Notes: a model not told the origin generated them from the sequence alone. A DNA stretch of 64,000 nt from Candidatus Bathyarchaeota archaeon (GCA_029259355.1 JAPDIZ010000003.1:69181-133180); one strand, 5' to 3'. Shown: positions 1 through 64,000, numbered from the stretch's first letter. Translations and numbers: made by a program.

Positions 1-1
1 A

Positions 2-181
2 GCTCCGTGGTACAAGGAGGACGAGCTACTTAACAAGCAAGTAGCCGTTATAGCAAACCTACAACCAGCTAAGATATTCGGAGTCGAGTCAGAGGTTATG
101 ATTCTTGCCGCAGAAGACGAAGAAGGAGTATCCATTCTACAGCCAGATAAAAAGAAGAGAAATGGCTCAAAAATACTGTAA
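2..181 (+). CDS. tRNA-binding domain protein, C-terminal fragment (MetRS C-terminal / Trbp111-like OB fold); partial at window edge
   Basis: Frame-2 translation ...NLQPAKIFGVESEVMILAAEDEEGVSILQPDKKKRNGSKIL ending at TAA 179-181; typical tail of EMAP/Trbp111-type tRNA-binding domains. Confidence 0.55.
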   Translation, partial: APWYKEDELLNKQVAVIANLQPAKIFGVESEVMILAAEDEEGVSILQPDKKKRNGSKIL

Positions 182-186
182 ATTTT

Positions 187-345
187 TTACCTTTTGTTGT
201 TTCTCCTCATCCACAATTCAGTGGCTAGCATATCTCTAATAGCAGCACGAATAGCCTCAGCTCTATTTGGATAGTATCGCTCACTTACGAGTACGTCTAT
301 GTCTCTTAGGTACGACTCTGGAAGGTGTATGGTGATCAGTTTCAT
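187..345 (-). CDS. ribbon-helix-helix (CopG/NikR-type) DNA-binding protein
   Basis: MKLITIHLPESYLRDIDVLV...NRAEAIRAAIRDML fits the RHH strand-helix-helix pattern; the ORF track extends to 372 but MKLITI is the more typical start. Confidence 0.6.
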   Translation of the reverse strand: MKLITIHLPESYLRDIDVLVSERYYPNRAEAIRAAIRDMLATELWMRRNNKR

Positions 346-529
346 CGACCTCACCCCTCGGTCCGCGAGCACTCCCCTGTAAAAATAAAAGATATCCGTT
401 ATGATTACGATTTAAATACGTTTTAAATACCAAAACCTTTGGACATATAAAAATTGTCTATGGCTATGTAATTCCTCCTGTCAAAAAGTAGGTGTTAAGC
501 TCCTGTATTTTGGTTCGTTAACCCCAAAT

Positions 530-1837
530 CTACTCGAGGATTTCGCCCAAGAGGTGGAAGGGCTTGGCTTCCAACACCCTAATCTCCTTTTTAACCCCAA
601 GAAGCTGTAGGTGGTCCCGGATGACCACGGGTTTGTAGTTGTATGTTCTAGCTACAACGTTTTTGCCAAATCTGTCAAGCTCTATCAAGAAGGCTTTTTC
701 TCGATGCCCCACCATCCTCTGGTTGTTTTGGTAAGCGATTTGTTCGCAGAGCTTGGCAATAGCCGTGGATCGCTTCTTTACTTCTTTGGAGTTGAGGGGC
801 TTGAGCTTTGATGCAGGAGTCCCCGGCCTAGGTCCATACTTAGAGATATTCACTATATCTGGTCTGAGTTCCCTGATCAGCTCCACGGTCTTCTCGAAGT
901 CTTTGTGAGTTTCTGTAGGGTATCCGACGATGATGTCTGTTGCGATGGAGATACCCTCAACGCCTTCTCTTAGAGCTTCCACCACTTCTCTGAACAGCTC
1001 TACCGTGTAGGGTCGGTTCATGTCTCTGAGGACTTTGTTGGAGCCAGATTGTAGGGGGATGTGGACGAAGCGGTAGATCTTTGGGTGGTTTAGCGCCTCA
1101 ACGAGTTCGTCTAGCATGTCAGCTGCAAAGTGTGGATTCATCATACCGACTCTAATCCTATAGTCTCCAGAAACTTCGACCACTTTTTTAAGCAGGTCTG
1201 TGAGCTTCGTTCCGCGATCTCTTCCATAGGCTCCGCAATCCTGTGAGGTGAGCCAGATCTCCTTTGCCCCGCTTTCCACAGCCTTCTCAACCTTCTTCAC
1301 GATTTCGCGTACGTCGTAGGAGTAGAGAGTTCCTCTTGCGAAGCGGACGCAGCAGTAGGCGCAGCTCCCCAAGCACCCAAGCGAGATCTCAACGATCTCG
1401 ATGAAAGGATTTAGCCTTTGGTGCGGTAGCCCAATCTTTGGCTTAGGGCCCTTGGAGAGCTCCACAATCCCCCTCTCACCCAGCTCAACCCTTTGAAGAA
1501 CTTCTGGGAGCTTTTCGATGGTGTAGGGGTCTATGAGCGCGGCGAAGGAGGGAGCAGCTGCTTTAACCGCTGGGAGGTCTATCTTCGGCAGACAACCCGC
1601 TATGATTAGAGGCTTTTTGGTCGCGTGCAAAACCGATATCCTGTGAAGGAGCTTGTCCTCTGTGGGCTTCTTAACACCGCAGGTGTTGATGAGCAGCACA
1701 TCCGCTTGCTCAACGCTATCCACCCATGCGTAGCCTGCGCGCGCCGCTAGTGCGCGAATTATCTCGAAGTCGTGTTGGTTAGCTGCGCACCCATAGGTTT
1801 CTCCGTATATCCTCTTGCCACCCATTTTCGCAGCCAA
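530..1837 (-). CDS. radical SAM methylthiotransferase, MiaB-like (archaeal MtaB/CDKAL1-type tRNA modification enzyme)
   Basis: N-terminal MTTase Cys residues (GETYGCAAN, INTCGVK, AGCLP), radical SAM Cx3Cx2C (CLGSCAYCC) and C-terminal TRAM-like domain; 435 aa. Confidence 0.8.
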   Translation of the reverse strand: MAAKMGGKRIYGETYGCAANQHDFEIIRALAARAGYAWVDSVEQADVLLINTCGVKKPTEDKLLHRISVLHATKKPLIIAGCLPKIDLPAVKAAAPSFAALIDPYTIEKLPEVLQRVELGERGIVELSKGPKPKIGLPHQRLNPFIEIVEISLGCLGSCAYCCVRFARGTLYSYDVREIVKKVEKAVESGAKEIWLTSQDCGAYGRDRGTKLTDLLKKVVEVSGDYRIRVGMMNPHFAADMLDELVEALNHPKIYRFVHIPLQSGSNKVLRDMNRPYTVELFREVVEALREGVEGISIATDIIVGYPTETHKDFEKTVELIRELRPDIVNISKYGPRPGTPASKLKPLNSKEVKKRSTAIAKLCEQIAYQNNQRMVGHREKAFLIELDRFGKNVVARTYNYKPVVIRDHLQLLGVKKEIRVLEAKPFHLLGEILE

Positions 1838-1877
1838 TTTATGCTTCGGCGCTTATATGGGTGGGTGTGGCTAAGCC

Positions 1878-3014
1878 ATGTCTGAGTTCATCAGCGCTTA
1901 TGCTTTGCGGAGAAGCGCTAGGTGGAGGTACGAGCTTATAAGGGATTCGAGGTGGGACAAGTGCTACGCACCCGTGTATGAGGCTGTTGGTAGGGGGAGG
2001 AGGATACCCCTCCTCAAGACGCTTTTGGCTAGCTTCTGCCGCTACGGATGCGCCTACTGCGCTCTTAGGCAGGGGATGAGGAGAGGTGCTTGGGGTGTTG
2101 AGAGGCTTGTGAACGCAACCATCGCGCTCAGTCAGAGCAGGCGCATAGAGGGGCTTTTCCTAAGCTCTACGGTGTTCGGCGACCCAGATCGCGTAGTTGA
2201 GAGGGAGCTGGAGGTGGTGGAGAAGCTTAGAAGAAGAGGGTATACGGGATACATCCACCTCAAGGTCATGCCCGGTACAAGCCGATACTTGGTGGAGAGA
2301 GCTGCTGAGCTTGCGGACAGAGTCGGCGTAAACCTAGAAGCGCCCTTAGAATCCGCTTTCTCAGAAGTATGCCCTGACAAGGGAGGGTTTAGAGAAGCTG
2401 TGCTGAAGAGGCTTGAGTGGATCTCTGAAGCAGCTGAGAAGTGGAGGAGGAGAGGAGAGCGTCCGCGATGGGGGTTTGGGAGAGCAGGCGTCGATACACA
2501 GTTTGTTGTCGGCGCCACAGACGAACCCGACAAGACGTACTTGGAGCTTACGCAGAAGCTGTACCACGACCTCAAGCTGTCTAGAGTCTACTTCAGCGGA
2601 TTCGAGCCCATCCCCAACACCCCGCTGGAGAAGAGGAGGAGCTGTCCTCCGTGGAGGGAGCTGAGGCTGTATCAAGCCTCGTTTTTGATCAGAGATTATG
2701 GGTTTTCGGTTGAGCAGCTAGACGAAATACTCGACGACTTCGGGAACTTGCCCAACAAGGATCCAAAGGAGGCGTATGCGGAGGCACATCCAGAGCTCTT
2801 CCCAATAGACCTCAACCAAGCTAGCTTGAGAGAGCTTTTGCTCATACCGGGAATAGGCCTAGAAACCGCTAAGCGAATAGTTGCTGCGAGAAGCGTGCAA
2901 AAGATAGAGACCTACGCTGATCTGAGAAGAGTTTTAGGAAGAGCCCTCGCGAGGAAGATAGCTCCCTACGTCTCCTTTGGGGAAAAGGGAGCGCTTCGCG
3001 CATACGTGGGGTGA
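1878..3014 (+). CDS. radical SAM protein with C-terminal helix-hairpin-helix (putative DNA modification/repair radical SAM family)
   Basis: Cx3Cx2C motif CRYGCAYC near the N-terminus; C-terminal HhH signature LIPGIGLETAKRIVAAR. Confidence 0.5.
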   Translation: MSEFISAYALRRSARWRYELIRDSRWDKCYAPVYEAVGRGRRIPLLKTLLASFCRYGCAYCALRQGMRRGAWGVERLVNATIALSQSRRIEGLFLSSTVFGDPDRVVERELEVVEKLRRRGYTGYIHLKVMPGTSRYLVERAAELADRVGVNLEAPLESAFSEVCPDKGGFREAVLKRLEWISEAAEKWRRRGERPRWGFGRAGVDTQFVVGATDEPDKTYLELTQKLYHDLKLSRVYFSGFEPIPNTPLEKRRSCPPWRELRLYQASFLIRDYGFSVEQLDEILDDFGNLPNKDPKEAYAEAHPELFPIDLNQASLRELLLIPGIGLETAKRIVAARSVQKIETYADLRRVLGRALARKIAPYVSFGEKGALRAYVG

Positions 3015-3029
3015 AGAGAGCTGGGTTTT

Positions 3030-3686
3030 GTGCTAGAAGAGGGGGCTAAGCTCTTTGGATACGTTCGGGTGGGCGAAAGAGCCTACATAGGGCCTTACAC
3101 GCGCGTATACGGGCCAGCCACAATCGGCGACGATTCCCGCATAGAAGAGTTTTGCCTCATCGGCGTAGAAGCTGCGCGAAAAACATCTTCTAGAGAGAAT
3201 GAGCTCGAAACCTCGATAGGCGAAAAAGTCGTCATCCGCTCACACACAGTAGTTTATGCTGGTTGCCGAATCGATAGTGGGTGCTTCGTGGGGCACAACG
3301 CACTCCTCAGAGAGCATACGGTGCTGGGGAGGAACGTGGTTGTGGGAACAGCTTCCGTCCTAGAGGGCTATTGCTCAGTAGGCGACGAAACCGTTATGCA
3401 GTCTCTTGTATACGTCTGCCGCCACGCAGCCATAGGAAGAGGAGTCTTCATAGGCCCAAACACCGTTTTCCTCAACGACAAGCATCCCCCCTCCAAAAGG
3501 CTAGAAGCTCCGGTAGTGGAGGATGAAGCAGTCATTGGGGGAAACTGCACCATACTCCCAAACGTCAGAGTGGGGAGGGGAGCTTTGGTGGGCGCAGGCT
3601 CTGTCGTAACCAAAGATGTCCCTCCCTACGTGATCGTAGCGGGAAACCCCGCCAAGCCCTTGGGCAAAAGAGAGCTACCTACCTAA
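3030..3686 (+). CDS. hexapeptide-repeat (left-handed beta-helix) acyl/acetyltransferase
   Basis: Repeated [LIV]-G-x-x-x-x hexapeptide pattern across 218 aa (IGDDSRI, VGHNALL, IGGNCTI, VGAGSVV). Confidence 0.7.
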   Translation: MLEEGAKLFGYVRVGERAYIGPYTRVYGPATIGDDSRIEEFCLIGVEAARKTSSRENELETSIGEKVVIRSHTVVYAGCRIDSGCFVGHNALLREHTVLGRNVVVGTASVLEGYCSVGDETVMQSLVYVCRHAAIGRGVFIGPNTVFLNDKHPPSKRLEAPVVEDEAVIGGNCTILPNVRVGRGALVGAGSVVTKDVPPYVIVAGNPAKPLGKRELPT

Positions 3687-4847
3687 GGCGTCCTCAGCTC
3701 TCTGTACAAACTGCTCGTTGGTTAGCTCTGCAAAGACAGCGCTTGCTGCGTATGCGTGCCCATCGGCTATACCGAAGTCGGCGGTTGCTCTAAGCAGAAG
3801 CTCGTAGGCGTTGAGGAGCTCGCCTGAGTCTATCTTCGGCTGCATCTTCTTAGGGATGCGGACAGATGCCTTGACGTAGTCTTTTTGAAGCTCGCCAAAG
3901 CCTGGCACTTCTCTAGGTACGCGCATGAAGCCCATGATGTACTTGCTTGGGTCGATGAGCTTGGCTTGGTAGGAGATGAAGGAGCAGAAGGTCCCAACAA
4001 CCTTCGTACCCATTCCTCGGTATACGTCTCCCGAGTCAAACCACTGGATGTGCTCAGTCTTGTTCAAGCCTCTGCGGTAGAGAATTGCCAAAAGCCGCTT
4101 GTTGGCAGCTTTTCTCTTCTCCTCCAAGTCCTTTAGGAGGGTCTCTGCGCTTTGGGAGAAGCCGCGTAGAGACGCTTCTACCCCCACTCTTGGACCGCCT
4201 CGGTAGTAGCCGACGGAGCCAAGTATCTGGAGCTTGGAGAAGAGCCTCTGAACAGTCTCCCCTATTCTAGGGATTTTGAGCGACTTCCCCTCTTTAATCA
4301 GCGCCTTTGCTTCCAAGGCTTCGCTGAGAACCACTTGGTTGAGCCCTCTAAGGCCCCCAGGTATCTCTGTGCTGCCCACAACCGCCAGATAGGATAGGTC
4401 GACGTTTTCCTCGCTTAGCTTTTTGGAGAAGAGATAGCAGACGGTTGCGCCAGAAACCTCCTCCTCACCCCTTATTCCGAAGTTTTCGGGGTTTAGGTCG
4501 ATTACGGCGGGGTCCGTGGCTTGCCTAGGCTCGTGGTGATCAAGTATTATGGTGAGAAGCCTTCCTCGGTTTACGGAGGATATGTAGTCGGCGTGGGATG
4601 AGCCTATGTCGCAGTAGAGCACAACACCCTCTTCCTTCCTATGAATCGAGTCCACGACCTCGCGGAACAGCTTCTCCAAGCAGATGGTCTTTACCTCAAA
4701 CCCTGCTCGCCTAAGCGATTCGCAGATGATCGCGCCAGAGCACAGCCCATCTGCGTCGTCGTGGTGGATGACCACAGCTCTCTTTTCACCAGACTCAATC
4801 AGCTTGGAGACGGCTTCGCCGACTCGCTCGAAGTAATCCGACGACAT
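3675..4847 (-). CDS. DHH-family phosphoesterase (RecJ-like / NrnA-like nanoRNase or pAp phosphatase)
   Basis: VVIHHDDADGLCSGAI and ILDHHEP (DHH motifs), with a DHHA1-like C-terminal half; 390 aa. Confidence 0.7.
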   Translation of the reverse strand: MSSDYFERVGEAVSKLIESGEKRAVVIHHDDADGLCSGAIICESLRRAGFEVKTICLEKLFREVVDSIHRKEEGVVLYCDIGSSHADYISSVNRGRLLTIILDHHEPRQATDPAVIDLNPENFGIRGEEEVSGATVCYLFSKKLSEENVDLSYLAVVGSTEIPGGLRGLNQVVLSEALEAKALIKEGKSLKIPRIGETVQRLFSKLQILGSVGYYRGGPRVGVEASLRGFSQSAETLLKDLEEKRKAANKRLLAILYRRGLNKTEHIQWFDSGDVYRGMGTKVVGTFCSFISYQAKLIDPSKYIMGFMRVPREVPGFGELQKDYVKASVRIPKKMQPKIDSGELLNAYELLLRATADFGIADGHAYAASAVFAELTNEQFVQRAEDALGR

Positions 4848-4904
4848 CCCCCAACCACAGGGTATTAAGGAGGTTTGGGGGCTTAATTTGGTTGTGGGAG
4901 AGCG

Positions 4905-5498
4905 TTGGGTAGGCTAAGCGACCGCTACCGGGCATTGGCTAACCTCCGAAGAGCTGTGCAGCTCATAGAAAAATCGAGGTACTTCCCACTAGTCGTTCCA
5001 GAGGTGGGTACGAACGTAGCCATGGCCACACCCGGTGCAAAAAGCGTAGACGATATAGCAGCAGTTCCCGGAAGAATTGTGGTGATTGAGGGAAGGGCTA
5101 GAGCTGTTGGGTGCCCATGGTTTGGCGCGTCTAGCCACCTAGCTAGGCTCTTGCTCGAGAGGATGAAGTACGACCCCAACAAGCTTGGCGCAATAAACAT
5201 TCGGTTCTCCAGCTCTATACTCGAAGCTGTTGAGCACGTAGCTCAGCATCGTTCTCTAGTCATCTCATACTTCGAGAGAGAAAAAGAGCCTCCCGAAGTC
5301 GCTGAGGTTGAGGGCAAAAGCCTTCCATGGGGGCTTAGGCAAGCAATCGAAAACGCTGGCGGCAAAATCCCCGACATCGTATGGGATAGTGGAGGAGTTG
5401 GCAAAGAGGCTATGGTGAGGATATTCGGCAAAAACGCTGTTGACGCTACCAAGATCGCGTTAGCGGTAGCTAAGCTGGTCTCAAAGCAAACCTCTTAA
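4905..5498 (+). CDS. ThiN-domain protein (archaeal-type thiamine-phosphate synthase family), tentative
   Basis: GTNVAMA...AAVPGRI...WFGASSHLARLLL...AMVRIFGK resembles the ThiN domain as I recall it; not verified by search. Confidence 0.4.
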   Translation: MGRLSDRYRALANLRRAVQLIEKSRYFPLVVPEVGTNVAMATPGAKSVDDIAAVPGRIVVIEGRARAVGCPWFGASSHLARLLLERMKYDPNKLGAINIRFSSSILEAVEHVAQHRSLVISYFEREKEPPEVAEVEGKSLPWGLRQAIENAGGKIPDIVWDSGGVGKEAMVRIFGKNAVDATKIALAVAKLVSKQTS

Positions 5499-5534
5499 AT
5501 ACTCAGCACAGCCCTCCCAACGAGGGTTGATGGA

Positions 5535-5870
5535 TTGGGTCATTGGCTGATGGTAGTGATCGGCGCAGCCATTGGCTACCTCACCAACGCTATCGCAATT
5601 CGCATGGCTTTTCTGTGGCTTATTCCGCGAAAGCAAGAGGAGATGCGTAGGGGGTTGGTGGAGGGGATAAAGCAGTTTCTTCCCAAATACCTTCAGCTAC
5701 CTCTAATCGGAGACAAGATCGAGAAGGACATAGAGAGAATCGTCAGCCAATACGACTTGACCGAGTTGGGCAAGCAGCTGTATCGCGCTGGGCGAAGAGA
5801 GCTCTTGGGCATCGAGCTTCTTGGAGCTTTGGTGGGAGCTTTGGTCGGTTTAGTCGGGATGTTGCTCTAA
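5535..5870 (+). CDS. small hypothetical membrane protein
   Basis: 111-aa ORF with hydrophobic N- and C-terminal segments; no recognisable motif. Confidence 0.3.
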   Translation: MGHWLMVVIGAAIGYLTNAIAIRMAFLWLIPRKQEEMRRGLVEGIKQFLPKYLQLPLIGDKIEKDIERIVSQYDLTELGKQLYRAGRRELLGIELLGALVGALVGLVGMLL

Positions 5871-5986
5871 CCTAGCACCTGATTGTTTTCAACCGCGTGT
5901 TGGATTTGTCACCCCTGCCAACAAAGGCGATTGTAGCTAGGGGTCTGTTGCGCATTCGCTGAGCAGAAAGATTTGAGTTGTGAAGG

Positions 5987-6110
5987 TGGTAGCCCGGGGG
6001 AGATTCGAACTCCCGTCGGCGGGTCCAAAGCCCGCCATGCTTGGCCGTTTTGCGGCTTTTGCCTCTACACTCGGCGGGAGGCGTGCCCTCCACCGGGCTG
6101 CTCCCGGGCT
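5987..6110 (-). tRNA. tRNA gene, over-long (about 113-124 nt), probably intron-containing; candidate anticodon arm GCGGG-CUUUGGA-CCCGC would give anticodon UUG (Gln), isotype tentative
   Basis: Minus-strand RNA ends ...GGGAG-UUCGAAU-CUCCC-CCGGGCU-A-CCA (T-arm, 3' acceptor, discriminator, encoded CCA). Complementary 5' acceptor AGCCCGG occurs twice (6104-6110 and 6093-6099). Perfect 5-7-5 hairpin at 6019-6035. Extra sequence between acceptor and anticodon arm implies an intron at a non-canonical position. Confidence 0.6.
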
Positions 6111-6133
6111 GTGATGTGGATAGGAACAAGGTG

Positions 6134-6140
6134 TTTTTAA
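6134..6140 (-). promoter_or_regulatory. candidate archaeal TATA box for the tRNA at 5987-6110
   Basis: A/T-rich TTAAAAA (minus strand) about 24-30 nt upstream of the putative tRNA 5' end. Confidence 0.3.
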
Positions 6141-6255
6141 GTTTTGTAGGAGCTGCTAGTGGTGGGGGTGTAGAGTGTTCTAAGGGTTTATTGGGGAATT
6201 TTGTGCAATTGTTAGGATTACCGAAAAGTCTTTATACCTTCCTATTTCACCCTCT

Positions 6256-6987
6256 TTGAGGAATGGTCGGCTGAACATCGAGTTATCCGAAGAATCCATC
6301 CTCGCAAGGAGCTCGTCGCAGCAGGTTGTGTTGCTGATGCGTTGGGGGCTTGGATGGCTTAGGCGACGAAAATCCTCGACTCAGACGGCAGAGGTTTTGG
6401 AAGCTATAGACACTTTAGAGCGGGGAGGAGGATCGCCTAGCGTAAAAGCCATAAGCGCAGCAACCGGGTTGGGAAGCGACGAGGTTAGGAGAGTTCTAAG
6501 CGAAGCTGCTGACAAGGGGTTGGTATCGGTTGAGAGGGGAAGGCTTAGGCTCACGGACAAGGGAAGAGCTAGCGTGCTTGAGCACCGAACGAGGTATGTC
6601 CACGACCTCGTTTTAAGACCTCCCCCACCCCTCGCTACGCTCTCACGAGTTTGGGAGCGTGAGGTAAGCAGCTGGGGAGATCATTTGGTGAGAAACCACG
6701 GGATAGACCAGCAAGTAGTCCAGAGGCTTATGGAGTACAGAGGTAGAATAGAGCAGGTGGTTCCACTTACTTCGCTGGCGGAGGGGGAGAGGGGGGAAGT
6801 CGTCTTCGTATTGGGTGGGAGAGGAGCTGTTAGAAGGCTCTGGGATATGGGGCTCACCCCGGGAACCGAAGTCATCTTAGCTAGAAGAGCTCCCTTTATG
6901 GGGCCTGTCGAGGTTTTGGTTAGAGGAACGAGCTTAGCTCTTGGTAGAGGAATAGCTTCTCGAGTTTTTGTTAGAGTCAAGAGGTGA
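6256..6987 (+). CDS. winged-helix (DtxR-like) regulator with C-terminal FeoA (SH3-like) domain
   Basis: C-terminal LAEGERGEVVFVLGGRGAVRRLWDMGLTPGTEVILARRAPFMGPVEVLVRGTSLALGRGIASRVFV is FeoA-like; N-terminal HTH-like region; immediately upstream of feoB; true start uncertain. Confidence 0.65.
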   Translation: MRNGRLNIELSEESILARSSSQQVVLLMRWGLGWLRRRKSSTQTAEVLEAIDTLERGGGSPSVKAISAATGLGSDEVRRVLSEAADKGLVSVERGRLRLTDKGRASVLEHRTRYVHDLVLRPPPPLATLSRVWEREVSSWGDHLVRNHGIDQQVVQRLMEYRGRIEQVVPLTSLAEGERGEVVFVLGGRGAVRRLWDMGLTPGTEVILARRAPFMGPVEVLVRGTSLALGRGIASRVFVRVKR

Positions 6988-7107
6988 GCTCAAACGGGTA
7001 AGAGAATTAGCGTAGCGCTAGCTGGAAATGCTAATGTTGGGAAGAGCAGCCTCTTCAACCAGCTTACGGGGTCGAGCCAGCACATAGGTAACTGGCCGGG
7101 TAAGACT

Positions 7108-8958
7108 GTGGAAAAAGCTGAAGGCAAGCTGTACTACTCGGGATACGAGATATACGTGGTGGACCTGCCCGGTATCTACTCGCTGTCAGCTCTGTCGATT
7201 GAAGAGCTCATCGCTCGAGACTACATAGCCTCTGAAAAGCCCGACATAGTGATCGATGTCGTAGATGCCTCTGCTCTGGAGAGAAACCTGTACCTCACAG
7301 TGCAGCTGCTCGAACTCGAAGCCCCTCTACTGATAGCCCTCAACCAAGTAGACTTCGCCGCGAAGAGGGGGATTAGGATAGATGTCGAGGCTTTGGAAAG
7401 GGAGTTGGGGGTTAAGGTGGTTCCAACGATCGCAACCACTGGCTACGGGGTAGATGAACTCGTAAAAGCTGTAGTATCGTTCTACGAGGAGGGTAAGCCT
7501 AGCGGGAGAGCTCCAAGGTATGGGAGGGAAGTTGAGGAAGCGATAGAGGCTATCGAGAAGGAACTCTCCAACGTAACCCTTGGGGAGCTGGAGCGCTTTC
7601 CCAAAAGGTGGATTGCGATAAAGCTTCTCGAGAGAGATTCTGAGGTCTGGGAGCTGCTCTCCAAGCAGCCCAGCTGCGACGCTGTGTTTGAGGCTGTTGC
7701 GAAGTGGAGTCAAAAGATCGAGAGCATGCACGGCGAACGCGCTCCCGCCATAATCGCAGCCGAAAGATATGGGTTTATAACGCGAGTGGTTGAGCGCGTG
7801 CAGACGATAACCACACCCGCGAAGCCCTCGCTGAGCGAAGCCGTAGACGAGCTAACCACTCACCCAGTAGCGGGTTACCTGATCCTAGCTTGCGTAGTAG
7901 CTGGGATATTCGCTGCAGTCTTTGAAGGCGGATCAGCGCTCAGCGCTTTTCTTGAAAGCGTTCTATCTGGTTGGCTGCTTGCAGCGAGGCAGTGGCTCTT
8001 GAGCATCCTCCCAGCATGGGCTGTTGACGTCTTGATCGATGGGGTTCTGACGGGGTTTGTAGCGGGGCTTGTGCTCGTCATCCCATACGTCCTCCCCTTC
8101 TACGTCATACTCGCGCTGTTAGAGGACTCTGGGTACTTGCCTAGAGCCGCATTTCTCGTAGATAACCTCATGCACAAGATGGGGTTGCACGGAAAGGCCT
8201 TCATACCTCTCATGCTGGGCTTCGGCTGCAACGTCCCAGCTGTCATGGGCTGTCGAATAATGGAGACGGAGAGGGAGAGGTTCATCGCTGGCCTACTCGC
8301 TACTTTTGTGCCCTGCGCAGCTCGCACAGTCGTCATTCTCGGCGTTGTGGGAAGGTTTTTGGGCCTAGGGTGGGCGCTAGCCCTATACCTCATCGACATC
8401 TTGGTAGTGATCGCTGTGGGTAGGCTAGCTCACAGAGTTGCTCCAGGAGAGCCCATGGGCCTGATCATGGAGATGCCGCCTTACAGAAAGCCAAGCCCTT
8501 CGGTGGTGCTTAGACAGTCTTGGCTTAGGACAAAGGACTTTCTCTACATAGCTCTACCGATAATCGTGTTAGGGAGCAGCTTTTTGGAAGTGCTAAAGGT
8601 CGCGGGCGTCATCGACCAAGCCTCGCAAGCCTTTGCCCCAGCTATGAGCGCGATCCTCGGGCTACCCGGGTTTGCGGTGGTACCGCTGGTCTTTGGAGTG
8701 CTTAGGAAGGAGCTAGCTCTCGTAATGCTCGTTGAGGTAGCGGGCACGACCAACCTAAGCCTAGTGTTCACGCCTTCTCAGATGGTGGTTTTCTCACTTG
8801 TCACCATGCTCTACGTTCCCTGCATAGCTACGGTGGCAGCTCTGTTCAAGGAGTTTGGAGTTGGAAAAGCTGCGCTAATCACCGCAACAAACTTGCTGGT
8901 TGCAACCGCTTTGGGAGCGTCGTCTTTCAGGCTTATGGAGCTACTAGGCTTTTCCTAG
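7108..8958 (+). CDS. feoB: ferrous iron transport protein B (FeoB); real N-terminus lies upstream of the ORF-track start
   Basis: G3 (VVDLPG) and G4 (NQVD) GTPase motifs plus a polytopic membrane domain lie within the ORF; the G1 P-loop ALAGNANVGKSSLFNQ is encoded in the same frame at about 7015-7062, upstream of the first GTG (7108). Confidence 0.85.
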   Translation: MEKAEGKLYYSGYEIYVVDLPGIYSLSALSIEELIARDYIASEKPDIVIDVVDASALERNLYLTVQLLELEAPLLIALNQVDFAAKRGIRIDVEALERELGVKVVPTIATTGYGVDELVKAVVSFYEEGKPSGRAPRYGREVEEAIEAIEKELSNVTLGELERFPKRWIAIKLLERDSEVWELLSKQPSCDAVFEAVAKWSQKIESMHGERAPAIIAAERYGFITRVVERVQTITTPAKPSLSEAVDELTTHPVAGYLILACVVAGIFAAVFEGGSALSAFLESVLSGWLLAARQWLLSILPAWAVDVLIDGVLTGFVAGLVLVIPYVLPFYVILALLEDSGYLPRAAFLVDNLMHKMGLHGKAFIPLMLGFGCNVPAVMGCRIMETERERFIAGLLATFVPCAARTVVILGVVGRFLGLGWALALYLIDILVVIAVGRLAHRVAPGEPMGLIMEMPPYRKPSPSVVLRQSWLRTKDFLYIALPIIVLGSSFLEVLKVAGVIDQASQAFAPAMSAILGLPGFAVVPLVFGVLRKELALVMLVEVAGTTNLSLVFTPSQMVVFSLVTMLYVPCIATVAALFKEFGVGKAALITATNLLVATALGASSFRLMELLGFS

Positions 8959-8960
8959 GT

Positions 8961-9129
8961 TGGTGGGGCCGGAGGGATTTGAACCCCCGACATGCGGGTT
9001 GCTCTAGCTCCAGAAGTCAGTCATCCCCACAGGGTCTTCTTACCCGCATTCACGAGCCTCTGGAGCCCTTAACGAGGCTTCGCGCATTTCGCGAAGCCCT
9101 GCCGTCATACCTGGCTAGACCACGGCCCC
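8961..9129 (-). tRNA. tRNA gene, about 169 nt, with large intron(s); isotype not assigned
   Basis: Minus-strand RNA begins GGGGCCG-UG-GUCUAGCCAGGUAUGAC (acceptor, U8, D-arm with AGCCAGG loop) and ends GGGGG-UUCAAAU-CCCUC-CGGCCCC-A-CCA; about 115 nt lie between D-arm and T-arm, including a strong 8-bp hairpin GGCUUCGC/GCGAAGCC. Confidence 0.6.
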
Positions 9130-9154
9130 AGCAAATCCAAGGTTTAGCTTAGCT

Positions 9155-9163
9155 TGATATAAG
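9155..9163 (-). promoter_or_regulatory. candidate archaeal TATA box for the tRNA at 8961-9129
   Basis: CTTATATCA (minus strand) about 26-34 nt upstream of the tRNA 5' end. Confidence 0.3.
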
Positions 9164-9165
9164 CT

Positions 9166-9750
9166 TTAGCCAAGAGGCTTCAGCAACGTGTACAGCCCAA
9201 GCCCGATGAAGAGCGCTGCTGCAGCAAGCCTCAACCACTTAGACGGGAGCACTCTCCCGGCTTTGGCTCCGATAGCTACTGCAGCTGCCATCAAAACCAC
9301 AGCAGCTGCTACAATCCCACAGAGCACTTCAGCGGTTGCTTGGAAAGACGTAGCTAGCGAGATTACTGCTACGTTTGTCTTGTCTGCGAACTCCATGGTA
9401 GCGATGACCACTACCGAAGTAAAGAAAGTAGCTTCTCCCCTTTCCAGCACAACCTCAGCAGCTTCTGCTTGAGGAAGTGCGCACAAGATTCCCACCAAAA
9501 CCAGCATAAGCCCGGAAGCGAGCTTGAGCTGGCTTAGAGAGAGTAGGGATGAGAGACACACTCCCAAGAGTACGCAGGGAGCGTTGATCAGCAAGAAGCC
9601 GACCACGCTGCCTATGAAAACTGGTAGCGGTTTTCCTCTAGAAGCTAAAGCCACAGCCGCAAGCTGCGTCTTGTCACCCAATTCGGCTATCGACACAAGT
9701 ACGAATGCGGTAACTGCGGGGTTGGCAAGCGTCACTAGCTGCGCTTGCAT
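9166..9750 (-). CDS. UPF0016 / GDT1 (TMEM165) family membrane cation transporter
   Basis: Two internal repeats each carrying E-x-G-D-K-T (ELGDKTQ and EFADKTN) in a 6-TM 194-aa protein. Confidence 0.75.
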   Translation of the reverse strand: MQAQLVTLANPAVTAFVLVSIAELGDKTQLAAVALASRGKPLPVFIGSVVGFLLINAPCVLLGVCLSSLLSLSQLKLASGLMLVLVGILCALPQAEAAEVVLERGEATFFTSVVVIATMEFADKTNVAVISLATSFQATAEVLCGIVAAAVVLMAAAVAIGAKAGRVLPSKWLRLAAAALFIGLGLYTLLKPLG

Positions 9751-9782
9751 CTCAGCGCCTCAGCGTGGGTTATCCAACGCGC

Positions 9783-10091
9783 TTAGGCTTCTTTTGAGAG
9801 GTTAAAGGGCTTTCCATCCCGCCAAATCTTCTCTGGCATCTTGTCCTTCCACTTCCTCAGAAAGTTTAGGTCTTCCTTTTTATCGCGTAGCTCGTCGGGG
9901 AGCATTATGGGTATTTCGTCGTCTATTGGGTAGTAGCGGCCGCACTTTGGGCAGTAGAGAACCCCGTACACTATCTCCTTATACGGCTTGCCTTCTCTAT
10001 CGACTTCCTCCCTCTCCTCGAAGACGTAGAGCTCTAGGGGGTGGTGCTTGTCTATTGGACACGCAAGAATCTCCATCAGCCAGTACTTCAA
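9783..10091 (-). CDS. Trm112-like small zinc-finger protein
   Basis: [15 protein letters not shown]...[21 protein letters not shown] matches the Trm112 signature (LACP...C..C.R.YPI.DGIP.ML). Confidence 0.65.
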
Positions 10092-11240
10092 CTAGCGCCT
10101 CACCTTGCGGATTATGCCGCTTACCACGCTTCTCGGGTTTATCCTTATACTCGGCCAAATCCTCGCGTTCTTCTTTATCTTGGCGTATTCGCCCACTACA
10201 CAGTTAGCGCCTATTATCACGTAGTCGCCTATGGAAGCCTTCTGTCCAATGGTGCAGTTCTCCGCTACCACGCACTTCCTTAGCCGAGAACTATCTCCCA
10301 GCTCTGTATTCTCGTACACAATGGAGCCGTTTAGCTTGCTGGACTTGCCCACTGTTACACCATTTTTGATAACTGCACCTGGGGTGACTACTGCCTCCTT
10401 CTTCACAACAACATCGTCTTCGATTAACGCGGGGCCGATTATCTTAGCATCTCTCTCGACGCGCACATTTTCACCTATCCAAACAGGCCCAGCAACCTTA
10501 CCCTCCACCTCGCTATTCTCTGCAACATAGTTTCTTAGCCGCTTCAACACCCAAAGCGTTGCTGCTACATACCCATCTAGGCTTCCAACGTCAACCCAGA
10601 AAGCATCGGTTCTGTAGCCGTACATGGGCTTGCCTCGTGACAGAAGATCTGGGAAGAGATCTCTAGCGAAATCATAGGGGGTTTTGGGGGGGATGTAGTC
10701 AAAGATTTCTGGCTCACACACGTAGAGACCTGTGCTTATGGTTTTAGAGAAGCACTCCTCAGGCTTGGGCTTCTCAAAAAACTTCACTATTCTGTTGCTT
10801 CTGTTTAGTTTGACAACTCCAAACCTCCAAGGATCCGGAACCTTCTTCACAGCAATTGTGACTACTCCGCGCTTATGCTTGTGGTACTTCATTTCATCCG
10901 CGAGATTTATCTCCGTAACATTATCTCCCTGAATCACCGCAAAGGTTTCATCCAAATACTGCTGAGCGTTCAGAACCCCTCCAGCCGTACCCAGAGGAGT
11001 TTTTTCCCTAGTATACACTAACTTAACTCCTATCTTCGACCCATCTCCAAAGTACTCCCTTATCACGTGATCCATGTAGTTGGTCGTGATGATAACTTCG
11101 CGAAAGCCCTGATCCTTGAGAGAAGTCAGTATGTAGTATAGGATGGGCTTGTCAGCTATAGGCAACATAGGCTTTGGGCGGGTGTATGTTAGAGGACGCA
11201 AGCGGGTGCCCAAGCCGCCAGCGAGAACCACTGCTTTCAA
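10092..11240 (-). CDS. sugar-1-phosphate nucleotidyltransferase with C-terminal hexapeptide-repeat domain (archaeal GlmU/ST0452-like)
   Basis: N-terminal KAVVLAGGLGTRLRPLTYTRPKPMLPI (G-x-G-T-R nucleotidyltransferase motif); C-terminal LbH repeats. Confidence 0.8.
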   Translation of the reverse strand: MKAVVLAGGLGTRLRPLTYTRPKPMLPIADKPILYYILTSLKDQGFREVIITTNYMDHVIREYFGDGSKIGVKLVYTREKTPLGTAGGVLNAQQYLDETFAVIQGDNVTEINLADEMKYHKHKRGVVTIAVKKVPDPWRFGVVKLNRSNRIVKFFEKPKPEECFSKTISTGLYVCEPEIFDYIPPKTPYDFARDLFPDLLSRGKPMYGYRTDAFWVDVGSLDGYVAATLWVLKRLRNYVAENSEVEGKVAGPVWIGENVRVERDAKIIGPALIEDDVVVKKEAVVTPGAVIKNGVTVGKSSKLNGSIVYENTELGDSSRLRKCVVAENCTIGQKASIGDYVIIGANCVVGEYAKIKKNARIWPSIRINPRSVVSGIIRKVRR

Positions 11241-11510
11241 AGAAACCCCCGCACGCAGTCATAGCTTGGCTTCGACTTCCCCGTGCGTGTTGCAGAAGGT
11301 TTCTGCACCATGGTTTTTATGTTTTTGCCTACTTTTTATTGAAAAACTGCGCTGAAGTCTGGCGCGAATAGGCAGCATATGGGCTACGCTGAGGAAACAG
11401 CTAATAACCCCCAGCCTCCTCTACACGCGCTGAGAGAAACTGCTAGCAGGAAACTCTTAGCACAAGATGAGTTGTCAAGAATTTGTTGACTGCTATGGGA
11501 AGGAAGGCGC

Positions 11511-12602
11511 TTGACAACCATATGGCTAGACGTGCTCACCCATAAGCACGCTCTCTTGCTTAAAGAAGTTGGAGAATACCTGCGGAGAAGAGGTTTCAAG
11601 GTCTTCTACACAGCGAGAAGGATGAGCACACTCACCGATTTCTTAAACGCTTTATCAATCGATGCAGAGGTCGTTGGAAGCCACGGAGGCCGAGATCTCC
11701 GCAGAAAGCTTCTCCAAAGCCTTCGCAGAGCAAAAGAGCTGGTTCGCGTAGTGTTGGAGAAAAAGCCCTCGCTAGCCATCTCCCACGGGTCTCCAGAAGC
11801 CACTCGCGTAGCCTTCGGCCTTAAAATACCCCACATATGCATCCTCGACTCCCCACACGCAGAAGCAGTGTGTAGGCTCACTATACCCCTCTCATCACAC
11901 CTCCTCAGTACTTGGGCTATCCCCAAGAAGAGGTGGACCCCATACCTGATAGGCGGTTGCAGGCTTAGAACGTACAGAGCGCTAGACCCCGCACTATGGA
12001 TAAGAGGTGTTGAGCACCAGCCAGAGGAAGAGCCCTTGGTCGTTGTGAGAGCTGAGGAGTACTTCGCATCCTACATGCCTAGAGACGTAAGCGCTGCTTC
12101 TCTGAAGCTGGTCAAAGAGCTTGGCGAGCTGTGTAGGCGTCGGAAAGCTCGTGTGCTGGTGCTGGCTAGGACAGAGACGCAAGCGCAGAGGCTTGAGAGT
12201 GTAGCGGGGGAGGGGGTCGAAGTCGTTTACGAGTTGTTTCACGGGTCTCAGGTGCTGAGCAGAGCATGGGTTTTCCTCGGGATGGGAGGTACCATGACCT
12301 ACGAAGCCTCTTTGCTGGGAGTACCAACCGTAGCCTTTCCCCCAAGAAAGCCCACTGACTTAGAGCTATTCCTAGCTCAGAGAGGACTCGTCAGCATCGT
12401 GTACTCCACGTCTGACGCGATATCTCGTGTAGAAAGCGTTCTAAGCAACCCAGAGCCAGCTTTTCGCCGCCAGCGAAAGCGAGCGCAAAAGCTCTGGAGC
12501 CGTATGAGCGTCGCCGACTTTTACGACAAGCTCCAGAAATGCATAGACGAAGCTGTGCATAGAAGCACCGCCGCTATAGCTGAGAAAGCCGACAGCAGCT
12601 GA
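11511..12602 (+). CDS. uncharacterised protein, possibly DUF354-like (GT-B-like fold?)
   Basis: 363-aa soluble protein in glycan locus; TTG start; family assignment from memory only. Confidence 0.35.
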   Translation: MTTIWLDVLTHKHALLLKEVGEYLRRRGFKVFYTARRMSTLTDFLNALSIDAEVVGSHGGRDLRRKLLQSLRRAKELVRVVLEKKPSLAISHGSPEATRVAFGLKIPHICILDSPHAEAVCRLTIPLSSHLLSTWAIPKKRWTPYLIGGCRLRTYRALDPALWIRGVEHQPEEEPLVVVRAEEYFASYMPRDVSAASLKLVKELGELCRRRKARVLVLARTETQAQRLESVAGEGVEVVYELFHGSQVLSRAWVFLGMGGTMTYEASLLGVPTVAFPPRKPTDLELFLAQRGLVSIVYSTSDAISRVESVLSNPEPAFRRQRKRAQKLWSRMSVADFYDKLQKCIDEAVHRSTAAIAEKADSS

Positions 12603-13486
12603 ATGCGTAAGACGATCTCTTGCTCGCTAAGCGGCCTTTTTGAAACCAAGAGCTTAACCAAGGTCGATGGCGTGTTGTCCGAAGTGTTCGCGTGGATTAA
12701 CCCCTTTTCATCGAGGTAGACGGGCCTCTCAGCATACGTTGGATTCTTGCGTAGGCGAATAGCTGAGTAGGTTAGCAGAGCAGCATTGGTGAACTGTGGA
12801 GCGAGAGCCACAGCCGCAAAAGAGTGGGTGAGCCAAGCGCATGCTCCAGCTACCGCTCCTATCAACAAGCTCCCCGAATCCCCCAACAGATGCTTTGCAG
12901 GAAATGCGTTTCTAGTGTGGAAAACCAGCACAGCCACCAAAAGGCCTAGCGAAGCGATCAACGCCTCGTTATCAGGTGCGAGAAGAGCGATGAGAAGAAA
13001 GGCTGCTAAGGCTATGGACGAAGACCCTGTGAGAGAGCCGTTGAGCACATCAAGTGAATTCGCTGAAGCCGTTGAAGCAACGACAAAAGCATAGCAGGTG
13101 AGAGCGCTAACAAAACCTTCTCCAAGCCACACAGCAGCTAGGGGGAGAGGGATTAGAAGCAAGGCAGCCGTCTTCTCCCAAGTGCTTAGCTGGAAGAGGT
13201 CGTCTACAAGCCCTATGCAGCACGAGGTGATGGCTGTGATCAACAACGCAGCTAGAGCGAGGCTATGCATAAGCAGAGAGGATGCAGCATAAGCGAAAAA
13301 GATCGGTGGGAGAATCGAGAAGCCGCAGAGCGGAAGCACGGGCTTGTCGAGCTTATGGACATCTCTTCCGAAGAGGCCAAGCACCTCGGCTATGCGCGGA
13401 CCAGCGTAGAGAGCAGCTACAGCGATAAGCGTTGACGATAGGGCAGCTGAGGCTGAGAAAAGCAAACTTTGTAAATCATTGGACAA
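12521..13486 (-). CDS. MraY/WecA-family polyprenyl-phosphate sugar-1-phosphate transferase (AglH-like)
   Basis: Polytopic membrane protein with IGLVDDLFQLS (conserved D-D motif) and NSLDVLNG; 3' end overlaps the convergent ORF at 11511-12602. Confidence 0.7.
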   Translation of the reverse strand: MSNDLQSLLFSASAALSSTLIAVAALYAGPRIAEVLGLFGRDVHKLDKPVLPLCGFSILPPIFFAYAASSLLMHSLALAALLITAITSCCIGLVDDLFQLSTWEKTAALLLIPLPLAAVWLGEGFVSALTCYAFVVASTASANSLDVLNGSLTGSSSIALAAFLLIALLAPDNEALIASLGLLVAVLVFHTRNAFPAKHLLGDSGSLLIGAVAGACAWLTHSFAAVALAPQFTNAALLTYSAIRLRKNPTYAERPVYLDEKGLIHANTSDNTPSTLVKLLVSKRPLSEQEIVLRIQLLSAFSAIAAVLLCTASSMHFWSLS

Positions 13487-13571
13487 AGGTTTTCTAACCC
13501 CAGTATCTAAGGAATCTCTTGGAGCTTAGTAGGAGCTGTTGGTTAAAAAGAAGTTCGCGGGAGGGGTTTAG

Positions 13572-14675
13572 TTGGTTAAAGCGCTCATACTGGCTGGGGG
13601 TTTTGGTACTAGGCTTAGGCCGCTGAGCTGCACGAGGCCCAAGCAGCTATTTCCCGTGGGCAACCGCCCCCTACTCGAGTACCTCCTAGAGGGGCTTAGA
13701 GAAAGTGGTGTCGACACAGTCATATTAGCTACCAACTACATGGCGGATTATCTAGAGAAGTACTTTGGGGAAAGCTGGAATGGCTTGAAGATAAAGTACT
13801 CTCGCGAAGCAATCCCCCTCGGAACTGGGGGGCCTGTAAAGCGAGCCGAACCTCTCCTAGGGCATGATGAGCCCTTTTTGGTGCTCAACGGCGACATTCT
13901 GTCAAACATCCCCTACAACGAGATGCTCGATGCACACTTAGACAAAGAAGCTACGGCAACCATAGCGCTTAGGGAGGTAGAGGATCCTTCGCGATACGGT
14001 GTTGCAATAATGGACAATCACGGAAGGATACGAAAGTTCGTCGAAAAACCGAAGCCGGGAACCGCTCCCTCAAAGCTGATCAACGCGGGGGCGTATGTGC
14101 TGAGCCCAAAGATATTCGCTTACCTCCCAAACGAGGAGAGAAAAGTCTCTATGGAGAGAGAGGTTTTTCCCAAGCTCGCTGATCAGCAAAAGCTGTACGG
14201 GTTCTTCTATGAAGGGCTGTGGGTAGACATTGGAAAACCCGAGGATTACCTGAGGGCAAACTTCGAGATAGCCAAGCGCTTGGCAGGAGATGGTTTCGTA
14301 TTCGGACAAGGTGCTAGAATCGACGAAAACGTGGAGATCATCCCACCCGTACTCGTCGGAGACAACGTTGAGATAATGAGGAATTCGTGCATCGGGCCAT
14401 ACGTAGTCATAGGCAACAACGTAAGGATTCACGAAGGAGCTAGGCTCGAGAGAACCGTAGTCTTTCCAGACGCGGTGATCAAGAGCTTCTCCTCGCTCAA
14501 GGGAGCGATAATAGGTCAGGGAGCTGTCGTGGGTAGGTGGGTGAAGATCGAGGAAAACACCATAATAGGAGACGACGCGGAGATATTTGACAACGTTACG
14601 CTTGTAAGCGGCTGCTCGGTTTGCCCGTTTAAGGAAGTGTCGGAAAGCGTCTTATCGCCATCGAAGATTATGTAG
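13572..14675 (+). CDS. sugar-1-phosphate nucleotidyltransferase with C-terminal hexapeptide-repeat domain (paralog of 10092-11240)
   Basis: KALILAGGFGTRLRPLSCTRPKQLFPV; LbH repeats in the C-terminal third. Confidence 0.8.
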   Translation: MVKALILAGGFGTRLRPLSCTRPKQLFPVGNRPLLEYLLEGLRESGVDTVILATNYMADYLEKYFGESWNGLKIKYSREAIPLGTGGPVKRAEPLLGHDEPFLVLNGDILSNIPYNEMLDAHLDKEATATIALREVEDPSRYGVAIMDNHGRIRKFVEKPKPGTAPSKLINAGAYVLSPKIFAYLPNEERKVSMEREVFPKLADQQKLYGFFYEGLWVDIGKPEDYLRANFEIAKRLAGDGFVFGQGARIDENVEIIPPVLVGDNVEIMRNSCIGPYVVIGNNVRIHEGARLERTVVFPDAVIKSFSSLKGAIIGQGAVVGRWVKIEENTIIGDDAEIFDNVTLVSGCSVCPFKEVSESVLSPSKIM

Positions 14676-14690
14676 AGCTGGGCGAGCGCG

Positions 14691-16064
14691 TTGACGAGAA
14701 GGCTGTTCGGCACAAATGGCATACGCGGAGTAGCTAACGAAGAGATTACCCCAGAATTCTCGGTTCGAATAGGCCAAGCCATAGGCACATTCTTCGGGTT
14801 AGGTAGCAAGATCTTGGTGGGGATGGATGGGAGAACTAGCAGCCCCATGATAAAAGCCGCTGTCGAAGCAGGTTTAGCTTCAGCTGGTGTCAAGGTATTC
14901 GACGCCGAAATGCTCCCCACACCAGCTCTTCAGTACGCGGTAAAGCACCTCGGCATGGATGGAGGAGTGATGATTACAGCCTCCCACAACCCCCCAGAGT
15001 TCAACGGGATAAAGGTGGTCTACAGCGACGGAGTCGAGCTTGACAGATCTCGAGAAGAGGAGGTTGAGCGCATATTCTTCGAGCAAAGCTTTGAGCAAGC
15101 GCCTTGGCACAAACTCCACGACCCCAAGAAGGTATCGAGCATCCTCGACCTGTACGTAGATGCAGTCAAGTCTCACGTAGATGTGGAGGCTATTCGAAAG
15201 CGGGGTTACACGGTTGTCGTGGACCCGGGAAACGGCGTTGGCGCGCTGACGACTCCTAAGCTCTTGAAAGAGCTTGGGTGCAGAGTGGTGGCTATAAACA
15301 GCGCGATAGATGGCTCCTTCCCAGGCAGACTACCTGAGCCGACGCCGGAAAACCTAGGCTTGCTCTCAGAGACCGTTAAAGCCGTTGACGCAGATCTTGG
15401 AGTAGCTCACGACGGAGATGCTGATAGAGCGATCTTCACCGACGAGTTTGGCGAGGTCCATTGGGGAGATGAAACGGGCATACTGGTCATGGAGCACCTA
15501 CTTAGACAGGGAAAAGGGAATGTGGTGGTTACTCCTGTAAGCTCGTCGCACATAGTTGAGGATATTGCACGCAAGTACGGCGCCAGAGTGGTTTGGACAA
15601 AGGTAGGATCCATAGTGGTCTCCAGAACCATGCTCAAGGAGGGAGCGATTTACTCCTACGAGGAGAACGGGGGAATCTTCTACAAGCCCCACCAGCCCGT
15701 GAGAGATGGAGCGATGGCTGTTGCTTTGGTGCTTAACATAATGGCTTCTACGGGCAAGACGCTTTCTCAGCTGCTGCGGGAACAACCCAAAGTCTACTTA
15801 GTGAAGAAGAAGGTGAAATGCCCTAATGAGTTGAAGGAGAAGGTGCTGGAGGAGCTCGTGAAGAAGACAGAGGGTATGAAGAGGATAACCATCGATGGCG
15901 TAAAAGTCCTCTTCAATGATGGAGCAGTGCTCATCAGGCCATCTGGCACTGAGCCTATCTACAGGTGCTTCTGCGAAGGCTACACTGAAGAGAGAGCTCG
16001 GGAACTCGCGGAGTGGGGCGTTAACCTGATTTCAGAAGCTGTGAAGAAAGTCTCCAGCTCATAG
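14691..16064 (+). CDS. phosphohexomutase (phosphoglucosamine/phosphomannomutase family)
   Basis: Active-site TASHNPPEFNGIK, metal-binding GVAHDGDADR, sugar-binding ...EENGG...; 457 aa. Confidence 0.85.
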   Translation: MTRRLFGTNGIRGVANEEITPEFSVRIGQAIGTFFGLGSKILVGMDGRTSSPMIKAAVEAGLASAGVKVFDAEMLPTPALQYAVKHLGMDGGVMITASHNPPEFNGIKVVYSDGVELDRSREEEVERIFFEQSFEQAPWHKLHDPKKVSSILDLYVDAVKSHVDVEAIRKRGYTVVVDPGNGVGALTTPKLLKELGCRVVAINSAIDGSFPGRLPEPTPENLGLLSETVKAVDADLGVAHDGDADRAIFTDEFGEVHWGDETGILVMEHLLRQGKGNVVVTPVSSSHIVEDIARKYGARVVWTKVGSIVVSRTMLKEGAIYSYEENGGIFYKPHQPVRDGAMAVALVLNIMASTGKTLSQLLREQPKVYLVKKKVKCPNELKEKVLEELVKKTEGMKRITIDGVKVLFNDGAVLIRPSGTEPIYRCFCEGYTEERARELAEWGVNLISEAVKKVSSS

Positions 16065-16808
16065 CCTCCTGCATTTTTCTCGAAACAGCCTCGCGTGCGC
16101 TCTTATGAATTCGAGGATCTCTCCCAAGTTTAGCTTAGACTCCCCCCGTCGCCTATCGAAGAAGATGAACGGAACCTCACCAACCTTGTAGCCCTTCTTC
16201 ACGCAGCGGAAGAGTATCTCCTCGACGTATGCATAGCCGCTGCTCTTGATCTCCGAGAGGCCTATGCTCGAGAGCACCTCTCTTCTGTAAGCCCTGAAAG
16301 CGCTCGTAACGTCGTGGGCTTTGAAGCCCAAGAGCTTTCGAGAGATGAGGTTTGCTATTCTGCTCGTCAAGTGCCTACGAGGACCCCACCCGTAGATGGC
16401 TCCACCCTCGACGTACCTAGAGCCGATGACCACATCGTAGCCCTCCTTTATCTTCGAAACCATTTCAGGAATCTTCTCAGGCGGGTGCGAGAGGTCGGCG
16501 TCCATCTCTAGCAGTATTGTGGCGCCCATCTCCAATGATCTGTTGAAGCCCTCTATCCTAGCGGTTCCCTCACCCATCTTCCTAGGGCGGGTGATTACGG
16601 TGATGTTTGGGTACTGCTTAGCCAGCTCTTTTGCAACCTGCGAGGTTCCGTCAGGGCTGTTGTCATCTACGACCACCACAGCCCATTTACGCGCTGTTTT
16701 CTCCAGCACACGCACGAGGCGAGGTATGAGTACCTTGATGTTTTCAGCTTCTTTGTAAGTGGGTACGACTACTGAGACGAATTCGTCGAGCGGAGGTTGT
16801 GCAGACAT
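16059..16808 (-). CDS. GT2 glycosyltransferase, dolichyl-phosphate hexose synthase (Dpm1-like)
   Basis: VSVVVPTYKEAENI, VVVVDDNSPDGT, catalytic MDADLSHPP; 249 aa. Confidence 0.8.
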   Translation of the reverse strand: MSAQPPLDEFVSVVVPTYKEAENIKVLIPRLVRVLEKTARKWAVVVVDDNSPDGTSQVAKELAKQYPNITVITRPRKMGEGTARIEGFNRSLEMGATILLEMDADLSHPPEKIPEMVSKIKEGYDVVIGSRYVEGGAIYGWGPRRHLTSRIANLISRKLLGFKAHDVTSAFRAYRREVLSSIGLSEIKSSGYAYVEEILFRCVKKGYKVGEVPFIFFDRRRGESKLNLGEILEFIRAHARLFREKCRRL

Positions 16809-16810
16809 GA

Positions 16811-17332
16811 CTACACCACGCTAAAGGTTATTCTGTTCCACTGCCCAGTAAACACGAAGGTGTGGCTTTGCTCGTCGTATAGCCAAAGCTCGAAAATTAG
16901 GTCGTAGTTTTCACCAGGAGTATCGATTACGTAGTTAAACTCGAGGAGACGAGACTCCTCATTTGCGAGGAAGACCTGGTATTCCTTTATCACGGGGAGG
17001 TCAGCTGGCTTCTCCGTTGTGGGAAGCACCTTCTCATTTTGCCCAAGCTTCACCAACACACGAGCCCAGATAGCTTTTCCCATGTAGTTGTCAAGCTCTA
17101 CCCAGAGCTTGACGGGCTCTCCAGCTCTCACGGGGTTATCGGGGGTTGGGTAGTCGGTAGCCATCTTGTTCGGTCCCAAGGTAGCGATCACCACAAACCT
17201 CTCCGCTGGCGGAGGCTTGAGAGCTGCGTACGCTACAAAAGCCAGCACCAGTATCGCCGCTATCGCAACCGTTAAGACCACAGCCGTCTCTTCGCTTACC
17301 CAGACCTCCTCTTCTTTAGGCAAGGACATCAC
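16811..17332 (-). CDS. hypothetical single-pass membrane protein
   Basis: N-terminal TM helix then soluble domain; 4-nt overlap with upstream ORF and 2-nt gap to the GT2 suggest co-transcription. Confidence 0.35.
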   Translation of the reverse strand: MMSLPKEEEVWVSEETAVVLTVAIAAILVLAFVAYAALKPPPAERFVVIATLGPNKMATDYPTPDNPVRAGEPVKLWVELDNYMGKAIWARVLVKLGQNEKVLPTTEKPADLPVIKEYQVFLANEESRLLEFNYVIDTPGENYDLIFELWLYDEQSHTFVFTGQWNRITFSVV

Positions 17333-17832
17333 CCAATTTCCTTCTCAAGCAATTCTTCCAAAGACCTCTTTTCCCACCACCGCCACAGCCTCCAAGCTCC
17401 GTAAGTAATAGCCACAACAGCGACGGGTACTGTGACGTAGACTAGTATCTGCGTGATCTGTCTCCACCGCTCAGCAGATTCTCCCAAGGAATTTGCTTGC
17501 CCAACGATTTCGTTCGAGATGGCTATGGAGTTTTCGAGGAACTTCTCCGCTGCTTCAGCATCTCCAGCCTCGTAAGCCTGCTGGGCTTTGTCGATTAAGC
17601 TCTGAGCCTCGTTAAGCATCTGGACAAGCTGATTCACATCAGCGCCCTTTTCCTCAGCGCTTCTCACGGCGAGAAAGGCTTCCTCCAAAGACTTGTTAGC
17701 TTGCTCCAGCTTCTCCTGATAGCTCGCGCACGCTACAGCTGGTAGGTGAGGCGAGGAGAGCGCCATAGTTAGGATCAAGACAATTAGCGCCCAGCTGCTC
17801 GATCTGTCGGCGAACATCTCGAGGCTCTCCAC
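17329..17832 (-). CDS. hypothetical secreted coiled-coil protein with C-terminal membrane anchor
   Basis: Signal-peptide-like N-terminus, alanine/glutamate-rich helical region, C-terminal TM followed by basic tail RLWRWWEKR. Confidence 0.35.
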   Translation of the reverse strand: MESLEMFADRSSSWALIVLILTMALSSPHLPAVACASYQEKLEQANKSLEEAFLAVRSAEEKGADVNQLVQMLNEAQSLIDKAQQAYEAGDAEAAEKFLENSIAISNEIVGQANSLGESAERWRQITQILVYVTVPVAVVAITYGAWRLWRWWEKRSLEELLEKEIG

Positions 17833-17886
17833 AGGGTAATAAGCTTGATAAGAGCTTCGTGCGGTGAATTTAAGAGTTAGCGTTAG

Positions 17887-20127
17887 GTGTTCCTCGTGAG
17901 CTCATACAGACCTGTTCAGGCAACAGCTCTTCTGTTGGTTGTGTTCGTGATCGGGTTCTTCACCAGAATTCTACTGTTTACCCAAGCCCCCACACCACCC
18001 GGCGATGACGAAGCCGTGCTCTGCGGAGTTGCTTCCTACGTGCTTGAAGAGGGAAAGCTTCCCGAGAAAAACCCCTACCACATGTACGGAACGCCCTTCG
18101 TCTACCCTCCGCTTATGCACCTACTCTGCGCTCTGACATCAGCCGCTTGTGGGCTGAGTGGGTGGGGGGTGCTTGGAGCAGCGCTGTGGCTAACCATTTC
18201 GATCGATACATTCACCACACTCGCAGTGTATGCCGTGTCTAAGAGAATTCTCCAAAGCGAAGCCTGCTCGCTCCTCTGCGCGCTTGCCTACTCAGTTGCC
18301 AGCCCCCACCTCTACATGATGTGCTGGGGTGGATACGTAAACTTGCTGACGCTCTTCTACGTACCCCTCATCGTGGGGGCGCTGCTCCGTCACCTAGGAG
18401 GAGACTTTGTGAGGGGGTTTCTGACGCTAACCATCTCTCTAACAGCCGTTTTCTACTCCCACCACTTCTCCGCTGCCATCACGCTAGCGCTATTGAGCTG
18501 CACCGTGTTGGCGTTAGCAGCTACCAGAGCTCGCGAGAAGAAGACGCTGAAGTGGTTTTTCTGGGCAAGCGCGGCCACCGCATCCTCAGCAGCTGCGTCT
18601 GGGGCTTGGTACATCCCCAGATACGCTGAGTTCGCCTCGATATTCGCTAAAGCTGGAGCAGAGGCCTCCGTTTCCGCAACCCCGCAGATGATCGCTGAGG
18701 CTGCGTCCACCACCATATTGGGTATGGGGGCACCCTTTGCTGCGCTACTGCTTTGGCTCGTTGCCCTAGGCTTTGACTACGTTTGTCGAAGAAGAGGCTA
18801 TCTCGGCGTTGAGACCATATGCGTCTTCACGTGGTTTCTGGTTCCCTCCTTGCTTGGGCTACCCTTCGTATCGAAATCCCCCATGCTCTTCCAGAGATTC
18901 TTCTACTTCTCCACTCAACCCCTCGTCATACTCGCCGCAACGGGGCTGTTCTACATAGCAGTTGTGAGCGCACGGCTCAGCGACGCGCCAGCAGCTTTCG
19001 CTACCTTAGCCGTATCGATGCTTCTACTGGGATACTTCTTGGGAAACTTCTACTTCATCGGCTTGAGAGGGTTCTACGACGGAAACCTTGAGTGGTTTAG
19101 GAGCGGAGACGCTTCGACCAAGCACCTCATTAACTGGCTGTTTACGAAGTCGGAAGAAGGTTGCGTCATAGCTTCCTCTCACTCTCTCGGGTGGTGGCTC
19201 TCCGGGTTTTCACACCGCGGCATCATACCAGCAACACCAGCTAAGTTCCTAACCTTTCCCTACGAACTCGACCTATGCAGAGCAGCGTTTGTCTGCGTAA
19301 ACACATGCGTCTGGGCGGAGTCTGGAAGACACGCACTTATGGACAACGGGTTGAGGGGTGTGTTAAAAACTCCTCAAGTGTGCGTCTTGCGAGCTGGTGA
19401 GGTCTACCCGGGGATAGAGCTAGACACCAGCAAGCTATGCGTAGTCGTAAGAGAGGGGGGTGTGGTAAGGCGTTATGAGCTAAGCGATTTTGAGCCATCT
19501 CGCTCAGAGCTCGTTGCGAAGGGCAATGCGGTAGAGATGCTGTACGCCTATGAAGCAGATGAGCTTTGGCTGCGCCGAAGAGTGATATTTCCAAACAGCT
19601 CTGAAGGAGCAGATGTCTACCTAGAGGTTGGGGGAAAAGAGGTTTTGGAGGTTTGGGTTGGAGTGGATACACCCCTCGCCTACGAAAAAGCATACGCTGG
19701 CGATGGATGGGTGGGCTTCTTCGACAAAGCCGAGATGCTTGGCGCAGTAGCAGTCTTTGATCCAGAGCCACACGCGGTGCTCGGCGGAGAGGAGGGGAGC
19801 TACTTGGTCGTCTTCTGGGGAGGAGGTGGAGAGTTCCGAGCCAAGATATCGCTGCTGGTATTCGACGCCAGCAAAGCGGAGGTTAGGGAGCCGAAGGATT
19901 GGCTTGAGGAGATGATAGAGGCTAAGGTGGGGGGAGGGGGCGTAGAAGTGGCTACGGTGGACGAGCTGATGGATGTCTACAAAATCTCGTACGTAGCTGA
20001 TCAGGATGGCTACACAGCATACTCCATAGCACGCAGCCCCCGCTTCGACCTGATCTACTCCTGCTACAAAACGAAGCGAGGCTGGGAGGAGCCTACGAGA
20101 GTCTTGGTGCATAAGCGCTTGCTCTAA
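17887..20127 (+). CDS. GT-C-fold membrane glycosyltransferase (STT3/AglB-like or PMT/ArnT-like), 13-TM N-terminus plus soluble C-terminal domain
   Basis: 746 aa; N-terminal polytopic region with acidic loop PPGDDEA; C-terminal soluble domain about 300 aa; a WW-containing stretch LGWWLSGFSHRG instead of a canonical WWDYG. Confidence 0.5.
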   Translation: MFLVSSYRPVQATALLLVVFVIGFFTRILLFTQAPTPPGDDEAVLCGVASYVLEEGKLPEKNPYHMYGTPFVYPPLMHLLCALTSAACGLSGWGVLGAALWLTISIDTFTTLAVYAVSKRILQSEACSLLCALAYSVASPHLYMMCWGGYVNLLTLFYVPLIVGALLRHLGGDFVRGFLTLTISLTAVFYSHHFSAAITLALLSCTVLALAATRAREKKTLKWFFWASAATASSAAASGAWYIPRYAEFASIFAKAGAEASVSATPQMIAEAASTTILGMGAPFAALLLWLVALGFDYVCRRRGYLGVETICVFTWFLVPSLLGLPFVSKSPMLFQRFFYFSTQPLVILAATGLFYIAVVSARLSDAPAAFATLAVSMLLLGYFLGNFYFIGLRGFYDGNLEWFRSGDASTKHLINWLFTKSEEGCVIASSHSLGWWLSGFSHRGIIPATPAKFLTFPYELDLCRAAFVCVNTCVWAESGRHALMDNGLRGVLKTPQVCVLRAGEVYPGIELDTSKLCVVVREGGVVRRYELSDFEPSRSELVAKGNAVEMLYAYEADELWLRRRVIFPNSSEGADVYLEVGGKEVLEVWVGVDTPLAYEKAYAGDGWVGFFDKAEMLGAVAVFDPEPHAVLGGEEGSYLVVFWGGGGEFRAKISLLVFDASKAEVREPKDWLEEMIEAKVGGGGVEVATVDELMDVYKISYVADQDGYTAYSIARSPRFDLIYSCYKTKRGWEEPTRVLVHKRLL

Positions 20128-21353
20128 GGCCTTGAAACCTCTTGGTACAGCTCCTCCAGCGCACAGACTATCCGGCTCCAGTCGTATTTCTCAGCCGTAG
20201 CCAAGCAGTTTTGGCACATCTCAGCGTACTCACTTCTCCCCACTCCTTGAATGAGGTAGAGCATAGCTTCCGCAAACTCCTCTGGGTCGTTAGGCCTAAC
20301 AACCAACCCATTGAAGCCATTTCTCACGTAGTCTAGGGCGCCGTTGTGGACATGATTGACTACGATGGGGGGTGTACCCACGGACATCGCCTCCAAAACA
20401 GACATTGCAAAGCCTTCTCGAACAGATGGAAATGCGAAGACGTGCGACGACGCAACGGTGCGCAAAAACTCCTCGTGCCCCAGCACCCCCATAAAGGTAA
20501 CAGCGTCCTCTACCCCCAAGCTCTTCGCCTGCTTCTCAAGCGATTCTCGAAGAGGGCCGTCTCCGATTATCCTCAACCGAACGTCTCGAGAGACTTTGCG
20601 AACCTTGGTGAACGCGTGGATCAGCACATCCACCCTTTTGTGATGGACAAGCCTCCCCGCATAGACGATCTCCTTCACCTCGCTCAATGCCTTTTCACGA
20701 GGCTTTTTTGCAAGCCTCCGATTAGCTGCTGAGTCTACTCCGTTGGGTACGACTGCTATCTTCTGGCTCGCTCTACCGCCGAGGTAGTTCTTGAGGTTCT
20801 CCGCTGTTCTACTGGATACGCAGACAAAGCGCTTTGGGAGGTCGTAGCAGAGCTTTTCAACAGCCATCCCCATGGTGGCTAGGTACTTGTTTGAGGCGTA
20901 ATCTCTCCAGTAGCTCCCCCAAACCTCGTGGACGGTTAGCACAAACGGAGCCCGCCAAAGAGACGCAAGCATCCTTGAGGAGAAGACGTGTAGGTAAGGG
21001 AATGCGCTGCAGTCAACCACATCAAACCTGTGCTTCTTGAAGACGAGCTGAAGGAGGGAAAGGGCGAAGAGGATGGGTGGCCCAACTCTTCTAACGGATT
21101 CATCTCCAGCTTCGCTCGGCTCCACCTCGCGCACGTATGGAGCATGCCTATACAGCATCTCCCAGCGAAACTTCATTACCCTATACACTGATACGCCGTC
21201 GACGCTCTCGCTTCTAGGACGATCGGGGGGTCCTATGGCGAAAACGTAGACGTCGTGCTTCTTAGCAAGCCTCCTAGCTATCTCGTAATACCGCCTCTCC
21301 ACACCCCCTCGCTGGTAGGGGTAGAAAAGCTCGGGTATTAGCGCAATTCTCAT
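20124..21353 (-). CDS. GT4 glycosyltransferase (GT-B, group 1)
   Basis: C-terminal E-x7-E-type region (FAFPSVREGFAMSVLEAMSVGTPPIV). Confidence 0.8.
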   Translation of the reverse strand: MRIALIPELFYPYQRGGVERRYYEIARRLAKKHDVYVFAIGPPDRPRSESVDGVSVYRVMKFRWEMLYRHAPYVREVEPSEAGDESVRRVGPPILFALSLLQLVFKKHRFDVVDCSAFPYLHVFSSRMLASLWRAPFVLTVHEVWGSYWRDYASNKYLATMGMAVEKLCYDLPKRFVCVSSRTAENLKNYLGGRASQKIAVVPNGVDSAANRRLAKKPREKALSEVKEIVYAGRLVHHKRVDVLIHAFTKVRKVSRDVRLRIIGDGPLRESLEKQAKSLGVEDAVTFMGVLGHEEFLRTVASSHVFAFPSVREGFAMSVLEAMSVGTPPIVVNHVHNGALDYVRNGFNGLVVRPNDPEEFAEAMLYLIQGVGRSEYAEMCQNCLATAEKYDWSRIVCALEELYQEVSRP

Positions 21354-21529
21354 CCGATGCCCTTCCAGAGCTACGTAGCCGAGGGCTGCTGCTCTTACCT
21401 ACACCTCCTACTCTCGATAATAGCTTTTTGGCACGCTCGAAGCGATCACGTTTTAAACCCACGACGTGTCTAACGTGCCAGCGCTGGGGGGCTTAGCGAT
21501 TAGGGTGGTGATGGTAACCAGCTGTTTTC

Positions 21530-22612
21530 GTGCCCAGTAAGGGAGGAATCGAGACATTCGTATACGAGATCAGCAAGCGCTTGGTGCGCAATGGGCACGA
21601 AGTGCTGGTGGTGACGAGTAGCCGAGGGCTCCCACCAAGCTCGTACCGCCACAGAGTAGAGGGTATAGACGTAGTTAGGTATCCCGAGCGAGTTAGGGTT
21701 TGGGAGGTCCCCTTCGTTCCGCAGATACCCATAAAAGCGTTTCTTGAGGCTAAGCACAGCGTTGACCTAGTCCACATCAGCGGAGCTACTCCGCTGCAGA
21801 CAGACCTAGCGCATACGCTGCTCAAAGCGAGAAGGAAGCGAATCGTGTACACCCACCACTTCGACCCAGAGACGCGAACGGGTAGGCTTTCCAAAACCTA
21901 CGCATGGCTATCGATCCCCATAGTTAACCTCGCAGACGTGATCGTGGCAAGCACAGCGAGCTATGCAGCGACTAGTCCCACGCTAAAGAGGGTTTTGCGC
22001 AAAGTTAGGGTGATCCCAATGGGCGTTAACCCAAGCGAGTACTTGGTGAGGGGGTTGGCGGGGAGGGAAAGCATTATACTCTTCGTTGGAAAGCTGATCT
22101 ATTACAAAAACCCCCTAGGCTTGCTCAGGTCGTTTGCGCGAATCGCCAACGAGGTGCCTGAGTCCAAGCTAGTGTTCATCGGGGATGGGGAGGAGAGGCC
22201 CATCCTCATCCGAGAAGCCAAGAGGCTTGGGGTAAGCGATAGAGTGGTGTTGCGAGGCTTCGTAGAGAGAAAGGAGCTTCTGGCTTGGTTAGCCGAGGCT
22301 CGTGTGCTAGCACTACCATCGATCAATCGGAGAGAAGCTTTCGGCATAGTTCTCCTCGAAGCCGCTGCCTCTGGTTTGCCCGTCATCGGATCAGACATCC
22401 CAGGCGTTCGAGAGGTGGTGGAGTCGCTTGGGGGGCTTCTCGTGCCGCCTAGAGATGAGGAGAAGCTTGCTGAAGCGCTTAGGAAAGCTCTAGACGACGA
22501 CGGCTGGTGGAAGGCAGCCTCCTCTCGAGGCGTAAATGTGGTGAGAGAAAGGTTTTCTTGGGAAAAAATCTACCACAAGTACCTCAGCCTCTACGGGGAA
22601 TTAGCGGGATAG
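21530..22612 (+). CDS. GT4 glycosyltransferase (GT-B, group 1)
   Basis: LALPSINRREAFGIVLLEAAASGLPVIGSD. Confidence 0.8.
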   Translation: MPSKGGIETFVYEISKRLVRNGHEVLVVTSSRGLPPSSYRHRVEGIDVVRYPERVRVWEVPFVPQIPIKAFLEAKHSVDLVHISGATPLQTDLAHTLLKARRKRIVYTHHFDPETRTGRLSKTYAWLSIPIVNLADVIVASTASYAATSPTLKRVLRKVRVIPMGVNPSEYLVRGLAGRESIILFVGKLIYYKNPLGLLRSFARIANEVPESKLVFIGDGEERPILIREAKRLGVSDRVVLRGFVERKELLAWLAEARVLALPSINRREAFGIVLLEAAASGLPVIGSDIPGVREVVESLGGLLVPPRDEEKLAEALRKALDDDGWWKAASSRGVNVVRERFSWEKIYHKYLSLYGELAG

Positions 22613-23755
22613 CGCTTCTCGGTAAACCTCGGATATAGCTGCGGAAACCGACTCCCAGCTGAACAGCTCCTCCACAACTTTCCTCGCCCTTCGCCCCATC
22701 GACTCCCTCAGCTCTTGATCCTCCAACAGCTTCAACACCGCTTCGGCAAGCTCTCTAGAATCTCCTCGCTTCACAACCATTCCCACGCCAGCGTTCTTGA
22801 TGTACGGCGACACACCCGCGATCTCCGAAACAACCACAGGCTTTCCACAAGCCATCGCCTCTAAAACCACTGTTCCAAAACCCTCTAAGCGCGTGGTGGA
22901 GGGCAAGACAAGCAGGTCACAACTCGCATACTGCTCTATCAGCACTTCCTCCTCCAAATAGCCAGTGAAGGTTACGTATTTTCCGATACCAAGCGACGAA
23001 GCCAGCTTCAAGTAGTGCGGCATCATGTCACCAGCTCCCACGAGCTTGAAGCGCACTGAGGGATTGCTCCGCACCACCTCCTTCACTGCCTCTAACAACA
23101 CTGGAATGCCCTTGTAGGTGAAGGATCTTCCCATAGAGCCTACGAAAAGCACCTCAGCAACCTGCTTCTCCACGAGCTTCTTGAGTGGGGAGAACTTGTG
23201 AGTATCAACTCCAACGGGTATTACGTACACCCTATCCCCAAACCCCATAGACTTTAGCTCCAACCTCAGCAGGGGTGATGTAGCTATCACGGCAGAGGAT
23301 TCTTCGAGGACGCGGGGGGTGAGCAGGCTATGGTATGGATAGGCTAAAACCCTCCTTGCGAAGCTATCGGCGAAGACCTCTGGAGACTCGAGGTTGTGTA
23401 TGGTGATGACTAAGGGAACCCCCAGCCGTCTGCTCATCCTCGAAGCTTGCCAGCAGATCGATAGGTGTGGGATGTGCGCGTGGATTAGGGAGGGATCGAA
23501 GTGAGCTATTTCGTCTACGTCGAACCGCGCTAGTGGAGCTGTAAAGAGCCTAAACACACGCTTTGACCTAATCACTCTGTAGCCGTAGGCTAATGAGCTG
23601 GAGAAAAAGCCGCTGCACGTCGTTGCTACTCCAGGTTCAAACCCATGAGGTGGAAGGTGTTTAACCAGAGATGCGACGTAGTTCTCAACACCTCCATAGT
23701 GAGGTAGGTAGTAGGAGGTAATGTGCAGAACTCTTTGGGAAGACTTGCTCGGCAT
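22601..23755 (-). CDS. GT4 glycosyltransferase (GT-B, group 1)
   Basis: LVLPSTTRLEGFGTVVLEAMACGKPVVVSE. Confidence 0.8.
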   Translation of the reverse strand: MPSKSSQRVLHITSYYLPHYGGVENYVASLVKHLPPHGFEPGVATTCSGFFSSSLAYGYRVIRSKRVFRLFTAPLARFDVDEIAHFDPSLIHAHIPHLSICWQASRMSRRLGVPLVITIHNLESPEVFADSFARRVLAYPYHSLLTPRVLEESSAVIATSPLLRLELKSMGFGDRVYVIPVGVDTHKFSPLKKLVEKQVAEVLFVGSMGRSFTYKGIPVLLEAVKEVVRSNPSVRFKLVGAGDMMPHYLKLASSLGIGKYVTFTGYLEEEVLIEQYASCDLLVLPSTTRLEGFGTVVLEAMACGKPVVVSEIAGVSPYIKNAGVGMVVKRGDSRELAEAVLKLLEDQELRESMGRRARKVVEELFSWESVSAAISEVYREALSR

Positions 23756-23757
23756 TC

Positions 23758-24633
23758 TCAGAATTGATGCAGAGCCTCCCAGTACGATTCTGGGTTTCCC
23801 ACGTCGATGTACTTCTCGTGAGAGCCGAGCATAAGCGCGTAGACCTCGAAGCCCCAGTTTAGCAGGAGCTGTATGGCGTCGGTGAGCTGCTTCTCCCCAT
23901 CCCTTCCATATCCGACCCTCGTAAGAGCGTCGAATATCAAGGGCTTGAAGGCGTAGACCGCTATGGAGGCGATATTCGTCGGAGGCTCCTGAGGTTTCTC
24001 CACCACACTCCTCAGTCTTATCAAGTCGTCCTCTACGAAGTCTCCCTCAACTACACCGTAGATGCGCGGATCCTCCACCTCCTTAACTAGCATAGTTGCC
24101 GCAGGCTTGTAGGACTCGTGCACCTCCAGCAACCGCTTGATGTAGTGGTTGTCGTTTGACAGCACGAAGGAGTCTCCCGCGTAAACAATGAAGTCTTCAT
24201 CTCTAGCAAACGATCTCGCTCTCAACACCGCATCACCGAATCCCCTAGGCTTAGGCTGGTTTACCCAAACAATTATGGAGTCTTCCAGTCTGCGGTAAAA
24301 GGCGCTCAGCTCCTCAACATAATCCTGTTTGTTACGCTTCTCCAGCTCCTCTAAGAAGTCGTAGTCTGGGGTGAAATGGTCTTCAATCGCTCTCTTAGCC
24401 TTCCCCGTGATGAAGCAGAACTCCCTAATGCCCGCGTCGTATAGGTGCTCAAAGACTAGCTGAAGCAGAGGCTTAACAACAAGCCTTCCCCCGCTCTTCA
24501 CAAACACGGGAAGCATTTCTTTAGGCTGTTCCTTCGTCGCGGGGAGGAGGCGTGTTCCAAGACCCGCAGCGGGTATCACAGCTTTCCTAACCAAGGCTCG
24601 CTCCAGTCCTCCGAAACTAAGACATTTTAGCAA
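23758..24633 (-). CDS. UTP-glucose-1-phosphate uridylyltransferase (GalU-type)
   Basis: VRKAVIPAAGLGTRLLPATKEQPKEMLPV is the GalU N-terminal signature; 291 aa, no LbH domain. Confidence 0.8.
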   Translation of the reverse strand: MLKCLSFGGLERALVRKAVIPAAGLGTRLLPATKEQPKEMLPVFVKSGGRLVVKPLLQLVFEHLYDAGIREFCFITGKAKRAIEDHFTPDYDFLEELEKRNKQDYVEELSAFYRRLEDSIIVWVNQPKPRGFGDAVLRARSFARDEDFIVYAGDSFVLSNDNHYIKRLLEVHESYKPAATMLVKEVEDPRIYGVVEGDFVEDDLIRLRSVVEKPQEPPTNIASIAVYAFKPLIFDALTRVGYGRDGEKQLTDAIQLLLNWGFEVYALMLGSHEKYIDVGNPESYWEALHQF

Positions 24634-24688
24634 AACTCTTTTTAAAATACTCCATCCCGAACATTGGAAACACTATGCTCACGTTGAG

Positions 24689-25729
24689 ATGATCGACGTG
24701 CACAAAGTAGTCAGAGAAGGTTTGGAGCGAATAGAAAGAGAACTCTCGGAATACCACGAAGCCTTTGAGTCACGCAAAGTCTTAGTGGCTGGCGGAGCTG
24801 GTTTCATAGGGACTTGGGTGTGCAGAACCCTTCTACGGTTGGGAGCTGAAGTGGTGTGTGTAGACAACTTCGCAAGCTCGCTTCCCGAAAACGTTGAGGA
24901 GTTATTGAGCCAACAAGGCTTTACACTGTTAAAGAAAGACGTCTCCAAACCTCTCGCCGCTGAGGAGGTGGGTCGAGTAAACATCGTCTTGCACTTAGCT
25001 AGCCGAGCTGCACCGCCTGAGTTTGACAGCTTTCCCGTAGAAACTCTTCTCGCAAACACCGTGGGAACAGCTAACCTGCTGGAACTGTCGAGAGCTTGTG
25101 ATGCAACCTTCCTGTTCGCCTCATCCTCAGAGGTCTATGGAGACCCCCCGCCAAACTACGTACCCACGCCCGAGATCTATACTGGAAACGTCAACCCCGT
25201 AGGTCCTCGTAGCTGCTACGAAGAAGCCAAGAGGTGTGGTGAAGCTTTTGCAAAAGCCTACGAAAAGCAGTACGGCCTCGATGTGAGAATCGTCAGAATC
25301 TTCAACACCTACGGGCCGTACATGAGGGCTGAGGGCATCTACGGAAGGGTCGTCTCCCGCTTCATCACACAAGCTCTCGCAAACCAACCCATCACTATCT
25401 ACGGCGACGGAAGCCAGTCAAGAAGCTTCACTTACGTCACAGATCTCGTTAACGGGTTGCTGCGAGCAACATGCTGCGATAAAGCTAGGGGTGAGGTCAT
25501 CAACATAGGGAGTGAAAGGGAGATCAAGATCATCGAGCTAGCTCATCTGATAAAGAAGCTGACGAGGAGCAGCTCAGAATTCAAGTTTGAGCAGCCACCA
25601 CCCGACGATCCTCGAAGGAGGTGCCCTGACATATCCAAGGCGAAAAAGCTCCTTAACTGGACTCCAAAGGTAGGCCTCGAAGAAGGCCTAACCTACACAA
25701 TCGAGTGGTTTCGTGACAAGATGAGCTAA
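24689..25729 (+). CDS. UDP-glucuronate decarboxylase-like extended SDR (UXS / ArnA C-terminal domain family)
   Basis: Rossmann VLVAGGAGFIGTWV; catalytic Y-x3-K (YEEAKRCGE); C-terminal RRRCPDISKAKKLLNWTPKV resembles the UXS tail motif. Confidence 0.7.
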   Translation: MIDVHKVVREGLERIERELSEYHEAFESRKVLVAGGAGFIGTWVCRTLLRLGAEVVCVDNFASSLPENVEELLSQQGFTLLKKDVSKPLAAEEVGRVNIVLHLASRAAPPEFDSFPVETLLANTVGTANLLELSRACDATFLFASSSEVYGDPPPNYVPTPEIYTGNVNPVGPRSCYEEAKRCGEAFAKAYEKQYGLDVRIVRIFNTYGPYMRAEGIYGRVVSRFITQALANQPITIYGDGSQSRSFTYVTDLVNGLLRATCCDKARGEVINIGSEREIKIIELAHLIKKLTRSSSEFKFEQPPPDDPRRRCPDISKAKKLLNWTPKVGLEEGLTYTIEWFRDKMS

Positions 25730-25789
25730 TGTTTATTAGAAGCGCGTAATCACGTTTGCCTCGCAAACGCCTAAGGCGTTTCAAGGGGG

Positions 25790-26314
25790 TTGGCGGCGCT
25801 GAGCCGCTTACTTCCTTGGCGCCTAGTTGGGCGTTGGCAGTGCATAGCCTGTGGCGAGTGCTGCCGAATCTTCAGAGTTGGCTTGAACAGCAGCGAGCTG
25901 CAGAGGTTTCTCACGAAGTACCCATATGCGGTTGAGATTGGAGCAGATGGGAGGGCGTATCTGAAGCGTAGGAGAGATGGGAGCTGCGTCTTTCAGATAG
26001 GTAGGCTCTGCGGAATACAGCACGAAAAACCTCTTGCGTGCAAGCTCTGGCCCTTCTACATATACCCAAAGCCCCTCGACGTTGGGAGACCAGAGGACGC
26101 AGCATACCTCTATGGCAACGAGGTGTACTACGTCTACGTACATGCAGTGTGCAACGGGTTGGGAGTGGGGCCGCCCATCGAGTTTGCTATAGCCGAAGCG
26201 ATGAAGATTCGGGAAGGCAAAATGCTTAGGCAGAAGTTTCTCACCAGCCCATCGACACCTACGTCACCGATCGACGTGGTTCGTCGACCAGTTCTCCCCA
26301 GACCTATATGCTAG
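25790..26314 (+). CDS. YkgJ-like cysteine-cluster protein (CxxCxxCC putative Fe-S/Zn domain)
   Basis: CIACGECC near the N-terminus plus additional conserved Cys. Confidence 0.5.
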   Translation: MAALSRLLPWRLVGRWQCIACGECCRIFRVGLNSSELQRFLTKYPYAVEIGADGRAYLKRRRDGSCVFQIGRLCGIQHEKPLACKLWPFYIYPKPLDVGRPEDAAYLYGNEVYYVYVHAVCNGLGVGPPIEFAIAEAMKIREGKMLRQKFLTSPSTPTSPIDVVRRPVLPRPIC

Positions 26315-27233
26315 AAAGCGCTTGCTGATAGGTTTGCTTGATGCTTTCCACAGCCTCCCAAAACAGCTTCTTCTCAACCTCGTCGAGGTCTAGAGCGCAA
26401 GGCTTTATCGACTTCCTGCCAAGCGAGAAAACCCAGTTTGCAAAGCACTTCACTCCATCTACCTCCACGAAGGAGCCTATGGTGAACTCCCTGTTTTCGT
26501 CTAGCAGGAGAGCTTTGGAAATCTCTCTAAAACATCCTACAGGCCCTGTTGAGGTCCCGCCCAGCTTAGCTATGACATCCCTAGCCATGCTGGACACGGC
26601 CTTTCTCGCCTCCTCAATAGAGACTTCGATCCCTTTCTCAGAGAGAAATTTGAAGAGCTTCTTGCCCCTAACCCAAGTTTGCGAAAGCACCGGGACGAGC
26701 TTCTCCCCGTGCTCACCCACGACTAGCGTAGACACCTCGTTTGGCGAAACCCCCAGCTTTTGCGAAATCCAAAGCCTAAGCCTCACCCCATCTAGAAACG
26801 TCCCGCTGCTGATGGCGTAGGGGAAGTTCCCCACCTCCTTCATAAGCCACGCCATAGCATCTACTGGGTTGGTGACGACAACGATGTGAGACTCTTGGTT
26901 AGTTTTCACCAACGACTCAGCGATGTCTGATATCACCTTAGCGTTGACCGCTGCCAAATCTTTGCGATCCATGTGCGGCTTCCTCGGAGAGCCTGCGCAC
27001 ACCAGCACCAAATCAGCTTGATCAAGCTCCTCCAGCGTGCTTAGAGTACGTACCTCGAGGTCTTTGCCACGTGCGCAAGCAGATATCATTAGCTCAAGCT
27101 TCAGCGCTTCAGCCAAGCCCGGTACAACGTCGTAGAGGGTGAGGCAGCCAACGTAGGGCTCGCTAGACATTGCGTGGGCATAGGTTCTTCCGATAAGCCC
27201 TAAGCCGATTACCGCGACGTGATACGTTACCAA
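26304..27233 (-). CDS. mdh: malate/L-lactate dehydrogenase (LDH-like MDH)
   Basis: VAVIGLGLIGRTYAH (NAD-binding), IVVVTNPVD, GEHGE. Confidence 0.8.
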   Translation of the reverse strand: MVTYHVAVIGLGLIGRTYAHAMSSEPYVGCLTLYDVVPGLAEALKLELMISACARGKDLEVRTLSTLEELDQADLVLVCAGSPRKPHMDRKDLAAVNAKVISDIAESLVKTNQESHIVVVTNPVDAMAWLMKEVGNFPYAISSGTFLDGVRLRLWISQKLGVSPNEVSTLVVGEHGEKLVPVLSQTWVRGKKLFKFLSEKGIEVSIEEARKAVSSMARDVIAKLGGTSTGPVGCFREISKALLLDENREFTIGSFVEVDGVKCFANWVFSLGRKSIKPCALDLDEVEKKLFWEAVESIKQTYQQALSSI

Positions 27234-28189
27234 GACAGCTCACCTCTCCTCGCATATCCCTTTACCACGTTAGCGAGGGTGAGGGGGATGTGCTCGTAGC
27301 TATCTACTACTTGAAACACTCCTCCAGATACCTTGGCCATCTCCCCACAAACCTCTCTATCGATAACCTTTCCCCTACGAGTCTGTACGCCAATTACGTG
27401 GAGCTGTGGGTACTTAGCAGCTACTGGCACGGGGTCTTCGGTTGTGTATATGCCGTCTGTTATGAGCACACCCATCTTCTCCTTATGAGAAGCTCGCTGA
27501 AGCTGCTGAAGCCCAGCTCTCAAAGCAGCAGCTATGTCCGTGTACCCAGTTGGTGGAGTTGACAGTATCTCCCTCACAATCGCTCTGACCTCCCTATACT
27601 CCCTCATGTCCTTAATTACCCTAGGCTTGTCGCTGTAAAGGATTACAGCATACTCCTCATCTCGCAAGAGGTAGGCCAAGACCGCTGTGGAGAGAGCTGC
27701 TACGAGTATTTTTGAACCAGACATCGAACCCGAGTGGTCCATGATGAGCGCAACAGACCTCTTCGTCCTCCACCTTTCGTAAGAAACCACATTCTCCAAG
27801 CTTGGCGAAAGAGTTTCGGTTACCCTCTCGATGGTCTCATCCCAGTCGATTAGGTCGTTGCCCGGCTCGTAGGGAACCCTCCTAAGCTTGGGAACAGGTT
27901 TTCCAATTCCTAAGAGCTCAAGCGCCTTTGCTTCTATCCAGTTTATGTATGTGTGCAGCACGAGATCGAGAACTTTGTCGGATAGCCAAGGCTTGACCTT
28001 GTAAAAGACCTCTAGGAAGCGCGTTGGGTGGTCTTCGACGAATCTTTTGGCATACTCTGGGTCGCGGTTTAGGTAGCTAGCTATGGTGTCTGCGCGGAAA
28101 TCGGAGAACTTCCTCAGAGATTCAACGTCCAGCTCCCTGAGCGCGTCAGCGATCATCTTCCTATAGCTCTGCAGCGGGGCTTGGCTCAC
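27227..28189 (-). CDS. von Willebrand factor A (VWA) domain protein
   Basis: MIDAS motif DHSGSMSG (D-x-S-x-S) within a VWA-like fold; 7-nt overlap with mdh start. Confidence 0.75.
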   Translation of the reverse strand: MSQAPLQSYRKMIADALRELDVESLRKFSDFRADTIASYLNRDPEYAKRFVEDHPTRFLEVFYKVKPWLSDKVLDLVLHTYINWIEAKALELLGIGKPVPKLRRVPYEPGNDLIDWDETIERVTETLSPSLENVVSYERWRTKRSVALIMDHSGSMSGSKILVAALSTAVLAYLLRDEEYAVILYSDKPRVIKDMREYREVRAIVREILSTPPTGYTDIAAALRAGLQQLQRASHKEKMGVLITDGIYTTEDPVPVAAKYPQLHVIGVQTRRGKVIDREVCGEMAKVSGGVFQVVDSYEHIPLTLANVVKGYARRGELSW

Positions 28190-28193
28190 CCAC

Positions 28194-29186
28194 TCAACGC
28201 CTTCTTCCTCCTCTTCGAGGCGAGGGGGTTCCAGCCCCCTTTGCTCGAAAAAAGGGCTCAGAGGATGGTTCTTGAGCCACAGCTCCTCCTCTAAGCGCCA
28301 TCGAAACTATCTCTGACACGATCTGCTCCCTAGTCTTGGTCACGTCGTCTCTTACGCGGATTTTCTTGGTAAACGCCATCAGCGCAGCGTTTAGCAGAAT
28401 GCTCTCATTTCTCCAATCCCCTCCCTCGCTACACAGCTCGCCGAGCACGATGCCCATGTGTATCCCAGCTCTGAGAGAAACCCCAGAAACCAAGTCAGGG
28501 TGCCTATAGGTTAGGTCTACGCACGCTTCGATTAGGTCAAGCAGCTCATCGTTTTTGGCTATATGGTCGTATCCCCTCGCCAAGAGCTCCCTCTTGATTA
28601 TCTCCCTCTCCTCTAAGGGGTCTTGCCTCCTCATCGGAACCCAAACAAATCTATCTATAGCGGCTTCGGGCAGGGGATAAGTTCCCGCATACTCCATGGG
28701 GTTAGCTGTGACGATTACCGAGAAGCCCTTCTTTGCCCTAACCCCACCGAGCTTGGGTATGTGTATCACCCTCTCGTCCATAGCTGTCAACAGGACATTC
28801 CACGTATCGGAGGGTAGCCTAGTCCCCTCGTTTATGAACAAGATACCTCCATCAAGCATAGCCCTCGTCAGCGGGCCTGGGACAAAGGTGTCCCACGAAA
28901 AGCCTGGCTTTATCCCAAGCTTCTCAGCTTCTTCAGCGTTCATCAAGACGAGGGAGGGGTCAAACCACCCAACGATCTTGGAGGGCGTGATGTCGGGGGC
29001 GCCGTCAACGCGGTAGAATGGCCTACCCAGCGCCTTAGCTATCTCCATGCAGATCTTGGTCTTTCCCCTGCCCACGTCGCCCTCTATCAAAACCGGGGTC
29101 TCAGACCTCAGCGCAGCCAGTATGAGCCTAACCTCAACTCTCCGCCCAACAACGGCTTTCTCGAGCTTCTTGAGCACTTCGTCCAT
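28194..29186 (-). CDS. AAA+ ATPase, MoxR/ChlI-like
   Basis: Walker A GDVGRGKT; Walker B-like ILFINEGTR; immediately upstream of the VWA gene. Confidence 0.7.
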   Translation of the reverse strand: MDEVLKKLEKAVVGRRVEVRLILAALRSETPVLIEGDVGRGKTKICMEIAKALGRPFYRVDGAPDITPSKIVGWFDPSLVLMNAEEAEKLGIKPGFSWDTFVPGPLTRAMLDGGILFINEGTRLPSDTWNVLLTAMDERVIHIPKLGGVRAKKGFSVIVTANPMEYAGTYPLPEAAIDRFVWVPMRRQDPLEEREIIKRELLARGYDHIAKNDELLDLIEACVDLTYRHPDLVSGVSLRAGIHMGIVLGELCSEGGDWRNESILLNAALMAFTKKIRVRDDVTKTREQIVSEIVSMALRGGAVAQEPSSEPFFRAKGAGTPSPRRGGRRR

Positions 29187-29223
29187 CGCAGCAGATAATT
29201 AGAAAGCTCCTCGATAAAAATAG

Positions 29224-30093
29224 TTGGCTTCGAAGAGGAAACGCTTTTTTGCCTCCACCTGTCTACGCCGTAACGCAGCCATGACTGCCGAAAACGAGGT
29301 TCAGTTTTTCGTATCACCGCTTCCTTTTCTTCAGAGCGTTGTTGACCAGCTCCTGCTCAGCCCCTGCCTCCGCGCTTCGAAAGCCATAGCCCTACCATAC
29401 TCGAGGAGCCTTTCGCCATACTTTGAGGAAGTAGTCAACGGAGCTCCCTTCGAGACCATAATGGGTTGCCTGCTCGAAGCTGGCTTGATAACGTCGCCAA
29501 CTAAGCAGTGGAAGCAGGTTACGAAGAGGCTGCTCGAAGGGCTTAGGCAGGTTAAGAGAGACCATCCTGATGTAGCCATCGAGTGCTTCAAGCCCGACGG
29601 CTACGAGGAGTGGGTGGTCCACACCTCCACCGAGATAGCTGCGTTGGTTATGAGAGCTGGTGCTAGGGGTAGGGTGGATGTTTCCGAGTGGAGGTCTAAG
29701 CTGCTTGAGAGCCTAGACTTCGAAGACACTGTCGAGGAAGAGGTCGATCGCCTACACGACATAGCTCGTCGCCGCGGATCCCCCGTCTTCGCAGCTACTT
29801 GGGGCACATGCGTCCCCCTGCTGAGAAAGCTTAGGAGCAGAGGGCTCAGAGCACGAGCTGTTTACCCCGTCAAACCCTACGTCAAAAACCCCCTTGAGGA
29901 GCTCGAGACCCTCGTCTACGCAAAAGGAGCTAAGGGCATAAGCGACCAGCTTCTCGAAAACCTAGCTAAGAGATATGTTGACTACGTCAGAGAGTACGTG
30001 ATGAAGACGCACTCAGTGGATGAGGCATACGCCCTCTGGATCAGGAAAGAGATCTCGAAGAAGCTGAGAGCTCTGCTCGCTAAGCAGAGCTGA
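29224..30093 (+). CDS. hypothetical protein
   Basis: 289-aa ORF with no recognisable motif; start uncertain. Confidence 0.3.
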   Translation: MASKRKRFFASTCLRRNAAMTAENEVQFFVSPLPFLQSVVDQLLLSPCLRASKAIALPYSRSLSPYFEEVVNGAPFETIMGCLLEAGLITSPTKQWKQVTKRLLEGLRQVKRDHPDVAIECFKPDGYEEWVVHTSTEIAALVMRAGARGRVDVSEWRSKLLESLDFEDTVEEEVDRLHDIARRRGSPVFAATWGTCVPLLRKLRSRGLRARAVYPVKPYVKNPLEELETLVYAKGAKGISDQLLENLAKRYVDYVREYVMKTHSVDEAYALWIRKEISKKLRALLAKQS

Positions 30094-30145
30094 GGCAACG
30101 CTTTAAGCCAAAGAAACCTTCTGTGCATAGGCAGGAGGTAGCTGT

Positions 30146-30703
30146 GTGTATAGGAGGCTACAGATAGCCATAGCTACCACCTACGACATCCCCCCAGAAC
30201 ATGTAGTGGAGAAGGCTAAAGCAGTTGCCAGAGAGCTTGCGAAGAGGGAGTGCGTTGTTCTCACAGGAGGCAACGGAGGCTTGATGACCATTATCGCGAA
30301 GGAGGTGAACGAGGCAGGAGGGATAACTGTCGGCATATTGGCCAAGGAGCTGGAAGACCTCCCCTGCGACCACCCTTGGCACAACCCCTACAACACCATA
30401 GAAATTAGGTCGGGCGCTTCCTTCGCCATAAGGAGCTTCGTGCTCGTAAACAGCTGCGACGCGCTAATAGTCATCGCTGGAGGCTCTGGAACGCTGACGG
30501 AGGTGGCTATGGCCTACAACTACGGTAAGCCCATAGTCGTGCTTAGGGGGACGGGGATGATTGCAGAGACGTTGGAGAAGAGCTTCCCCGATGGATACCT
30601 AGACCACAGAAAAACGACTAAGATAGTCTTTGCCGACACCCCAGAGGAGGCTGTAGAGATCGCTTGCCGCAAAGCAGAGGAGTGGCGTAGGCGAACCACT
30701 TAA
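30146..30703 (+). CDS. Rossmann-fold nucleotide-binding protein, LOG/TIGR00725-like
   Basis: VLTGGNGGLMTIIAKEV...ALIVIAGGSGTLTEVAMAY resembles the LOG family fold. Confidence 0.5.
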   Translation: MYRRLQIAIATTYDIPPEHVVEKAKAVARELAKRECVVLTGGNGGLMTIIAKEVNEAGGITVGILAKELEDLPCDHPWHNPYNTIEIRSGASFAIRSFVLVNSCDALIVIAGGSGTLTEVAMAYNYGKPIVVLRGTGMIAETLEKSFPDGYLDHRKTTKIVFADTPEEAVEIACRKAEEWRRRTT

Positions 30704-30704
30704 A

Positions 30705-31847
30705 TTGAGATGCTTAGGTGTCTGTGGAGAAGGGGGTCGTTGCTTCGTGGGATATGAAGTTTCTAAGGCTTTGGTAACTGGCGGAGCAGGCTTCGTAGGC
30801 GTAAACTACGCCAAACACCTCCTTGATCGAGGGGTTGAGGTCGTTGTATACGACAACTTTGGGAGAGGCCCTGGGGGAAAGATAAACTGCGAGTGGCTTA
30901 GTAAGCACCCCAACGCCAACAAGCTAGAGGTTGTTGAAGGAGACGTGAGAGACTTCGAGTCCTTGAAGAAAGCTGCCTCTGGATGTGATCTCATCCTCCA
31001 CGCTGCTGCGCAAGTATCGGTTCCGCTGTCCATGGAGGAGCCCAAGGTAGACTTCGAGATCAACGTGTTGGGAACCTTTAACGTGCTCGAGGTTGCGCGA
31101 AGCCTAAACACAGACCCAGCCGTGATCTACACCTCGACGAACAAAGTCTACGGAATCCCTGAGTACGAGCTGGTGGAACTGGAGACGAGATACGACTTCA
31201 CTGGCGACCTGCTTGGGGTTGATGAGAAAGCTCAGCTCAAAGCTGAGGAGCCCTATGGAGCAAGCAAAGCCGTTGGAGACCTCTACGTGAAGGCGTATCA
31301 CAACATCTATGGCCTAAAAACCGTCTCCTTCAGGTGCTCCTGCATGTATGGACCGAGGCAGTGGGGCGTTGAAGAGCAGGGATGGGTTGCGTGGTTCTGC
31401 ACCGCCTTCGCCCTAGGATACCCCATCACCATCTTCGGCAACGGAAAGCAGGTTAGAGACCTCCTATACATAAGCGACGTAGTAGAGGCTTTCGACCTCG
31501 CACTCGACAACATCGACAAAGTAGCTGGTTTAGGCATCAACTTAGGTGGTGGAAAAGAAAATGCGGTTTCGCTTCTAGAGGTCATCGCATACCTCGAGCA
31601 GCTCTCTGGCAGAAAAGTCGATATCCAATTCACCGACTGGCGACCATTTGACAACAAGTGCTACTACACCGACATCACTCTCGTTAAGAAGCTGCTGGGG
31701 TGGATTCCAAAGGTTTCTTGGCGCGACGGAGTGAGAATGACTTACGAATGGGTTAAGGAAAACCTCGAGGTTATTGAAGAGGTGTATCGCTCCAAAGAGG
31801 GAAGAAGCTTAAGACCTATGGTGGAAGCCGCAAAGAAACATGGCTGA
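30705..31847 (+). CDS. NAD-dependent nucleotide-sugar epimerase/dehydratase (extended SDR) with Cys-rich N-terminal extension
   Basis: TTG start; ALVTGGAGFVGVNYAKHLL; Y-x3-K (YGASKAVGD); N-terminal MRCLGVCGEGGRC leader precedes the Rossmann motif. Confidence 0.75.
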   Translation: MRCLGVCGEGGRCFVGYEVSKALVTGGAGFVGVNYAKHLLDRGVEVVVYDNFGRGPGGKINCEWLSKHPNANKLEVVEGDVRDFESLKKAASGCDLILHAAAQVSVPLSMEEPKVDFEINVLGTFNVLEVARSLNTDPAVIYTSTNKVYGIPEYELVELETRYDFTGDLLGVDEKAQLKAEEPYGASKAVGDLYVKAYHNIYGLKTVSFRCSCMYGPRQWGVEEQGWVAWFCTAFALGYPITIFGNGKQVRDLLYISDVVEAFDLALDNIDKVAGLGINLGGGKENAVSLLEVIAYLEQLSGRKVDIQFTDWRPFDNKCYYTDITLVKKLLGWIPKVSWRDGVRMTYEWVKENLEVIEEVYRSKEGRSLRPMVEAAKKHG

Positions 31848-31993
31848 CGAATAGATCCACGGCCTTCTGCCTTCACAAAAAACTGAGCAGCCATACCCAC
31901 TACCACCAATAAGTATAAACCTTTGTGATTTTGGGGGGAGGTTTACGGAGCCCTTCTGGAGCTGATAGACGCTCCCTATAGGATTATTGAAGG

Positions 31994-32827
31994 GTGAGAG
32001 TGCAGGGAGCTATGCAGAAAGTCCTAGAAGAAGCTGCTGCTCAACCTTGCTACGGAACTCCATACAGATATTTAATCAGACTTCATCTACACGCCTTCGT
32101 AGAGGAACTCCTGAAGAAAACTCCCAGAGAGCTTCTAATTCTAGACGTAGGCTGTGGAAAAGGCGCGTACTCCCGCGTATTCAGCAACTTCCAAACACTC
32201 GGTAAGTACGTAGGCGGAGATATCGAAGCGTTTCGAGACTCTTGGAAGCAAGCTAAGAGGCGTTTTGAGGGAAAGTTCTCAGCTGACTACATCTGCTTTG
32301 ACGCAAACCACCTACCTCTCAAGGACGACGCATTTGACGCTGTGCTGTGCATAGCAGCTCTTGAGCACATAAAAGACGATGAGTCAGCGGTAGAGGAGAT
32401 CGAAAGGGTGTTGAGGAAGGAGGGGGTAGCTTATGTATGGGTTCCAAGCAAGGGCACATGGTTGTTTGATTTAGGCAAGCACGGCTACCACTTCTACTCT
32501 CTCAAAGATATCGTCAAGCTCTTTGAGGGAAGAAGACTCACCATCAGCAAAGTCATGCCAACAGGAGGTACACTTTGCTTCATCACCACCTGCCTAACTA
32601 TTTGGCTCAAACTCGTCATCTCAGCGATCGCGTTGGCTCTGGGGATAAGCAAAGATAGGAGGAAGTACTTGGCAGATGGCGTCGATCGCCTAAGGATTAA
32701 GTTAGGAGAGGCTTACGACAAAGCCCTCAAGTATTGCGTGAGGAAAGATTTTGCTGCTGGCAACAAGCTCCCAGGCGGTTACTCCATAATCATTTACAAG
32801 CGTTTTCCTTCTAGAGAAATGGTGTAG
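31994..32827 (+). CDS. class I SAM-dependent methyltransferase
   Basis: Motif I LILDVGCGKGAYS. Confidence 0.7.
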   Translation: MRVQGAMQKVLEEAAAQPCYGTPYRYLIRLHLHAFVEELLKKTPRELLILDVGCGKGAYSRVFSNFQTLGKYVGGDIEAFRDSWKQAKRRFEGKFSADYICFDANHLPLKDDAFDAVLCIAALEHIKDDESAVEEIERVLRKEGVAYVWVPSKGTWLFDLGKHGYHFYSLKDIVKLFEGRRLTISKVMPTGGTLCFITTCLTIWLKLVISAIALALGISKDRRKYLADGVDRLRIKLGEAYDKALKYCVRKDFAAGNKLPGGYSIIIYKRFPSREMV

Positions 32828-32863
32828 AGAGGCACCATTCAGATCTATTCGATTTGGCGAGAG

Positions 32864-33997
32864 GTGAACTACTTGCAAAGACGCGAGTTTAGAAAAATTC
32901 CCTTCATTGATTTGGTCAGACAGTACGAATCGATTAGAAACGAAATTGACTCAGCTATAAGCAGCGTCATCGAGCGAGGAAAGTTTATTCTTGGAGAAAA
33001 CGTTGAGCAATTCGAGAAAGAGTTTGCTCGTTTTTGTGGAGTGAAGTATGGGGTGGGAGTTGGTTCGGGAGCAGATGCTCTTCTATTCGCCCTCAAAGCA
33101 CTTGGTATCGAAGCTGGGGATGAGGTGATCACAACGCCTTTTACCTTCGTAGCGACGGTTAACGCAATAGTGCTTGCTGGAGCAAAGCCTGTATTCGTTG
33201 ATATCGACCCCGACACCTACTGCCTATCCCCTGATAAGCTTAAGAAGGCGATTACCTCTCGAACCAAAGCCATAATCCCTGTGCATCTCTATGGACACCC
33301 ATGCGACATGAAGCCCATTCTCGAGGTGGCTGAGGAATATGGGCTCTACGTCGTTGAGGATGCCTGTCAAGCACACGGAGCGCAGTACTATGGAGCAAAA
33401 GCAGGTTCGTTTGGAATATGCGGGTGCTTCAGCTTCTATCCGACCAAAAACTTGGGAGCGTTTGGAGATGGAGGAATGGTCGTCACCAACGACTACGAAC
33501 TCGCTGAGAGAATAAGGCTGCTTAGAGCGCAGGGGCAGAGATCGAGATACAGTTACGAGGTAATTGGCTACACCAGTAGGCTTGATGAAATTCAAGCAGC
33601 TATTCTGAGAGTAAAGCTAAGACATCTCGAAGAGTGGAATGAAAAGCGTAGGGAAAAAGCTAGGACCTACTCGAAGCTCTTAAGCGAACTTGACTTAGTC
33701 TTGCCCATAGAGAAAAACTACGCTAAGCACGTCTACCACCTCTACGTAATTAGATGCAGCAGACGTGATGAATTAGTTACTTTTCTAAACCAAAACGGAG
33801 TTGAGGCGCTCATCCATTACCCAACACCCATTCACTTAGCAAGTGGATACCGCTTTATGAGGTACAGCTCAAACTCATTCCCCGTCTCCGAGCGATGCGC
33901 TAAGGAAGTGGTTTCGCTACCCATTTTCCCCGAACTCAGCGTCGAAGAAGTGGAATACGTCTGCTCGCTGTTGGAGGAGTTTCTGAACAGCTACTAA
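32864..33997 (+). CDS. DegT/DnrJ/EryC1/StrS-family PLP-dependent nucleotide-sugar aminotransferase
   Basis: GVGVGSGADALLFALKALGIEAGDEVITTPFTFVATVNAI; DACQAHGA; lysine-containing FSFYPTKNLGAFGDGG. Confidence 0.85.
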   Translation: MNYLQRREFRKIPFIDLVRQYESIRNEIDSAISSVIERGKFILGENVEQFEKEFARFCGVKYGVGVGSGADALLFALKALGIEAGDEVITTPFTFVATVNAIVLAGAKPVFVDIDPDTYCLSPDKLKKAITSRTKAIIPVHLYGHPCDMKPILEVAEEYGLYVVEDACQAHGAQYYGAKAGSFGICGCFSFYPTKNLGAFGDGGMVVTNDYELAERIRLLRAQGQRSRYSYEVIGYTSRLDEIQAAILRVKLRHLEEWNEKRREKARTYSKLLSELDLVLPIEKNYAKHVYHLYVIRCSRRDELVTFLNQNGVEALIHYPTPIHLASGYRFMRYSSNSFPVSERCAKEVVSLPIFPELSVEEVEYVCSLLEEFLNSY

Positions 33998-34011
33998 TGA
34001 GCAAAAACTTG

Positions 34012-34623
34012 TTAGGAACAGGGTTTTCTCGCTACCACCACATACCCCGTCGTCCAAGCTTCGCTACAGCCTCTATCTAGCCTGCTCAAGAGGTGTGCAA
34101 AGAGCCACAGAGGATACTTTATGAGCGGTGGGAAGCGCTCCCCCCACACGTGTATGAGAGAACCAACCGATGTAAACAGCCCACCTTGAGACTCGATGAG
34201 GTCCACGCTGAAGCCCAGTTCCTCAAGAATCCTCCTCACCCCCCTAGGGGTTATCCTCCAATAATCCTTCTCATCATGTAGTGGGTAAAGAAACGGCGTA
34301 GACAATATCAGGACGCCATCATTGACCAAAACCCTCCTGACCTCTTCCAACGCCTCGCCCGGCTTTTCCAAATGCTCCAAGACCTCGGTGCATATCACAG
34401 CATTGACGGACCTCCCCCTGATCGGAAGGTGATGCGCGTCCGCGACCACATCCACCTTATGGCTCGACTTATCGATGTCGAGCCTGATAGACTTGACTTG
34501 AGGGAGTTGAGAGTATGGAGACGCACCCGCGCCTACGTCGAGAACGACTCCCTTGATTCCGCGGCATAGCTTAAGCATAGCTTGATCCAAGAGCTTGCGC
34601 CGAGGCGTTCTGCAGATAGCCAC
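34012..34623 (-). CDS. class I SAM-dependent methyltransferase
   Basis: GVVLDVGAGASPY motif I; 203 aa. Confidence 0.7.
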   Translation of the reverse strand: MAICRTPRRKLLDQAMLKLCRGIKGVVLDVGAGASPYSQLPQVKSIRLDIDKSSHKVDVVADAHHLPIRGRSVNAVICTEVLEHLEKPGEALEEVRRVLVNDGVLILSTPFLYPLHDEKDYWRITPRGVRRILEELGFSVDLIESQGGLFTSVGSLIHVWGERFPPLIKYPLWLFAHLLSRLDRGCSEAWTTGYVVVARKPCS

Positions 34624-34714
34624 GCGTTATCCTCCGCAGTAGCTATTGCAGATCGAAAACGCCTTTTAATTCGTTGGAGCTCTTCTTCTATAAAGGCAAA
34701 TCGGTGCAGCAAAG

Positions 34715-36028
34715 TTGAAAATAGGCTTGGTAACCGAGTTTTTCCCTCCCTACATACTTGGTGGAGGAGAGCTTAGCGTAAAAGAATTAGGCAAAGCGCT
34801 GGCAGAGGCTGGCGAGGAAGTTTACGTCATAACACCTAGCTACGATGGGTGGAGAGGGGAACTCAGCTTAGACGGATACACCGTCGTGTACTACCCTTTT
34901 CCCCTCAAACAAGCTTTTGATCACAGATACCTAGTCGGAAACCCCCTCTTCTTTAGGTACATGGCTAGGGAAGTTGGCAAAGCCTGTTCGAAGTATTCGA
35001 TAGAAATCTTGCACGCGCAAAACAAGTACGCCGTCCCAGGAACCATATACGCTGGGGAAAAAGCCAGCATCCCAGTTGTAGCAACGCTGAGAGATACCAT
35101 AGCTATCTGCGAATTCGGCATATGCTTGCTCAGTTTTCCACACAAACCTCCTAGGTGGTGTAGCTTCTGGAAGCGACTGCGCTGTTGCATAAACTTTCTA
35201 GAGATGTATAGCGATAGTGTCTCGACTCTGGATAAGCTAGTAAAAGCTCCTCTACTAGCTACTTACTCAGCTTACTTAGCTCGTGTCTTGAGAAGCGATC
35301 TTCGAAAAGTGGACAAGATAGTTTTCGCAAGCCAAGGGCTTCTGGAAGTCTACGCTAGCCTAGATCTCCCGCGCGAAAAGCTAGCAGTTATACCCAACAT
35401 CCCTCCTCGCATAGAGGCGAAGGCAGGGAATCACCGAGACGTTAGGAAAAGCTTAGCCGTCGGGGAAGACGCTTTTCTCGTGGTGTATGCGGGTAGGATC
35501 TCTTGGGGAAAAGGAGTCCATACGCTTTTAGAAGCTGTACGCTTGCTGATGAGAAGAGGTGAGGCAAAGAATCTGAAGGTGGCGCTGGTTGGAGGAGGCT
35601 TGGTGAACCGCTTCACAGAAATCAGCAGAGAATACGGGCTTAACGATTCTGTGATGTTTTTGGGTCCTCGCCCCCACGACTTCGTACTCTCGCTTGTTGC
35701 ATCATCTGATGCTGCTGTCATGCCATCTGTGTGGCCAGAACCTCTGAGCAGGTTTGTTCTGGAAGCTATGGTGCTATCCAAGCCCATAATCGCCACGAGA
35801 GTTGGGGGAAACCCAGACGCCGTCATAGACGGAGAAAACGGCTTCCTTGTCAAACCCAGTAGCCCCACAGAGTTAGCAAACGCTCTATCCAAGTTGATCA
35901 ACAACCCCGACCTACGCAAAAAGATGGGGGCTCGAAGCAGAGAACTCGTTAAAGAGATATTCAGCAGAGAGGAGATCGTGAAGAAAACGCTCGACCTATA
36001 TCGCGATGTGTTGGAGGCGAAGCGTTAA
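34715..36028 (+). CDS. GT4 glycosyltransferase (GT-B, group 1)
   Basis: N-terminal KIGLVTEFFPPYILGGGE; C-terminal VMPSVWPEPLSRFVLEAMVLSKPIIATRVGG. Confidence 0.8.
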   Translation: MKIGLVTEFFPPYILGGGELSVKELGKALAEAGEEVYVITPSYDGWRGELSLDGYTVVYYPFPLKQAFDHRYLVGNPLFFRYMAREVGKACSKYSIEILHAQNKYAVPGTIYAGEKASIPVVATLRDTIAICEFGICLLSFPHKPPRWCSFWKRLRCCINFLEMYSDSVSTLDKLVKAPLLATYSAYLARVLRSDLRKVDKIVFASQGLLEVYASLDLPREKLAVIPNIPPRIEAKAGNHRDVRKSLAVGEDAFLVVYAGRISWGKGVHTLLEAVRLLMRRGEAKNLKVALVGGGLVNRFTEISREYGLNDSVMFLGPRPHDFVLSLVASSDAAVMPSVWPEPLSRFVLEAMVLSKPIIATRVGGNPDAVIDGENGFLVKPSSPTELANALSKLINNPDLRKKMGARSRELVKEIFSREEIVKKTLDLYRDVLEAKR

Positions 36029-37944
36029 CGAAGACCTGATACAGACTCAAAGTCATATGCTTTATCGAGCGCGTTTATTCGGTGCACTGGATATCCTACA
36101 TCGAGTATCCTATCCGTCAGAGGGGTTTTATCCATCTCCACGCGAATCGATTTTACGTAGTAGAAATCGACGAACTCGAGGTTTTGCAAGTTCACATAGC
36201 CTATCCTGCCAGTCCATGGGTCAAAGTAAAAGGGCGAAATGCTGTTCGATGGAAAGGGAGCGCTCCTCCCTAGCCAGTTGATGACTATGAAGTCCCTCTG
36301 AGTTATTCTTACACCAAACATCTCACTACAATACTCGAAGTAGCTGATCGCGTATAGACAAGCCACCACAGTTATCGCCGCGAGTAGAGCGTAGCGAATA
36401 TACCTAGTTGCTGAGCCGAGTAGCTTGAGAACATAGCTTAACCCAACAGCTGCTAGAACGCAGGCAGGCACAGAAGATACGTAGACAAACCGGGGGATGT
36501 CTGGCGTGTCTAGGGGGAACTGCGCGTAGAACAGGCTTTGCTCAGCCAACACGACTGAGGAGAGAAGCCAAAGAACCAATAGCTTTCCTCCATACCCCTC
36601 TTCGAAAAACGCGTAAAAAAGCCCAGCTAACGTGAGCACGAAGACTATAGGCGAGAAGTTGGATACAAAGTCGAACAGAAGCCTGACAGGGACCTCGACC
36701 ACCTCCTCATAGTACATAGACACTCTTCCATAGACTATGAGGTATGTCACAGAAACAACTAACAAGCCCACAAACGCCTTTTTAGCCCAGCTCCAGCGGA
36801 GCCAGCTAGCTTCTTTCCTCGCTGTAAGCACTAAAGCTACAGCCAACATTGCGTAGATGAAAATCGACGCAGGATATGGATGCGTCAGCATCAGCGAAAA
36901 AACCATGATAGCGAGGGGGAGGAGAAGCCTATCGTCTCGCCTCTTCAAGTAGCAGAGGAAGCAGTGAGCAGCGTAAATCGAGAGAGCTACACCCATTAAG
37001 CACTTGTAGAGGTCAGAGGTGTGTCTGAGGATTCCCGGAGAGGTAGCGAAGAAAACCCCGGCAAAGGCCGCGGCTAGCTGGCTGCCAGTGAGCCTGTGGA
37101 CAAGCCCATAAGCCCCCACAGCCCCAAGCGCCATTAACAAAAGCGGCAACAGCTCAACCACCCTTATCCAGTAGGGTTTGTGGAGTGGTTGGAGAAAAGC
37201 GCCAATAGCCTCAAACGTTAGGTGAGCACCTTTGGTCATGAGCGGAAACTCGTGTGGAGAAACCCTATGCTCCAAAGTAGCGATGTAGATGGGTACGTCC
37301 CAGCCTACGGGCGCGTGAAGGCCTACGCTAGCAAATAACCGAGTGCTAACCGCTACAAGCGACACGAGAAAAAGCGGAAGAAACGAGTTCGGTGTAGTTG
37401 GCGAAGCAGTTTGTATAGTTCCTAAAGCGCCTTTCCCCCTATCAACAGCACTTTTCAAAAGAGACGAAAAGGTCCACCAATAAAGAAGCAAGAGCACAAC
37501 CTTGGTGGAAAGCTCGATCATCCAAGGTAACCTAAAGCCAGCTTGTGTTAGAGCAAATTCCACGAGGAAAGAGGGAGCTGCTACAAAGATCCACAGCTGC
37601 TGAATGGGCTTAGCGTTTCTGGGAAAAGCTAGGAGCGCATCACGTAACCAGTTCGGCGCAGCGATCCAGGCAGCTGTATAGATTGTGAAAGCGGCGAGAA
37701 GAGCAACTAGAAGTAGACGGGTAATGCCTCTCTTCAACTGGCGATGAGTTAGCCACCCCAACAGCGCTCCAAATGCTAGCGCAGCAAAGATTATTGAGCA
37801 GCATTGGCTGTGGCCAGGGTATGCGGTAAGGGCAATAGCTCCAGCACCAGTTGGTATCAGCAACAGCAGCCACGCAACTACGTCTATCCATCTTCTCCGC
37901 ACTTTGGATATACACCTGCCATCGCTCGCATAACTGCTCAACAA
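36025..37944 (-). CDS. large polytopic membrane protein, possible GT-C-like glycosyltransferase or polymerase
   Basis: 639 aa, more than 12 predicted TM helices by hydrophobicity, C-terminal soluble region; no diagnostic motif recognised. Confidence 0.4.
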   Translation of the reverse strand: MLSSYASDGRCISKVRRRWIDVVAWLLLLIPTGAGAIALTAYPGHSQCCSIIFAALAFGALLGWLTHRQLKRGITRLLLVALLAAFTIYTAAWIAAPNWLRDALLAFPRNAKPIQQLWIFVAAPSFLVEFALTQAGFRLPWMIELSTKVVLLLLYWWTFSSLLKSAVDRGKGALGTIQTASPTTPNSFLPLFLVSLVAVSTRLFASVGLHAPVGWDVPIYIATLEHRVSPHEFPLMTKGAHLTFEAIGAFLQPLHKPYWIRVVELLPLLLMALGAVGAYGLVHRLTGSQLAAAFAGVFFATSPGILRHTSDLYKCLMGVALSIYAAHCFLCYLKRRDDRLLLPLAIMVFSLMLTHPYPASIFIYAMLAVALVLTARKEASWLRWSWAKKAFVGLLVVSVTYLIVYGRVSMYYEEVVEVPVRLLFDFVSNFSPIVFVLTLAGLFYAFFEEGYGGKLLVLWLLSSVVLAEQSLFYAQFPLDTPDIPRFVYVSSVPACVLAAVGLSYVLKLLGSATRYIRYALLAAITVVACLYAISYFEYCSEMFGVRITQRDFIVINWLGRSAPFPSNSISPFYFDPWTGRIGYVNLQNLEFVDFYYVKSIRVEMDKTPLTDRILDVGYPVHRINALDKAYDFESVSGLR

Positions 37945-38065
37945 TTGGCTTCCTCGCTCTTAAGGAGGTTTTCGTAAAAAGATGTTGACGCTACAGCATC
38001 TCTAGTCAGTAGTCAAGTTCTTTAAGAAGCATGTCAAACGAGATTATTGCGGGATAGGTGGTCAG

Positions 38066-39019
38066 ATGCGGCGCATCACCATAGCTATCCTCGTCGTGCT
38101 GCTTTCTGCCCTAGTCATCGTTTTGCTGAAGCCCATGGGAGAAGCGGTTAGCAAGCCAGAGCTTGAGTGGAGCAGCGACGTCAAGCCTGGCTCAGGGCCT
38201 GGTCAGCCCCCGCCCGACATGCCTCCCGACGCTGATGGGCCGTGGAATCACCGCATACTGATTGCGTGCTCATCCGATGGGCTATCTTGGCAGAAAAAGT
38301 ACGTAATTTTAGCTGACCAAGCATCTGTTCCAGACGCCATCATCGACAAAGAGGGGAACATACGCGTATACTATTGCGACTACTTCAACGGCGGGATCAC
38401 CGTAGCCATATCCAAAGACGGCGAGAACTGGATCTATAAGCGAGTAAAGGGCTTATCCCCGGAGTGGGCTGACCCAGACGTAGTCATCCTACCCGACGGG
38501 AGGTATAGGCTATACGCTTCATACTTCCCCTTGGTGGGGAGCCAAGACCGCATAGTATCCGCTATCTCAGAAGACGGCATCAACTTCATACCCGAGGAGG
38601 GAAACCGCTATCATGAACCCGGAACTCTGCTAGCCGACCCCGATGTCTTCTGGGCTGGAGACCACTGGGTCATGTTCGTCGATACAGGCGGAGCCTTGAT
38701 CATGCTAACCTCAGAGGATGGGCTCAACTTCACGAAGATTGGGGAATTGGAGCTTGAAGTTGATTCTGGAGGTGTATCTTGCACAATCCCCGTCGAAGGT
38801 GGGTACAGGATATACTTCCACCGCGGCAAGCCTCTTCAAATCTACTCCGCCTTTACATCAGACCTCAAAAACTGGTCAGAGCCAGTGCTCGTGCTTGAGG
38901 CTGGCGAACCCGGGTCACTCGACGAGTTTGGAACCGCGGATCCTGCGGTTGTCAAGCTTCCACAAGGGGGATACCTGATGTTCTACAAAACCTGGATAAA
39001 CCCGCCAAAAAGCCTCTAG
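38066..39019 (+). CDS. secreted BNR/Asp-box repeat beta-propeller protein (putative glycosidase-like)
   Basis: Signal peptide MRRITIAILVVLLSALVIVLL; four Asp-box-like repeats (SSDGLSW, SKDGENW, SEDGINF, SEDGLNF). Confidence 0.6.
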   Translation: MRRITIAILVVLLSALVIVLLKPMGEAVSKPELEWSSDVKPGSGPGQPPPDMPPDADGPWNHRILIACSSDGLSWQKKYVILADQASVPDAIIDKEGNIRVYYCDYFNGGITVAISKDGENWIYKRVKGLSPEWADPDVVILPDGRYRLYASYFPLVGSQDRIVSAISEDGINFIPEEGNRYHEPGTLLADPDVFWAGDHWVMFVDTGGALIMLTSEDGLNFTKIGELELEVDSGGVSCTIPVEGGYRIYFHRGKPLQIYSAFTSDLKNWSEPVLVLEAGEPGSLDEFGTADPAVVKLPQGGYLMFYKTWINPPKSL

Positions 39020-39024
39020 CCACT

Positions 39025-40014
39025 CTACGATTTTACAAAAGCAAGCTTTGGGAAGCGCCTCCCAAAGAAGAAGCCGATTAGGTGAGAAGCCGTCACGACT
39101 GGGTAGTAGACAAGCGATGCCAACCAAACCAAGGGGTTCTTCGTACGGATCATTGCGCGCAAGAAATAGGCTAAGTCTACGATCAGGGCTGCAGAGAGAA
39201 ACGCGTAGACCAAGGTTATGGCAGTCTCTACTCTCAGCAGAGCCCATAGAAGAAGAGAGAGCGAAATCATCAAGAGATAGGCGATGAATAGATTGCTCAG
39301 CAACCGCTTAGCTCTCCACGCGCCATATAGGGAGTCGCAGTAGCCTAAGCCAAGACCTTGCCTAAGCTCCTTCCTCGCTATAGCGCGCAACCCATTCTCC
39401 ACTTCATGAAAAACCACTGCATTAGGCTGGTAGACTATTTGACAACCAAGAGCCTTGAGGATTCTGTGAGCTATTTCTTGGTCTTCACATGCGACCAGCT
39501 CCTCGTTGAAGCCTCCAACAGCCTCTACGACGAACCTTCTGTAGGCGCAGTTTACCGTTGAGAAGTCTTGCCCAGGTTTCATCACTCGCCTCTGCTGCTT
39601 TGCCTTAGCCAAAAACCCCAATTCCCTTACCTTTGAGAAGATGCCTCTAGATTTCATCGGAAGCTGCCTACCTACGACGCCACAAACCTCCTTCTCCTCA
39701 AACTCCGACAACAAGCTCTCAAGCCATCGGGAGTCGGCTACGCAGTCTGCGCTGATGAAGCAAACATACTCTCCTTTCGCACTCGAAACCCCGACGTTTC
39801 TAGCGTGCCCAAAGGTGTGTTTTCGCTCAATAACTACGCGCGCACCCATTTCCTCAGCAATCTCCTTAGTCCTATCTACCGACTCACCATCGACAACGAT
39901 TATCTCATAGGATTCTCGGGGAAGCGTCTGCTTTAGAAGCGAGTCGATGCAAGCGCCTATGCTATCCTCTTCGTTTCTGGCTATGATGATCACAGATGCT
40001 AGCAGTTTCTCCAA
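39025..40014 (-). CDS. GT2 glycosyltransferase with C-terminal transmembrane segments
   Basis: SVIIIARNEEDSI...IIVVDGESVDRT (GT2 nucleotide-binding region); hydrophobic C-terminus. Confidence 0.75.
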   Translation of the reverse strand: MEKLLASVIIIARNEEDSIGACIDSLLKQTLPRESYEIIVVDGESVDRTKEIAEEMGARVVIERKHTFGHARNVGVSSAKGEYVCFISADCVADSRWLESLLSEFEEKEVCGVVGRQLPMKSRGIFSKVRELGFLAKAKQQRRVMKPGQDFSTVNCAYRRFVVEAVGGFNEELVACEDQEIAHRILKALGCQIVYQPNAVVFHEVENGLRAIARKELRQGLGLGYCDSLYGAWRAKRLLSNLFIAYLLMISLSLLLWALLRVETAITLVYAFLSAALIVDLAYFLRAMIRTKNPLVWLASLVYYPVVTASHLIGFFFGRRFPKLAFVKS

Positions 40015-40090
40015 CTACTCACACCTGCGCTAAGCTTTAACTCCACGGCTAAAAATAGCTATTCGCGTTTGCGGAGAGATGCGTTGAAAG

Positions 40091-41230
40091 ATGATCGATG
40101 TTTGCTTGGTTACGCTTAAGTACCCACCGCTGCTGGGTGGAGATGCAAGCCACACTCAGCAACTAGCCAAAGAACTCTCGAGGAGAGGGTACAGAGTAGC
40201 TGTAGTAACGATCAAGCCGAGAAAGAAGCCTTCTTCTCAGTACGAGGACGGCGTTTGGGTGGAGAGAGTTGGGGTCGGTAGCGAGACCACTGAGCTTGAG
40301 CGGTTTTGCCTCAAGAGAGCGCTGTTCATCGTCTGCGCCTTTGCAGCGCTTGCCAAACTCTGGGCTAGAGCGGGCATCCGAACAATACACTCCCACGGCT
40401 GGGACCCCGGCTTGGTATGTGGACTGTTCTCGCTCATCACAAGAGCTAAGCTAGTCCACACCCTTCACGGCATTCCCCGCGTCAGTGGGTTGCTTGCTCT
40501 CTGGGAAAGGCTTGTCCTAAAGATCTGCTCTGCAGCTAGAGCTTTCCTCATCGCGCTTAACCCAGAAGACGCTGAGCTAGCAGCGTCTATGGGGGTTCCG
40601 AGGAATCGAATAAGGACTATACCCAACGCTATCGACGTAGAGAAGTTGTCGAGAGGAGATGCGGGGGCTTTTAGATCGAGGTATGGGGTGAGGAAAGGGG
40701 AGGCTGTAGCTATCTTTGTGGGAAGACTCCACGCTCAAAAAGGCGTCGATACCCTAATCCGAGCAGCACGCCTTCTGCAAGACTACCCCATAAAGTTCTT
40801 CGTCATCGGATCAGGACACGAAGCCCGCAGATACCTCGAGGAAGCTAGGGGCTTGAGCAACCTCCGCTTTTTGGGAGAGGTCCCTGAGGATGTTTTGAGC
40901 CAAGCCTACGCAGCTTGCGACATCTTCGTGCTACCATCCATCTTTGAGGGAATGCCCTACGCGCTCATGGAGGCTATGGCGCTGGGGAAGGCGGTGGTGG
41001 CGAGTGACATTGAGGGTGTGAAAACCCTAGTCAAAGACGGAGAGACTGGTCTTCTATTTCCCCCACGCGACCCCCAAGCTTTAGCAGAGAGGATTAAGAT
41101 CCTCTGCGAAAACCCAGAGCTTAGAAGGAAGTTGGGGAAAAATGCCCGCGAACTCGTGCTCTCCCGGTACAGCTGGGAATCGGTATTGAACAAGCTCCTC
41201 AGGCTCTACGGAGTGATTCCCTTTGGCTAA
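40091..41230 (+). CDS. GT4 glycosyltransferase (GT-B, group 1)
   Basis: FVLPSIFEGMPYALMEAMALGKAVVASDIEG. Confidence 0.8.
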   Translation: MIDVCLVTLKYPPLLGGDASHTQQLAKELSRRGYRVAVVTIKPRKKPSSQYEDGVWVERVGVGSETTELERFCLKRALFIVCAFAALAKLWARAGIRTIHSHGWDPGLVCGLFSLITRAKLVHTLHGIPRVSGLLALWERLVLKICSAARAFLIALNPEDAELAASMGVPRNRIRTIPNAIDVEKLSRGDAGAFRSRYGVRKGEAVAIFVGRLHAQKGVDTLIRAARLLQDYPIKFFVIGSGHEARRYLEEARGLSNLRFLGEVPEDVLSQAYAACDIFVLPSIFEGMPYALMEAMALGKAVVASDIEGVKTLVKDGETGLLFPPRDPQALAERIKILCENPELRRKLGKNARELVLSRYSWESVLNKLLRLYGVIPFG

Positions 41231-42389
41231 GCTATCCATCGCGCAAGCAGCTTCTTACTACCCACCCGACTTTGGAGGAATAGAATCTTACGTCTACAAC
41301 ATATCCATCCGAATGGCTAGGAAGGGACACCGGGTTGTGGTGCTAACCTCAGAGCACCCAAGATGTTCTCAAGTCGAAGTTGTTGAAGGTGTTGAGGTGA
41401 GGAGGCTTAGAGTCGCTAAGAAGTTCTTCGGCTTTCCCCTAATGCCCAGCTTACCCACCCAGATAGCCTCCGAAGACTTCGACGTAGTTCACGGACACAT
41501 CAACGCCCCTCTAGTCGTAGACCTAGCCGCACTAGCCTCTAGGGCTTCGCACACTCCTCTGGTAGTGACCTATCACGCAGACCTGCTCCCCGAAGAAGTA
41601 GCTGAGGGAAGCATAGCGTTGGCCAAAGCTCTCTCCGCAGTTTACGACACATCGATCAAGAGGTGGGTTCTGAGACAAGCTAGAGCCATAATCGCTACCA
41701 CACCCCTCTATGCATCAACCTCACCCTACCTCAGAAAGTTTCTGCGAAAAGTTAGGATAGCGCCTGTTGGGGTGGACGTAGAGCACTTTAAGCCCATGCG
41801 GGAGGAGGGGGTAAGGGAGGACCTAGGCATCCCCAAAGATCTGAGGGTTGTTCTCTTCGTTGGAAGAATGGTCGCCTACAAAGCTTTGGACATTCTCTTA
41901 GCGGCTTTCGCAAAGCTAGCCAAGGCGGTGAATGACGTAGCATTGGTTTTGGTGGGGGAAGGGCCTAGGAAAAGTTGGGCTTCTGCGCTTGCGAGAGAGC
42001 TAAGCGTTAAGAACAGAGTTTTCGTGGTGGGGAATGTGCCTCTTGAGACGCTTCCCAAGGTATATGCTATGTCCGAGCTTGTGGTAGTTCCTTCTAGGTC
42101 TAGGGCTGAGGCGTTTAGCGTCACAGCACTCGAAGCGATGGCTTGTGGAAAACCCGTAGTTGCGACTCGCGTAGGTGGAGTGCCCTACGTGGTAGTCGAT
42201 GGCGTAACAGGCGTCTTAGTTCCTCCGAAAAATGCGGAGGCACTTTGCGAGGCTATGCTTAGCTTGCTAAGCAACGAGGACGAGGCGCGTAGGCTGGGAG
42301 AAGCTGGTAGGAGAAGAGCTGTGGAGCTGTTTAGCTGGGATAGGGTGGTAAACCTAATTGAGGATGTCTACCTATCGGTAGCTGTGTGA
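41223..42389 (+). CDS. GT4 glycosyltransferase (GT-B, group 1)
   Basis: VVVPSRSRAEAFSVTALEAMACGKPVVATRVGG; overlaps upstream GT4 by 8 nt. Confidence 0.8.
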   Translation: MAKLSIAQAASYYPPDFGGIESYVYNISIRMARKGHRVVVLTSEHPRCSQVEVVEGVEVRRLRVAKKFFGFPLMPSLPTQIASEDFDVVHGHINAPLVVDLAALASRASHTPLVVTYHADLLPEEVAEGSIALAKALSAVYDTSIKRWVLRQARAIIATTPLYASTSPYLRKFLRKVRIAPVGVDVEHFKPMREEGVREDLGIPKDLRVVLFVGRMVAYKALDILLAAFAKLAKAVNDVALVLVGEGPRKSWASALARELSVKNRVFVVGNVPLETLPKVYAMSELVVVPSRSRAEAFSVTALEAMACGKPVVATRVGGVPYVVVDGVTGVLVPPKNAEALCEAMLSLLSNEDEARRLGEAGRRRAVELFSWDRVVNLIEDVYLSVAV

Positions 42390-42401
42390 GGCGGTGGTTT
42401 A

Positions 42402-42743
42402 TTGGAGGCGTACTACCTAGCCTTAGCAGCCTTTGGCGCGTTGATGGCTTACCTAACCTTTAGGGAGTATCGAAGGCGGAGGATTAGGCTAAGCAGCTTA
42501 ATCCTCTGGGAGATGCTATGGGTTTCGATCACGGTTTTCTGTCTATACCCTCCGCTGATAACCATAGCCATCGAAGCGCTGAACGTCGCTTTGCCAGTCC
42601 ACCTCTTCTCCGTTGCATCCATTCTGGTTCTCTTCGTGTTGGTGTATAGGCTATACGCAAAGCTTGAGGAGCTCAACAAAAACCTCATAAGGCTTGCGAG
42701 AGAGGTTGCGCTACGCCAGCTCGATGAGGAGCAAAAGAGCTAG
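42402..42743 (+). CDS. small membrane protein, DUF2304-like (GT2-associated)
   Basis: 113 aa, about 3 TM helices followed by a short helical tail; 3' end overlaps the convergent GT2. Confidence 0.45.
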   Translation: MEAYYLALAAFGALMAYLTFREYRRRRIRLSSLILWEMLWVSITVFCLYPPLITIAIEALNVALPVHLFSVASILVLFVLVYRLYAKLEELNKNLIRLAREVALRQLDEEQKS

Positions 42744-43414
42744 AGCAGGTGTCTCTTGACGAAGTCAACGAATATCTTAACCCCATCGAACACCCCAGTT
42801 CCCTTCTTCATCGAATACTCGCTGTATATGGGCGTAACCGGCACCTCAGCTACCCTACATCCAAGCCTAATAGCTTGGGCGATCATGTCAGAAGCCCAAG
42901 CAAATCCCGTTGGAAACTCCTCTAGTGCATGGAGGAGGCGTCGAGACAAGGCTCTGAAACCAGACTGGGAGTCGGAGAGGGAGTATCTACAAACCGCTGA
43001 AGTTATCGATGTGAGGAGCTTGTTGCCCAATCGCTTTACAAAGGGTATTGAAGAAGTGTCACCAGCGAACCTAGACCCAATCACCAAGTCAGCCTCCCCC
43101 CTCTTCACGGGCTCAGCCACAGCTGGTATCTCGTCGGGGTTGTGCTGTCCATCAGCGTCTATCATAACAACTACCTCGGGGTCGAACCTCTTCGCAGCCT
43201 CAAGCCCAGTGTATATGGCAGCGCCTACGCCCAAGTTGAAGGGATGAGAGAGCACTAGCGCACCAGCGTCTGCAGCTTTTTCAGCTGTTCTATCCACGCT
43301 CCCATCGTCAATAACCAAGACGATAGGGCAGTGCTTTAGAGCTCCAGCTACAACATCGCCGACTGTCGCCTCCTCGTTGTACGCAGGTATTACGCAGACC
43401 ATCGATGTCCTCAA
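42740..43414 (-). CDS. GT2 glycosyltransferase, polyprenyl-phosphate hexose synthase-like
   Basis: VCVIPAYNEEATV, VLVIDDGSVDRT, MIDADGQHNPDE. Confidence 0.8.
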   Translation of the reverse strand: MRTSMVCVIPAYNEEATVGDVVAGALKHCPIVLVIDDGSVDRTAEKAADAGALVLSHPFNLGVGAAIYTGLEAAKRFDPEVVVMIDADGQHNPDEIPAVAEPVKRGEADLVIGSRFAGDTSSIPFVKRLGNKLLTSITSAVCRYSLSDSQSGFRALSRRLLHALEEFPTGFAWASDMIAQAIRLGCRVAEVPVTPIYSEYSMKKGTGVFDGVKIFVDFVKRHLL

Positions 43415-43421
43415 GGCTCGC

Positions 43422-45086
43422 CTATCCCCTAACTACGTAGTATGAGCCAATACCCGTATCTGTTATGCGGTTACCCCTAGGCAGGTAAGCCAATATGGGC
43501 ACGTGAGACTCTACCAAAAAGTATCCCCTTCTCCACACCTCGGCTTTGATCACAAGCGTGCTTCCCTCTTCCCAGGGCTGAAGCCTGTACATACACCTAC
43601 ACTTCCCAAACTTCCCTGTGTAGAGCGTGTTTATCCAGTCTCCGCTTTTTACGACGTGAACTTCAGCATCCTGCATAGCCATGCCATGCTGATCTACGTA
43701 ACACCTAATCTCCACGTACTCTCTGTTGCACATTCGAGCAGAGACTTGTACGCCGTAGCAATTTCCAACCGTGTCACGCTTCATAACCCTAATCTCTCTA
43801 GCAACGTATAGAGCTCCCGCTTTGGGGTTGTTGACTCCCAGCTTTTGAAGCAGCAGCATATCCCAGTTGGTGGATTTCGACCAAGAGCTACAGACAGATT
43901 GCGCTGAAAGGTTGCGTAAGATCCTCGTCGCCACCACGTCTTGCTTGAGGTAGAAGCTATAGTTGGACACGTACTCGACGGAGTATGAAACCAGCTCGAC
44001 CCCTAGCACCGCTACCACCAAAAAGGATACCACGAGTGGGGGAACGAGCTTAGCTCTGTTTGGCAGACGCACGCCCCTCTCGTAGAGAAAAGGCCAAAAA
44101 ACCGTAGTCGAAGCAAACAGCGCTATCGGAAGCGAAGCATAACACGCAAGCCTTTCTGGGCTGCCAAAGGTGTAGATCAGCCTAACGTGCATGAGCGAAA
44201 GAGGTATGAGAGCCCAGAGAGCGAGGAAGACCAAAGCCTGCTCGTTTAGCTGCCTTCTCCTCGCAAGAGTAGGGACTGCGAAGAGCGAAGCAACCATCAA
44301 AGCAGCTAAAGACAGTCCGAAAAGGTGGACGTATGGAAAGTAGAGCACGATCGAGGGCTTAGCCCAGACTACTGGAAAGGTGTAGAATCGTACCAAGGCT
44401 TTGGCACAAGCTTCGTAAAGAACTAGGAACAAGGCGAATGCTAATAGGATGGCGGCAAACCCAGCCCTATCTCTCCTCAAAAGCTTGATCGCTGCAGCAT
44501 ACGCCAACACCACTGCGAAGGTGAAGAATAGCGTAGGTGAGTGGGTTATGAGCATTCCTACGATCAAGAGAGCGTAGATAGCCCAAGCTCTTTTCGTAGA
44601 CTCTGACATCGCTATCATCAGAGCAGTAGCTGACAGCATATAGTAAGAGAGTATGAAGGGGTAGAGGCCACAAGCCAGTGCCTCAACCTCGCGAGGCGAT
44701 AGAGCGAGTAACAGAGCCGCTAACCCACCGACTCCATGAGAGCGAGCGAATCTCCTGCCTAGAGCGTAAGCGGGGATAACGAGCAGAGCCGAGGAAACCG
44801 AAGCAAACGCCTTGGTTGCCTCAAAGATTTGGGAGAGGTCTCCGCCTCCCCAAATGGCGGTCGAGAGGCAGAGGAGGATGTGCAGAGCTGGTGGATACCT
44901 CTGCGAGATAGAGAGCTGCTCAGCCGAGAGGCTAGACATACCAAGCATTAGGAAAACGCGCTGTAGGTGAATAGCTGGATCCTCTCCAAGCGGTGGAAGC
45001 GATAGGCAGAGCAAACGCACTCGAATGAAGAGGGCGAGGAGGAAGATCAGCGAGAGCGTGAAGATGGCTTTGCTGGAGCCTCGCAA
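43422..45086 (-). CDS. polytopic membrane protein with C-terminal soluble domain (possible GT-C-like)
   Basis: 554 aa; N-terminal two-thirds strongly hydrophobic; C-terminal roughly 170 aa Cys-containing soluble domain. Confidence 0.4.
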   Translation of the reverse strand: MRGSSKAIFTLSLIFLLALFIRVRLLCLSLPPLGEDPAIHLQRVFLMLGMSSLSAEQLSISQRYPPALHILLCLSTAIWGGGDLSQIFEATKAFASVSSALLVIPAYALGRRFARSHGVGGLAALLLALSPREVEALACGLYPFILSYYMLSATALMIAMSESTKRAWAIYALLIVGMLITHSPTLFFTFAVVLAYAAAIKLLRRDRAGFAAILLAFALFLVLYEACAKALVRFYTFPVVWAKPSIVLYFPYVHLFGLSLAALMVASLFAVPTLARRRQLNEQALVFLALWALIPLSLMHVRLIYTFGSPERLACYASLPIALFASTTVFWPFLYERGVRLPNRAKLVPPLVVSFLVVAVLGVELVSYSVEYVSNYSFYLKQDVVATRILRNLSAQSVCSSWSKSTNWDMLLLQKLGVNNPKAGALYVAREIRVMKRDTVGNCYGVQVSARMCNREYVEIRCYVDQHGMAMQDAEVHVVKSGDWINTLYTGKFGKCRCMYRLQPWEEGSTLVIKAEVWRRGYFLVESHVPILAYLPRGNRITDTGIGSYYVVRG

Positions 45087-45098
45087 CTCCTCCCCCAG

Positions 45099-46514
45099 CT
45101 AGCTACGCTGAAAAGCTTGTGGAGGCCTACCCAACCCCCTCCAGATAAAGCCCAGCTCTATCGCGTGATTTGGGTCTACTATTCCTCTAGCGTCTACTAG
45201 GACGCAGGGCTTCTTAACCAGCGACCAAACTCTTTTCCAGTCCACTTCTTGAAAAGCTCTGTGCTCAGTAGCGACCACCACAGCATCAGCTCCCTCCACC
45301 GCTTCATACACAGACGAAGCAGTCTCTGCTGGAGCCTCCTTCACATACGGGTCAAATGCTACGACTCTAGCTCCTTCTCCGACTAGCCTCTCTATCAGCT
45401 TTAGAGACTGGCTTTCGCGCGTGTCGCTCGTCTCTCCCTTAAAGGCTAAGCCGAGCACAGCTACTCGCGACTTCCTCACCTCTTTACCAGCTTCCAAAAG
45501 CCCGTCGCGAAGCAAATCCAACACGTGGAGGTACATCGAGCTGTTTAAGTTCCTAGCTGAGACTATTAGGCTGGTGTCTATCCCCAGCTTTTCACCCACA
45601 GCAGCTAAGAAAAGCGGGTCTTTGGGTAAGCAGCTCCCACCAACCAGCCCTGGGTTCAATATGTTTACAGAGGAGTAGCCGCGGGACAAGGTGTTGGCTG
45701 CGGAAATCACCTTTCTCACATCTGCGCCGTAAGTTTCGCAGAAGAGGGCTATGAGGTTTCCGAGAGCTATCGACACGTCGATCCAGAGGTTGTCAGCAAG
45801 CTTAACCAGCTCAGCTGCCCTAGGGTTTCCCACGTCGATGGTTTCTAAGCCTAGGCATCTGAAGAAGGCGACGACGCAGTCTCTACTCCTTGGGCCGACT
45901 GCTCCCACGACTACAGGAAGCTTTGCCAACTCCTCCAAAGCCCTACCCTCTGACAAGCGCTCTGGGCAAAACGCTAGGGCAAAGTCTTGCTCAGCCTTCA
46001 GCCCGCTTCCATGCTCTAAGGCTGGCTTAAGCAGCTCCTCCGTAGTTCCCGGAGGAACCGTTGACTTCAGCACAACAACCTGACCAGCTCTGAGGCGGCT
46101 AGATATAGCCTCTGCAGCGCTTCTCAGATACCTTAGCTCCGCGCTTCCATCCACCCCTAGCGGAGTACCAACCGTTATCACTATCACGTTGGAAGATTCC
46201 ACGGCGTAGGCTGAGTCTGTGGTAGCCTCTAACATCTTAGACGCTATGCATGTTTTCAGAGCTTCCTCGAGCCCAGGCTCAAAGAAGGGGGTTTCTCCTC
46301 TCCTAACCTTCTCAACGACTTCTTCGCTCACATCTACTCCAACAACCCTTATCCCCCTTTGAGCCATGAAGGCTGAGAGGCAGAGCCCGACGTAGCCAAG
46401 CCCGAAAACAGATGCGACGAGTTTACCCGATTTGTGCCATCGATCGATCTCGTCGGGCGTGGGTATGGGCATAGAGACACCACACAACAATTGCTCAGGC
46501 TTCTTCATACCCAC
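45099..46514 (-). CDS. UDP-glucose 6-dehydrogenase / nucleotide-sugar dehydrogenase
   Basis: N-terminal NAD-binding VFGLGYVGLCLSAF; central region with catalytic Cys (GGSCLPKD). Confidence 0.85.
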   Translation of the reverse strand: MGMKKPEQLLCGVSMPIPTPDEIDRWHKSGKLVASVFGLGYVGLCLSAFMAQRGIRVVGVDVSEEVVEKVRRGETPFFEPGLEEALKTCIASKMLEATTDSAYAVESSNVIVITVGTPLGVDGSAELRYLRSAAEAISSRLRAGQVVVLKSTVPPGTTEELLKPALEHGSGLKAEQDFALAFCPERLSEGRALEELAKLPVVVGAVGPRSRDCVVAFFRCLGLETIDVGNPRAAELVKLADNLWIDVSIALGNLIALFCETYGADVRKVISAANTLSRGYSSVNILNPGLVGGSCLPKDPLFLAAVGEKLGIDTSLIVSARNLNSSMYLHVLDLLRDGLLEAGKEVRKSRVAVLGLAFKGETSDTRESQSLKLIERLVGEGARVVAFDPYVKEAPAETASSVYEAVEGADAVVVATEHRAFQEVDWKRVWSLVKKPCVLVDARGIVDPNHAIELGFIWRGLGRPPQAFQRS

Positions 46515-46575
46515 TTACGCGAGTTTTATTAGGCTTTGCTTACTCCATATCTCGACCTATCAAGGGGGTTTTTTC

Positions 46576-47253
46576 TTGAGCGAACCCGAAGTCGTGACGG
46601 TTCCTGAGGAAGAGATCTTAGACGTTGAGGTAGAGAAGGACGTCTTAGAAGCTAACAGAAAGCTTGCTGAAGAGGTTAGGAAAGCCCTAGATGCTCACGG
46701 CGTGAAAGCGATCGACGTCATGGGCTCCATAGGCTCTGGAAAAACCACCATCATCGAAGAGCTGGTTAAGCGGTTGAAGACTAAGTACTCCATAGCCGTA
46801 ATCAGTGGAGACGTAGCCACGTCGATAGACGCAAAGAGAATTCTCCAGCACGGAGTGGAGGCGATACAGGTTAACACGGGAAAGGAGTGCCACCTCGACG
46901 CCAACTTGGTTAAGAAAGCGTTGGGGAGGCTCGACCTATCAAAGCTTGACTTGCTCTTCATCGAAAACGTTGGAAACCTCATCTGCCCAGCAGAGTTTCC
47001 GCTTGGAGCGCACAAGCGAGTCGTGGTGGTGAGCGTTACCGAAGGACCGTACATGGTGGTTAAGCACCCCATGATATTCGCTGAAGCAGATGTCGTCGTA
47101 ATCAACAAGGTAGACTTGGCGCAGGCGATGGGCGTTGACGTGGACAAGCTAGCTGAGGATTGCTTGAGGGTTAACCCAAGAGCTAAGGTTATGAAGACGA
47201 TAGCGAGGGAAGGAGTGGGAGTAGATGAGCTGGCAAAAGCTTTAGAGCTCTAG
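46576..47253 (+). CDS. hypB: hydrogenase nickel-incorporation GTPase HypB
   Basis: P-loop MGSIGSGKTT; ENVGNLICPA (HypB metal-binding CPA motif region); INKVDL (NKxD). Start placed at in-frame TTG 46576 to avoid overlap with the upstream gene. Confidence 0.8.
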   Translation: MSEPEVVTVPEEEILDVEVEKDVLEANRKLAEEVRKALDAHGVKAIDVMGSIGSGKTTIIEELVKRLKTKYSIAVISGDVATSIDAKRILQHGVEAIQVNTGKECHLDANLVKKALGRLDLSKLDLLFIENVGNLICPAEFPLGAHKRVVVVSVTEGPYMVVKHPMIFAEADVVVINKVDLAQAMGVDVDKLAEDCLRVNPRAKVMKTIAREGVGVDELAKALEL

Positions 47254-47255
47254 CT

Positions 47256-47990
47256 CTACCTTCTCCTACGAAGTATCTTCACATCCTCGGTCTTACACCC
47301 CACAAACACTACATCAGCAAGTCTTATGAAGAGCCCCGTCTCCACCACGCCGGGTATGCTCCTTATCCTCTGATCAAGCTCAGCAGGGTTCTCTATAACC
47401 CCGAAGTCTACGTCAACGACGAAGTTGCCGTTGTCTGTGACGATGGGGCCATCTTTTTTCGAGGCTATTCGCAGAGAAGGCTTTCCCCCAAGCTCCTCAA
47501 GCTTTCTAACTACGGCTGGTAGCGCAAAGGGCAACACCTCTACCGGGACTGGTTGTTTTCTCCCCAATTTCTCCACAACCTTTGTCTCATCTACCACGAC
47601 GACGAACTGCTTAGCTAAGCTGTCTACGACCTTCTCACGAGCGTGTGCAGCACCTCCTCCCTTTATCAGGTTGAGCTCAAAGTCTACTTGGTCAGCGCCG
47701 TCTATCGCTATGTCGATGGACGGGGTTTCGAAGAGATTGGTCAGCGGAATGCCGACTTCTGCAGCAAGCATCATCGATTGGTACGAAGTGGGTATCCCCA
47801 CTATGTCTAGCCCTTCTTCCCTGATGCGCCTTCCAAGCTCAATTATCGCATATCTGACCGTAGAACCCGTTCCCAGCCCAACGACTTGACCACTCTTCAC
47901 AAGCTTCGTCGCCTCAATCGCTGCCGCTTTCTTCGCGCTCTCCTTCCAGCTCATCTCCACCAACCTCCACCAACTTATCGAGCTCCTCAA
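47256..47990 (-). CDS. rpiA: ribose-5-phosphate isomerase A
   Basis: VVGLGTGSTVRYAI; IDGADQVD; KGGGAAHAREK. Confidence 0.8.
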   Translation of the reverse strand: MRSSISWWRLVEMSWKESAKKAAAIEATKLVKSGQVVGLGTGSTVRYAIIELGRRIREEGLDIVGIPTSYQSMMLAAEVGIPLTNLFETPSIDIAIDGADQVDFELNLIKGGGAAHAREKVVDSLAKQFVVVVDETKVVEKLGRKQPVPVEVLPFALPAVVRKLEELGGKPSLRIASKKDGPIVTDNGNFVVDVDFGVIENPAELDQRIRSIPGVVETGLFIRLADVVFVGCKTEDVKILRRRR

Positions 47991-48468
47991 GCTTCTTCAA
48001 AGCTCTAGCGATCTCCTCTCGCAAAGCCTCAATCTCTCCTCTTTGCTCAGCAGGCTTCGGAGAAGGCTTGGGTTTAGCAGCTTGCGTCCTCTGCGGAAGA
48101 GGTAAGCGCGCAACAGTTTCTGGCTTAGGCATAGGCGCTTCTTCCAATCTCTCTATTCGCTCAAGCTCAGATCGGTAGCGCCTAAGCAACGCGTGGAAAT
48201 CGCTTTCCCCGATCTCTCCCCTAGCCTTCGCATCGTATATGCGGGTAAGCGCGTAGCCGATGATCTCCCTTTCTATGGCGAGCACACCTTTTGAGAGGGG
48301 TGTGTCTAGCTTTTCGGAGACGAACCCGCTTCCTTGGATACGAGGCGTTCTAGATTTGAGGAGCGCAGCTGTTGCGACAGCTACGACAGCAACTATAGCG
48401 GATGCGAGCAAGAGCTGTGTGAGGGGGTCTAAGCCAAGCCCCTGTAGTACTGATGGCTCAACCAACAC
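47914..48468 (-). CDS. hypothetical membrane-anchored protein with Pro/Lys-rich linker and acidic coiled-coil tail
   Basis: N-terminal TM helix, then PKPETVARLPLPQRTQAAKPKPSPKP linker; overlaps the annotated 5' end of rpiA. Confidence 0.3.
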   Translation of the reverse strand: MLVEPSVLQGLGLDPLTQLLLASAIVAVVAVATAALLKSRTPRIQGSGFVSEKLDTPLSKGVLAIEREIIGYALTRIYDAKARGEIGESDFHALLRRYRSELERIERLEEAPMPKPETVARLPLPQRTQAAKPKPSPKPAEQRGEIEALREEIARALKKLEELDKLVEVGGDELEGEREESGSD

Positions 48469-48562
48469 CCATCCCTTGCCCTAACCCTTCCAGAGGAGCT
48501 CCTAAAAACGTTTGTGAAAAGCCGAAGCCACAGAAGTAGCTAGAAAACGAGAAGATTTTGCC

Positions 48563-49288
48563 TTAGGTCATGGGAGCGTATATACCTAGGTAGAGCCTAC
48601 CGAGGTCTGGGTGGGAGAGCAGCTCCTTAGCTGAGCCGCTGAATATTGGGCGGCCAGCTACGAAGAGGTATGCGCTGTCACCTATTTCGAGAGCACGCTT
48701 AGCGTTCTGCTCCACCAAGACTATGGTCATGTCGTGAGTATCCCTCAGCTGGACAATCTGCCCCAAGATCGTTCTCGCTATCTTAGGCGCTAGGTTTGCC
48801 GTAGGCTCATCGAACATCATGAGCTTGGGGTGCCGAATGAGCGCCATAGCTATCGCCAGCATCTGGCGCTCTCCTCCGCTCAGCTTCATCGCCTTGCTAC
48901 CCATGTACTCCTTTAGAATGGGGAAGAGCTCCAGCACCTCGGCCATCCTAGACTCCACTTCATCCCTAGGAACTGTGTAGCTCGCCATCAGCAGATTTTC
49001 CCTAACCGTTAGGTGCGGGAAAACGTTTTCCACCTGCGATAGATAGGCTATGCCCACCCTAGCTACTTCGTGAGGCTTGAGGTTTGTCAAGTCGATTCCG
49101 TCAAAAGTTATCTTTCCGCTGTAGAGGCTAGTCAGCCTGAAGATGGTCTTAAGCATCGTAGACTTGCCGCTTCCGTTTGGACCCACGATTACGGTGATCT
49201 CTCCGTCTCTCACCTCCATATCTACGTCGAACAGCACCTGAAGGCTTCCGTAGCCTGCGTTGACTCCCTCAGCTACCAAATGGGGCAA
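48563..49288 (-). CDS. livF: ABC transporter ATP-binding protein, LivF-type
   Basis: Walker A GPNGSGKST; signature LSGGERQ; Walker B MMFDEP. Confidence 0.8.
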   Translation of the reverse strand: MPHLVAEGVNAGYGSLQVLFDVDMEVRDGEITVIVGPNGSGKSTMLKTIFRLTSLYSGKITFDGIDLTNLKPHEVARVGIAYLSQVENVFPHLTVRENLLMASYTVPRDEVESRMAEVLELFPILKEYMGSKAMKLSGGERQMLAIAMALIRHPKLMMFDEPTANLAPKIARTILGQIVQLRDTHDMTIVLVEQNAKRALEIGDSAYLFVAGRPIFSGSAKELLSHPDLGRLYLGIYAPMT

Positions 49289-49291
49289 GCT

Positions 49292-50086
49292 TCACCCACC
49301 CAGATACGATTCGATGACCTCGGGAGTGTTCACTACGTCCTTAGGCTTTCCCTCAGCGATCACCCTCCCTCTGTGCATAGCGTAGACGTGATCCACGTAT
49401 TGAAGCGCGATGTCGAGCCTATGCTCGACTATCAAGAACGATATACCCAACTCCTTCCTCAAACCAAGTATGTGCTCAAAGATCTCGTGAGCCAGCCTCG
49501 GGTTTATGCCAGCTATGGGCTCATCCATCAAGATAACTCGGGGGTCGCTCATCAGCGCTCTGCCGATCTCAACGAGCTTCATTTGCCCACCGCTCAAAGC
49601 GTTTACGGGCGTGTTCCACAGACCGTCTAGGTTGAGTATCTCGAGCACGTTAAACGCCTTCTCTACAAGCTCTTCCTCTTGCTCGACCCAAGTCTTCTTC
49701 AGCACAGCCTTAGACAGGTTTTCGCCTACTTGGCTTCTAGCTGCTACCAAGAGGTTCTCCAAGACCGTGAGCTTGGTGAAGAGAGCGGGTATCTGAAAGG
49801 TTCGAACTACACCGCTCTGGTATATCTTGTGGGGAGGCCAACCCGTTATGTCGGTTCCGTTAAACCTCACCCGCCCATCGTCTAGCCTGTAGATTCCAGA
49901 GACCACGTTGATCAGCGTAGTCTTTCCGCTGCCGTTGGGGCCGATGAGCATGACCAAAGATCTGTCTCCAACGCCCAGCGTAGCCCCATCTAGCGCAACC
50001 ACTCCGCCAAATCGCTTCCGAACGTTTTCTACGTCTAACACCCTTCCGTCTGATCCGCTCATACCCGTGGAGCCACCCTTTCCCAC
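49292..50086 (-). CDS. livG: ABC transporter ATP-binding protein, LivG-type
   Basis: Walker A GPNGSGKTT; signature LSGGQMK; Walker B ILMDEP. Confidence 0.8.
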   Translation of the reverse strand: MGKGGSTGMSGSDGRVLDVENVRKRFGGVVALDGATLGVGDRSLVMLIGPNGSGKTTLINVVSGIYRLDDGRVRFNGTDITGWPPHKIYQSGVVRTFQIPALFTKLTVLENLLVAARSQVGENLSKAVLKKTWVEQEEELVEKAFNVLEILNLDGLWNTPVNALSGGQMKLVEIGRALMSDPRVILMDEPIAGINPRLAHEIFEHILGLRKELGISFLIVEHRLDIALQYVDHVYAMHRGRVIAEGKPKDVVNTPEVIESYLGG

Positions 50087-50154
50087 TTTTGTGGGCTTAG
50101 TGAGGCATCAAAAAAGGAAGAGGTTATTTATTAAGTTTAGCGCTACCCATGCTC

Positions 50155-51597
50155 CTAGAACCACTGGACGGTTCCCGTAGCAGCGTTGTAGATACCTACG
50201 TCAACCCACTTGTACTGGCCATCGACGAGCTGGACGTTGGTTATGACATAGTCACCGTAGGCGCGGTCACCCGCGTCGTCGAGAGCGGTCCAGCCAGTAA
50301 CGCCGAAGTACCTGTCGGCGACCTCGGGTATGGCCTTGGCTACGGCTTGCCCGTCGTAGACCCTTGCCTCAAGTATAGCGAGAGCTGCTATCCACGCAGA
50401 GTCGTAGAGGTTCATTGAGTATGGGTGCGGATCGATGCCGAACCTGCTTCTGTACTTCTCGATGAACGCGTCCTTCTTTGGAGACTTTGCTGGTGTGTAG
50501 ATAGTTGAGCCTACGAAGACTGCGCTAACGACATCGCCTACGCTCTCAGCAATCCTCGTCGAGTAGGCAATGCCATCGGTTCCGAACCACTTGACATCCA
50601 TGAGCACGCTGTAGTCCTTAGCCAAGCTGAGTATGCCTGTTCCTTCTTCGAACGAGATTAGGACGACGCCTACGTCAGCGCCAGCGCCGAAGGCGTTGAC
50701 AGCATCAGCGAGCTTGCTTACCTCAGCAGAGTAAACCGCTGCATATGGGTCGTAAGGTATCTCGGTGGTGGTGCCGCCCATAGCCTCGAAGTTCTCCTTG
50801 ATGGCGTCCCTGAGACCAACTCCCCAGTCGTCGTTTCTGTAGATGATTACGAGCTTCCTTATGCCAGATTGCCATATGATGTGAGCAAGTGCTTTGCCTT
50901 GGGTTACGTCAGTAGGCACCGTTCGGAACAGTGGGTCGCCAGCGATGGCGAGACCTGGGAACGTCGAGGAGGGGCTTATGGTTACGAGGTTGTTTTCCTT
51001 CAAGTAGCTGAGCACCTTACTCGCTTCGCCGCTGGCGTATGGGCCTACATAGACCTTTATGCCCTTAGCAGCAAGCGACTTAACGGCCTCTAGGGCGCCA
51101 TCTGGCGAGGTCTTGGTGTCTTCGATGTATATCTTAAAAGCGACGTTTAGGCCGAGGGTGTTGTGGACGTAGTCGTTAATGTCCTCCTCCGCTAGTATGA
51201 GCGCGTTCTTCCCATTTTCGCCGTAAGAAGACAGAGCGCCTGAGAGGGGTATTAGAGCGCCGATGGGCACTTCGCTTGGAAGCTGGCCCGCAGCAGTCGC
51301 GCCTACGCCAGGCGCTGCTGCGAGGATGTAGCCGATGCCTGCGCCCACCAGTATGCCTATCACTAGTACAACGACCAAGTAGGTGATCGATGGCTTAGCC
51401 GACAATTTTTTCACCCACCTACCCGTACCTCTTGAATATGGCCTTTTGCCATGGAGACGAATACATAGCAAGGGGGTAGGTAGAAATATAACTCTTTTTG
51501 TGGAGAATACAGCAAAACGCGGCGGTGGAGCGGGCGAAAAGCGTGGTGAGCCCATGATCCACCTTGAGATACTGAAGGAGGCGGTGATGTTCAGCAA
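50155..51597 (-). CDS. ABC transporter substrate-binding protein (type I periplasmic binding fold, Liv-like)
   Basis: N-terminal membrane anchor/signal segment, then alpha/beta binding-protein fold; the ORF-track N-terminus is probably over-extended. Confidence 0.75.
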   Translation of the reverse strand: MLNITASFSISRWIMGSPRFSPAPPPRFAVFSTKRVIFLPTPLLCIRLHGKRPYSRGTGRWVKKLSAKPSITYLVVVLVIGILVGAGIGYILAAAPGVGATAAGQLPSEVPIGALIPLSGALSSYGENGKNALILAEEDINDYVHNTLGLNVAFKIYIEDTKTSPDGALEAVKSLAAKGIKVYVGPYASGEASKVLSYLKENNLVTISPSSTFPGLAIAGDPLFRTVPTDVTQGKALAHIIWQSGIRKLVIIYRNDDWGVGLRDAIKENFEAMGGTTTEIPYDPYAAVYSAEVSKLADAVNAFGAGADVGVVLISFEEGTGILSLAKDYSVLMDVKWFGTDGIAYSTRIAESVGDVVSAVFVGSTIYTPAKSPKKDAFIEKYRSRFGIDPHPYSMNLYDSAWIAALAILEARVYDGQAVAKAIPEVADRYFGVTGWTALDDAGDRAYGDYVITNVQLVDGQYKWVDVGIYNAATGTVQWF

Positions 51598-52540
51598 CCT
51601 CTTGGTGCTGATGTCGATAGGGCTTACGCTAACCTACATGACCCTCAAGGTCCCGAACTTCTCTCACGGAGACTTCGCCACCCTCGGCGCCTACGCAGCC
51701 TACACCCTCTACAAGCTCATGGGGGCTGGAATAGTTTCGACGGTGCCTGTAGCGTTTCTCTTCTCAGGCGCTGTAGCGCTCATGCTCTACTACGTGGTCT
51801 TTAGACCTCTCTGGAAGAGGGGAGCGGGTATAGTGGTGCTCATGATCGCCTCCATAGCTCTAGAGATCGCGATAAGGAGCTGTGTACACATCTACGCAGA
51901 CGTGATGACAGCAGCCACTCCCCCCGACGTGTTCTTCAGAGGCTTCATGATCACCGAGGAGTTTGTGCTCAACATCGGTGGGTTGGTGCTTCCCGGCTTA
52001 CTCACCCTATCCACGCTCATGGTGGTAGTGCTCGTCGTATCTCTCTACATCCTCCTCACCAAGACCAAGTTCGGCATAGCGATGAGAGCAGCAATAGAAA
52101 ACCCAAGCTTAGCTAGCACCGTGGGGATAAACGTAGACTTGGTCTATGCAGTATCTTGGTTCTTGGCGGGAGGGCTTGCTGGCGCAGCAGGAGCTCTTAT
52201 CCCCCTATACTTCCCGTGCGACCCAGAGAGTGGTTGGTGGTTCCTGCTCAGAATATTCACCGTAACCATATTGGGCGGTCTCTCAGGCCTTTGGGGTACT
52301 ATAGTGAGCGGCTACATAGTGGGCTTTTCAGAGGTCATAGGCATCTACCTGCTTTCGCAGCCTCCTCTCTCGCTTTCAACAGCTTATAGACCAGCTATAG
52401 CCCTCCTCATACTAGTTATTACGCTGTTGGTAGCTCCCAAGGGCTTGAGCGGCATCGAGTGGGATCAGGTCATGTACTCGCTCAAAAAGCGGTTTGGTGG
52501 TGTGGTAAGCGTTGGTGTTGGGGATAGTCGATCCAGTTAG
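51554..52540 (+). CDS. livH: ABC transporter permease, LivH-type
   Basis: Polytopic permease; start placed at internal ATG (MIHLEIL) to avoid overlap with the divergent substrate-binding gene. Confidence 0.7.
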   Translation: MIHLEILKEAVMFSNLLVLMSIGLTLTYMTLKVPNFSHGDFATLGAYAAYTLYKLMGAGIVSTVPVAFLFSGAVALMLYYVVFRPLWKRGAGIVVLMIASIALEIAIRSCVHIYADVMTAATPPDVFFRGFMITEEFVLNIGGLVLPGLLTLSTLMVVVLVVSLYILLTKTKFGIAMRAAIENPSLASTVGINVDLVYAVSWFLAGGLAGAAGALIPLYFPCDPESGWWFLLRIFTVTILGGLSGLWGTIVSGYIVGFSEVIGIYLLSQPPLSLSTAYRPAIALLILVITLLVAPKGLSGIEWDQVMYSLKKRFGGVVSVGVGDSRSS

Positions 52541-53600
52541 GTTTTTGCTAGACTTCACAGCGCTCTACGCAGTGTACATGATACTGTCAGTTAGCTTAAA
52601 CTTCGAGTATGGCTACTTGGGCATACCAAACTTCGGCAAGGTGCTCTTCTTCGCGGGAGGAGCCTTCATAGTTGGGGGTATGACAGCTAGGTTTGTTGCT
52701 TGGCTAGCAGGCATCGCCTACTCACCTGAGACATACTCTATTGAGAACGTCAAGCTATCTATGCAGGTTTCACAATACTTCGCTCAAAACCCCGGTGTAG
52801 CGATCTTGGTGCTGCTGTTAGCGGTTGTACTAGCTATAGGGTTCAGCGCTTTGCTGGGGCTGTTGGCTTCTTATCCCGCTATAAGGCTGAGGGAGGACTA
52901 CTTAGGCATAACGCTTCTCGCCATGGGCGAGTTGCTGAGGGTTATTGCGAGAAACTATGAGCCATGGGTTTGCGGAACATTTGGAGTGGCGGTGCCCGAT
53001 CCCTTGGCTTGGGTGCCCACCTCCCTCCACGACTTTGCCTACATCGCACTAATGCTATCCGCAGCCTTCGGCGTCTGGCTATTCACCGAGCAGCTAGCTC
53101 GCTCACCGTTTGGCAGAATGCTTAGAGCGATAAGAGACAACGAGGTAGCTGCGGCTGCGCTGGGCAAAGACGTAGTGAAGACTAGGATGAAGGTGCTGAT
53201 AGTGGGCTCGGCGATGGCTGGGCTTGCTGGAGCACTCCACGCATTCTACACCCACGCCGTCCACCCAGACGACTACATGCCCATAAGGACATTCTTGGTG
53301 TGGGTTATGGTGATTCTTGGAGGAGCTGGCAACAACGCTGGCGCTATGCTGGGCGCACTCATCTACACGCTCATCGATAGGCTCATCGCTCAGTACAAGT
53401 ACGCCATAGCAGCCCCCTTCGACGTAAACTACCTGAGCTACGTAATCTTGGGGATAGTGCTCATCCTCGTCCTTATGTACAAGCCCGAGGGAATCTTGCC
53501 AGAGAAGCCTAGCGAAACCATCGACTTTTCGCGAAAGAAGCAAGAGCTTGAACAGGCGAAGCAGTCTGGGAGAGAGCTAGAGGTGTTTTCTAGCGATTAG
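52512..53600 (+). CDS. livM: ABC transporter permease, LivM-type
   Basis: Polytopic membrane protein downstream of livH with overlapping junction. Confidence 0.75.
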   Translation: MVLGIVDPVRFLLDFTALYAVYMILSVSLNFEYGYLGIPNFGKVLFFAGGAFIVGGMTARFVAWLAGIAYSPETYSIENVKLSMQVSQYFAQNPGVAILVLLLAVVLAIGFSALLGLLASYPAIRLREDYLGITLLAMGELLRVIARNYEPWVCGTFGVAVPDPLAWVPTSLHDFAYIALMLSAAFGVWLFTEQLARSPFGRMLRAIRDNEVAAAALGKDVVKTRMKVLIVGSAMAGLAGALHAFYTHAVHPDDYMPIRTFLVWVMVILGGAGNNAGAMLGALIYTLIDRLIAQYKYAIAAPFDVNYLSYVILGIVLILVLMYKPEGILPEKPSETIDFSRKKQELEQAKQSGRELEVFSSD

Positions 53601-54452
53601 CACATACTCCCTACACCAGTATAGTGGAAACCTATTGAGTATTTTCGCTAGCAGAACTAGGGCTCTCAACAAGCTCCTCGAAAACCTCCTGTACAGTATC
53701 CAGTCAAAGTTAGCGGAGGTTTTTCGAAAGAGTAGCAGAGCCCACCTATCGCCTCCGAAGAGCTGGGCCAGCTCAGCTTCACCCATAGCTCTATCAGGTG
53801 GGGTGAGCGATCTATCAACCGAGTCCCGGTACTCGTCCTGAAGGCGCTTGATGGCTTCCCTCTTGCGCTCGAGGTGTTTTCTCGCAAGCTTAACCAACCA
53901 CCTCAGAGGCGGTGCCCCCCAAATGGGATCCATCCACTCTTCACGTGGAGCGATAACCACCACCAGCCCGTTGGGCTTAAGCACTCTCCAAACCTCGCTT
54001 ACAACAGTCTCAGCATCGTGGACGTGTTCGAGCATATGGCTGCAGAGCACCACATCCACCGAGTTGCTGCGGATAGGGAGCAGCTCCCCAGGCGAAAGCG
54101 CAAAACAAGCTTCTTTGCAGCGCTTGCTCGCTTGCCGCAGAAGAGCCTTGGAGATGTCCGATCCAAAAAAGCGTGGGGGTTTTTCGCACACAGCAGCTAT
54201 CTCGCTTAGGACAAGCCCCTCTCCGCACCCACAGTCTAAGCAGATTTGGCCATTTCTACCATCAAACACCTTCTTCCAAAGCCTTCGAAAGAAGCCTTGC
54301 CTAACCTCTCGCTCAGCAAGCCTAACGTCTCTAGGAACCTTGTAGTAGACGGTGAGCGCATGGTCGTCTAGCTCCTCATAAGCGCTGTATATGGCTGAGT
54401 ATATCTTGTCGTAAACCTCTACGTGCCTCTTAAGCCTCTTCCCCTGCTTCAA
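53577..54452 (-). CDS. class I SAM-dependent methyltransferase
   Basis: Motif I ICLDCGCGEGLVLS. Confidence 0.7.
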   Translation of the reverse strand: MKQGKRLKRHVEVYDKIYSAIYSAYEELDDHALTVYYKVPRDVRLAEREVRQGFFRRLWKKVFDGRNGQICLDCGCGEGLVLSEIAAVCEKPPRFFGSDISKALLRQASKRCKEACFALSPGELLPIRSNSVDVVLCSHMLEHVHDAETVVSEVWRVLKPNGLVVVIAPREEWMDPIWGAPPLRWLVKLARKHLERKREAIKRLQDEYRDSVDRSLTPPDRAMGEAELAQLFGGDRWALLLFRKTSANFDWILYRRFSRSLLRALVLLAKILNRFPLYWCREYVLIARKHL

Positions 54453-55914
54453 TACTGACCTCCTCTATCCAATACTCTACCACCCAGTAGCCGCTATCGA
54501 ACAACCTGATCTGTCCAGAGCTTGAAGCTGAGCGCTCCACCACCACGTATGCAGGAGGCTTCGTCACATAGCTTGGCGTAAGTGGGTATGCCCACCACCA
54601 ATGCCCCACCCCATATGCGGTGAGAACAGGTTCAGCCCCTCTCTCCACAACAAACGAGTATACCAAGCTCTCCTCCCAAGATATTCCGTAAAAACCCACC
54701 GACTTCTCAACCACTACTCGAGCCATAAGCGTTGCCCAAACCCCTTGGATTAAGATAAGCACCGCGACCAAAGCAAGCGCGAGCACCCAGACCCACCTAG
54801 AGGGGAGAGGAAGGCGCAGAGCCTCCGCTGCATCGCGTAGGAGCAAGGCGAGGGCAAAAATTCCTAGAGTGCTTAAGCAGAGAACGGGGTACGTTAGGTA
54901 CTGGATGAAACGGGCTATGGCATATTCGCCCACAACTCCTGAAGCGATGAGGAGGTGAGGAGCAACCACCCAAGCAGCAATCGCTTCCCTGGCCAAGGAC
55001 GAAGAGCTTTCTCGCTTCATCGCCAAGTAGACCACTCCAAGCATAGCGAGCGCAGTATAGGGGAGGAAGTAGCTTGCGAGGTAGAAGTTTTTCAGTGCCA
55101 AGACTCTCCAATCGCTCACCAAGCCTTTTTTAGGAAGCTGCTCAGCTATGCGAAGCCCACGAACAAGCGATTGAGCAGCTCTCGAAGTCATCGATCTGCT
55201 CTCTACAAACAAGTTAACGCTGTTTACCTCTTGATGCCAAGCATATGCGTAGGCGGTTGCACCTATCAACGCAACCAAAACCCACAGCCAGTCCAGCCGC
55301 TTCTTCGCCAACGCGTAGAGAGTGAGTAGCAAAAGCGTCGAGAAGGCCACAGCGGGGGTGGAGAGGTGCAGAGACCCAGCGAATGAGAGAATCAGGAAGA
55401 CAACTAGGGCTTCTCGAGCGCCAACTCGCTTGCTCGAAACAAATGCAAGGAGAAGGGCTACAAAGAAAAAACCTATGGCTGTTGGGTAGCCTCCCCACGA
55501 ATACACTAACAGATCGTTTATCGAAAGCGCGACGAAGGTGGAGGCGAGGAGAGCAAAGCTTCTTCCCAGCTTAGAGCACAGGCAATACACTGCAAGCACT
55601 GACAAAGAGTTTAGGGTGATGGAGATTAGAGTGAGCGCGGTCAGCGCTTGGAGAGCGTCTAGAGAAGAAGCTGTGGCTACGCAAGCAGCGACCACGTGGA
55701 TTGAAGATGCGTAGACTCTCCACGCATCTATCCAAAAGTACCCAAGCCGATCTACATTCTCTATGGCCAAAACCTGCGAGAGGTGTCTACCCGCATCACT
55801 TCCGCAGCCAGCGTATCCATCGAAGCCGTAGGCTTTCACCGAAAAGCTGAGCACAAGGATTAGGGCTAAAGTTAGCTTGCGCATACATAAGCGCGATCTA
55901 AGCTCTTCAGCCAA
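54430..55914 (-). CDS. polytopic membrane protein with C-terminal soluble domain (possible GT-C-like glycosyltransferase or polymerase)
   Basis: 494 aa, more than 10 hydrophobic helices; 23-nt overlap with the downstream methyltransferase. Confidence 0.4.
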   Translation of the reverse strand: MAEELRSRLCMRKLTLALILVLSFSVKAYGFDGYAGCGSDAGRHLSQVLAIENVDRLGYFWIDAWRVYASSIHVVAACVATASSLDALQALTALTLISITLNSLSVLAVYCLCSKLGRSFALLASTFVALSINDLLVYSWGGYPTAIGFFFVALLLAFVSSKRVGAREALVVFLILSFAGSLHLSTPAVAFSTLLLLTLYALAKKRLDWLWVLVALIGATAYAYAWHQEVNSVNLFVESRSMTSRAAQSLVRGLRIAEQLPKKGLVSDWRVLALKNFYLASYFLPYTALAMLGVVYLAMKRESSSSLAREAIAAWVVAPHLLIASGVVGEYAIARFIQYLTYPVLCLSTLGIFALALLLRDAAEALRLPLPSRWVWVLALALVAVLILIQGVWATLMARVVVEKSVGFYGISWEESLVYSFVVERGAEPVLTAYGVGHWWWAYPLTPSYVTKPPAYVVVERSASSSGQIRLFDSGYWVVEYWIEEVSIEAGEEA

Positions 55915-55972
55915 CCCCTCACCTTCGAAGCTCCTTATCCAAGTAGCTTTTTATAATAGCGCTTGTTAATCT

Positions 55973-56986
55973 GTGAGACCAGCATTGACTCAAGTGCTTT
56001 TGGCTTTACAACTCCTTGCATCGATGGCTTTATCGTTTGCAGCTACGTACATCCTCGTACCACTAGCCATAGAGAGGCTAACAGCTAGAGGTATCTTCGG
56101 CGTAGATGTCCACAAACCTACTCAGCCCCGAGTGCCAGAGATGGGTGGAGTAGCATTTGTTGGAGGATACCTGCTTGGAATGCTATACCTCCTCACCGCA
56201 TTCCCTGGCTACATAACCCCCATACTGGCTGCGCTTTGCAGCATACTGATGATCTGTTTGATGGGGATGCTTGACGACATACTCGACCTAAGCCAGAGGA
56301 CCAAAGCAACCCTTCCACTAATAGCATCCCTTCCGCTGATAATAGCTGTGAGCAGCGACCGCGCCATGCTCATCCCCCTCATCGGTCGAGTCCAGCTAGG
56401 CCTCATCTACCCCTTCCTCTTGGTTCCCATAGGCGTCACAGCTGCGTCCAACTTAACTAATCTATTAGCAGGGTTCAACGGCTTAGAAGCGGGTATGGGG
56501 ATAATCGCTCTCTCCTCTCTGGTGATATCTGCCCTGTTAATAGGACACGATTTATGCGCAGTGATAGCAGCGCCCATGATCGGCGCACTAGCCGCTTTCT
56601 TCCTCTTCAACCGATACCCAGCTAGGATCTTCCCGGGAAACGCGGGCACCTTCTCGATAGGTGCTGTGGTTGCTGCAGCCGTTATACTGGGCGATATGGA
56701 GGTTATAGGCGTAATATGCCTCATGCCCTACATCATAGAGTTCTTCATCAAAGCAAGAACCAAGTTCAAGGGGGTTTGCTTCGGCGTTCTAAACCCCGAC
56801 GGAACGCTTTCTCCGCCAAGAGGCAAGCACGTCGAGTCCTTAACCCACATCCTCATGCTCAACGGAAGATGCACTGAAAAGGGTTTGGTGTATAGGCTGC
56901 TGCTCATAGAAGCATTCTTTGGCACGATAGCCATAGTTGTAGCTCACTTAAGCCTCTACTTCATTCTACTCAGACCAGTCAGCTAG
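55973..56986 (+). CDS. MraY/WecA-family UDP-HexNAc:polyprenyl-phosphate HexNAc-1-phosphate transferase (AglH-like)
   Basis: MGMLDDILDLS (D-D motif), NLTNLLAGFNGLEAG, FPGNAG; paralog of 12521-13486. Confidence 0.8.
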   Translation: MRPALTQVLLALQLLASMALSFAATYILVPLAIERLTARGIFGVDVHKPTQPRVPEMGGVAFVGGYLLGMLYLLTAFPGYITPILAALCSILMICLMGMLDDILDLSQRTKATLPLIASLPLIIAVSSDRAMLIPLIGRVQLGLIYPFLLVPIGVTAASNLTNLLAGFNGLEAGMGIIALSSLVISALLIGHDLCAVIAAPMIGALAAFFLFNRYPARIFPGNAGTFSIGAVVAAAVILGDMEVIGVICLMPYIIEFFIKARTKFKGVCFGVLNPDGTLSPPRGKHVESLTHILMLNGRCTEKGLVYRLLLIEAFFGTIAIVVAHLSLYFILLRPVS

Positions 56987-56991
56987 TACCA

Positions 56992-57433
56992 GAAGTAGGG
57001 GTTGTTGCAAGCAATCCACGCAAGCTGGAGTATGCTGTAGACGAAGTAGGCAGCGATCAGCGCGTAACTAGCCATGCGCTCACGCAGCGAAGCAGTTTGG
57101 AGCGCACCACAGGCAATGACCATCGCCAGCAGTGGAGTAGCAGCCAGCATGTACCTCGCCTCCTTGTGTATGAATAAGGAGTGTGCAAAGAGCTAGTGCG
57201 AAAGCATTAGCTGAAATAAACCAAGTCTTTTGATCTCCACGTAACAGAGCTATTAGCACAAGGTACAGCGCTGGGCCAAAGATTGCGAAGAAACAGTAGT
57301 AGAAGAACTCTGGGGGAGAGGAGTACTGTATGAGCAAAACCTGCTCTGTGTTTAGGTTAAAGGTTAGGAAGCGCCAAGGTGACTTAAACGGAACTCCATA
57401 AACCACGTAATCTAAGAGAGCTTGAATTGCCAT
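56992..57433 (-). pseudogene. frameshifted small membrane protein gene (possibly GtrA-like)
   Basis: One frame gives MAIQALLDYVVYGVPF...LLIHTQGG (57080-57433); a different frame continues ...EARYMLAATPLLAMVIACGALQTAS...MASYALIAAYFVYSILQLAWIACNNPYFW to a stop near 56992. Both halves are hydrophobic and protein-like. Confidence 0.4.
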
Positions 57434-57982
57434 AGCTACCGAGAAGCCAGCGACATAGGGAAAAGCAGCTTTGGAGAAGCGGTGAAGCTGGGGTTTAAAG
57501 AGGCTAGAGGAGACATAATCGTCCCAGTGATGAGGGATAGATCCGATATCCCTAAGCTACTGAAAGCTGTTCTCTCAGGCTACGACATAGCCATAGGCTC
57601 GAGGTTCATCAAGGGATCCAAGCTCGTAGGCCACCCGAGGTGGAAGCTATCCGCCAACAGGCTATACAACGCTTTGCTAATGGTTGTTACGGGGAGGAGG
57701 ATATCCGACTTCACCAACGCCTTCAAAGCATACAAAGGGGAAGTGCTAGATGGGATTAACCCAAGCTCGAGAAGCTTCGACATAACAGCGGAAATCGCGC
57801 TGAAGGCTGTGTTCATGGGAGCAAGAATGGTCGAAGTTCCCGTAGAGTGGAGAGGAAGAAGCAAAGGAGAGGCTAAGTTTAAGCTAACCGTTGGAGCAAG
57901 CTACCTCGCTACGCTGCTCAGGGTTTGGGTAGAGGGAATTGTGGGTAGAGCCTTATCCAAAGCTCGACGAGTTGTGTGGTGA
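57422..57982 (+). pseudogene. 5'-truncated GT2 (Dpm1-like) glycosyltransferase remnant
   Basis: Aligns to residues about 75 onward of the GT2 at 16059-16808 (GEAVKLGFKEARGD vs GEGTARIEGFNRS); the N-terminal nucleotide-binding region is absent and the catalytic MDADLSHPP position reads MRDRSDIP. Confidence 0.5.
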
Positions 57983-58080
57983 ATAGCCCTCTGCAAAGCG
58001 GTAGTTAAGCTGAGTCGAGGAAAAGCTCTTTTGAATGATGCGGGTTTTACGCTTATGCAAGGGGGAAGGCGAAGCTGTCC

Positions 58081-59136
58081 AAAGTAGTCATAACTGGAGG
58101 ATTAGGCTTCATAGGCTTCAACTTCGCTACGCACTTCCTCAGAAGCTATCGAGAAGACGGTGTAGAGGTCGTGTTAGTCGACAACTTATCGGATCCGAGC
58201 GGGGGAGCTTACAAAAACATGGTAACGCTTCTCAGACACCATGGAGAGGATGTTGAGAAGGGTTTGCTGAGGATCGTTCCAACAGATGTGAGAGATTTTG
58301 AAGCTCTTCGCCAGACGTTGAGAGATGCAGACACCGTCCTACACTTCGCTGCTCAAGTAGCTATGAAGCCCTCGCTCGAAGACCCCATAACCGATTTTGA
58401 GATAAACGCGCGCGGAACGCTAAACGTCTTAGAAGCTGCGAGGAGATCGGAATCGAACCCCGTGATGCTCTACACCTCAACTAACAAGGTGTATGGACGG
58501 CTCGATAGAGTACCACTAGTGGAGAAGGAGCTTCGCTGGGACTACTCAGAGGATTCGCCATACTATGAGGGAATTACCGAGGATTACCCGCTCGACATAG
58601 GAGGGCCTTACGGCATAAGCAAGTGCGCAGGCGACATGTACTTTCGAGAATACGCCAAAACCTACGGCATGAAGACCATAGTCTTCCGTATGTCAGCCGT
58701 ATATGGTGAGAACCAGTACACAACCGAAGTACACGGCTGGGTTGGGTGGGTTATCTCGCGAGCGCTTTTGAAAAAGCCCCTAACCATATTCGGCGATGGA
58801 AAACAGGTTCGTGGAGTGTTGCACGTGCAAGACCTAATCGAAGCGTTTGAGCTTGCGCAAAAAAACATCAACCGAGTTAGGGGTGAGGCATTCAACATAG
58901 GGGGAAACCGCCGAAACTCTCTCTCCATCCTCGAGCTGCTCAAGCTGCTCAAGGAGAGATACGGCGTCGCTCCCTCTGAGGTTAGGTATGCGAATTGGAG
59001 AAAAGTGGATCAGAAGTGCTTCATAGCTAACTGCCGAAAAGCTTTGGAGTACTTTGGGTGGAGGCAGAAGATAAGTAAGGAAGAAGGCATCGACCGGATG
59101 ATCGCTTGGGTTCGGCAAAACATCGCCGATAGCTAG
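58081..59136 (+). CDS. NAD-dependent nucleotide-sugar epimerase/dehydratase (paralog of 30705-31847), no canonical start codon for the Rossmann motif
   Basis: Frame-1 translation from 58081 gives KVVITGGLGFIGFNFATHFL...; Y-x3-K (YGISKCAGD); first in-frame ATG/GTG/TTG is GTG at 58171, after the Rossmann motif. Confidence 0.7.
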   Translation, partial: KVVITGGLGFIGFNFATHFLRSYREDGVEVVLVDNLSDPSGGAYKNMVTLLRHHGEDVEKGLLRIVPTDVRDFEALRQTLRDADTVLHFAAQVAMKPSLEDPITDFEINARGTLNVLEAARRSESNPVMLYTSTNKVYGRLDRVPLVEKELRWDYSEDSPYYEGITEDYPLDIGGPYGISKCAGDMYFREYAKTYGMKTIVFRMSAVYGENQYTTEVHGWVGWVISRALLKKPLTIFGDGKQVRGVLHVQDLIEAFELAQKNINRVRGEAFNIGGNRRNSLSILELLKLLKERYGVAPSEVRYANWRKVDQKCFIANCRKALEYFGWRQKISKEEGIDRMIAWVRQNIADS

Positions 59137-60587
59137 CGAACCAGCTTCTCATATTTTCTCAGCCACTTGATAATTCGAGGTTCTAGAGGAAGCTTGAGGA
59201 AGCGCGTCTTCCACCGAATACTCTCGATTTTGCCCAAAGCCTCTAAAAGAACTCCGAGAGATTTCTTCGAAACCTTGTGCTTTAAGCTGGGGTGGTGTAC
59301 TAGCCACGTGATGAAGCACAGCTCCTCCAACATTTCTCCATACTCTTTGGTGAGCCAAGGGGAAACCGCAACGTCGTATGAGAAGAACGCCCACTCCTCC
59401 AAGCTCCTTGGCTCCCTTAAACCGTGTTTGAGCGAGAACTCATAGAGAGGAGTCCCTGGGTATGGTGTGTAGATGAAGAGGGAGAGGTGAGATTCTGGGT
59501 TGATTTCGCGAAGCTTCTCCATAACCCTGATCGTCATGTAGACATCACCGTAGGTTTCGCCGGGAAAACCAACCATGAAAGAGTATTCGGGAACGATGCC
59601 GAATTTCTTGCACTTCTCCGCAGACCTCAGGATATCGCTTACCGTTATGTCCTTCTTGATGAGCTCAAGTATTCTAGGGGATCCAGATTCTGCGCCTAGA
59701 AGCAGAGAGCGGCAGCCGCTTCTGCTAATCCAGCCCATAAGCTCATCGCTAAAACCCGCTACATAGTCGCATCTGCAGCTCGCGCTCCAACCAATGTCCA
59801 AACCCTCCTCAACAATGCCTCTGCATATCTCAACAACTCTTCTTCTGTCCACGAAGAAGTTGTCGTCTTGGAAGCGAACACCCTTGATGCGGTAGCGCCA
59901 AACGAGGCTCTTCAGCTCCTCAACAACTCTCCTCGACGATAGGGGAAACCACTTTCTGCCATAGAAACGAGATATCGCGCAAAACGCGCAGCGATGCACA
60001 CACCCACGGCTCGTTATGTAGTCTAAGGTTTTGTCAGAAGCTTCATCTTTAACGCAGTATTTCTCAACGTTGATTAAGTGGTAGGCAAGCGGGGGAAACT
60101 TATTCACATCCTCCAGCAGCCTCTCGGGATTATGCTGAACTTCTCTACCATACTTGTAAGATAAGCCTAGCAACCCCTTTAGCTCGTCTCCCTTCTCTAG
60201 CCGCTGCACAAGCTCTAGTAGCGTAAGCTCTCCTTGCCCTCTCACCACAGCATCTACCAAGGGGTGGCTAACTGTCTGCTCAGGAAGAAGCGTTGGGTGG
60301 AAGCCTCCCCAGACGACAAAGGCTCCCTGCTCCTTCGCGGCAGCCGAAGCAGCCAAGCCGTCTCTGATTTGAAAGCCCGTCATCGAGCTTACTCCAATGC
60401 AGAGAGCGGAGCGCGATAGCTTCCTGATGGTATGCTCAAAGTCATCATCCAGCCTAGCGTCTACTATTTCCACCTCATAACCTGCTTTCTCGAGAACAGG
60501 TGCTAGCGCTAACAGCGAAAGGGGGGCTCTGTTGACCGGAACCCCAGTTCGGGGATAGAAGAGAACTACCCTCCCGCTCAAGCCCAA
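59133..60587 (-). CDS. B12-binding-domain radical SAM enzyme (class B radical SAM)
   Basis: N-terminal cobalamin-binding-like domain (VVLFYPRTG...EVEIVDARLDD); radical SAM CxxxCxxC (CVHRCAFCAIS); 484 aa. Confidence 0.8.
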   Translation of the reverse strand: MGLSGRVVLFYPRTGVPVNRAPLSLLALAPVLEKAGYEVEIVDARLDDDFEHTIRKLSRSALCIGVSSMTGFQIRDGLAASAAAKEQGAFVVWGGFHPTLLPEQTVSHPLVDAVVRGQGELTLLELVQRLEKGDELKGLLGLSYKYGREVQHNPERLLEDVNKFPPLAYHLINVEKYCVKDEASDKTLDYITSRGCVHRCAFCAISRFYGRKWFPLSSRRVVEELKSLVWRYRIKGVRFQDDNFFVDRRRVVEICRGIVEEGLDIGWSASCRCDYVAGFSDELMGWISRSGCRSLLLGAESGSPRILELIKKDITVSDILRSAEKCKKFGIVPEYSFMVGFPGETYGDVYMTIRVMEKLREINPESHLSLFIYTPYPGTPLYEFSLKHGLREPRSLEEWAFFSYDVAVSPWLTKEYGEMLEELCFITWLVHHPSLKHKVSKKSLGVLLEALGKIESIRWKTRFLKLPLEPRIIKWLRKYEKLVR

Positions 60588-60632
60588 AAAACCCGCGTGA
60601 AAAATTGCGAAGCTTTAGATATCACTACCAAG

Positions 60633-60851
60633 CTAAAGATAGCCAAGCGCTCTCAGCCTTCGCTTTATCTCTTCTTCCTCCTCCGGGCTATAGGGATACT
60701 CTTCACCCTCTTCTTCTTTGAGGAGTTCGGTGAGCACGAACTCGATAAACTCTTCTACGTCTTTGAAAGCTCCCTCACTTTCCTTGACTTTCTCCTCAAT
60801 TTTTTGGTAAAGCGATTTGGGGATGGATATAGTTACCTTCTCTGCGCTCAT
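60633..60851 (-). CDS. small ribbon-helix-helix-like protein with acidic C-terminal tail
   Basis: KVTISIPKSLYQKIEEKV (RHH-like strand/helix) followed by a Glu-rich tail; start overlaps the cysC stop by 4 nt. Confidence 0.5.
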   Translation of the reverse strand: MSAEKVTISIPKSLYQKIEEKVKESEGAFKDVEEFIEFVLTELLKEEEGEEYPYSPEEEEEIKRRLRALGYL

Positions 60852-61402
60852 CCTCGCACCATCCTTGGAGGCTCTTCTATGTACCCAAGGTTTTTCAAAG
60901 TTTCCAAAATCTTCTCCACACAGCTGTCTGGGCTTTCAGCTTCCGTATCCAGTACGACCTCGGGGTTCTCTGGCTCCTCGTACACGTCCTGTATACCAGT
61001 CATATCGCTTATCTCACCCCTTAAGGCTCTTCTGTACAAGCCCTTGGGGTCTCTGCGGATGCAAGTTTCTAGAGAGCACTTAACGTATACCTCGACAAAG
61101 TCTTTGATGAGTTCTCTGGCAAACCTCCTCACCGAGCGGTAGGGCGAGACAAACGATGCGATAACCACAACTCCGTTGCGAGCTAATAGGTGGCTGACGT
61201 ATGCTACTCTGCGGAGGTGCCTCTCCCGATCCTCTCTGCTAAAGCCCGCCTCAGGGCTAAGCCACTTCCTCACCTCATCCCCATCCAAAACCTCTACGGG
61301 GAAGCCATAGGTTCTCAGCACGGGCTCAAGCTTCCTAGCTATGGTAGTCTTTCCAGAGCTAGGAAGCCCGGTCAGCCAGATGACGAAGCCACGGCGCATC
61401 AC
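60848..61402 (-). CDS. cysC: adenylylsulfate (APS) kinase
   Basis: P-loop GLPSSGKTT; ASFVSPY; DPKGLYRRALRGEI...TGIQDVYEEP; 184 aa. Confidence 0.9.
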   Translation of the reverse strand: MMRRGFVIWLTGLPSSGKTTIARKLEPVLRTYGFPVEVLDGDEVRKWLSPEAGFSREDRERHLRRVAYVSHLLARNGVVVIASFVSPYRSVRRFARELIKDFVEVYVKCSLETCIRRDPKGLYRRALRGEISDMTGIQDVYEEPENPEVVLDTEAESPDSCVEKILETLKNLGYIEEPPRMVRG

Positions 61403-62790
61403 ACAGCCTCCACTAGGGACCGCCCCCTCAACCCAATAGGTTTCTCCAAACCAAAGAGCTCGAAAAGGGTGGGGGCTATGTCGTAGATAGATGCGCTCCT
61501 CCTCCCTTGACTTATCCTTCCCTCGGGGTCGTGCAGTATGTATACTCCGTGCATTGAGTGTACTGCATCATCTGGGCCTATGTCGTTTTCCGGAAGATAC
61601 ATGGTTCCATGGCCAAGCGTGCCCGCTGACCTCCAGTAGAGGTCGTCGAAGTAGACGAGGAGATCTGGGTAATCCCCCGATACGGTGGAGTAGAGCTGCT
61701 CAGGCTTGTAGACCTTAGTTTCCATTCTCCTACCGCTTGGATCGTCTATTTTTCGAAGCTCATCAGCTAGCTCCTCCCTAAAAGATTCGTAGCTGCTGGG
61801 GTCTATAACACCCCTAGGCTCTCTTCCCCTGACGTTGATGAAGATTCTTGCGTAGTATCCTCCCCACCCCCATGCCTTGGTGCGATCCCAGTCTACGGAT
61901 AGCTTTTCTAGGTCTACGACGCCCCCTGGCTTATGCTTGATGACCAAGTATCCCTTTTCGATGAGCCATTCGTTGACGCAGAAAGCACCCCTCATCCCCT
62001 TCGCTCCATGGTCTGAAACAACCAAGATGAGCACATCTTTTCCAACCACCTTCAAGAGCTCAGCGATTTTCTGGTCAACATACTTGTAGTAGTCTTCGAT
62101 AACGTGCTCAAACTCGTTTCCCGGAGTGTAGAGGTGGTGCGTAGGGTCGAAGAACTTCCAAAACGCGTGGTGGACACGATCAACACCGATCTCAACGAAC
62201 ATGAAGAAATCCCACTTTTTGCGCGAAGCCAAGTGGTTTATCGCCTTAAAGTGCAGATCCGTCATGTGATACAGCTCTCGAAGAAGCCGTTTCCGCTGCT
62301 CAGTCCTAAACTCCACATCAAAGACATACTTCTCGCCAATTACCCTCTCGATCTCAAATCTAAGCAGTGAGGGGTAGGTGTACTGCTTATCAGCTGAGGG
62401 AGTTATGAAGCAAGACACCCAGCACCCCTTGACAGGCTTTGGTGGATATCCTGGAGGCACGCTTACTATGCAAGAGCGCATTCCTCTCTTCGAAAGCTCG
62501 TCCCAAACAGCGGGGTACTTGACGCTATGGGAGTTCACGATGTATGTCTCGTCATAGGAACCCAGCTTCCTATGCCTAAAGCCATACATCCCAAGCTCTC
62601 CAGGCTCTCTCCCAGTAGCCATAACGATCCACGCGGGAATCGTTATTGGAGGATGACAACTCTCCAAAGAGCCGTAGAAGCCCCCATCCATCAAGGAGGA
62701 TATGGTTGGCAGAGAATCTCTAAACCTCTCGAAAACCAGCTCTGGAGGAGCACAGTCTAAGCCAATCACCAAAACTCTATTGCTCCTCAT
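61399..62790 (-). CDS. alkaline-phosphatase-superfamily enzyme (type I phosphodiesterase / nucleotide pyrophosphatase-like), function unknown
   Basis: N-terminal VLVIGLDCAPPEL and mid-protein LILVVSDHGA resemble metal-ligand motifs of the PF01663-like alkaline phosphatase fold (from memory); 4-nt overlap with cysC. Confidence 0.55.
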   Translation of the reverse strand: MRSNRVLVIGLDCAPPELVFERFRDSLPTISSLMDGGFYGSLESCHPPITIPAWIVMATGREPGELGMYGFRHRKLGSYDETYIVNSHSVKYPAVWDELSKRGMRSCIVSVPPGYPPKPVKGCWVSCFITPSADKQYTYPSLLRFEIERVIGEKYVFDVEFRTEQRKRLLRELYHMTDLHFKAINHLASRKKWDFFMFVEIGVDRVHHAFWKFFDPTHHLYTPGNEFEHVIEDYYKYVDQKIAELLKVVGKDVLILVVSDHGAKGMRGAFCVNEWLIEKGYLVIKHKPGGVVDLEKLSVDWDRTKAWGWGGYYARIFINVRGREPRGVIDPSSYESFREELADELRKIDDPSGRRMETKVYKPEQLYSTVSGDYPDLLVYFDDLYWRSAGTLGHGTMYLPENDIGPDDAVHSMHGVYILHDPEGRISQGRRSASIYDIAPTLFELFGLEKPIGLRGRSLVEAV

Positions 62791-62795
62791 CTAAT

Positions 62796-63962
62796 TCACT
62801 CCACAAAGGGCTTTTCGTAAGATAGCAGAACCTCAGCAACCTCTGGCCTAACCATGTAGGGCGGGGGTCGCTCCCTCCTGCTTATCAATTCCCTAAGCTT
62901 GGTGCCGCTAAACCTTACCCTAAGCTCCTCGCTATGCGGGCATATCTTCTCATTAACTATCCCGCCGCACTTTTCGCAGTAGAGGAACTCTCTGAAGAAG
63001 AGGGGGACTATGCCTAGGTCTGGGAACTGCTTGAAAATCTCCTGAGCCTCATATGGCCCGTAGTAGTTACCTACGCCTGCGTGGTCTCTACCCACGATGA
63101 AGTGCGTACACCCAAAGTTCTTCCTCATTATGGCGTGGTGAACAGCCTCTCTCGGCCCAGCGTAGCGCATTTGATACCGCAATATGCTCAAAACGACGGT
63201 GTCTTTCGGGAAGTAGTTCTTGGTGAGGACATCGTAAGCTCTCAAAATGACTTCGTCGCGAAAATCCCCTCTCTTCTTCCTACCTATCACTGGGTTTATG
63301 AATAGGCCATCTACGAAGGCTAGCGCCGACTTCTGGAGGTACTCGTGGCCGAGGTGGGGGGCGTTTCTCGTCTGAAAGCCCACGACCGTCCTCCAACCCC
63401 TCTCCCTAAACAAAACTCTCGTCTCAATAGGTCGGAGAGTGTAGCGGTAGAAGGGGTTTGGCGCTTCTCCAATGAGCTCTATTTCCCCTCCAATCAGCAG
63501 CTCCTTCGCTGAATAAAGCTTAGCCACACCAGGGTGGTTTGCATCCCGTGTCTTGAACACCTTCTCCGCGTACTCACCCCTATCCCAAGGATAAACCTCC
63601 TCAACGCGGAGAACTGCAAGAGGTGTTTCGCTAAAGAAGAGAGCAGCTTCATCACCCTCCCTAAGCTCGCCCAAATCCTCCTTAGAGACATCGAGGACTA
63701 TAGGGATAGTCCAAGGAAGACCATTCAGCAACCTCATCTCATAGAGAACGCTCTCAAGCTCATCTCGGCACAAAAAGCCCGTCAACGGGCTGTATATCCC
63801 ATGACCAATGTTCTCGAGGTCTAGGGCGTGATCCTCATCTACGTATATCCTATGCATTTCCCTAGACTCGATTAGTAGGCGCTGAAGCCTAGCTCCCTTG
63901 GCGACGCGAACCACCAACGAGCCGCCGTGAGGCTTCGACACCAAGCTCTCCGCAGCCTCCAC
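62796..63962 (-). CDS. sat: sulfate adenylyltransferase (ATP sulfurylase)
   Basis: QTRNAPHLGHEYL and VGRDHAGVG motifs; N-terminal PUA-like domain; 388 aa. Confidence 0.9.
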   Translation of the reverse strand: MEAAESLVSKPHGGSLVVRVAKGARLQRLLIESREMHRIYVDEDHALDLENIGHGIYSPLTGFLCRDELESVLYEMRLLNGLPWTIPIVLDVSKEDLGELREGDEAALFFSETPLAVLRVEEVYPWDRGEYAEKVFKTRDANHPGVAKLYSAKELLIGGEIELIGEAPNPFYRYTLRPIETRVLFRERGWRTVVGFQTRNAPHLGHEYLQKSALAFVDGLFINPVIGRKKRGDFRDEVILRAYDVLTKNYFPKDTVVLSILRYQMRYAGPREAVHHAIMRKNFGCTHFIVGRDHAGVGNYYGPYEAQEIFKQFPDLGIVPLFFREFLYCEKCGGIVNEKICPHSEELRVRFSGTKLRELISRRERPPPYMVRPEVAEVLLSYEKPFVE

Positions 63963-64000
63963 CGACCATACAGGATGAAGTAACGAGATTATTGTGTTTT

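Follow-up and report, generated by a model that had tools for sequence, protein, structure and literature searches.

The gene lying between those for ATP sulfurylase (sat) and APS kinase (cysC) in a four-gene bathyarchaeal cassette may encode a non-canonical, PAPS-dependent sulfotransferase, here called AlkP, as part of a self-contained sulfation module. We regard this as the best explanation of a locus near one end of the 64,000-nucleotide stretch of Candidatus Bathyarchaeota DNA analysed here (the window), and give it an even chance of being correct; the case is built from gene order, gene fusions and active-site residues read from sequence.

Gene content of the cassette

All four ORFs of the cassette were confirmed, tightly packed on the minus strand (Table 1). 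Sat matches PF01747 (E 1.6e-91) and PF14306 (PUA_2, E 1.8e-50) in Pfam, and NF003166 (532.8 bits, cut-off 387) and TIGR00339 (387.4 bits, cut-off 322.95) in NCBIfam, while CysC matches PF01583 (E 1e-57) and TIGR00455 (214 bits, cut-off 138.7). With both scoring above curated equivalog or subfamily cut-offs, adjacent and co-directional, the pair qualifies as a PAPS-synthesis operon, and coordinates and family matches all fit the operon of sat, an alkaline-phosphatase-superfamily ORF and cysC described in an earlier note on this DNA. That note had also reported 4-nt overlaps, which hold at two of the three junctions: the AlkP stop and cysC start overlap in GTGTGATG (4 nt with a GTG start, 1 nt with ATG) and the cysC stop and the start of the 72-aa ORF overlap in ATGA (4 nt), but a 5-nt gap separates the sat stop from the AlkP ATG. 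The 72-aa ORF is followed after 45 nt by a co-directional gene for a B12-binding radical SAM protein.

Table 1. Features of the PAPS-synthesis cassette and its flank in the window
Feature	Coordinates	Strand	Description
SDR sugar-nucleotide dehydratase/epimerase	58084..59136	+	PF01370/PF16363; convergent with radical SAM gene
B12-binding radical SAM gene	59133..60587	-	PF02310 and PF04055; lineage-specific accessory
72-aa protein	60633..60851	-	Putative ribbon-helix-helix N-terminal half and conserved acidic/amphipathic C-terminal tail
Tail motif	60636..60689	-	[YF][ST]xEEEExIKxRL[RK]ALGY[LI]; residues 55-72 of 72-aa protein
cysC	60848..61402	-	APS kinase, 184 aa (183 if ATG start); PF01583, TIGR00455
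AlkP	61399..62790	-	NPP-type alkaline-phosphatase-superfamily protein, 463 aa; candidate PAPS-dependent sulfotransferase
sat	62796..63962	-	Homo-oligomeric-type ATP sulfurylase, 388 aa; PUA-like and ATP-sulfurylase domains

Conservation and gene fusions

Synteny across relatives had been proposed as a check on the idea of a sulfation operon, and the linkage of sat, AlkP and cysC does recur. The best 80 related loci, each viewed over ±10 kb, represent about 15 lineages of archaea and bacteria. AlkP is immediately followed by cysC in 65 of them and immediately preceded by sat in 50, and 44 have the full sat-AlkP-cysC order, an arrangement far beyond chance. Where at least 2.5 kb flank AlkP on both sides (57 loci), 52 have cysC and 44 have sat inside that 2.5-kb distance. 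AlkP still neighbours cysC where sat is absent, as in Archaeoglobi and Nitrososphaerota, and 14 of the 80 loci pair it with an adjoining cysC and no nearby sat, including DHH-AlkP-cysC modules in Archaeoglobi. Median identities to the window proteins are 54% for AlkP, 56% for Sat and 52% for CysC, so that AlkP is as conserved as the two enzymes that flank it. Clustering at 50% identity leaves 5,173 representatives of the wider family at E<=1e-30, a count that includes more distant paralogs; distant members are found in other contexts, for example in a PEP-mutase/LicD phosphonate-type cluster (P0173).

Pfam-confirmed fusions join AlkP to Sat (P0134, and 863-aa ORFs in seven Chloroflexota loci), to CysC in either order (CysC-AlkP in P0142; AlkP-CysC in P0045 and P0058), to a GT2 domain within a sat-cysC-AlkP::GT2 locus (P0136) and to a methyltransferase (P0248), which suggests that AlkP bridges donor synthesis and glycan assembly. 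AlkP-pyruvate-kinase-barrel(-Sat) fusions also occur. At least 15 loci carry further AP-superfamily paralogs (PF01663 or PF00884) grouped near the cassette, a pattern that would be predicted were this superfamily the source of the sulfotransferases. Among the roles first suggested for the middle ORF, that of an unconventional transferase gains from these fusions and from the precedent of Agl30/Agl31 (PMC11980604).

Seven loci place a DHH gene next to AlkP, either between sat and AlkP (L002, L005, L025, L057) or in a DHH-AlkP-cysC unit (L061, L075, L078); in L075 and L078 the small RHH gene comes before this unit. The encoded protein is an ortholog of the characterised PAP phosphatase of Methanothermococcus thermolithotrophicus (PDB 8A8K, E 1.3e-83), and one further locus encodes a PHP protein resembling 3',5'-nucleoside bisphosphate phosphatase (182 bits, below the cut-off of 400). 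A PAP phosphatase within the unit implies that PAP is produced there, and AlkP is the sole enzyme left without an assigned role.

Homologs of the 72-aa protein occur in about 50 of the 80 loci, usually upstream of sat. Its ribbon-helix-helix (RHH) label survives as a weak signal from the family, since a profile of 23 homologs gave a weak NikR ribbon-helix-helix match (E 0.044, positions 7-48) and 5 of the 23 match PF01402 (best E 1e-3), but not from the window protein itself, which has no Pfam or NCBIfam match with E up to 0.01. In its C-terminal tail L66, L69 and Y71 are invariant, and conservation reaches 90% or more for R65 and G70. The same tail terminates CysC in loci that have no small gene, as well as a Sat-AlkP fusion, an AlkP paralog and a sulfatase-like protein, and related helical tails end other paralogs.

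Glycan context

A Pfam screen of 57 ORFs spanning the window, each 150 aa or longer, was complemented by a motif scan. Consistent with the earlier note, none of these ORFs matched a PAPS reductase, a sulfite reductase or a classical sulfotransferase in Pfam, and no PSB sulfotransferase motif was present in the six frames of the window; the same three enzyme classes were absent from nine Pfam-annotated neighbourhoods of related loci (L081, L083, L085-L089, L093, L094). The large glycosylation locus described previously is real, with GT2, GT4 and AglH-type glycosyltransferases, a UDP-sugar dehydrogenase, NTP transferases, a DegT aminotransferase, SDRs and methyltransferases. Unrelated lineages also carry the cassette within glycan loci containing a flippase, GT2/GT4 genes, UDP-sugar dehydrogenases and SDR epimerases. 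Sister strains have a flippase just upstream of sat, with GT2 genes also upstream, and in L057 AglB lies directly beside the cassette (STT3 160 bits, AglB_core 111.8 bits). Together, the glycan setting and the lack of reductive genes in the window and the nine neighbourhoods favour the original suggestion that PAPS is made for sulfation rather than assimilation.

SDR genes are the commonest extra neighbours (29 of 80 loci), and TauE/SafE ('sulfite exporter' family) genes follow cysC in several archaeal loci. The SDR gene of the window has lost its start codon, with GTA at 58084 in place of the GTG start of the near-identical strain L089. Its product best matches dTDP-glucose 4,6-dehydratase in NCBIfam, below cut-off, and, at 44.5 bits where the cut-off is 575, is not a UDP-sulfoquinovose synthase. 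The radical SAM protein falls below every NCBIfam cut-off. The proposed link of its gene to the cassette holds insofar as the gene is a co-directional neighbour and a B12-radical SAM gene recurs near the cassette in two other lineages (Hecatella, L093), but it lies outside the conserved unit, with weak partial tblastn matches only, in 2 of 80 loci.

Fold and active site of AlkP

AlkP matches PF01663 ('Phosphodiest') with 162 bits (cut-off 23) over residues 6-395 and has an AP-type fold, which upholds its assignment to the alkaline-phosphatase superfamily. Within that superfamily the protein belongs to the Thr-nucleophile NPP clade, and not to the sulfatase, EptA or LtaS clades mentioned earlier; nor does it fall in a sulfatase/arylsulfatase-like subfamily. 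Its core is an NPP-type alpha/beta fold with a cap insertion of about 120 residues, and the nearest folds are the nucleotide pyrophosphatases Xac NPP, ENPP4 and ENPP1, at 13-17% identity; our searches found no close relative with a solved structure or a name. This AP/NPP fold is neither P-loop-like, with no match to the Pfam sulfotransferase families (PF00685, PF03567, PF13469 and relatives), nor that of a known PAP phosphatase (CysQ, DHH-type MtPAPP, PHP-type) or of a family I, family II or membrane pyrophosphatase.

A search for nucleophile and metal ligands, another of the checks originally suggested, yielded a complete NPP-type set. D12, T50, D204, H208, D260, H261 and H411 are invariant in 36 sequences, and T50 and D260/H261 align with the nucleophile and DHG motif of Xac NPP; the other ligands are inferred from motif order. 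Judged by these residues, AlkP retains a full two-metal site and an invariant Thr nucleophile. The phosphoryl-contacting Asn of Xac NPP aligns with F71/R72, and the active site contains family-specific Arg, Lys, His and Asp residues, of which the Arg/Lys/His set is absent from paralogs and would fit a polyanionic nucleotide substrate. Cys127 is also invariant. Unlike classical NPPs, AlkP has no signal peptide or transmembrane segment, its sequence opening directly with the first beta-strand, and it is predicted to be cytoplasmic.

Proposed pathway and alternatives

In the pathway that we propose, Sat would produce APS and CysC would convert it to PAPS, both roles being assigned by homology above curated cut-offs. 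AlkP would then move the sulfuryl group of PAPS onto a sugar hydroxyl, with PAP as by-product, possibly through a covalent intermediate on invariant Thr50 at the two-metal site, by analogy with LtaS and EptA. Among characterised enzymes, we know of none in which an NPP-type site with a Thr nucleophile transfers a sulfuryl group. The acceptor is probably conserved, perhaps a nucleotide sugar or a lipid-linked first sugar, as suggested by the slow evolution of AlkP, matching that of Sat and CysC, and by nucleotide-sugar enzymes being its commonest neighbours. PAP would be removed by a separate phosphatase, encoded in the cassette in some lineages and absent from this window. The sulfated sugar would enter the glycan built by surrounding glycosyltransferases and be exported by a flippase such as the one that sister strains encode upstream of sat. 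The 72-aa protein may serve as a regulator or adaptor whose acidic tail probably docks on one cassette enzyme, given that the tail is elsewhere attached to CysC, Sat-AlkP and AlkP paralogs. A more elaborate version, which we consider improbable, makes AlkP the hub of a sulfation metabolon: it would hold the PAPS sulfuryl group as a covalent sulfo-threonine and pass it to a universal acceptor or to AP-superfamily paralogs, its partners (CysC, Sat-AlkP, paralogs and the small RHH protein) being recruited by the shared 'EEEExIKxRLRALGYL' tail, with RHH coupling enzyme occupancy to transcription and a pyruvate-kinase-barrel domain replacing CysC in some lineages.

Glycan sulfotransferases normally diverge along with their acceptors, so that the strict 1:1 association of AlkP and its 50-64% identity across domains of life are unusual for such an enzyme; an enzyme with a housekeeping role alongside Sat and CysC would explain this level of conservation no less well. 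Because the view was limited to ±10 kb, a classical sulfotransferase could lie elsewhere in the related genomes. The main rival, which we think unlikely, casts AlkP as an inorganic pyrophosphatase (or a PPi-consuming phosphotransferase) that draws the highly unfavourable Sat reaction forward, giving a three-activity PAPS synthase with its sulfotransferase elsewhere. Its place between sat and cysC, the Chloroflexota fusions to Sat, a rate of evolution equal to that of both enzymes and the many basic residues in the active site suit this role, the pyruvate-kinase-barrel fusions would fit a theme of energetic support, eukaryotic APK-ATPS-pyrophosphatase fusions are a direct precedent (PMC4220642), and PPi removal was rate-limiting in an archaeal ATPS/APSK assay (PMC10322725). 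However, AlkP tracks cysC and not sat, as the 14 loci without nearby sat illustrate, and the CysC step yields no PPi. GT2 and methyltransferase fusions and swarms of paralogs in glycan loci would be unexpected for a pyrophosphatase, and an NPP-like fold with a large cap insertion is unlike any known one.

Other readings keep AlkP in nucleotide metabolism. Ecto-NPPs can hydrolyse APS and PAPS, and the nearest folds are nucleotide pyrophosphatases, so AlkP might attack the 5'-phosphate of APS or PAPS and release sulfate, in the role of a safety valve or proof-reading enzyme acting on activated sulfate or on analogues such as adenylyl-molybdate and adenylyl-selenate. We find this very improbable: a hydrolase fused to the enzymes that synthesise its substrate would create a futile cycle, APS hydrolysis would leave the co-encoded PAP phosphatase without a source of PAP, and both the low identity to NPPs and the F71/R72 replacement of the phosphoryl-contact Asn speak against it. 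There is similarly little chance that AlkP is a nucleotide 3'-phosphatase, substituting for CysQ in detoxifying PAP or trimming PAPS to APS. With a bona fide PAP phosphatase beside it in seven loci and a PHP-type candidate in another, AlkP is not needed for PAP removal, a second such enzyme in a five-gene unit would be redundant, and the GT2 and methyltransferase fusions would go unexplained; PAP handling is the least likely of the options in the earlier note. Were AlkP instead a phospho- or phosphono-headgroup transferase or phosphodiesterase with a non-PAPS donor, linked to sat and cysC only by co-regulation in surface-glycan loci, covalent fusions to both Sat and CysC could not be accounted for, nor could the cysC adjacency across two domains or the minimal DHH-AlkP-cysC modules outside obvious glycan clusters, and we rate this as decidedly improbable. 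Transfer of sulfate from PAPS to a thiol, making AlkP a non-canonical PAPS reductase that yields sulfite, for example for sulfoquinovose, seems extremely unlikely. Frequent SDR neighbours (UDP-sulfoquinovose synthases are sulfite-requiring SDRs), the TauE/SafE genes and invariant Cys127 would agree with it, but the neighbouring SDRs score 44-51 bits against the synthase cut-off of 575 and resemble 4,6-dehydratases or UDP-uronate 4-epimerases, and no recurring thioredoxin or redox partner was found near the cassette.

Comparison with known systems

Canonical sulfotransferases are often absent from archaea and many uncultured bacteria, leaving a gap in how glycans, lipids and metabolites are sulfated there. 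The cassette offers a concrete and widespread candidate whose link to PAPS is written in gene order and fusions across at least 15 lineages of both domains. If AlkP is indeed a sulfotransferase, it would represent a new enzymatic solution, with sulfuryl transfer taking place on an NPP scaffold that has two metals and a Thr nucleophile, and the genomes of Asgard, Bathyarchaeia, Nitrososphaerota, Aminicenantes and Chloroflexota could be used to predict sulfated surface structures. Should AlkP turn out to be a dedicated pyrophosphatase, the cassette would be a new three-enzyme prokaryotic PAPS synthase.

The sulfate-activation operon of M. thermolithotrophicus encodes ATPS, APSK, a DHH-type PAP phosphatase and an APSR-like PAPS reductase (PMC10322725). 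The loci related to the window share its types of Sat and CysC and, in seven cases, an orthologous PAP phosphatase, but lack the reductase gene and lie in a context of glycan synthesis instead of assimilation. Jespersen et al. (2023) postulate a 'non-canonical sulfo-transferase' in non-assimilating archaea with ATPS, APSK and PAPP (PMC10322725). The eukaryotic fusions of diatoms, haptophytes and oomycetes likewise join a third enzyme domain to PAPS-synthesis activities (PMC4220642); that domain is a family I-type pyrophosphatase, whose thermodynamic role is obvious, whereas AlkP has an NPP fold, keeps company with CysC more consistently than with Sat and also occurs fused to a glycosyltransferase.

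Among AP-superfamily enzymes, AlkP differs from NPPs (Xanthomonas NPP; ENPP1, 3, 4, 6 and 7) in its cap insertion, lack of a signal peptide, family-specific invariant Arg/Lys/His/Asp ring and company of PAPS-synthesis genes, a context in which an NPP-like hydrolytic role would be futile. LtaS, EptA and MCR-1, whose AP core carries a Thr nucleophile and passes anionic headgroups to an acceptor by way of a covalent enzyme intermediate, may serve as a mechanistic model. Agl30 (VNG1056C) and Agl31 (VNG1057C) of Halobacterium salinarum, assigned to IPR017850, were identified in 2025 as AP-superfamily N-glycan sulfotransferases by deletion and heterologous expression (PMC11980604), and are the first glycan sulfotransferases known from archaea. 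They resemble AlkP in having an alkaline-phosphatase-like core and no canonical sulfotransferase fold, in lying in an archaeal glycan or N-glycosylation locus and in acting on the cytoplasmic side, as predicted for AlkP. Agl30/31 are sulfatase-like (PF00884), with glycan sulfatases as nearest structures, while AlkP belongs to a different, NPP-type family of the superfamily; by analogy, the sulfation of surface-glycan sugars that Agl30/Agl31 perform is the role we propose for AlkP.

A compact PAPS-synthesis cassette with an NPP-type middle gene

Four ORFs are tightly packed on the minus strand at 60633-63962 (table), confirming the PAPS-synthesis unit described in the earlier note. Sat and CysC exceed the curated cut-offs of their families, while the alkaline-phosphatase-superfamily middle ORF, AlkP, is recognised by Pfam with no meaningful match among the NCBIfam models. 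A gap of 5 nt separates sat and AlkP; AlkP overlaps cysC inside GTGTGATG, and ATGA is shared by cysC and the 72-aa ORF. In sister strains of the window organism (98.7-99.1% nucleotide identity), a GT2 gene, a flippase, sat, AlkP, cysC, the 72-aa gene and a radical SAM gene occupy one strand. As previously proposed, the window appears to lack reductive and classical transfer functions: no PAPS/APS reductase, sulfite reductase or classical sulfotransferase was present among 57 window ORFs of at least 150 aa scanned with Pfam, and no 5'-PSB sulfotransferase motif was detected in six frames. A motif scan also found no AlkP paralogs elsewhere in the window.

Features of the cassette, its surroundings and related loci (coordinates are those of the locus named)
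Feature	Locus	Coordinates (strand)	Details
Sat	window	62796-63962 (-)	388 aa; PUA-like and ATP-sulfurylase domains; NF003166 532.8 bits (cut-off 387), TIGR00339 387.4 bits (cut-off 322.95)
AlkP	window	61399-62790 (-)	463 aa; PF01663 (type I phosphodiesterase/nucleotide pyrophosphatase) 162 bits
CysC	window	60848-61402 (-)	184 aa; TIGR00455 214 bits (cut-off 138.7)
72-aa ORF	window	60633-60851 (-)	no Pfam or NCBIfam family match
C-terminal 18 residues of 72-aa protein	window	60636-60689	conserved tail
B12-binding radical SAM gene	window	59133-60587 (-)	45 nt downstream of cassette
B12-radical SAM gene	L081	562-2031	near cassette
B12-radical SAM gene	L093	11753-13300	near cassette
DHH gene	window	3675-4847 (-)	RecJ/GAN-like; PDB 7bhi (E 1.6e-23), 5ghr (E 8.5e-22)
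SDR Rossmann motif	window	58036-58171	upstream of first canonical start codon
SDR codon	window	58084	GTA; GTG in near-identical strain L089
Site of ~1.2 kb loss	window	~57458-57472	ORF fragments 56983-57982
ORF without Pfam match	window	17887-20127	
ORF without Pfam match	window	36025-37944	
ORF without Pfam match	window	38066-39019	
ORF without Pfam match	window	43422-45086	
ORF without Pfam match	window	54430-55914	
TauE/SafE	L087	9192-9950	between sat and AlkP
AlkP::PK fusion (P0217)	L096	4297-6657	sat - 75 aa - AlkP::PK; tail at C-terminus of PK domain
AlkP-PK-Sat fusion (P0172)	L093	7459-10914	triple fusion
NTP-transferase::AlkP fusion (P0173)	L095	8001-10175	
Sat-AlkP fusion	L063	8549-11461	carries tail
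AlkP paralog and sulfatase-like protein	L026	13873-15807 and 11951-13339	both carry tail

Conservation of the cassette across archaea and bacteria

A protein search with AlkP gave more than 6,000 significant matches, the best 120 of which are 55-81% identical and derive from Bathyarchaeia, Asgard lineages, Hydrothermarchaeota, Nitrososphaerales, Methanomethylicota, Hecatella and bacteria. With clustering at 50%, a threshold of E ≤ 1e-3 gives 19,058 representatives of the wider family, and E ≤ 1e-30 gives 5,173. Scanning one genome per species located at least 586 AlkP loci, and locus counts were obtained from the best 80 of these by tblastn with the window proteins. The archaea among these 80 are Hecatellales, Methanomethylicota, Bathyarchaeia, Njord-, Hermod- and Promethearchaeota, Nitrososphaerota, Archaeoglobi, Thermoplasmata, Thermofilaceae and Desulfurococcales; the bacteria are Aminicenantes, Chloroflexota, Omnitrophota, Zixibacteria, Latescibacterota and Armatimonadota. 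The closest named relatives, at 60-64% identity, are Hecatellales, Methanomethylicota and Bathyarchaeia MAGs.

The synteny comparison suggested in the earlier note revealed that the sat-AlkP-cysC order is kept in both domains. Among the best 80 loci, cysC lies directly downstream of AlkP (<250 nt, same strand) in 65, sat directly upstream (<150 nt) in 50, and both in 44. For the 57 loci with at least 2.5 kb on either side, cysC, sat and a homolog of the 72-aa protein occur within 2.5 kb of AlkP in 52, 44 and 37 cases, respectively. Median identities to the window proteins of 54% for AlkP, 56% for Sat and 52% for CysC (best 80 loci) indicate that AlkP evolves as slowly as the two PAPS-synthesis enzymes. 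The B12-radical SAM gene, whose proximity had been read as a hint at sulfation, is not conserved among the best 80 loci and was rejected as a cassette member.

Fold and conserved residues of AlkP

A PDB search with the AlkP sequence returned no detectable relative, and a family profile reached Xac NPP only at E 5.6e-4. An AlphaFold2 model from 36 homologs was nonetheless confident (pLDDT 94.5, pTM 0.93), with ~335 of the 463 residues aligning to the closest NPP folds, which implies an insertion of ~120 residues. Alignment of 36 orthologs (mean column identity 68%) located the nucleophile and metal ligands that the earlier note had proposed to seek, and the NPP set is invariant: D12, T50 (in PPITIPAW), D204/H208, D260/H261 and H411. 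A second invariant or near-invariant set comprises R72, H73, R205, K212, K264, R315, R323, R387, E401, N402, D403, D407 and D408. Paralogs encoded in the loci of these orthologs share the metal site and have Ser or Thr as nucleophile, but most of the second set is missing from them; the second set therefore marks a specific substrate site of the AlkP orthologous group. Judged by sequence, its basic residues would fit a polyanionic nucleotide. The first core strand stands at the very N-terminus, and the absence of a signal peptide or TM segment points to a cytoplasmic enzyme, unlike classical NPPs.

Possible activities of AlkP

The simplest model for all observations is that AlkP is a PAPS-consuming sulfotransferase on an NPP scaffold, a reading that we hold with moderate confidence. 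Comparative evidence supports the earlier proposal of PAPS made for sulfation with an unconventional middle ORF. By analogy with LtaS and EptA, such an enzyme would probably work via a sulfo-Thr50 intermediate, and its acceptor would be conserved enough for slow evolution, with a nucleotide sugar and the first lipid-linked sugar as candidates. The main rival, a dedicated pyrophosphatase, has an otherwise attractive analogy in eukaryotic APK-ATPS-pyrophosphatase fusions (PMC4220642), but modules of Archaeoglobi combine CysC, AlkP and PAPP (a DHH-type PAP phosphatase) without Sat. A pyrophosphatase would have no task there, which weakens the analogy and leaves this reading unlikely.

Less probable still is a 3'-phosphatase, since a separate PAPP ortholog is already in the cassette of seven loci. 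L002, L005, L025 and L057 have a DHH gene between sat and AlkP, and DHH-AlkP-cysC units occur in L061, L075 and L078, with a small RHH gene ahead of the unit in the latter two. The encoded DHH protein is an end-to-end ortholog (PDB 8A8K, E 1.3e-83) of the M. thermolithotrophicus PAP phosphatase, which has been biochemically characterised (PMC10322725). In L093, a PHP protein akin to 3',5'-nucleoside bisphosphate phosphatase (182 bits versus a cut-off of 400) follows the AlkP-PK-Sat fusion. A PAP phosphatase within the unit implies production of PAP and makes AlkP dispensable for its removal; the suggestion that AlkP itself handles PAP was accordingly down-weighted. A thiol-directed, sulfite-forming transferase also receives a smaller share, as the SDRs beside the cassette, at 44-51 bits, fall far below the UDP-sulfoquinovose synthase cut-off of 575 and leave the sulfite/sulfoquinovose route unsupported. 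Comparably small shares fall to an APS/PAPS hydrolase and to a headgroup transferase unrelated to PAPS.

The only DHH protein in the window was separately considered as a PAP phosphatase and rejected: it is RecJ/GAN-like and 29% identical to the PAPP ortholog over only 139 residues.

Glycan-assembly surroundings

The window glycan locus, as annotated with Pfam, encodes three NTP transferases, a phosphohexomutase, GT2 and GT4 glycosyltransferases, two AglH-type GT4 proteins (PF00953), a UDP-sugar dehydrogenase, a DegT aminotransferase, SDR dehydratases/epimerases and methyltransferases, and is interrupted by a branched-chain amino-acid ABC transporter. Similar machinery surrounds the cassette in the Pfam-annotated neighbourhoods (L081/82, L083/84, L085, L086, L087, L088, L089-92, L093 and L094), namely Wzx-type flippases, GT2/GT4/GT22, polysaccharide deacetylases, UDP-sugar dehydrogenases, NTP transferases and SDRs, with no reductase or canonical sulfotransferase in any of them. 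In Aminicenantes, the operon continues from cysC to a TviC-like SDR and, in some loci, two UDP-sugar dehydrogenases; the Promethearchaeota cassette adjoins a heptose-type pathway, assigned from reading the sequences. In L057, rhh-sat-PAPP-AlkP-cysC-TauE is followed by AglB (STT3 160 bits, AglB core 111.8, AglB_L1 84.1).

Archaeal cassettes repeatedly include a fifth gene, for a TauE/SafE membrane protein (PF01925; 155 bits for the one in L057), which follows cysC in L002, L003, L006, L011, L057 and L058 and is placed differently in L087 (table). The protein may serve as the sulfate importer of the module; the window contains no TauE/SafE gene. At least 15 loci encode further members of the AP superfamily (PF01663 or PF00884) within 10 kb, paralogs that share 24-31% identity or are still more divergent; L018 has three of them.

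Several further observations concern the glycan locus itself. B12-radical SAM genes lie near the cassette in three unrelated lineages (window, L081 and L093), not in most loci. The radical SAM gene falls below all NCBIfam equivalog cut-offs (best HpnJ, 140.9 bits versus 577.6), and the enzyme may C-methylate or otherwise modify the same glycan. The SDR Rossmann motif VVITGGLGFIGFNF precedes the first canonical start codon, and the GTA/GTG difference at 58084 indicates that the window strain has lost the SDR start codon or uses a non-canonical one. Relative to sister strains L089/L090/L091, ~1.2 kb is missing from the window, comprising the 5' end of a GT2 gene and most of a GT22/PMT_2 gene, with breakpoints that share 15 nt; contig L092 has the same truncated GT2 and SDR. 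Beside an intact cassette, the glycan locus has undergone strain-level decay or variation. Five large ORFs (317-746 aa) have no Pfam match, and one such ORF, of 494 aa, is kept beside an AglH-type GT in sister strains and L085.

Gene fusions involving AlkP

Sat-AlkP fusions occur as 863-aa ORFs in seven Chloroflexota loci and in protein P0134, CysC-AlkP in P0142, and AlkP-CysC in P0045, P0058, L021 and L051. AlkP is also fused to GT2 (P0136, within a sat-cysC-AlkP::GT2 locus) and to a methyltransferase (P0248). Through these fusions, AlkP is joined to both donor synthesis and glycan assembly. More divergent members carry an NTP transferase (P0173), a pyruvate-kinase (PK) barrel (P0217) or both PK and Sat (P0172).

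In the divergent branch represented by L096 and L093, the PK barrel (PF00224, 243-248 bits) holds the cysC position, and no cysC was found within 8 kb. The PK-like domain might regenerate ATP or might replace APS kinase. The P0173 fusion clusters with PEP mutase, LicD, aminotransferases and a CTP-transferase/PPDK_N protein, an assemblage that looks like a phosphonate-decorated glycan cluster; this context suggests that the wider AlkP family may transfer other nucleotide-activated anionic headgroups too.

The 72-aa protein and its C-terminal tail

The N-terminal half of the 72-aa protein, with a TVSIP beta-strand and two helices, resembles a ribbon-helix-helix fold, a tentative assignment by sequence. 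On the earlier RHH call, the family gives a weak signal (NikR E 0.044; PF01402 in 5 of 23 members), and the window protein itself matches no family. Its C-terminal 18 residues are strongly conserved as [YF][ST]xEEEExIKxRL[RK]ALGY[LI], which matched no known motif. The same tail ends CysC in Chloroflexota, Omnitrophota and Zixibacteria loci (L059, L060, L068, L072, L080, L047 and L062), most of them without the small gene, and recurs on four other proteins (table); the C-termini of other paralogs are related helices of basic/acidic character. This complementary pattern hints at a module for docking or regulation, a peptide that would tie pathway proteins together or a DNA-binding domain to an enzyme.

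Relation to known sulfation systems

We found no paper on the sat-AlkP-cysC cassette or on the function of COG3379. Jespersen et al. 2023 (PMC10322725) proposed that 'a non-canonical sulfo-transferase' may serve an uncharted pathway in methanogens that keep ATPS, APSK and PAPP. In Hfx. volcanii, Agl7 has been implicated in sulfating DolP-hexose. Zaretsky et al. 2025 (PMC11980604) established by deletion and by Hfx. volcanii expression that Agl30 and Agl31, sulfatase-like AP-superfamily proteins, act as sulfotransferases on the Hbt. salinarum N-glycan. PAPS, or any donor, goes unmentioned both there and in the 2025 follow-up. Overall, the cassette would be another form of these recently recognised AP-superfamily sulfotransferases, notable for its breadth, for bringing a standing question within reach of direct tests and for its fusion to PAPS synthesis.
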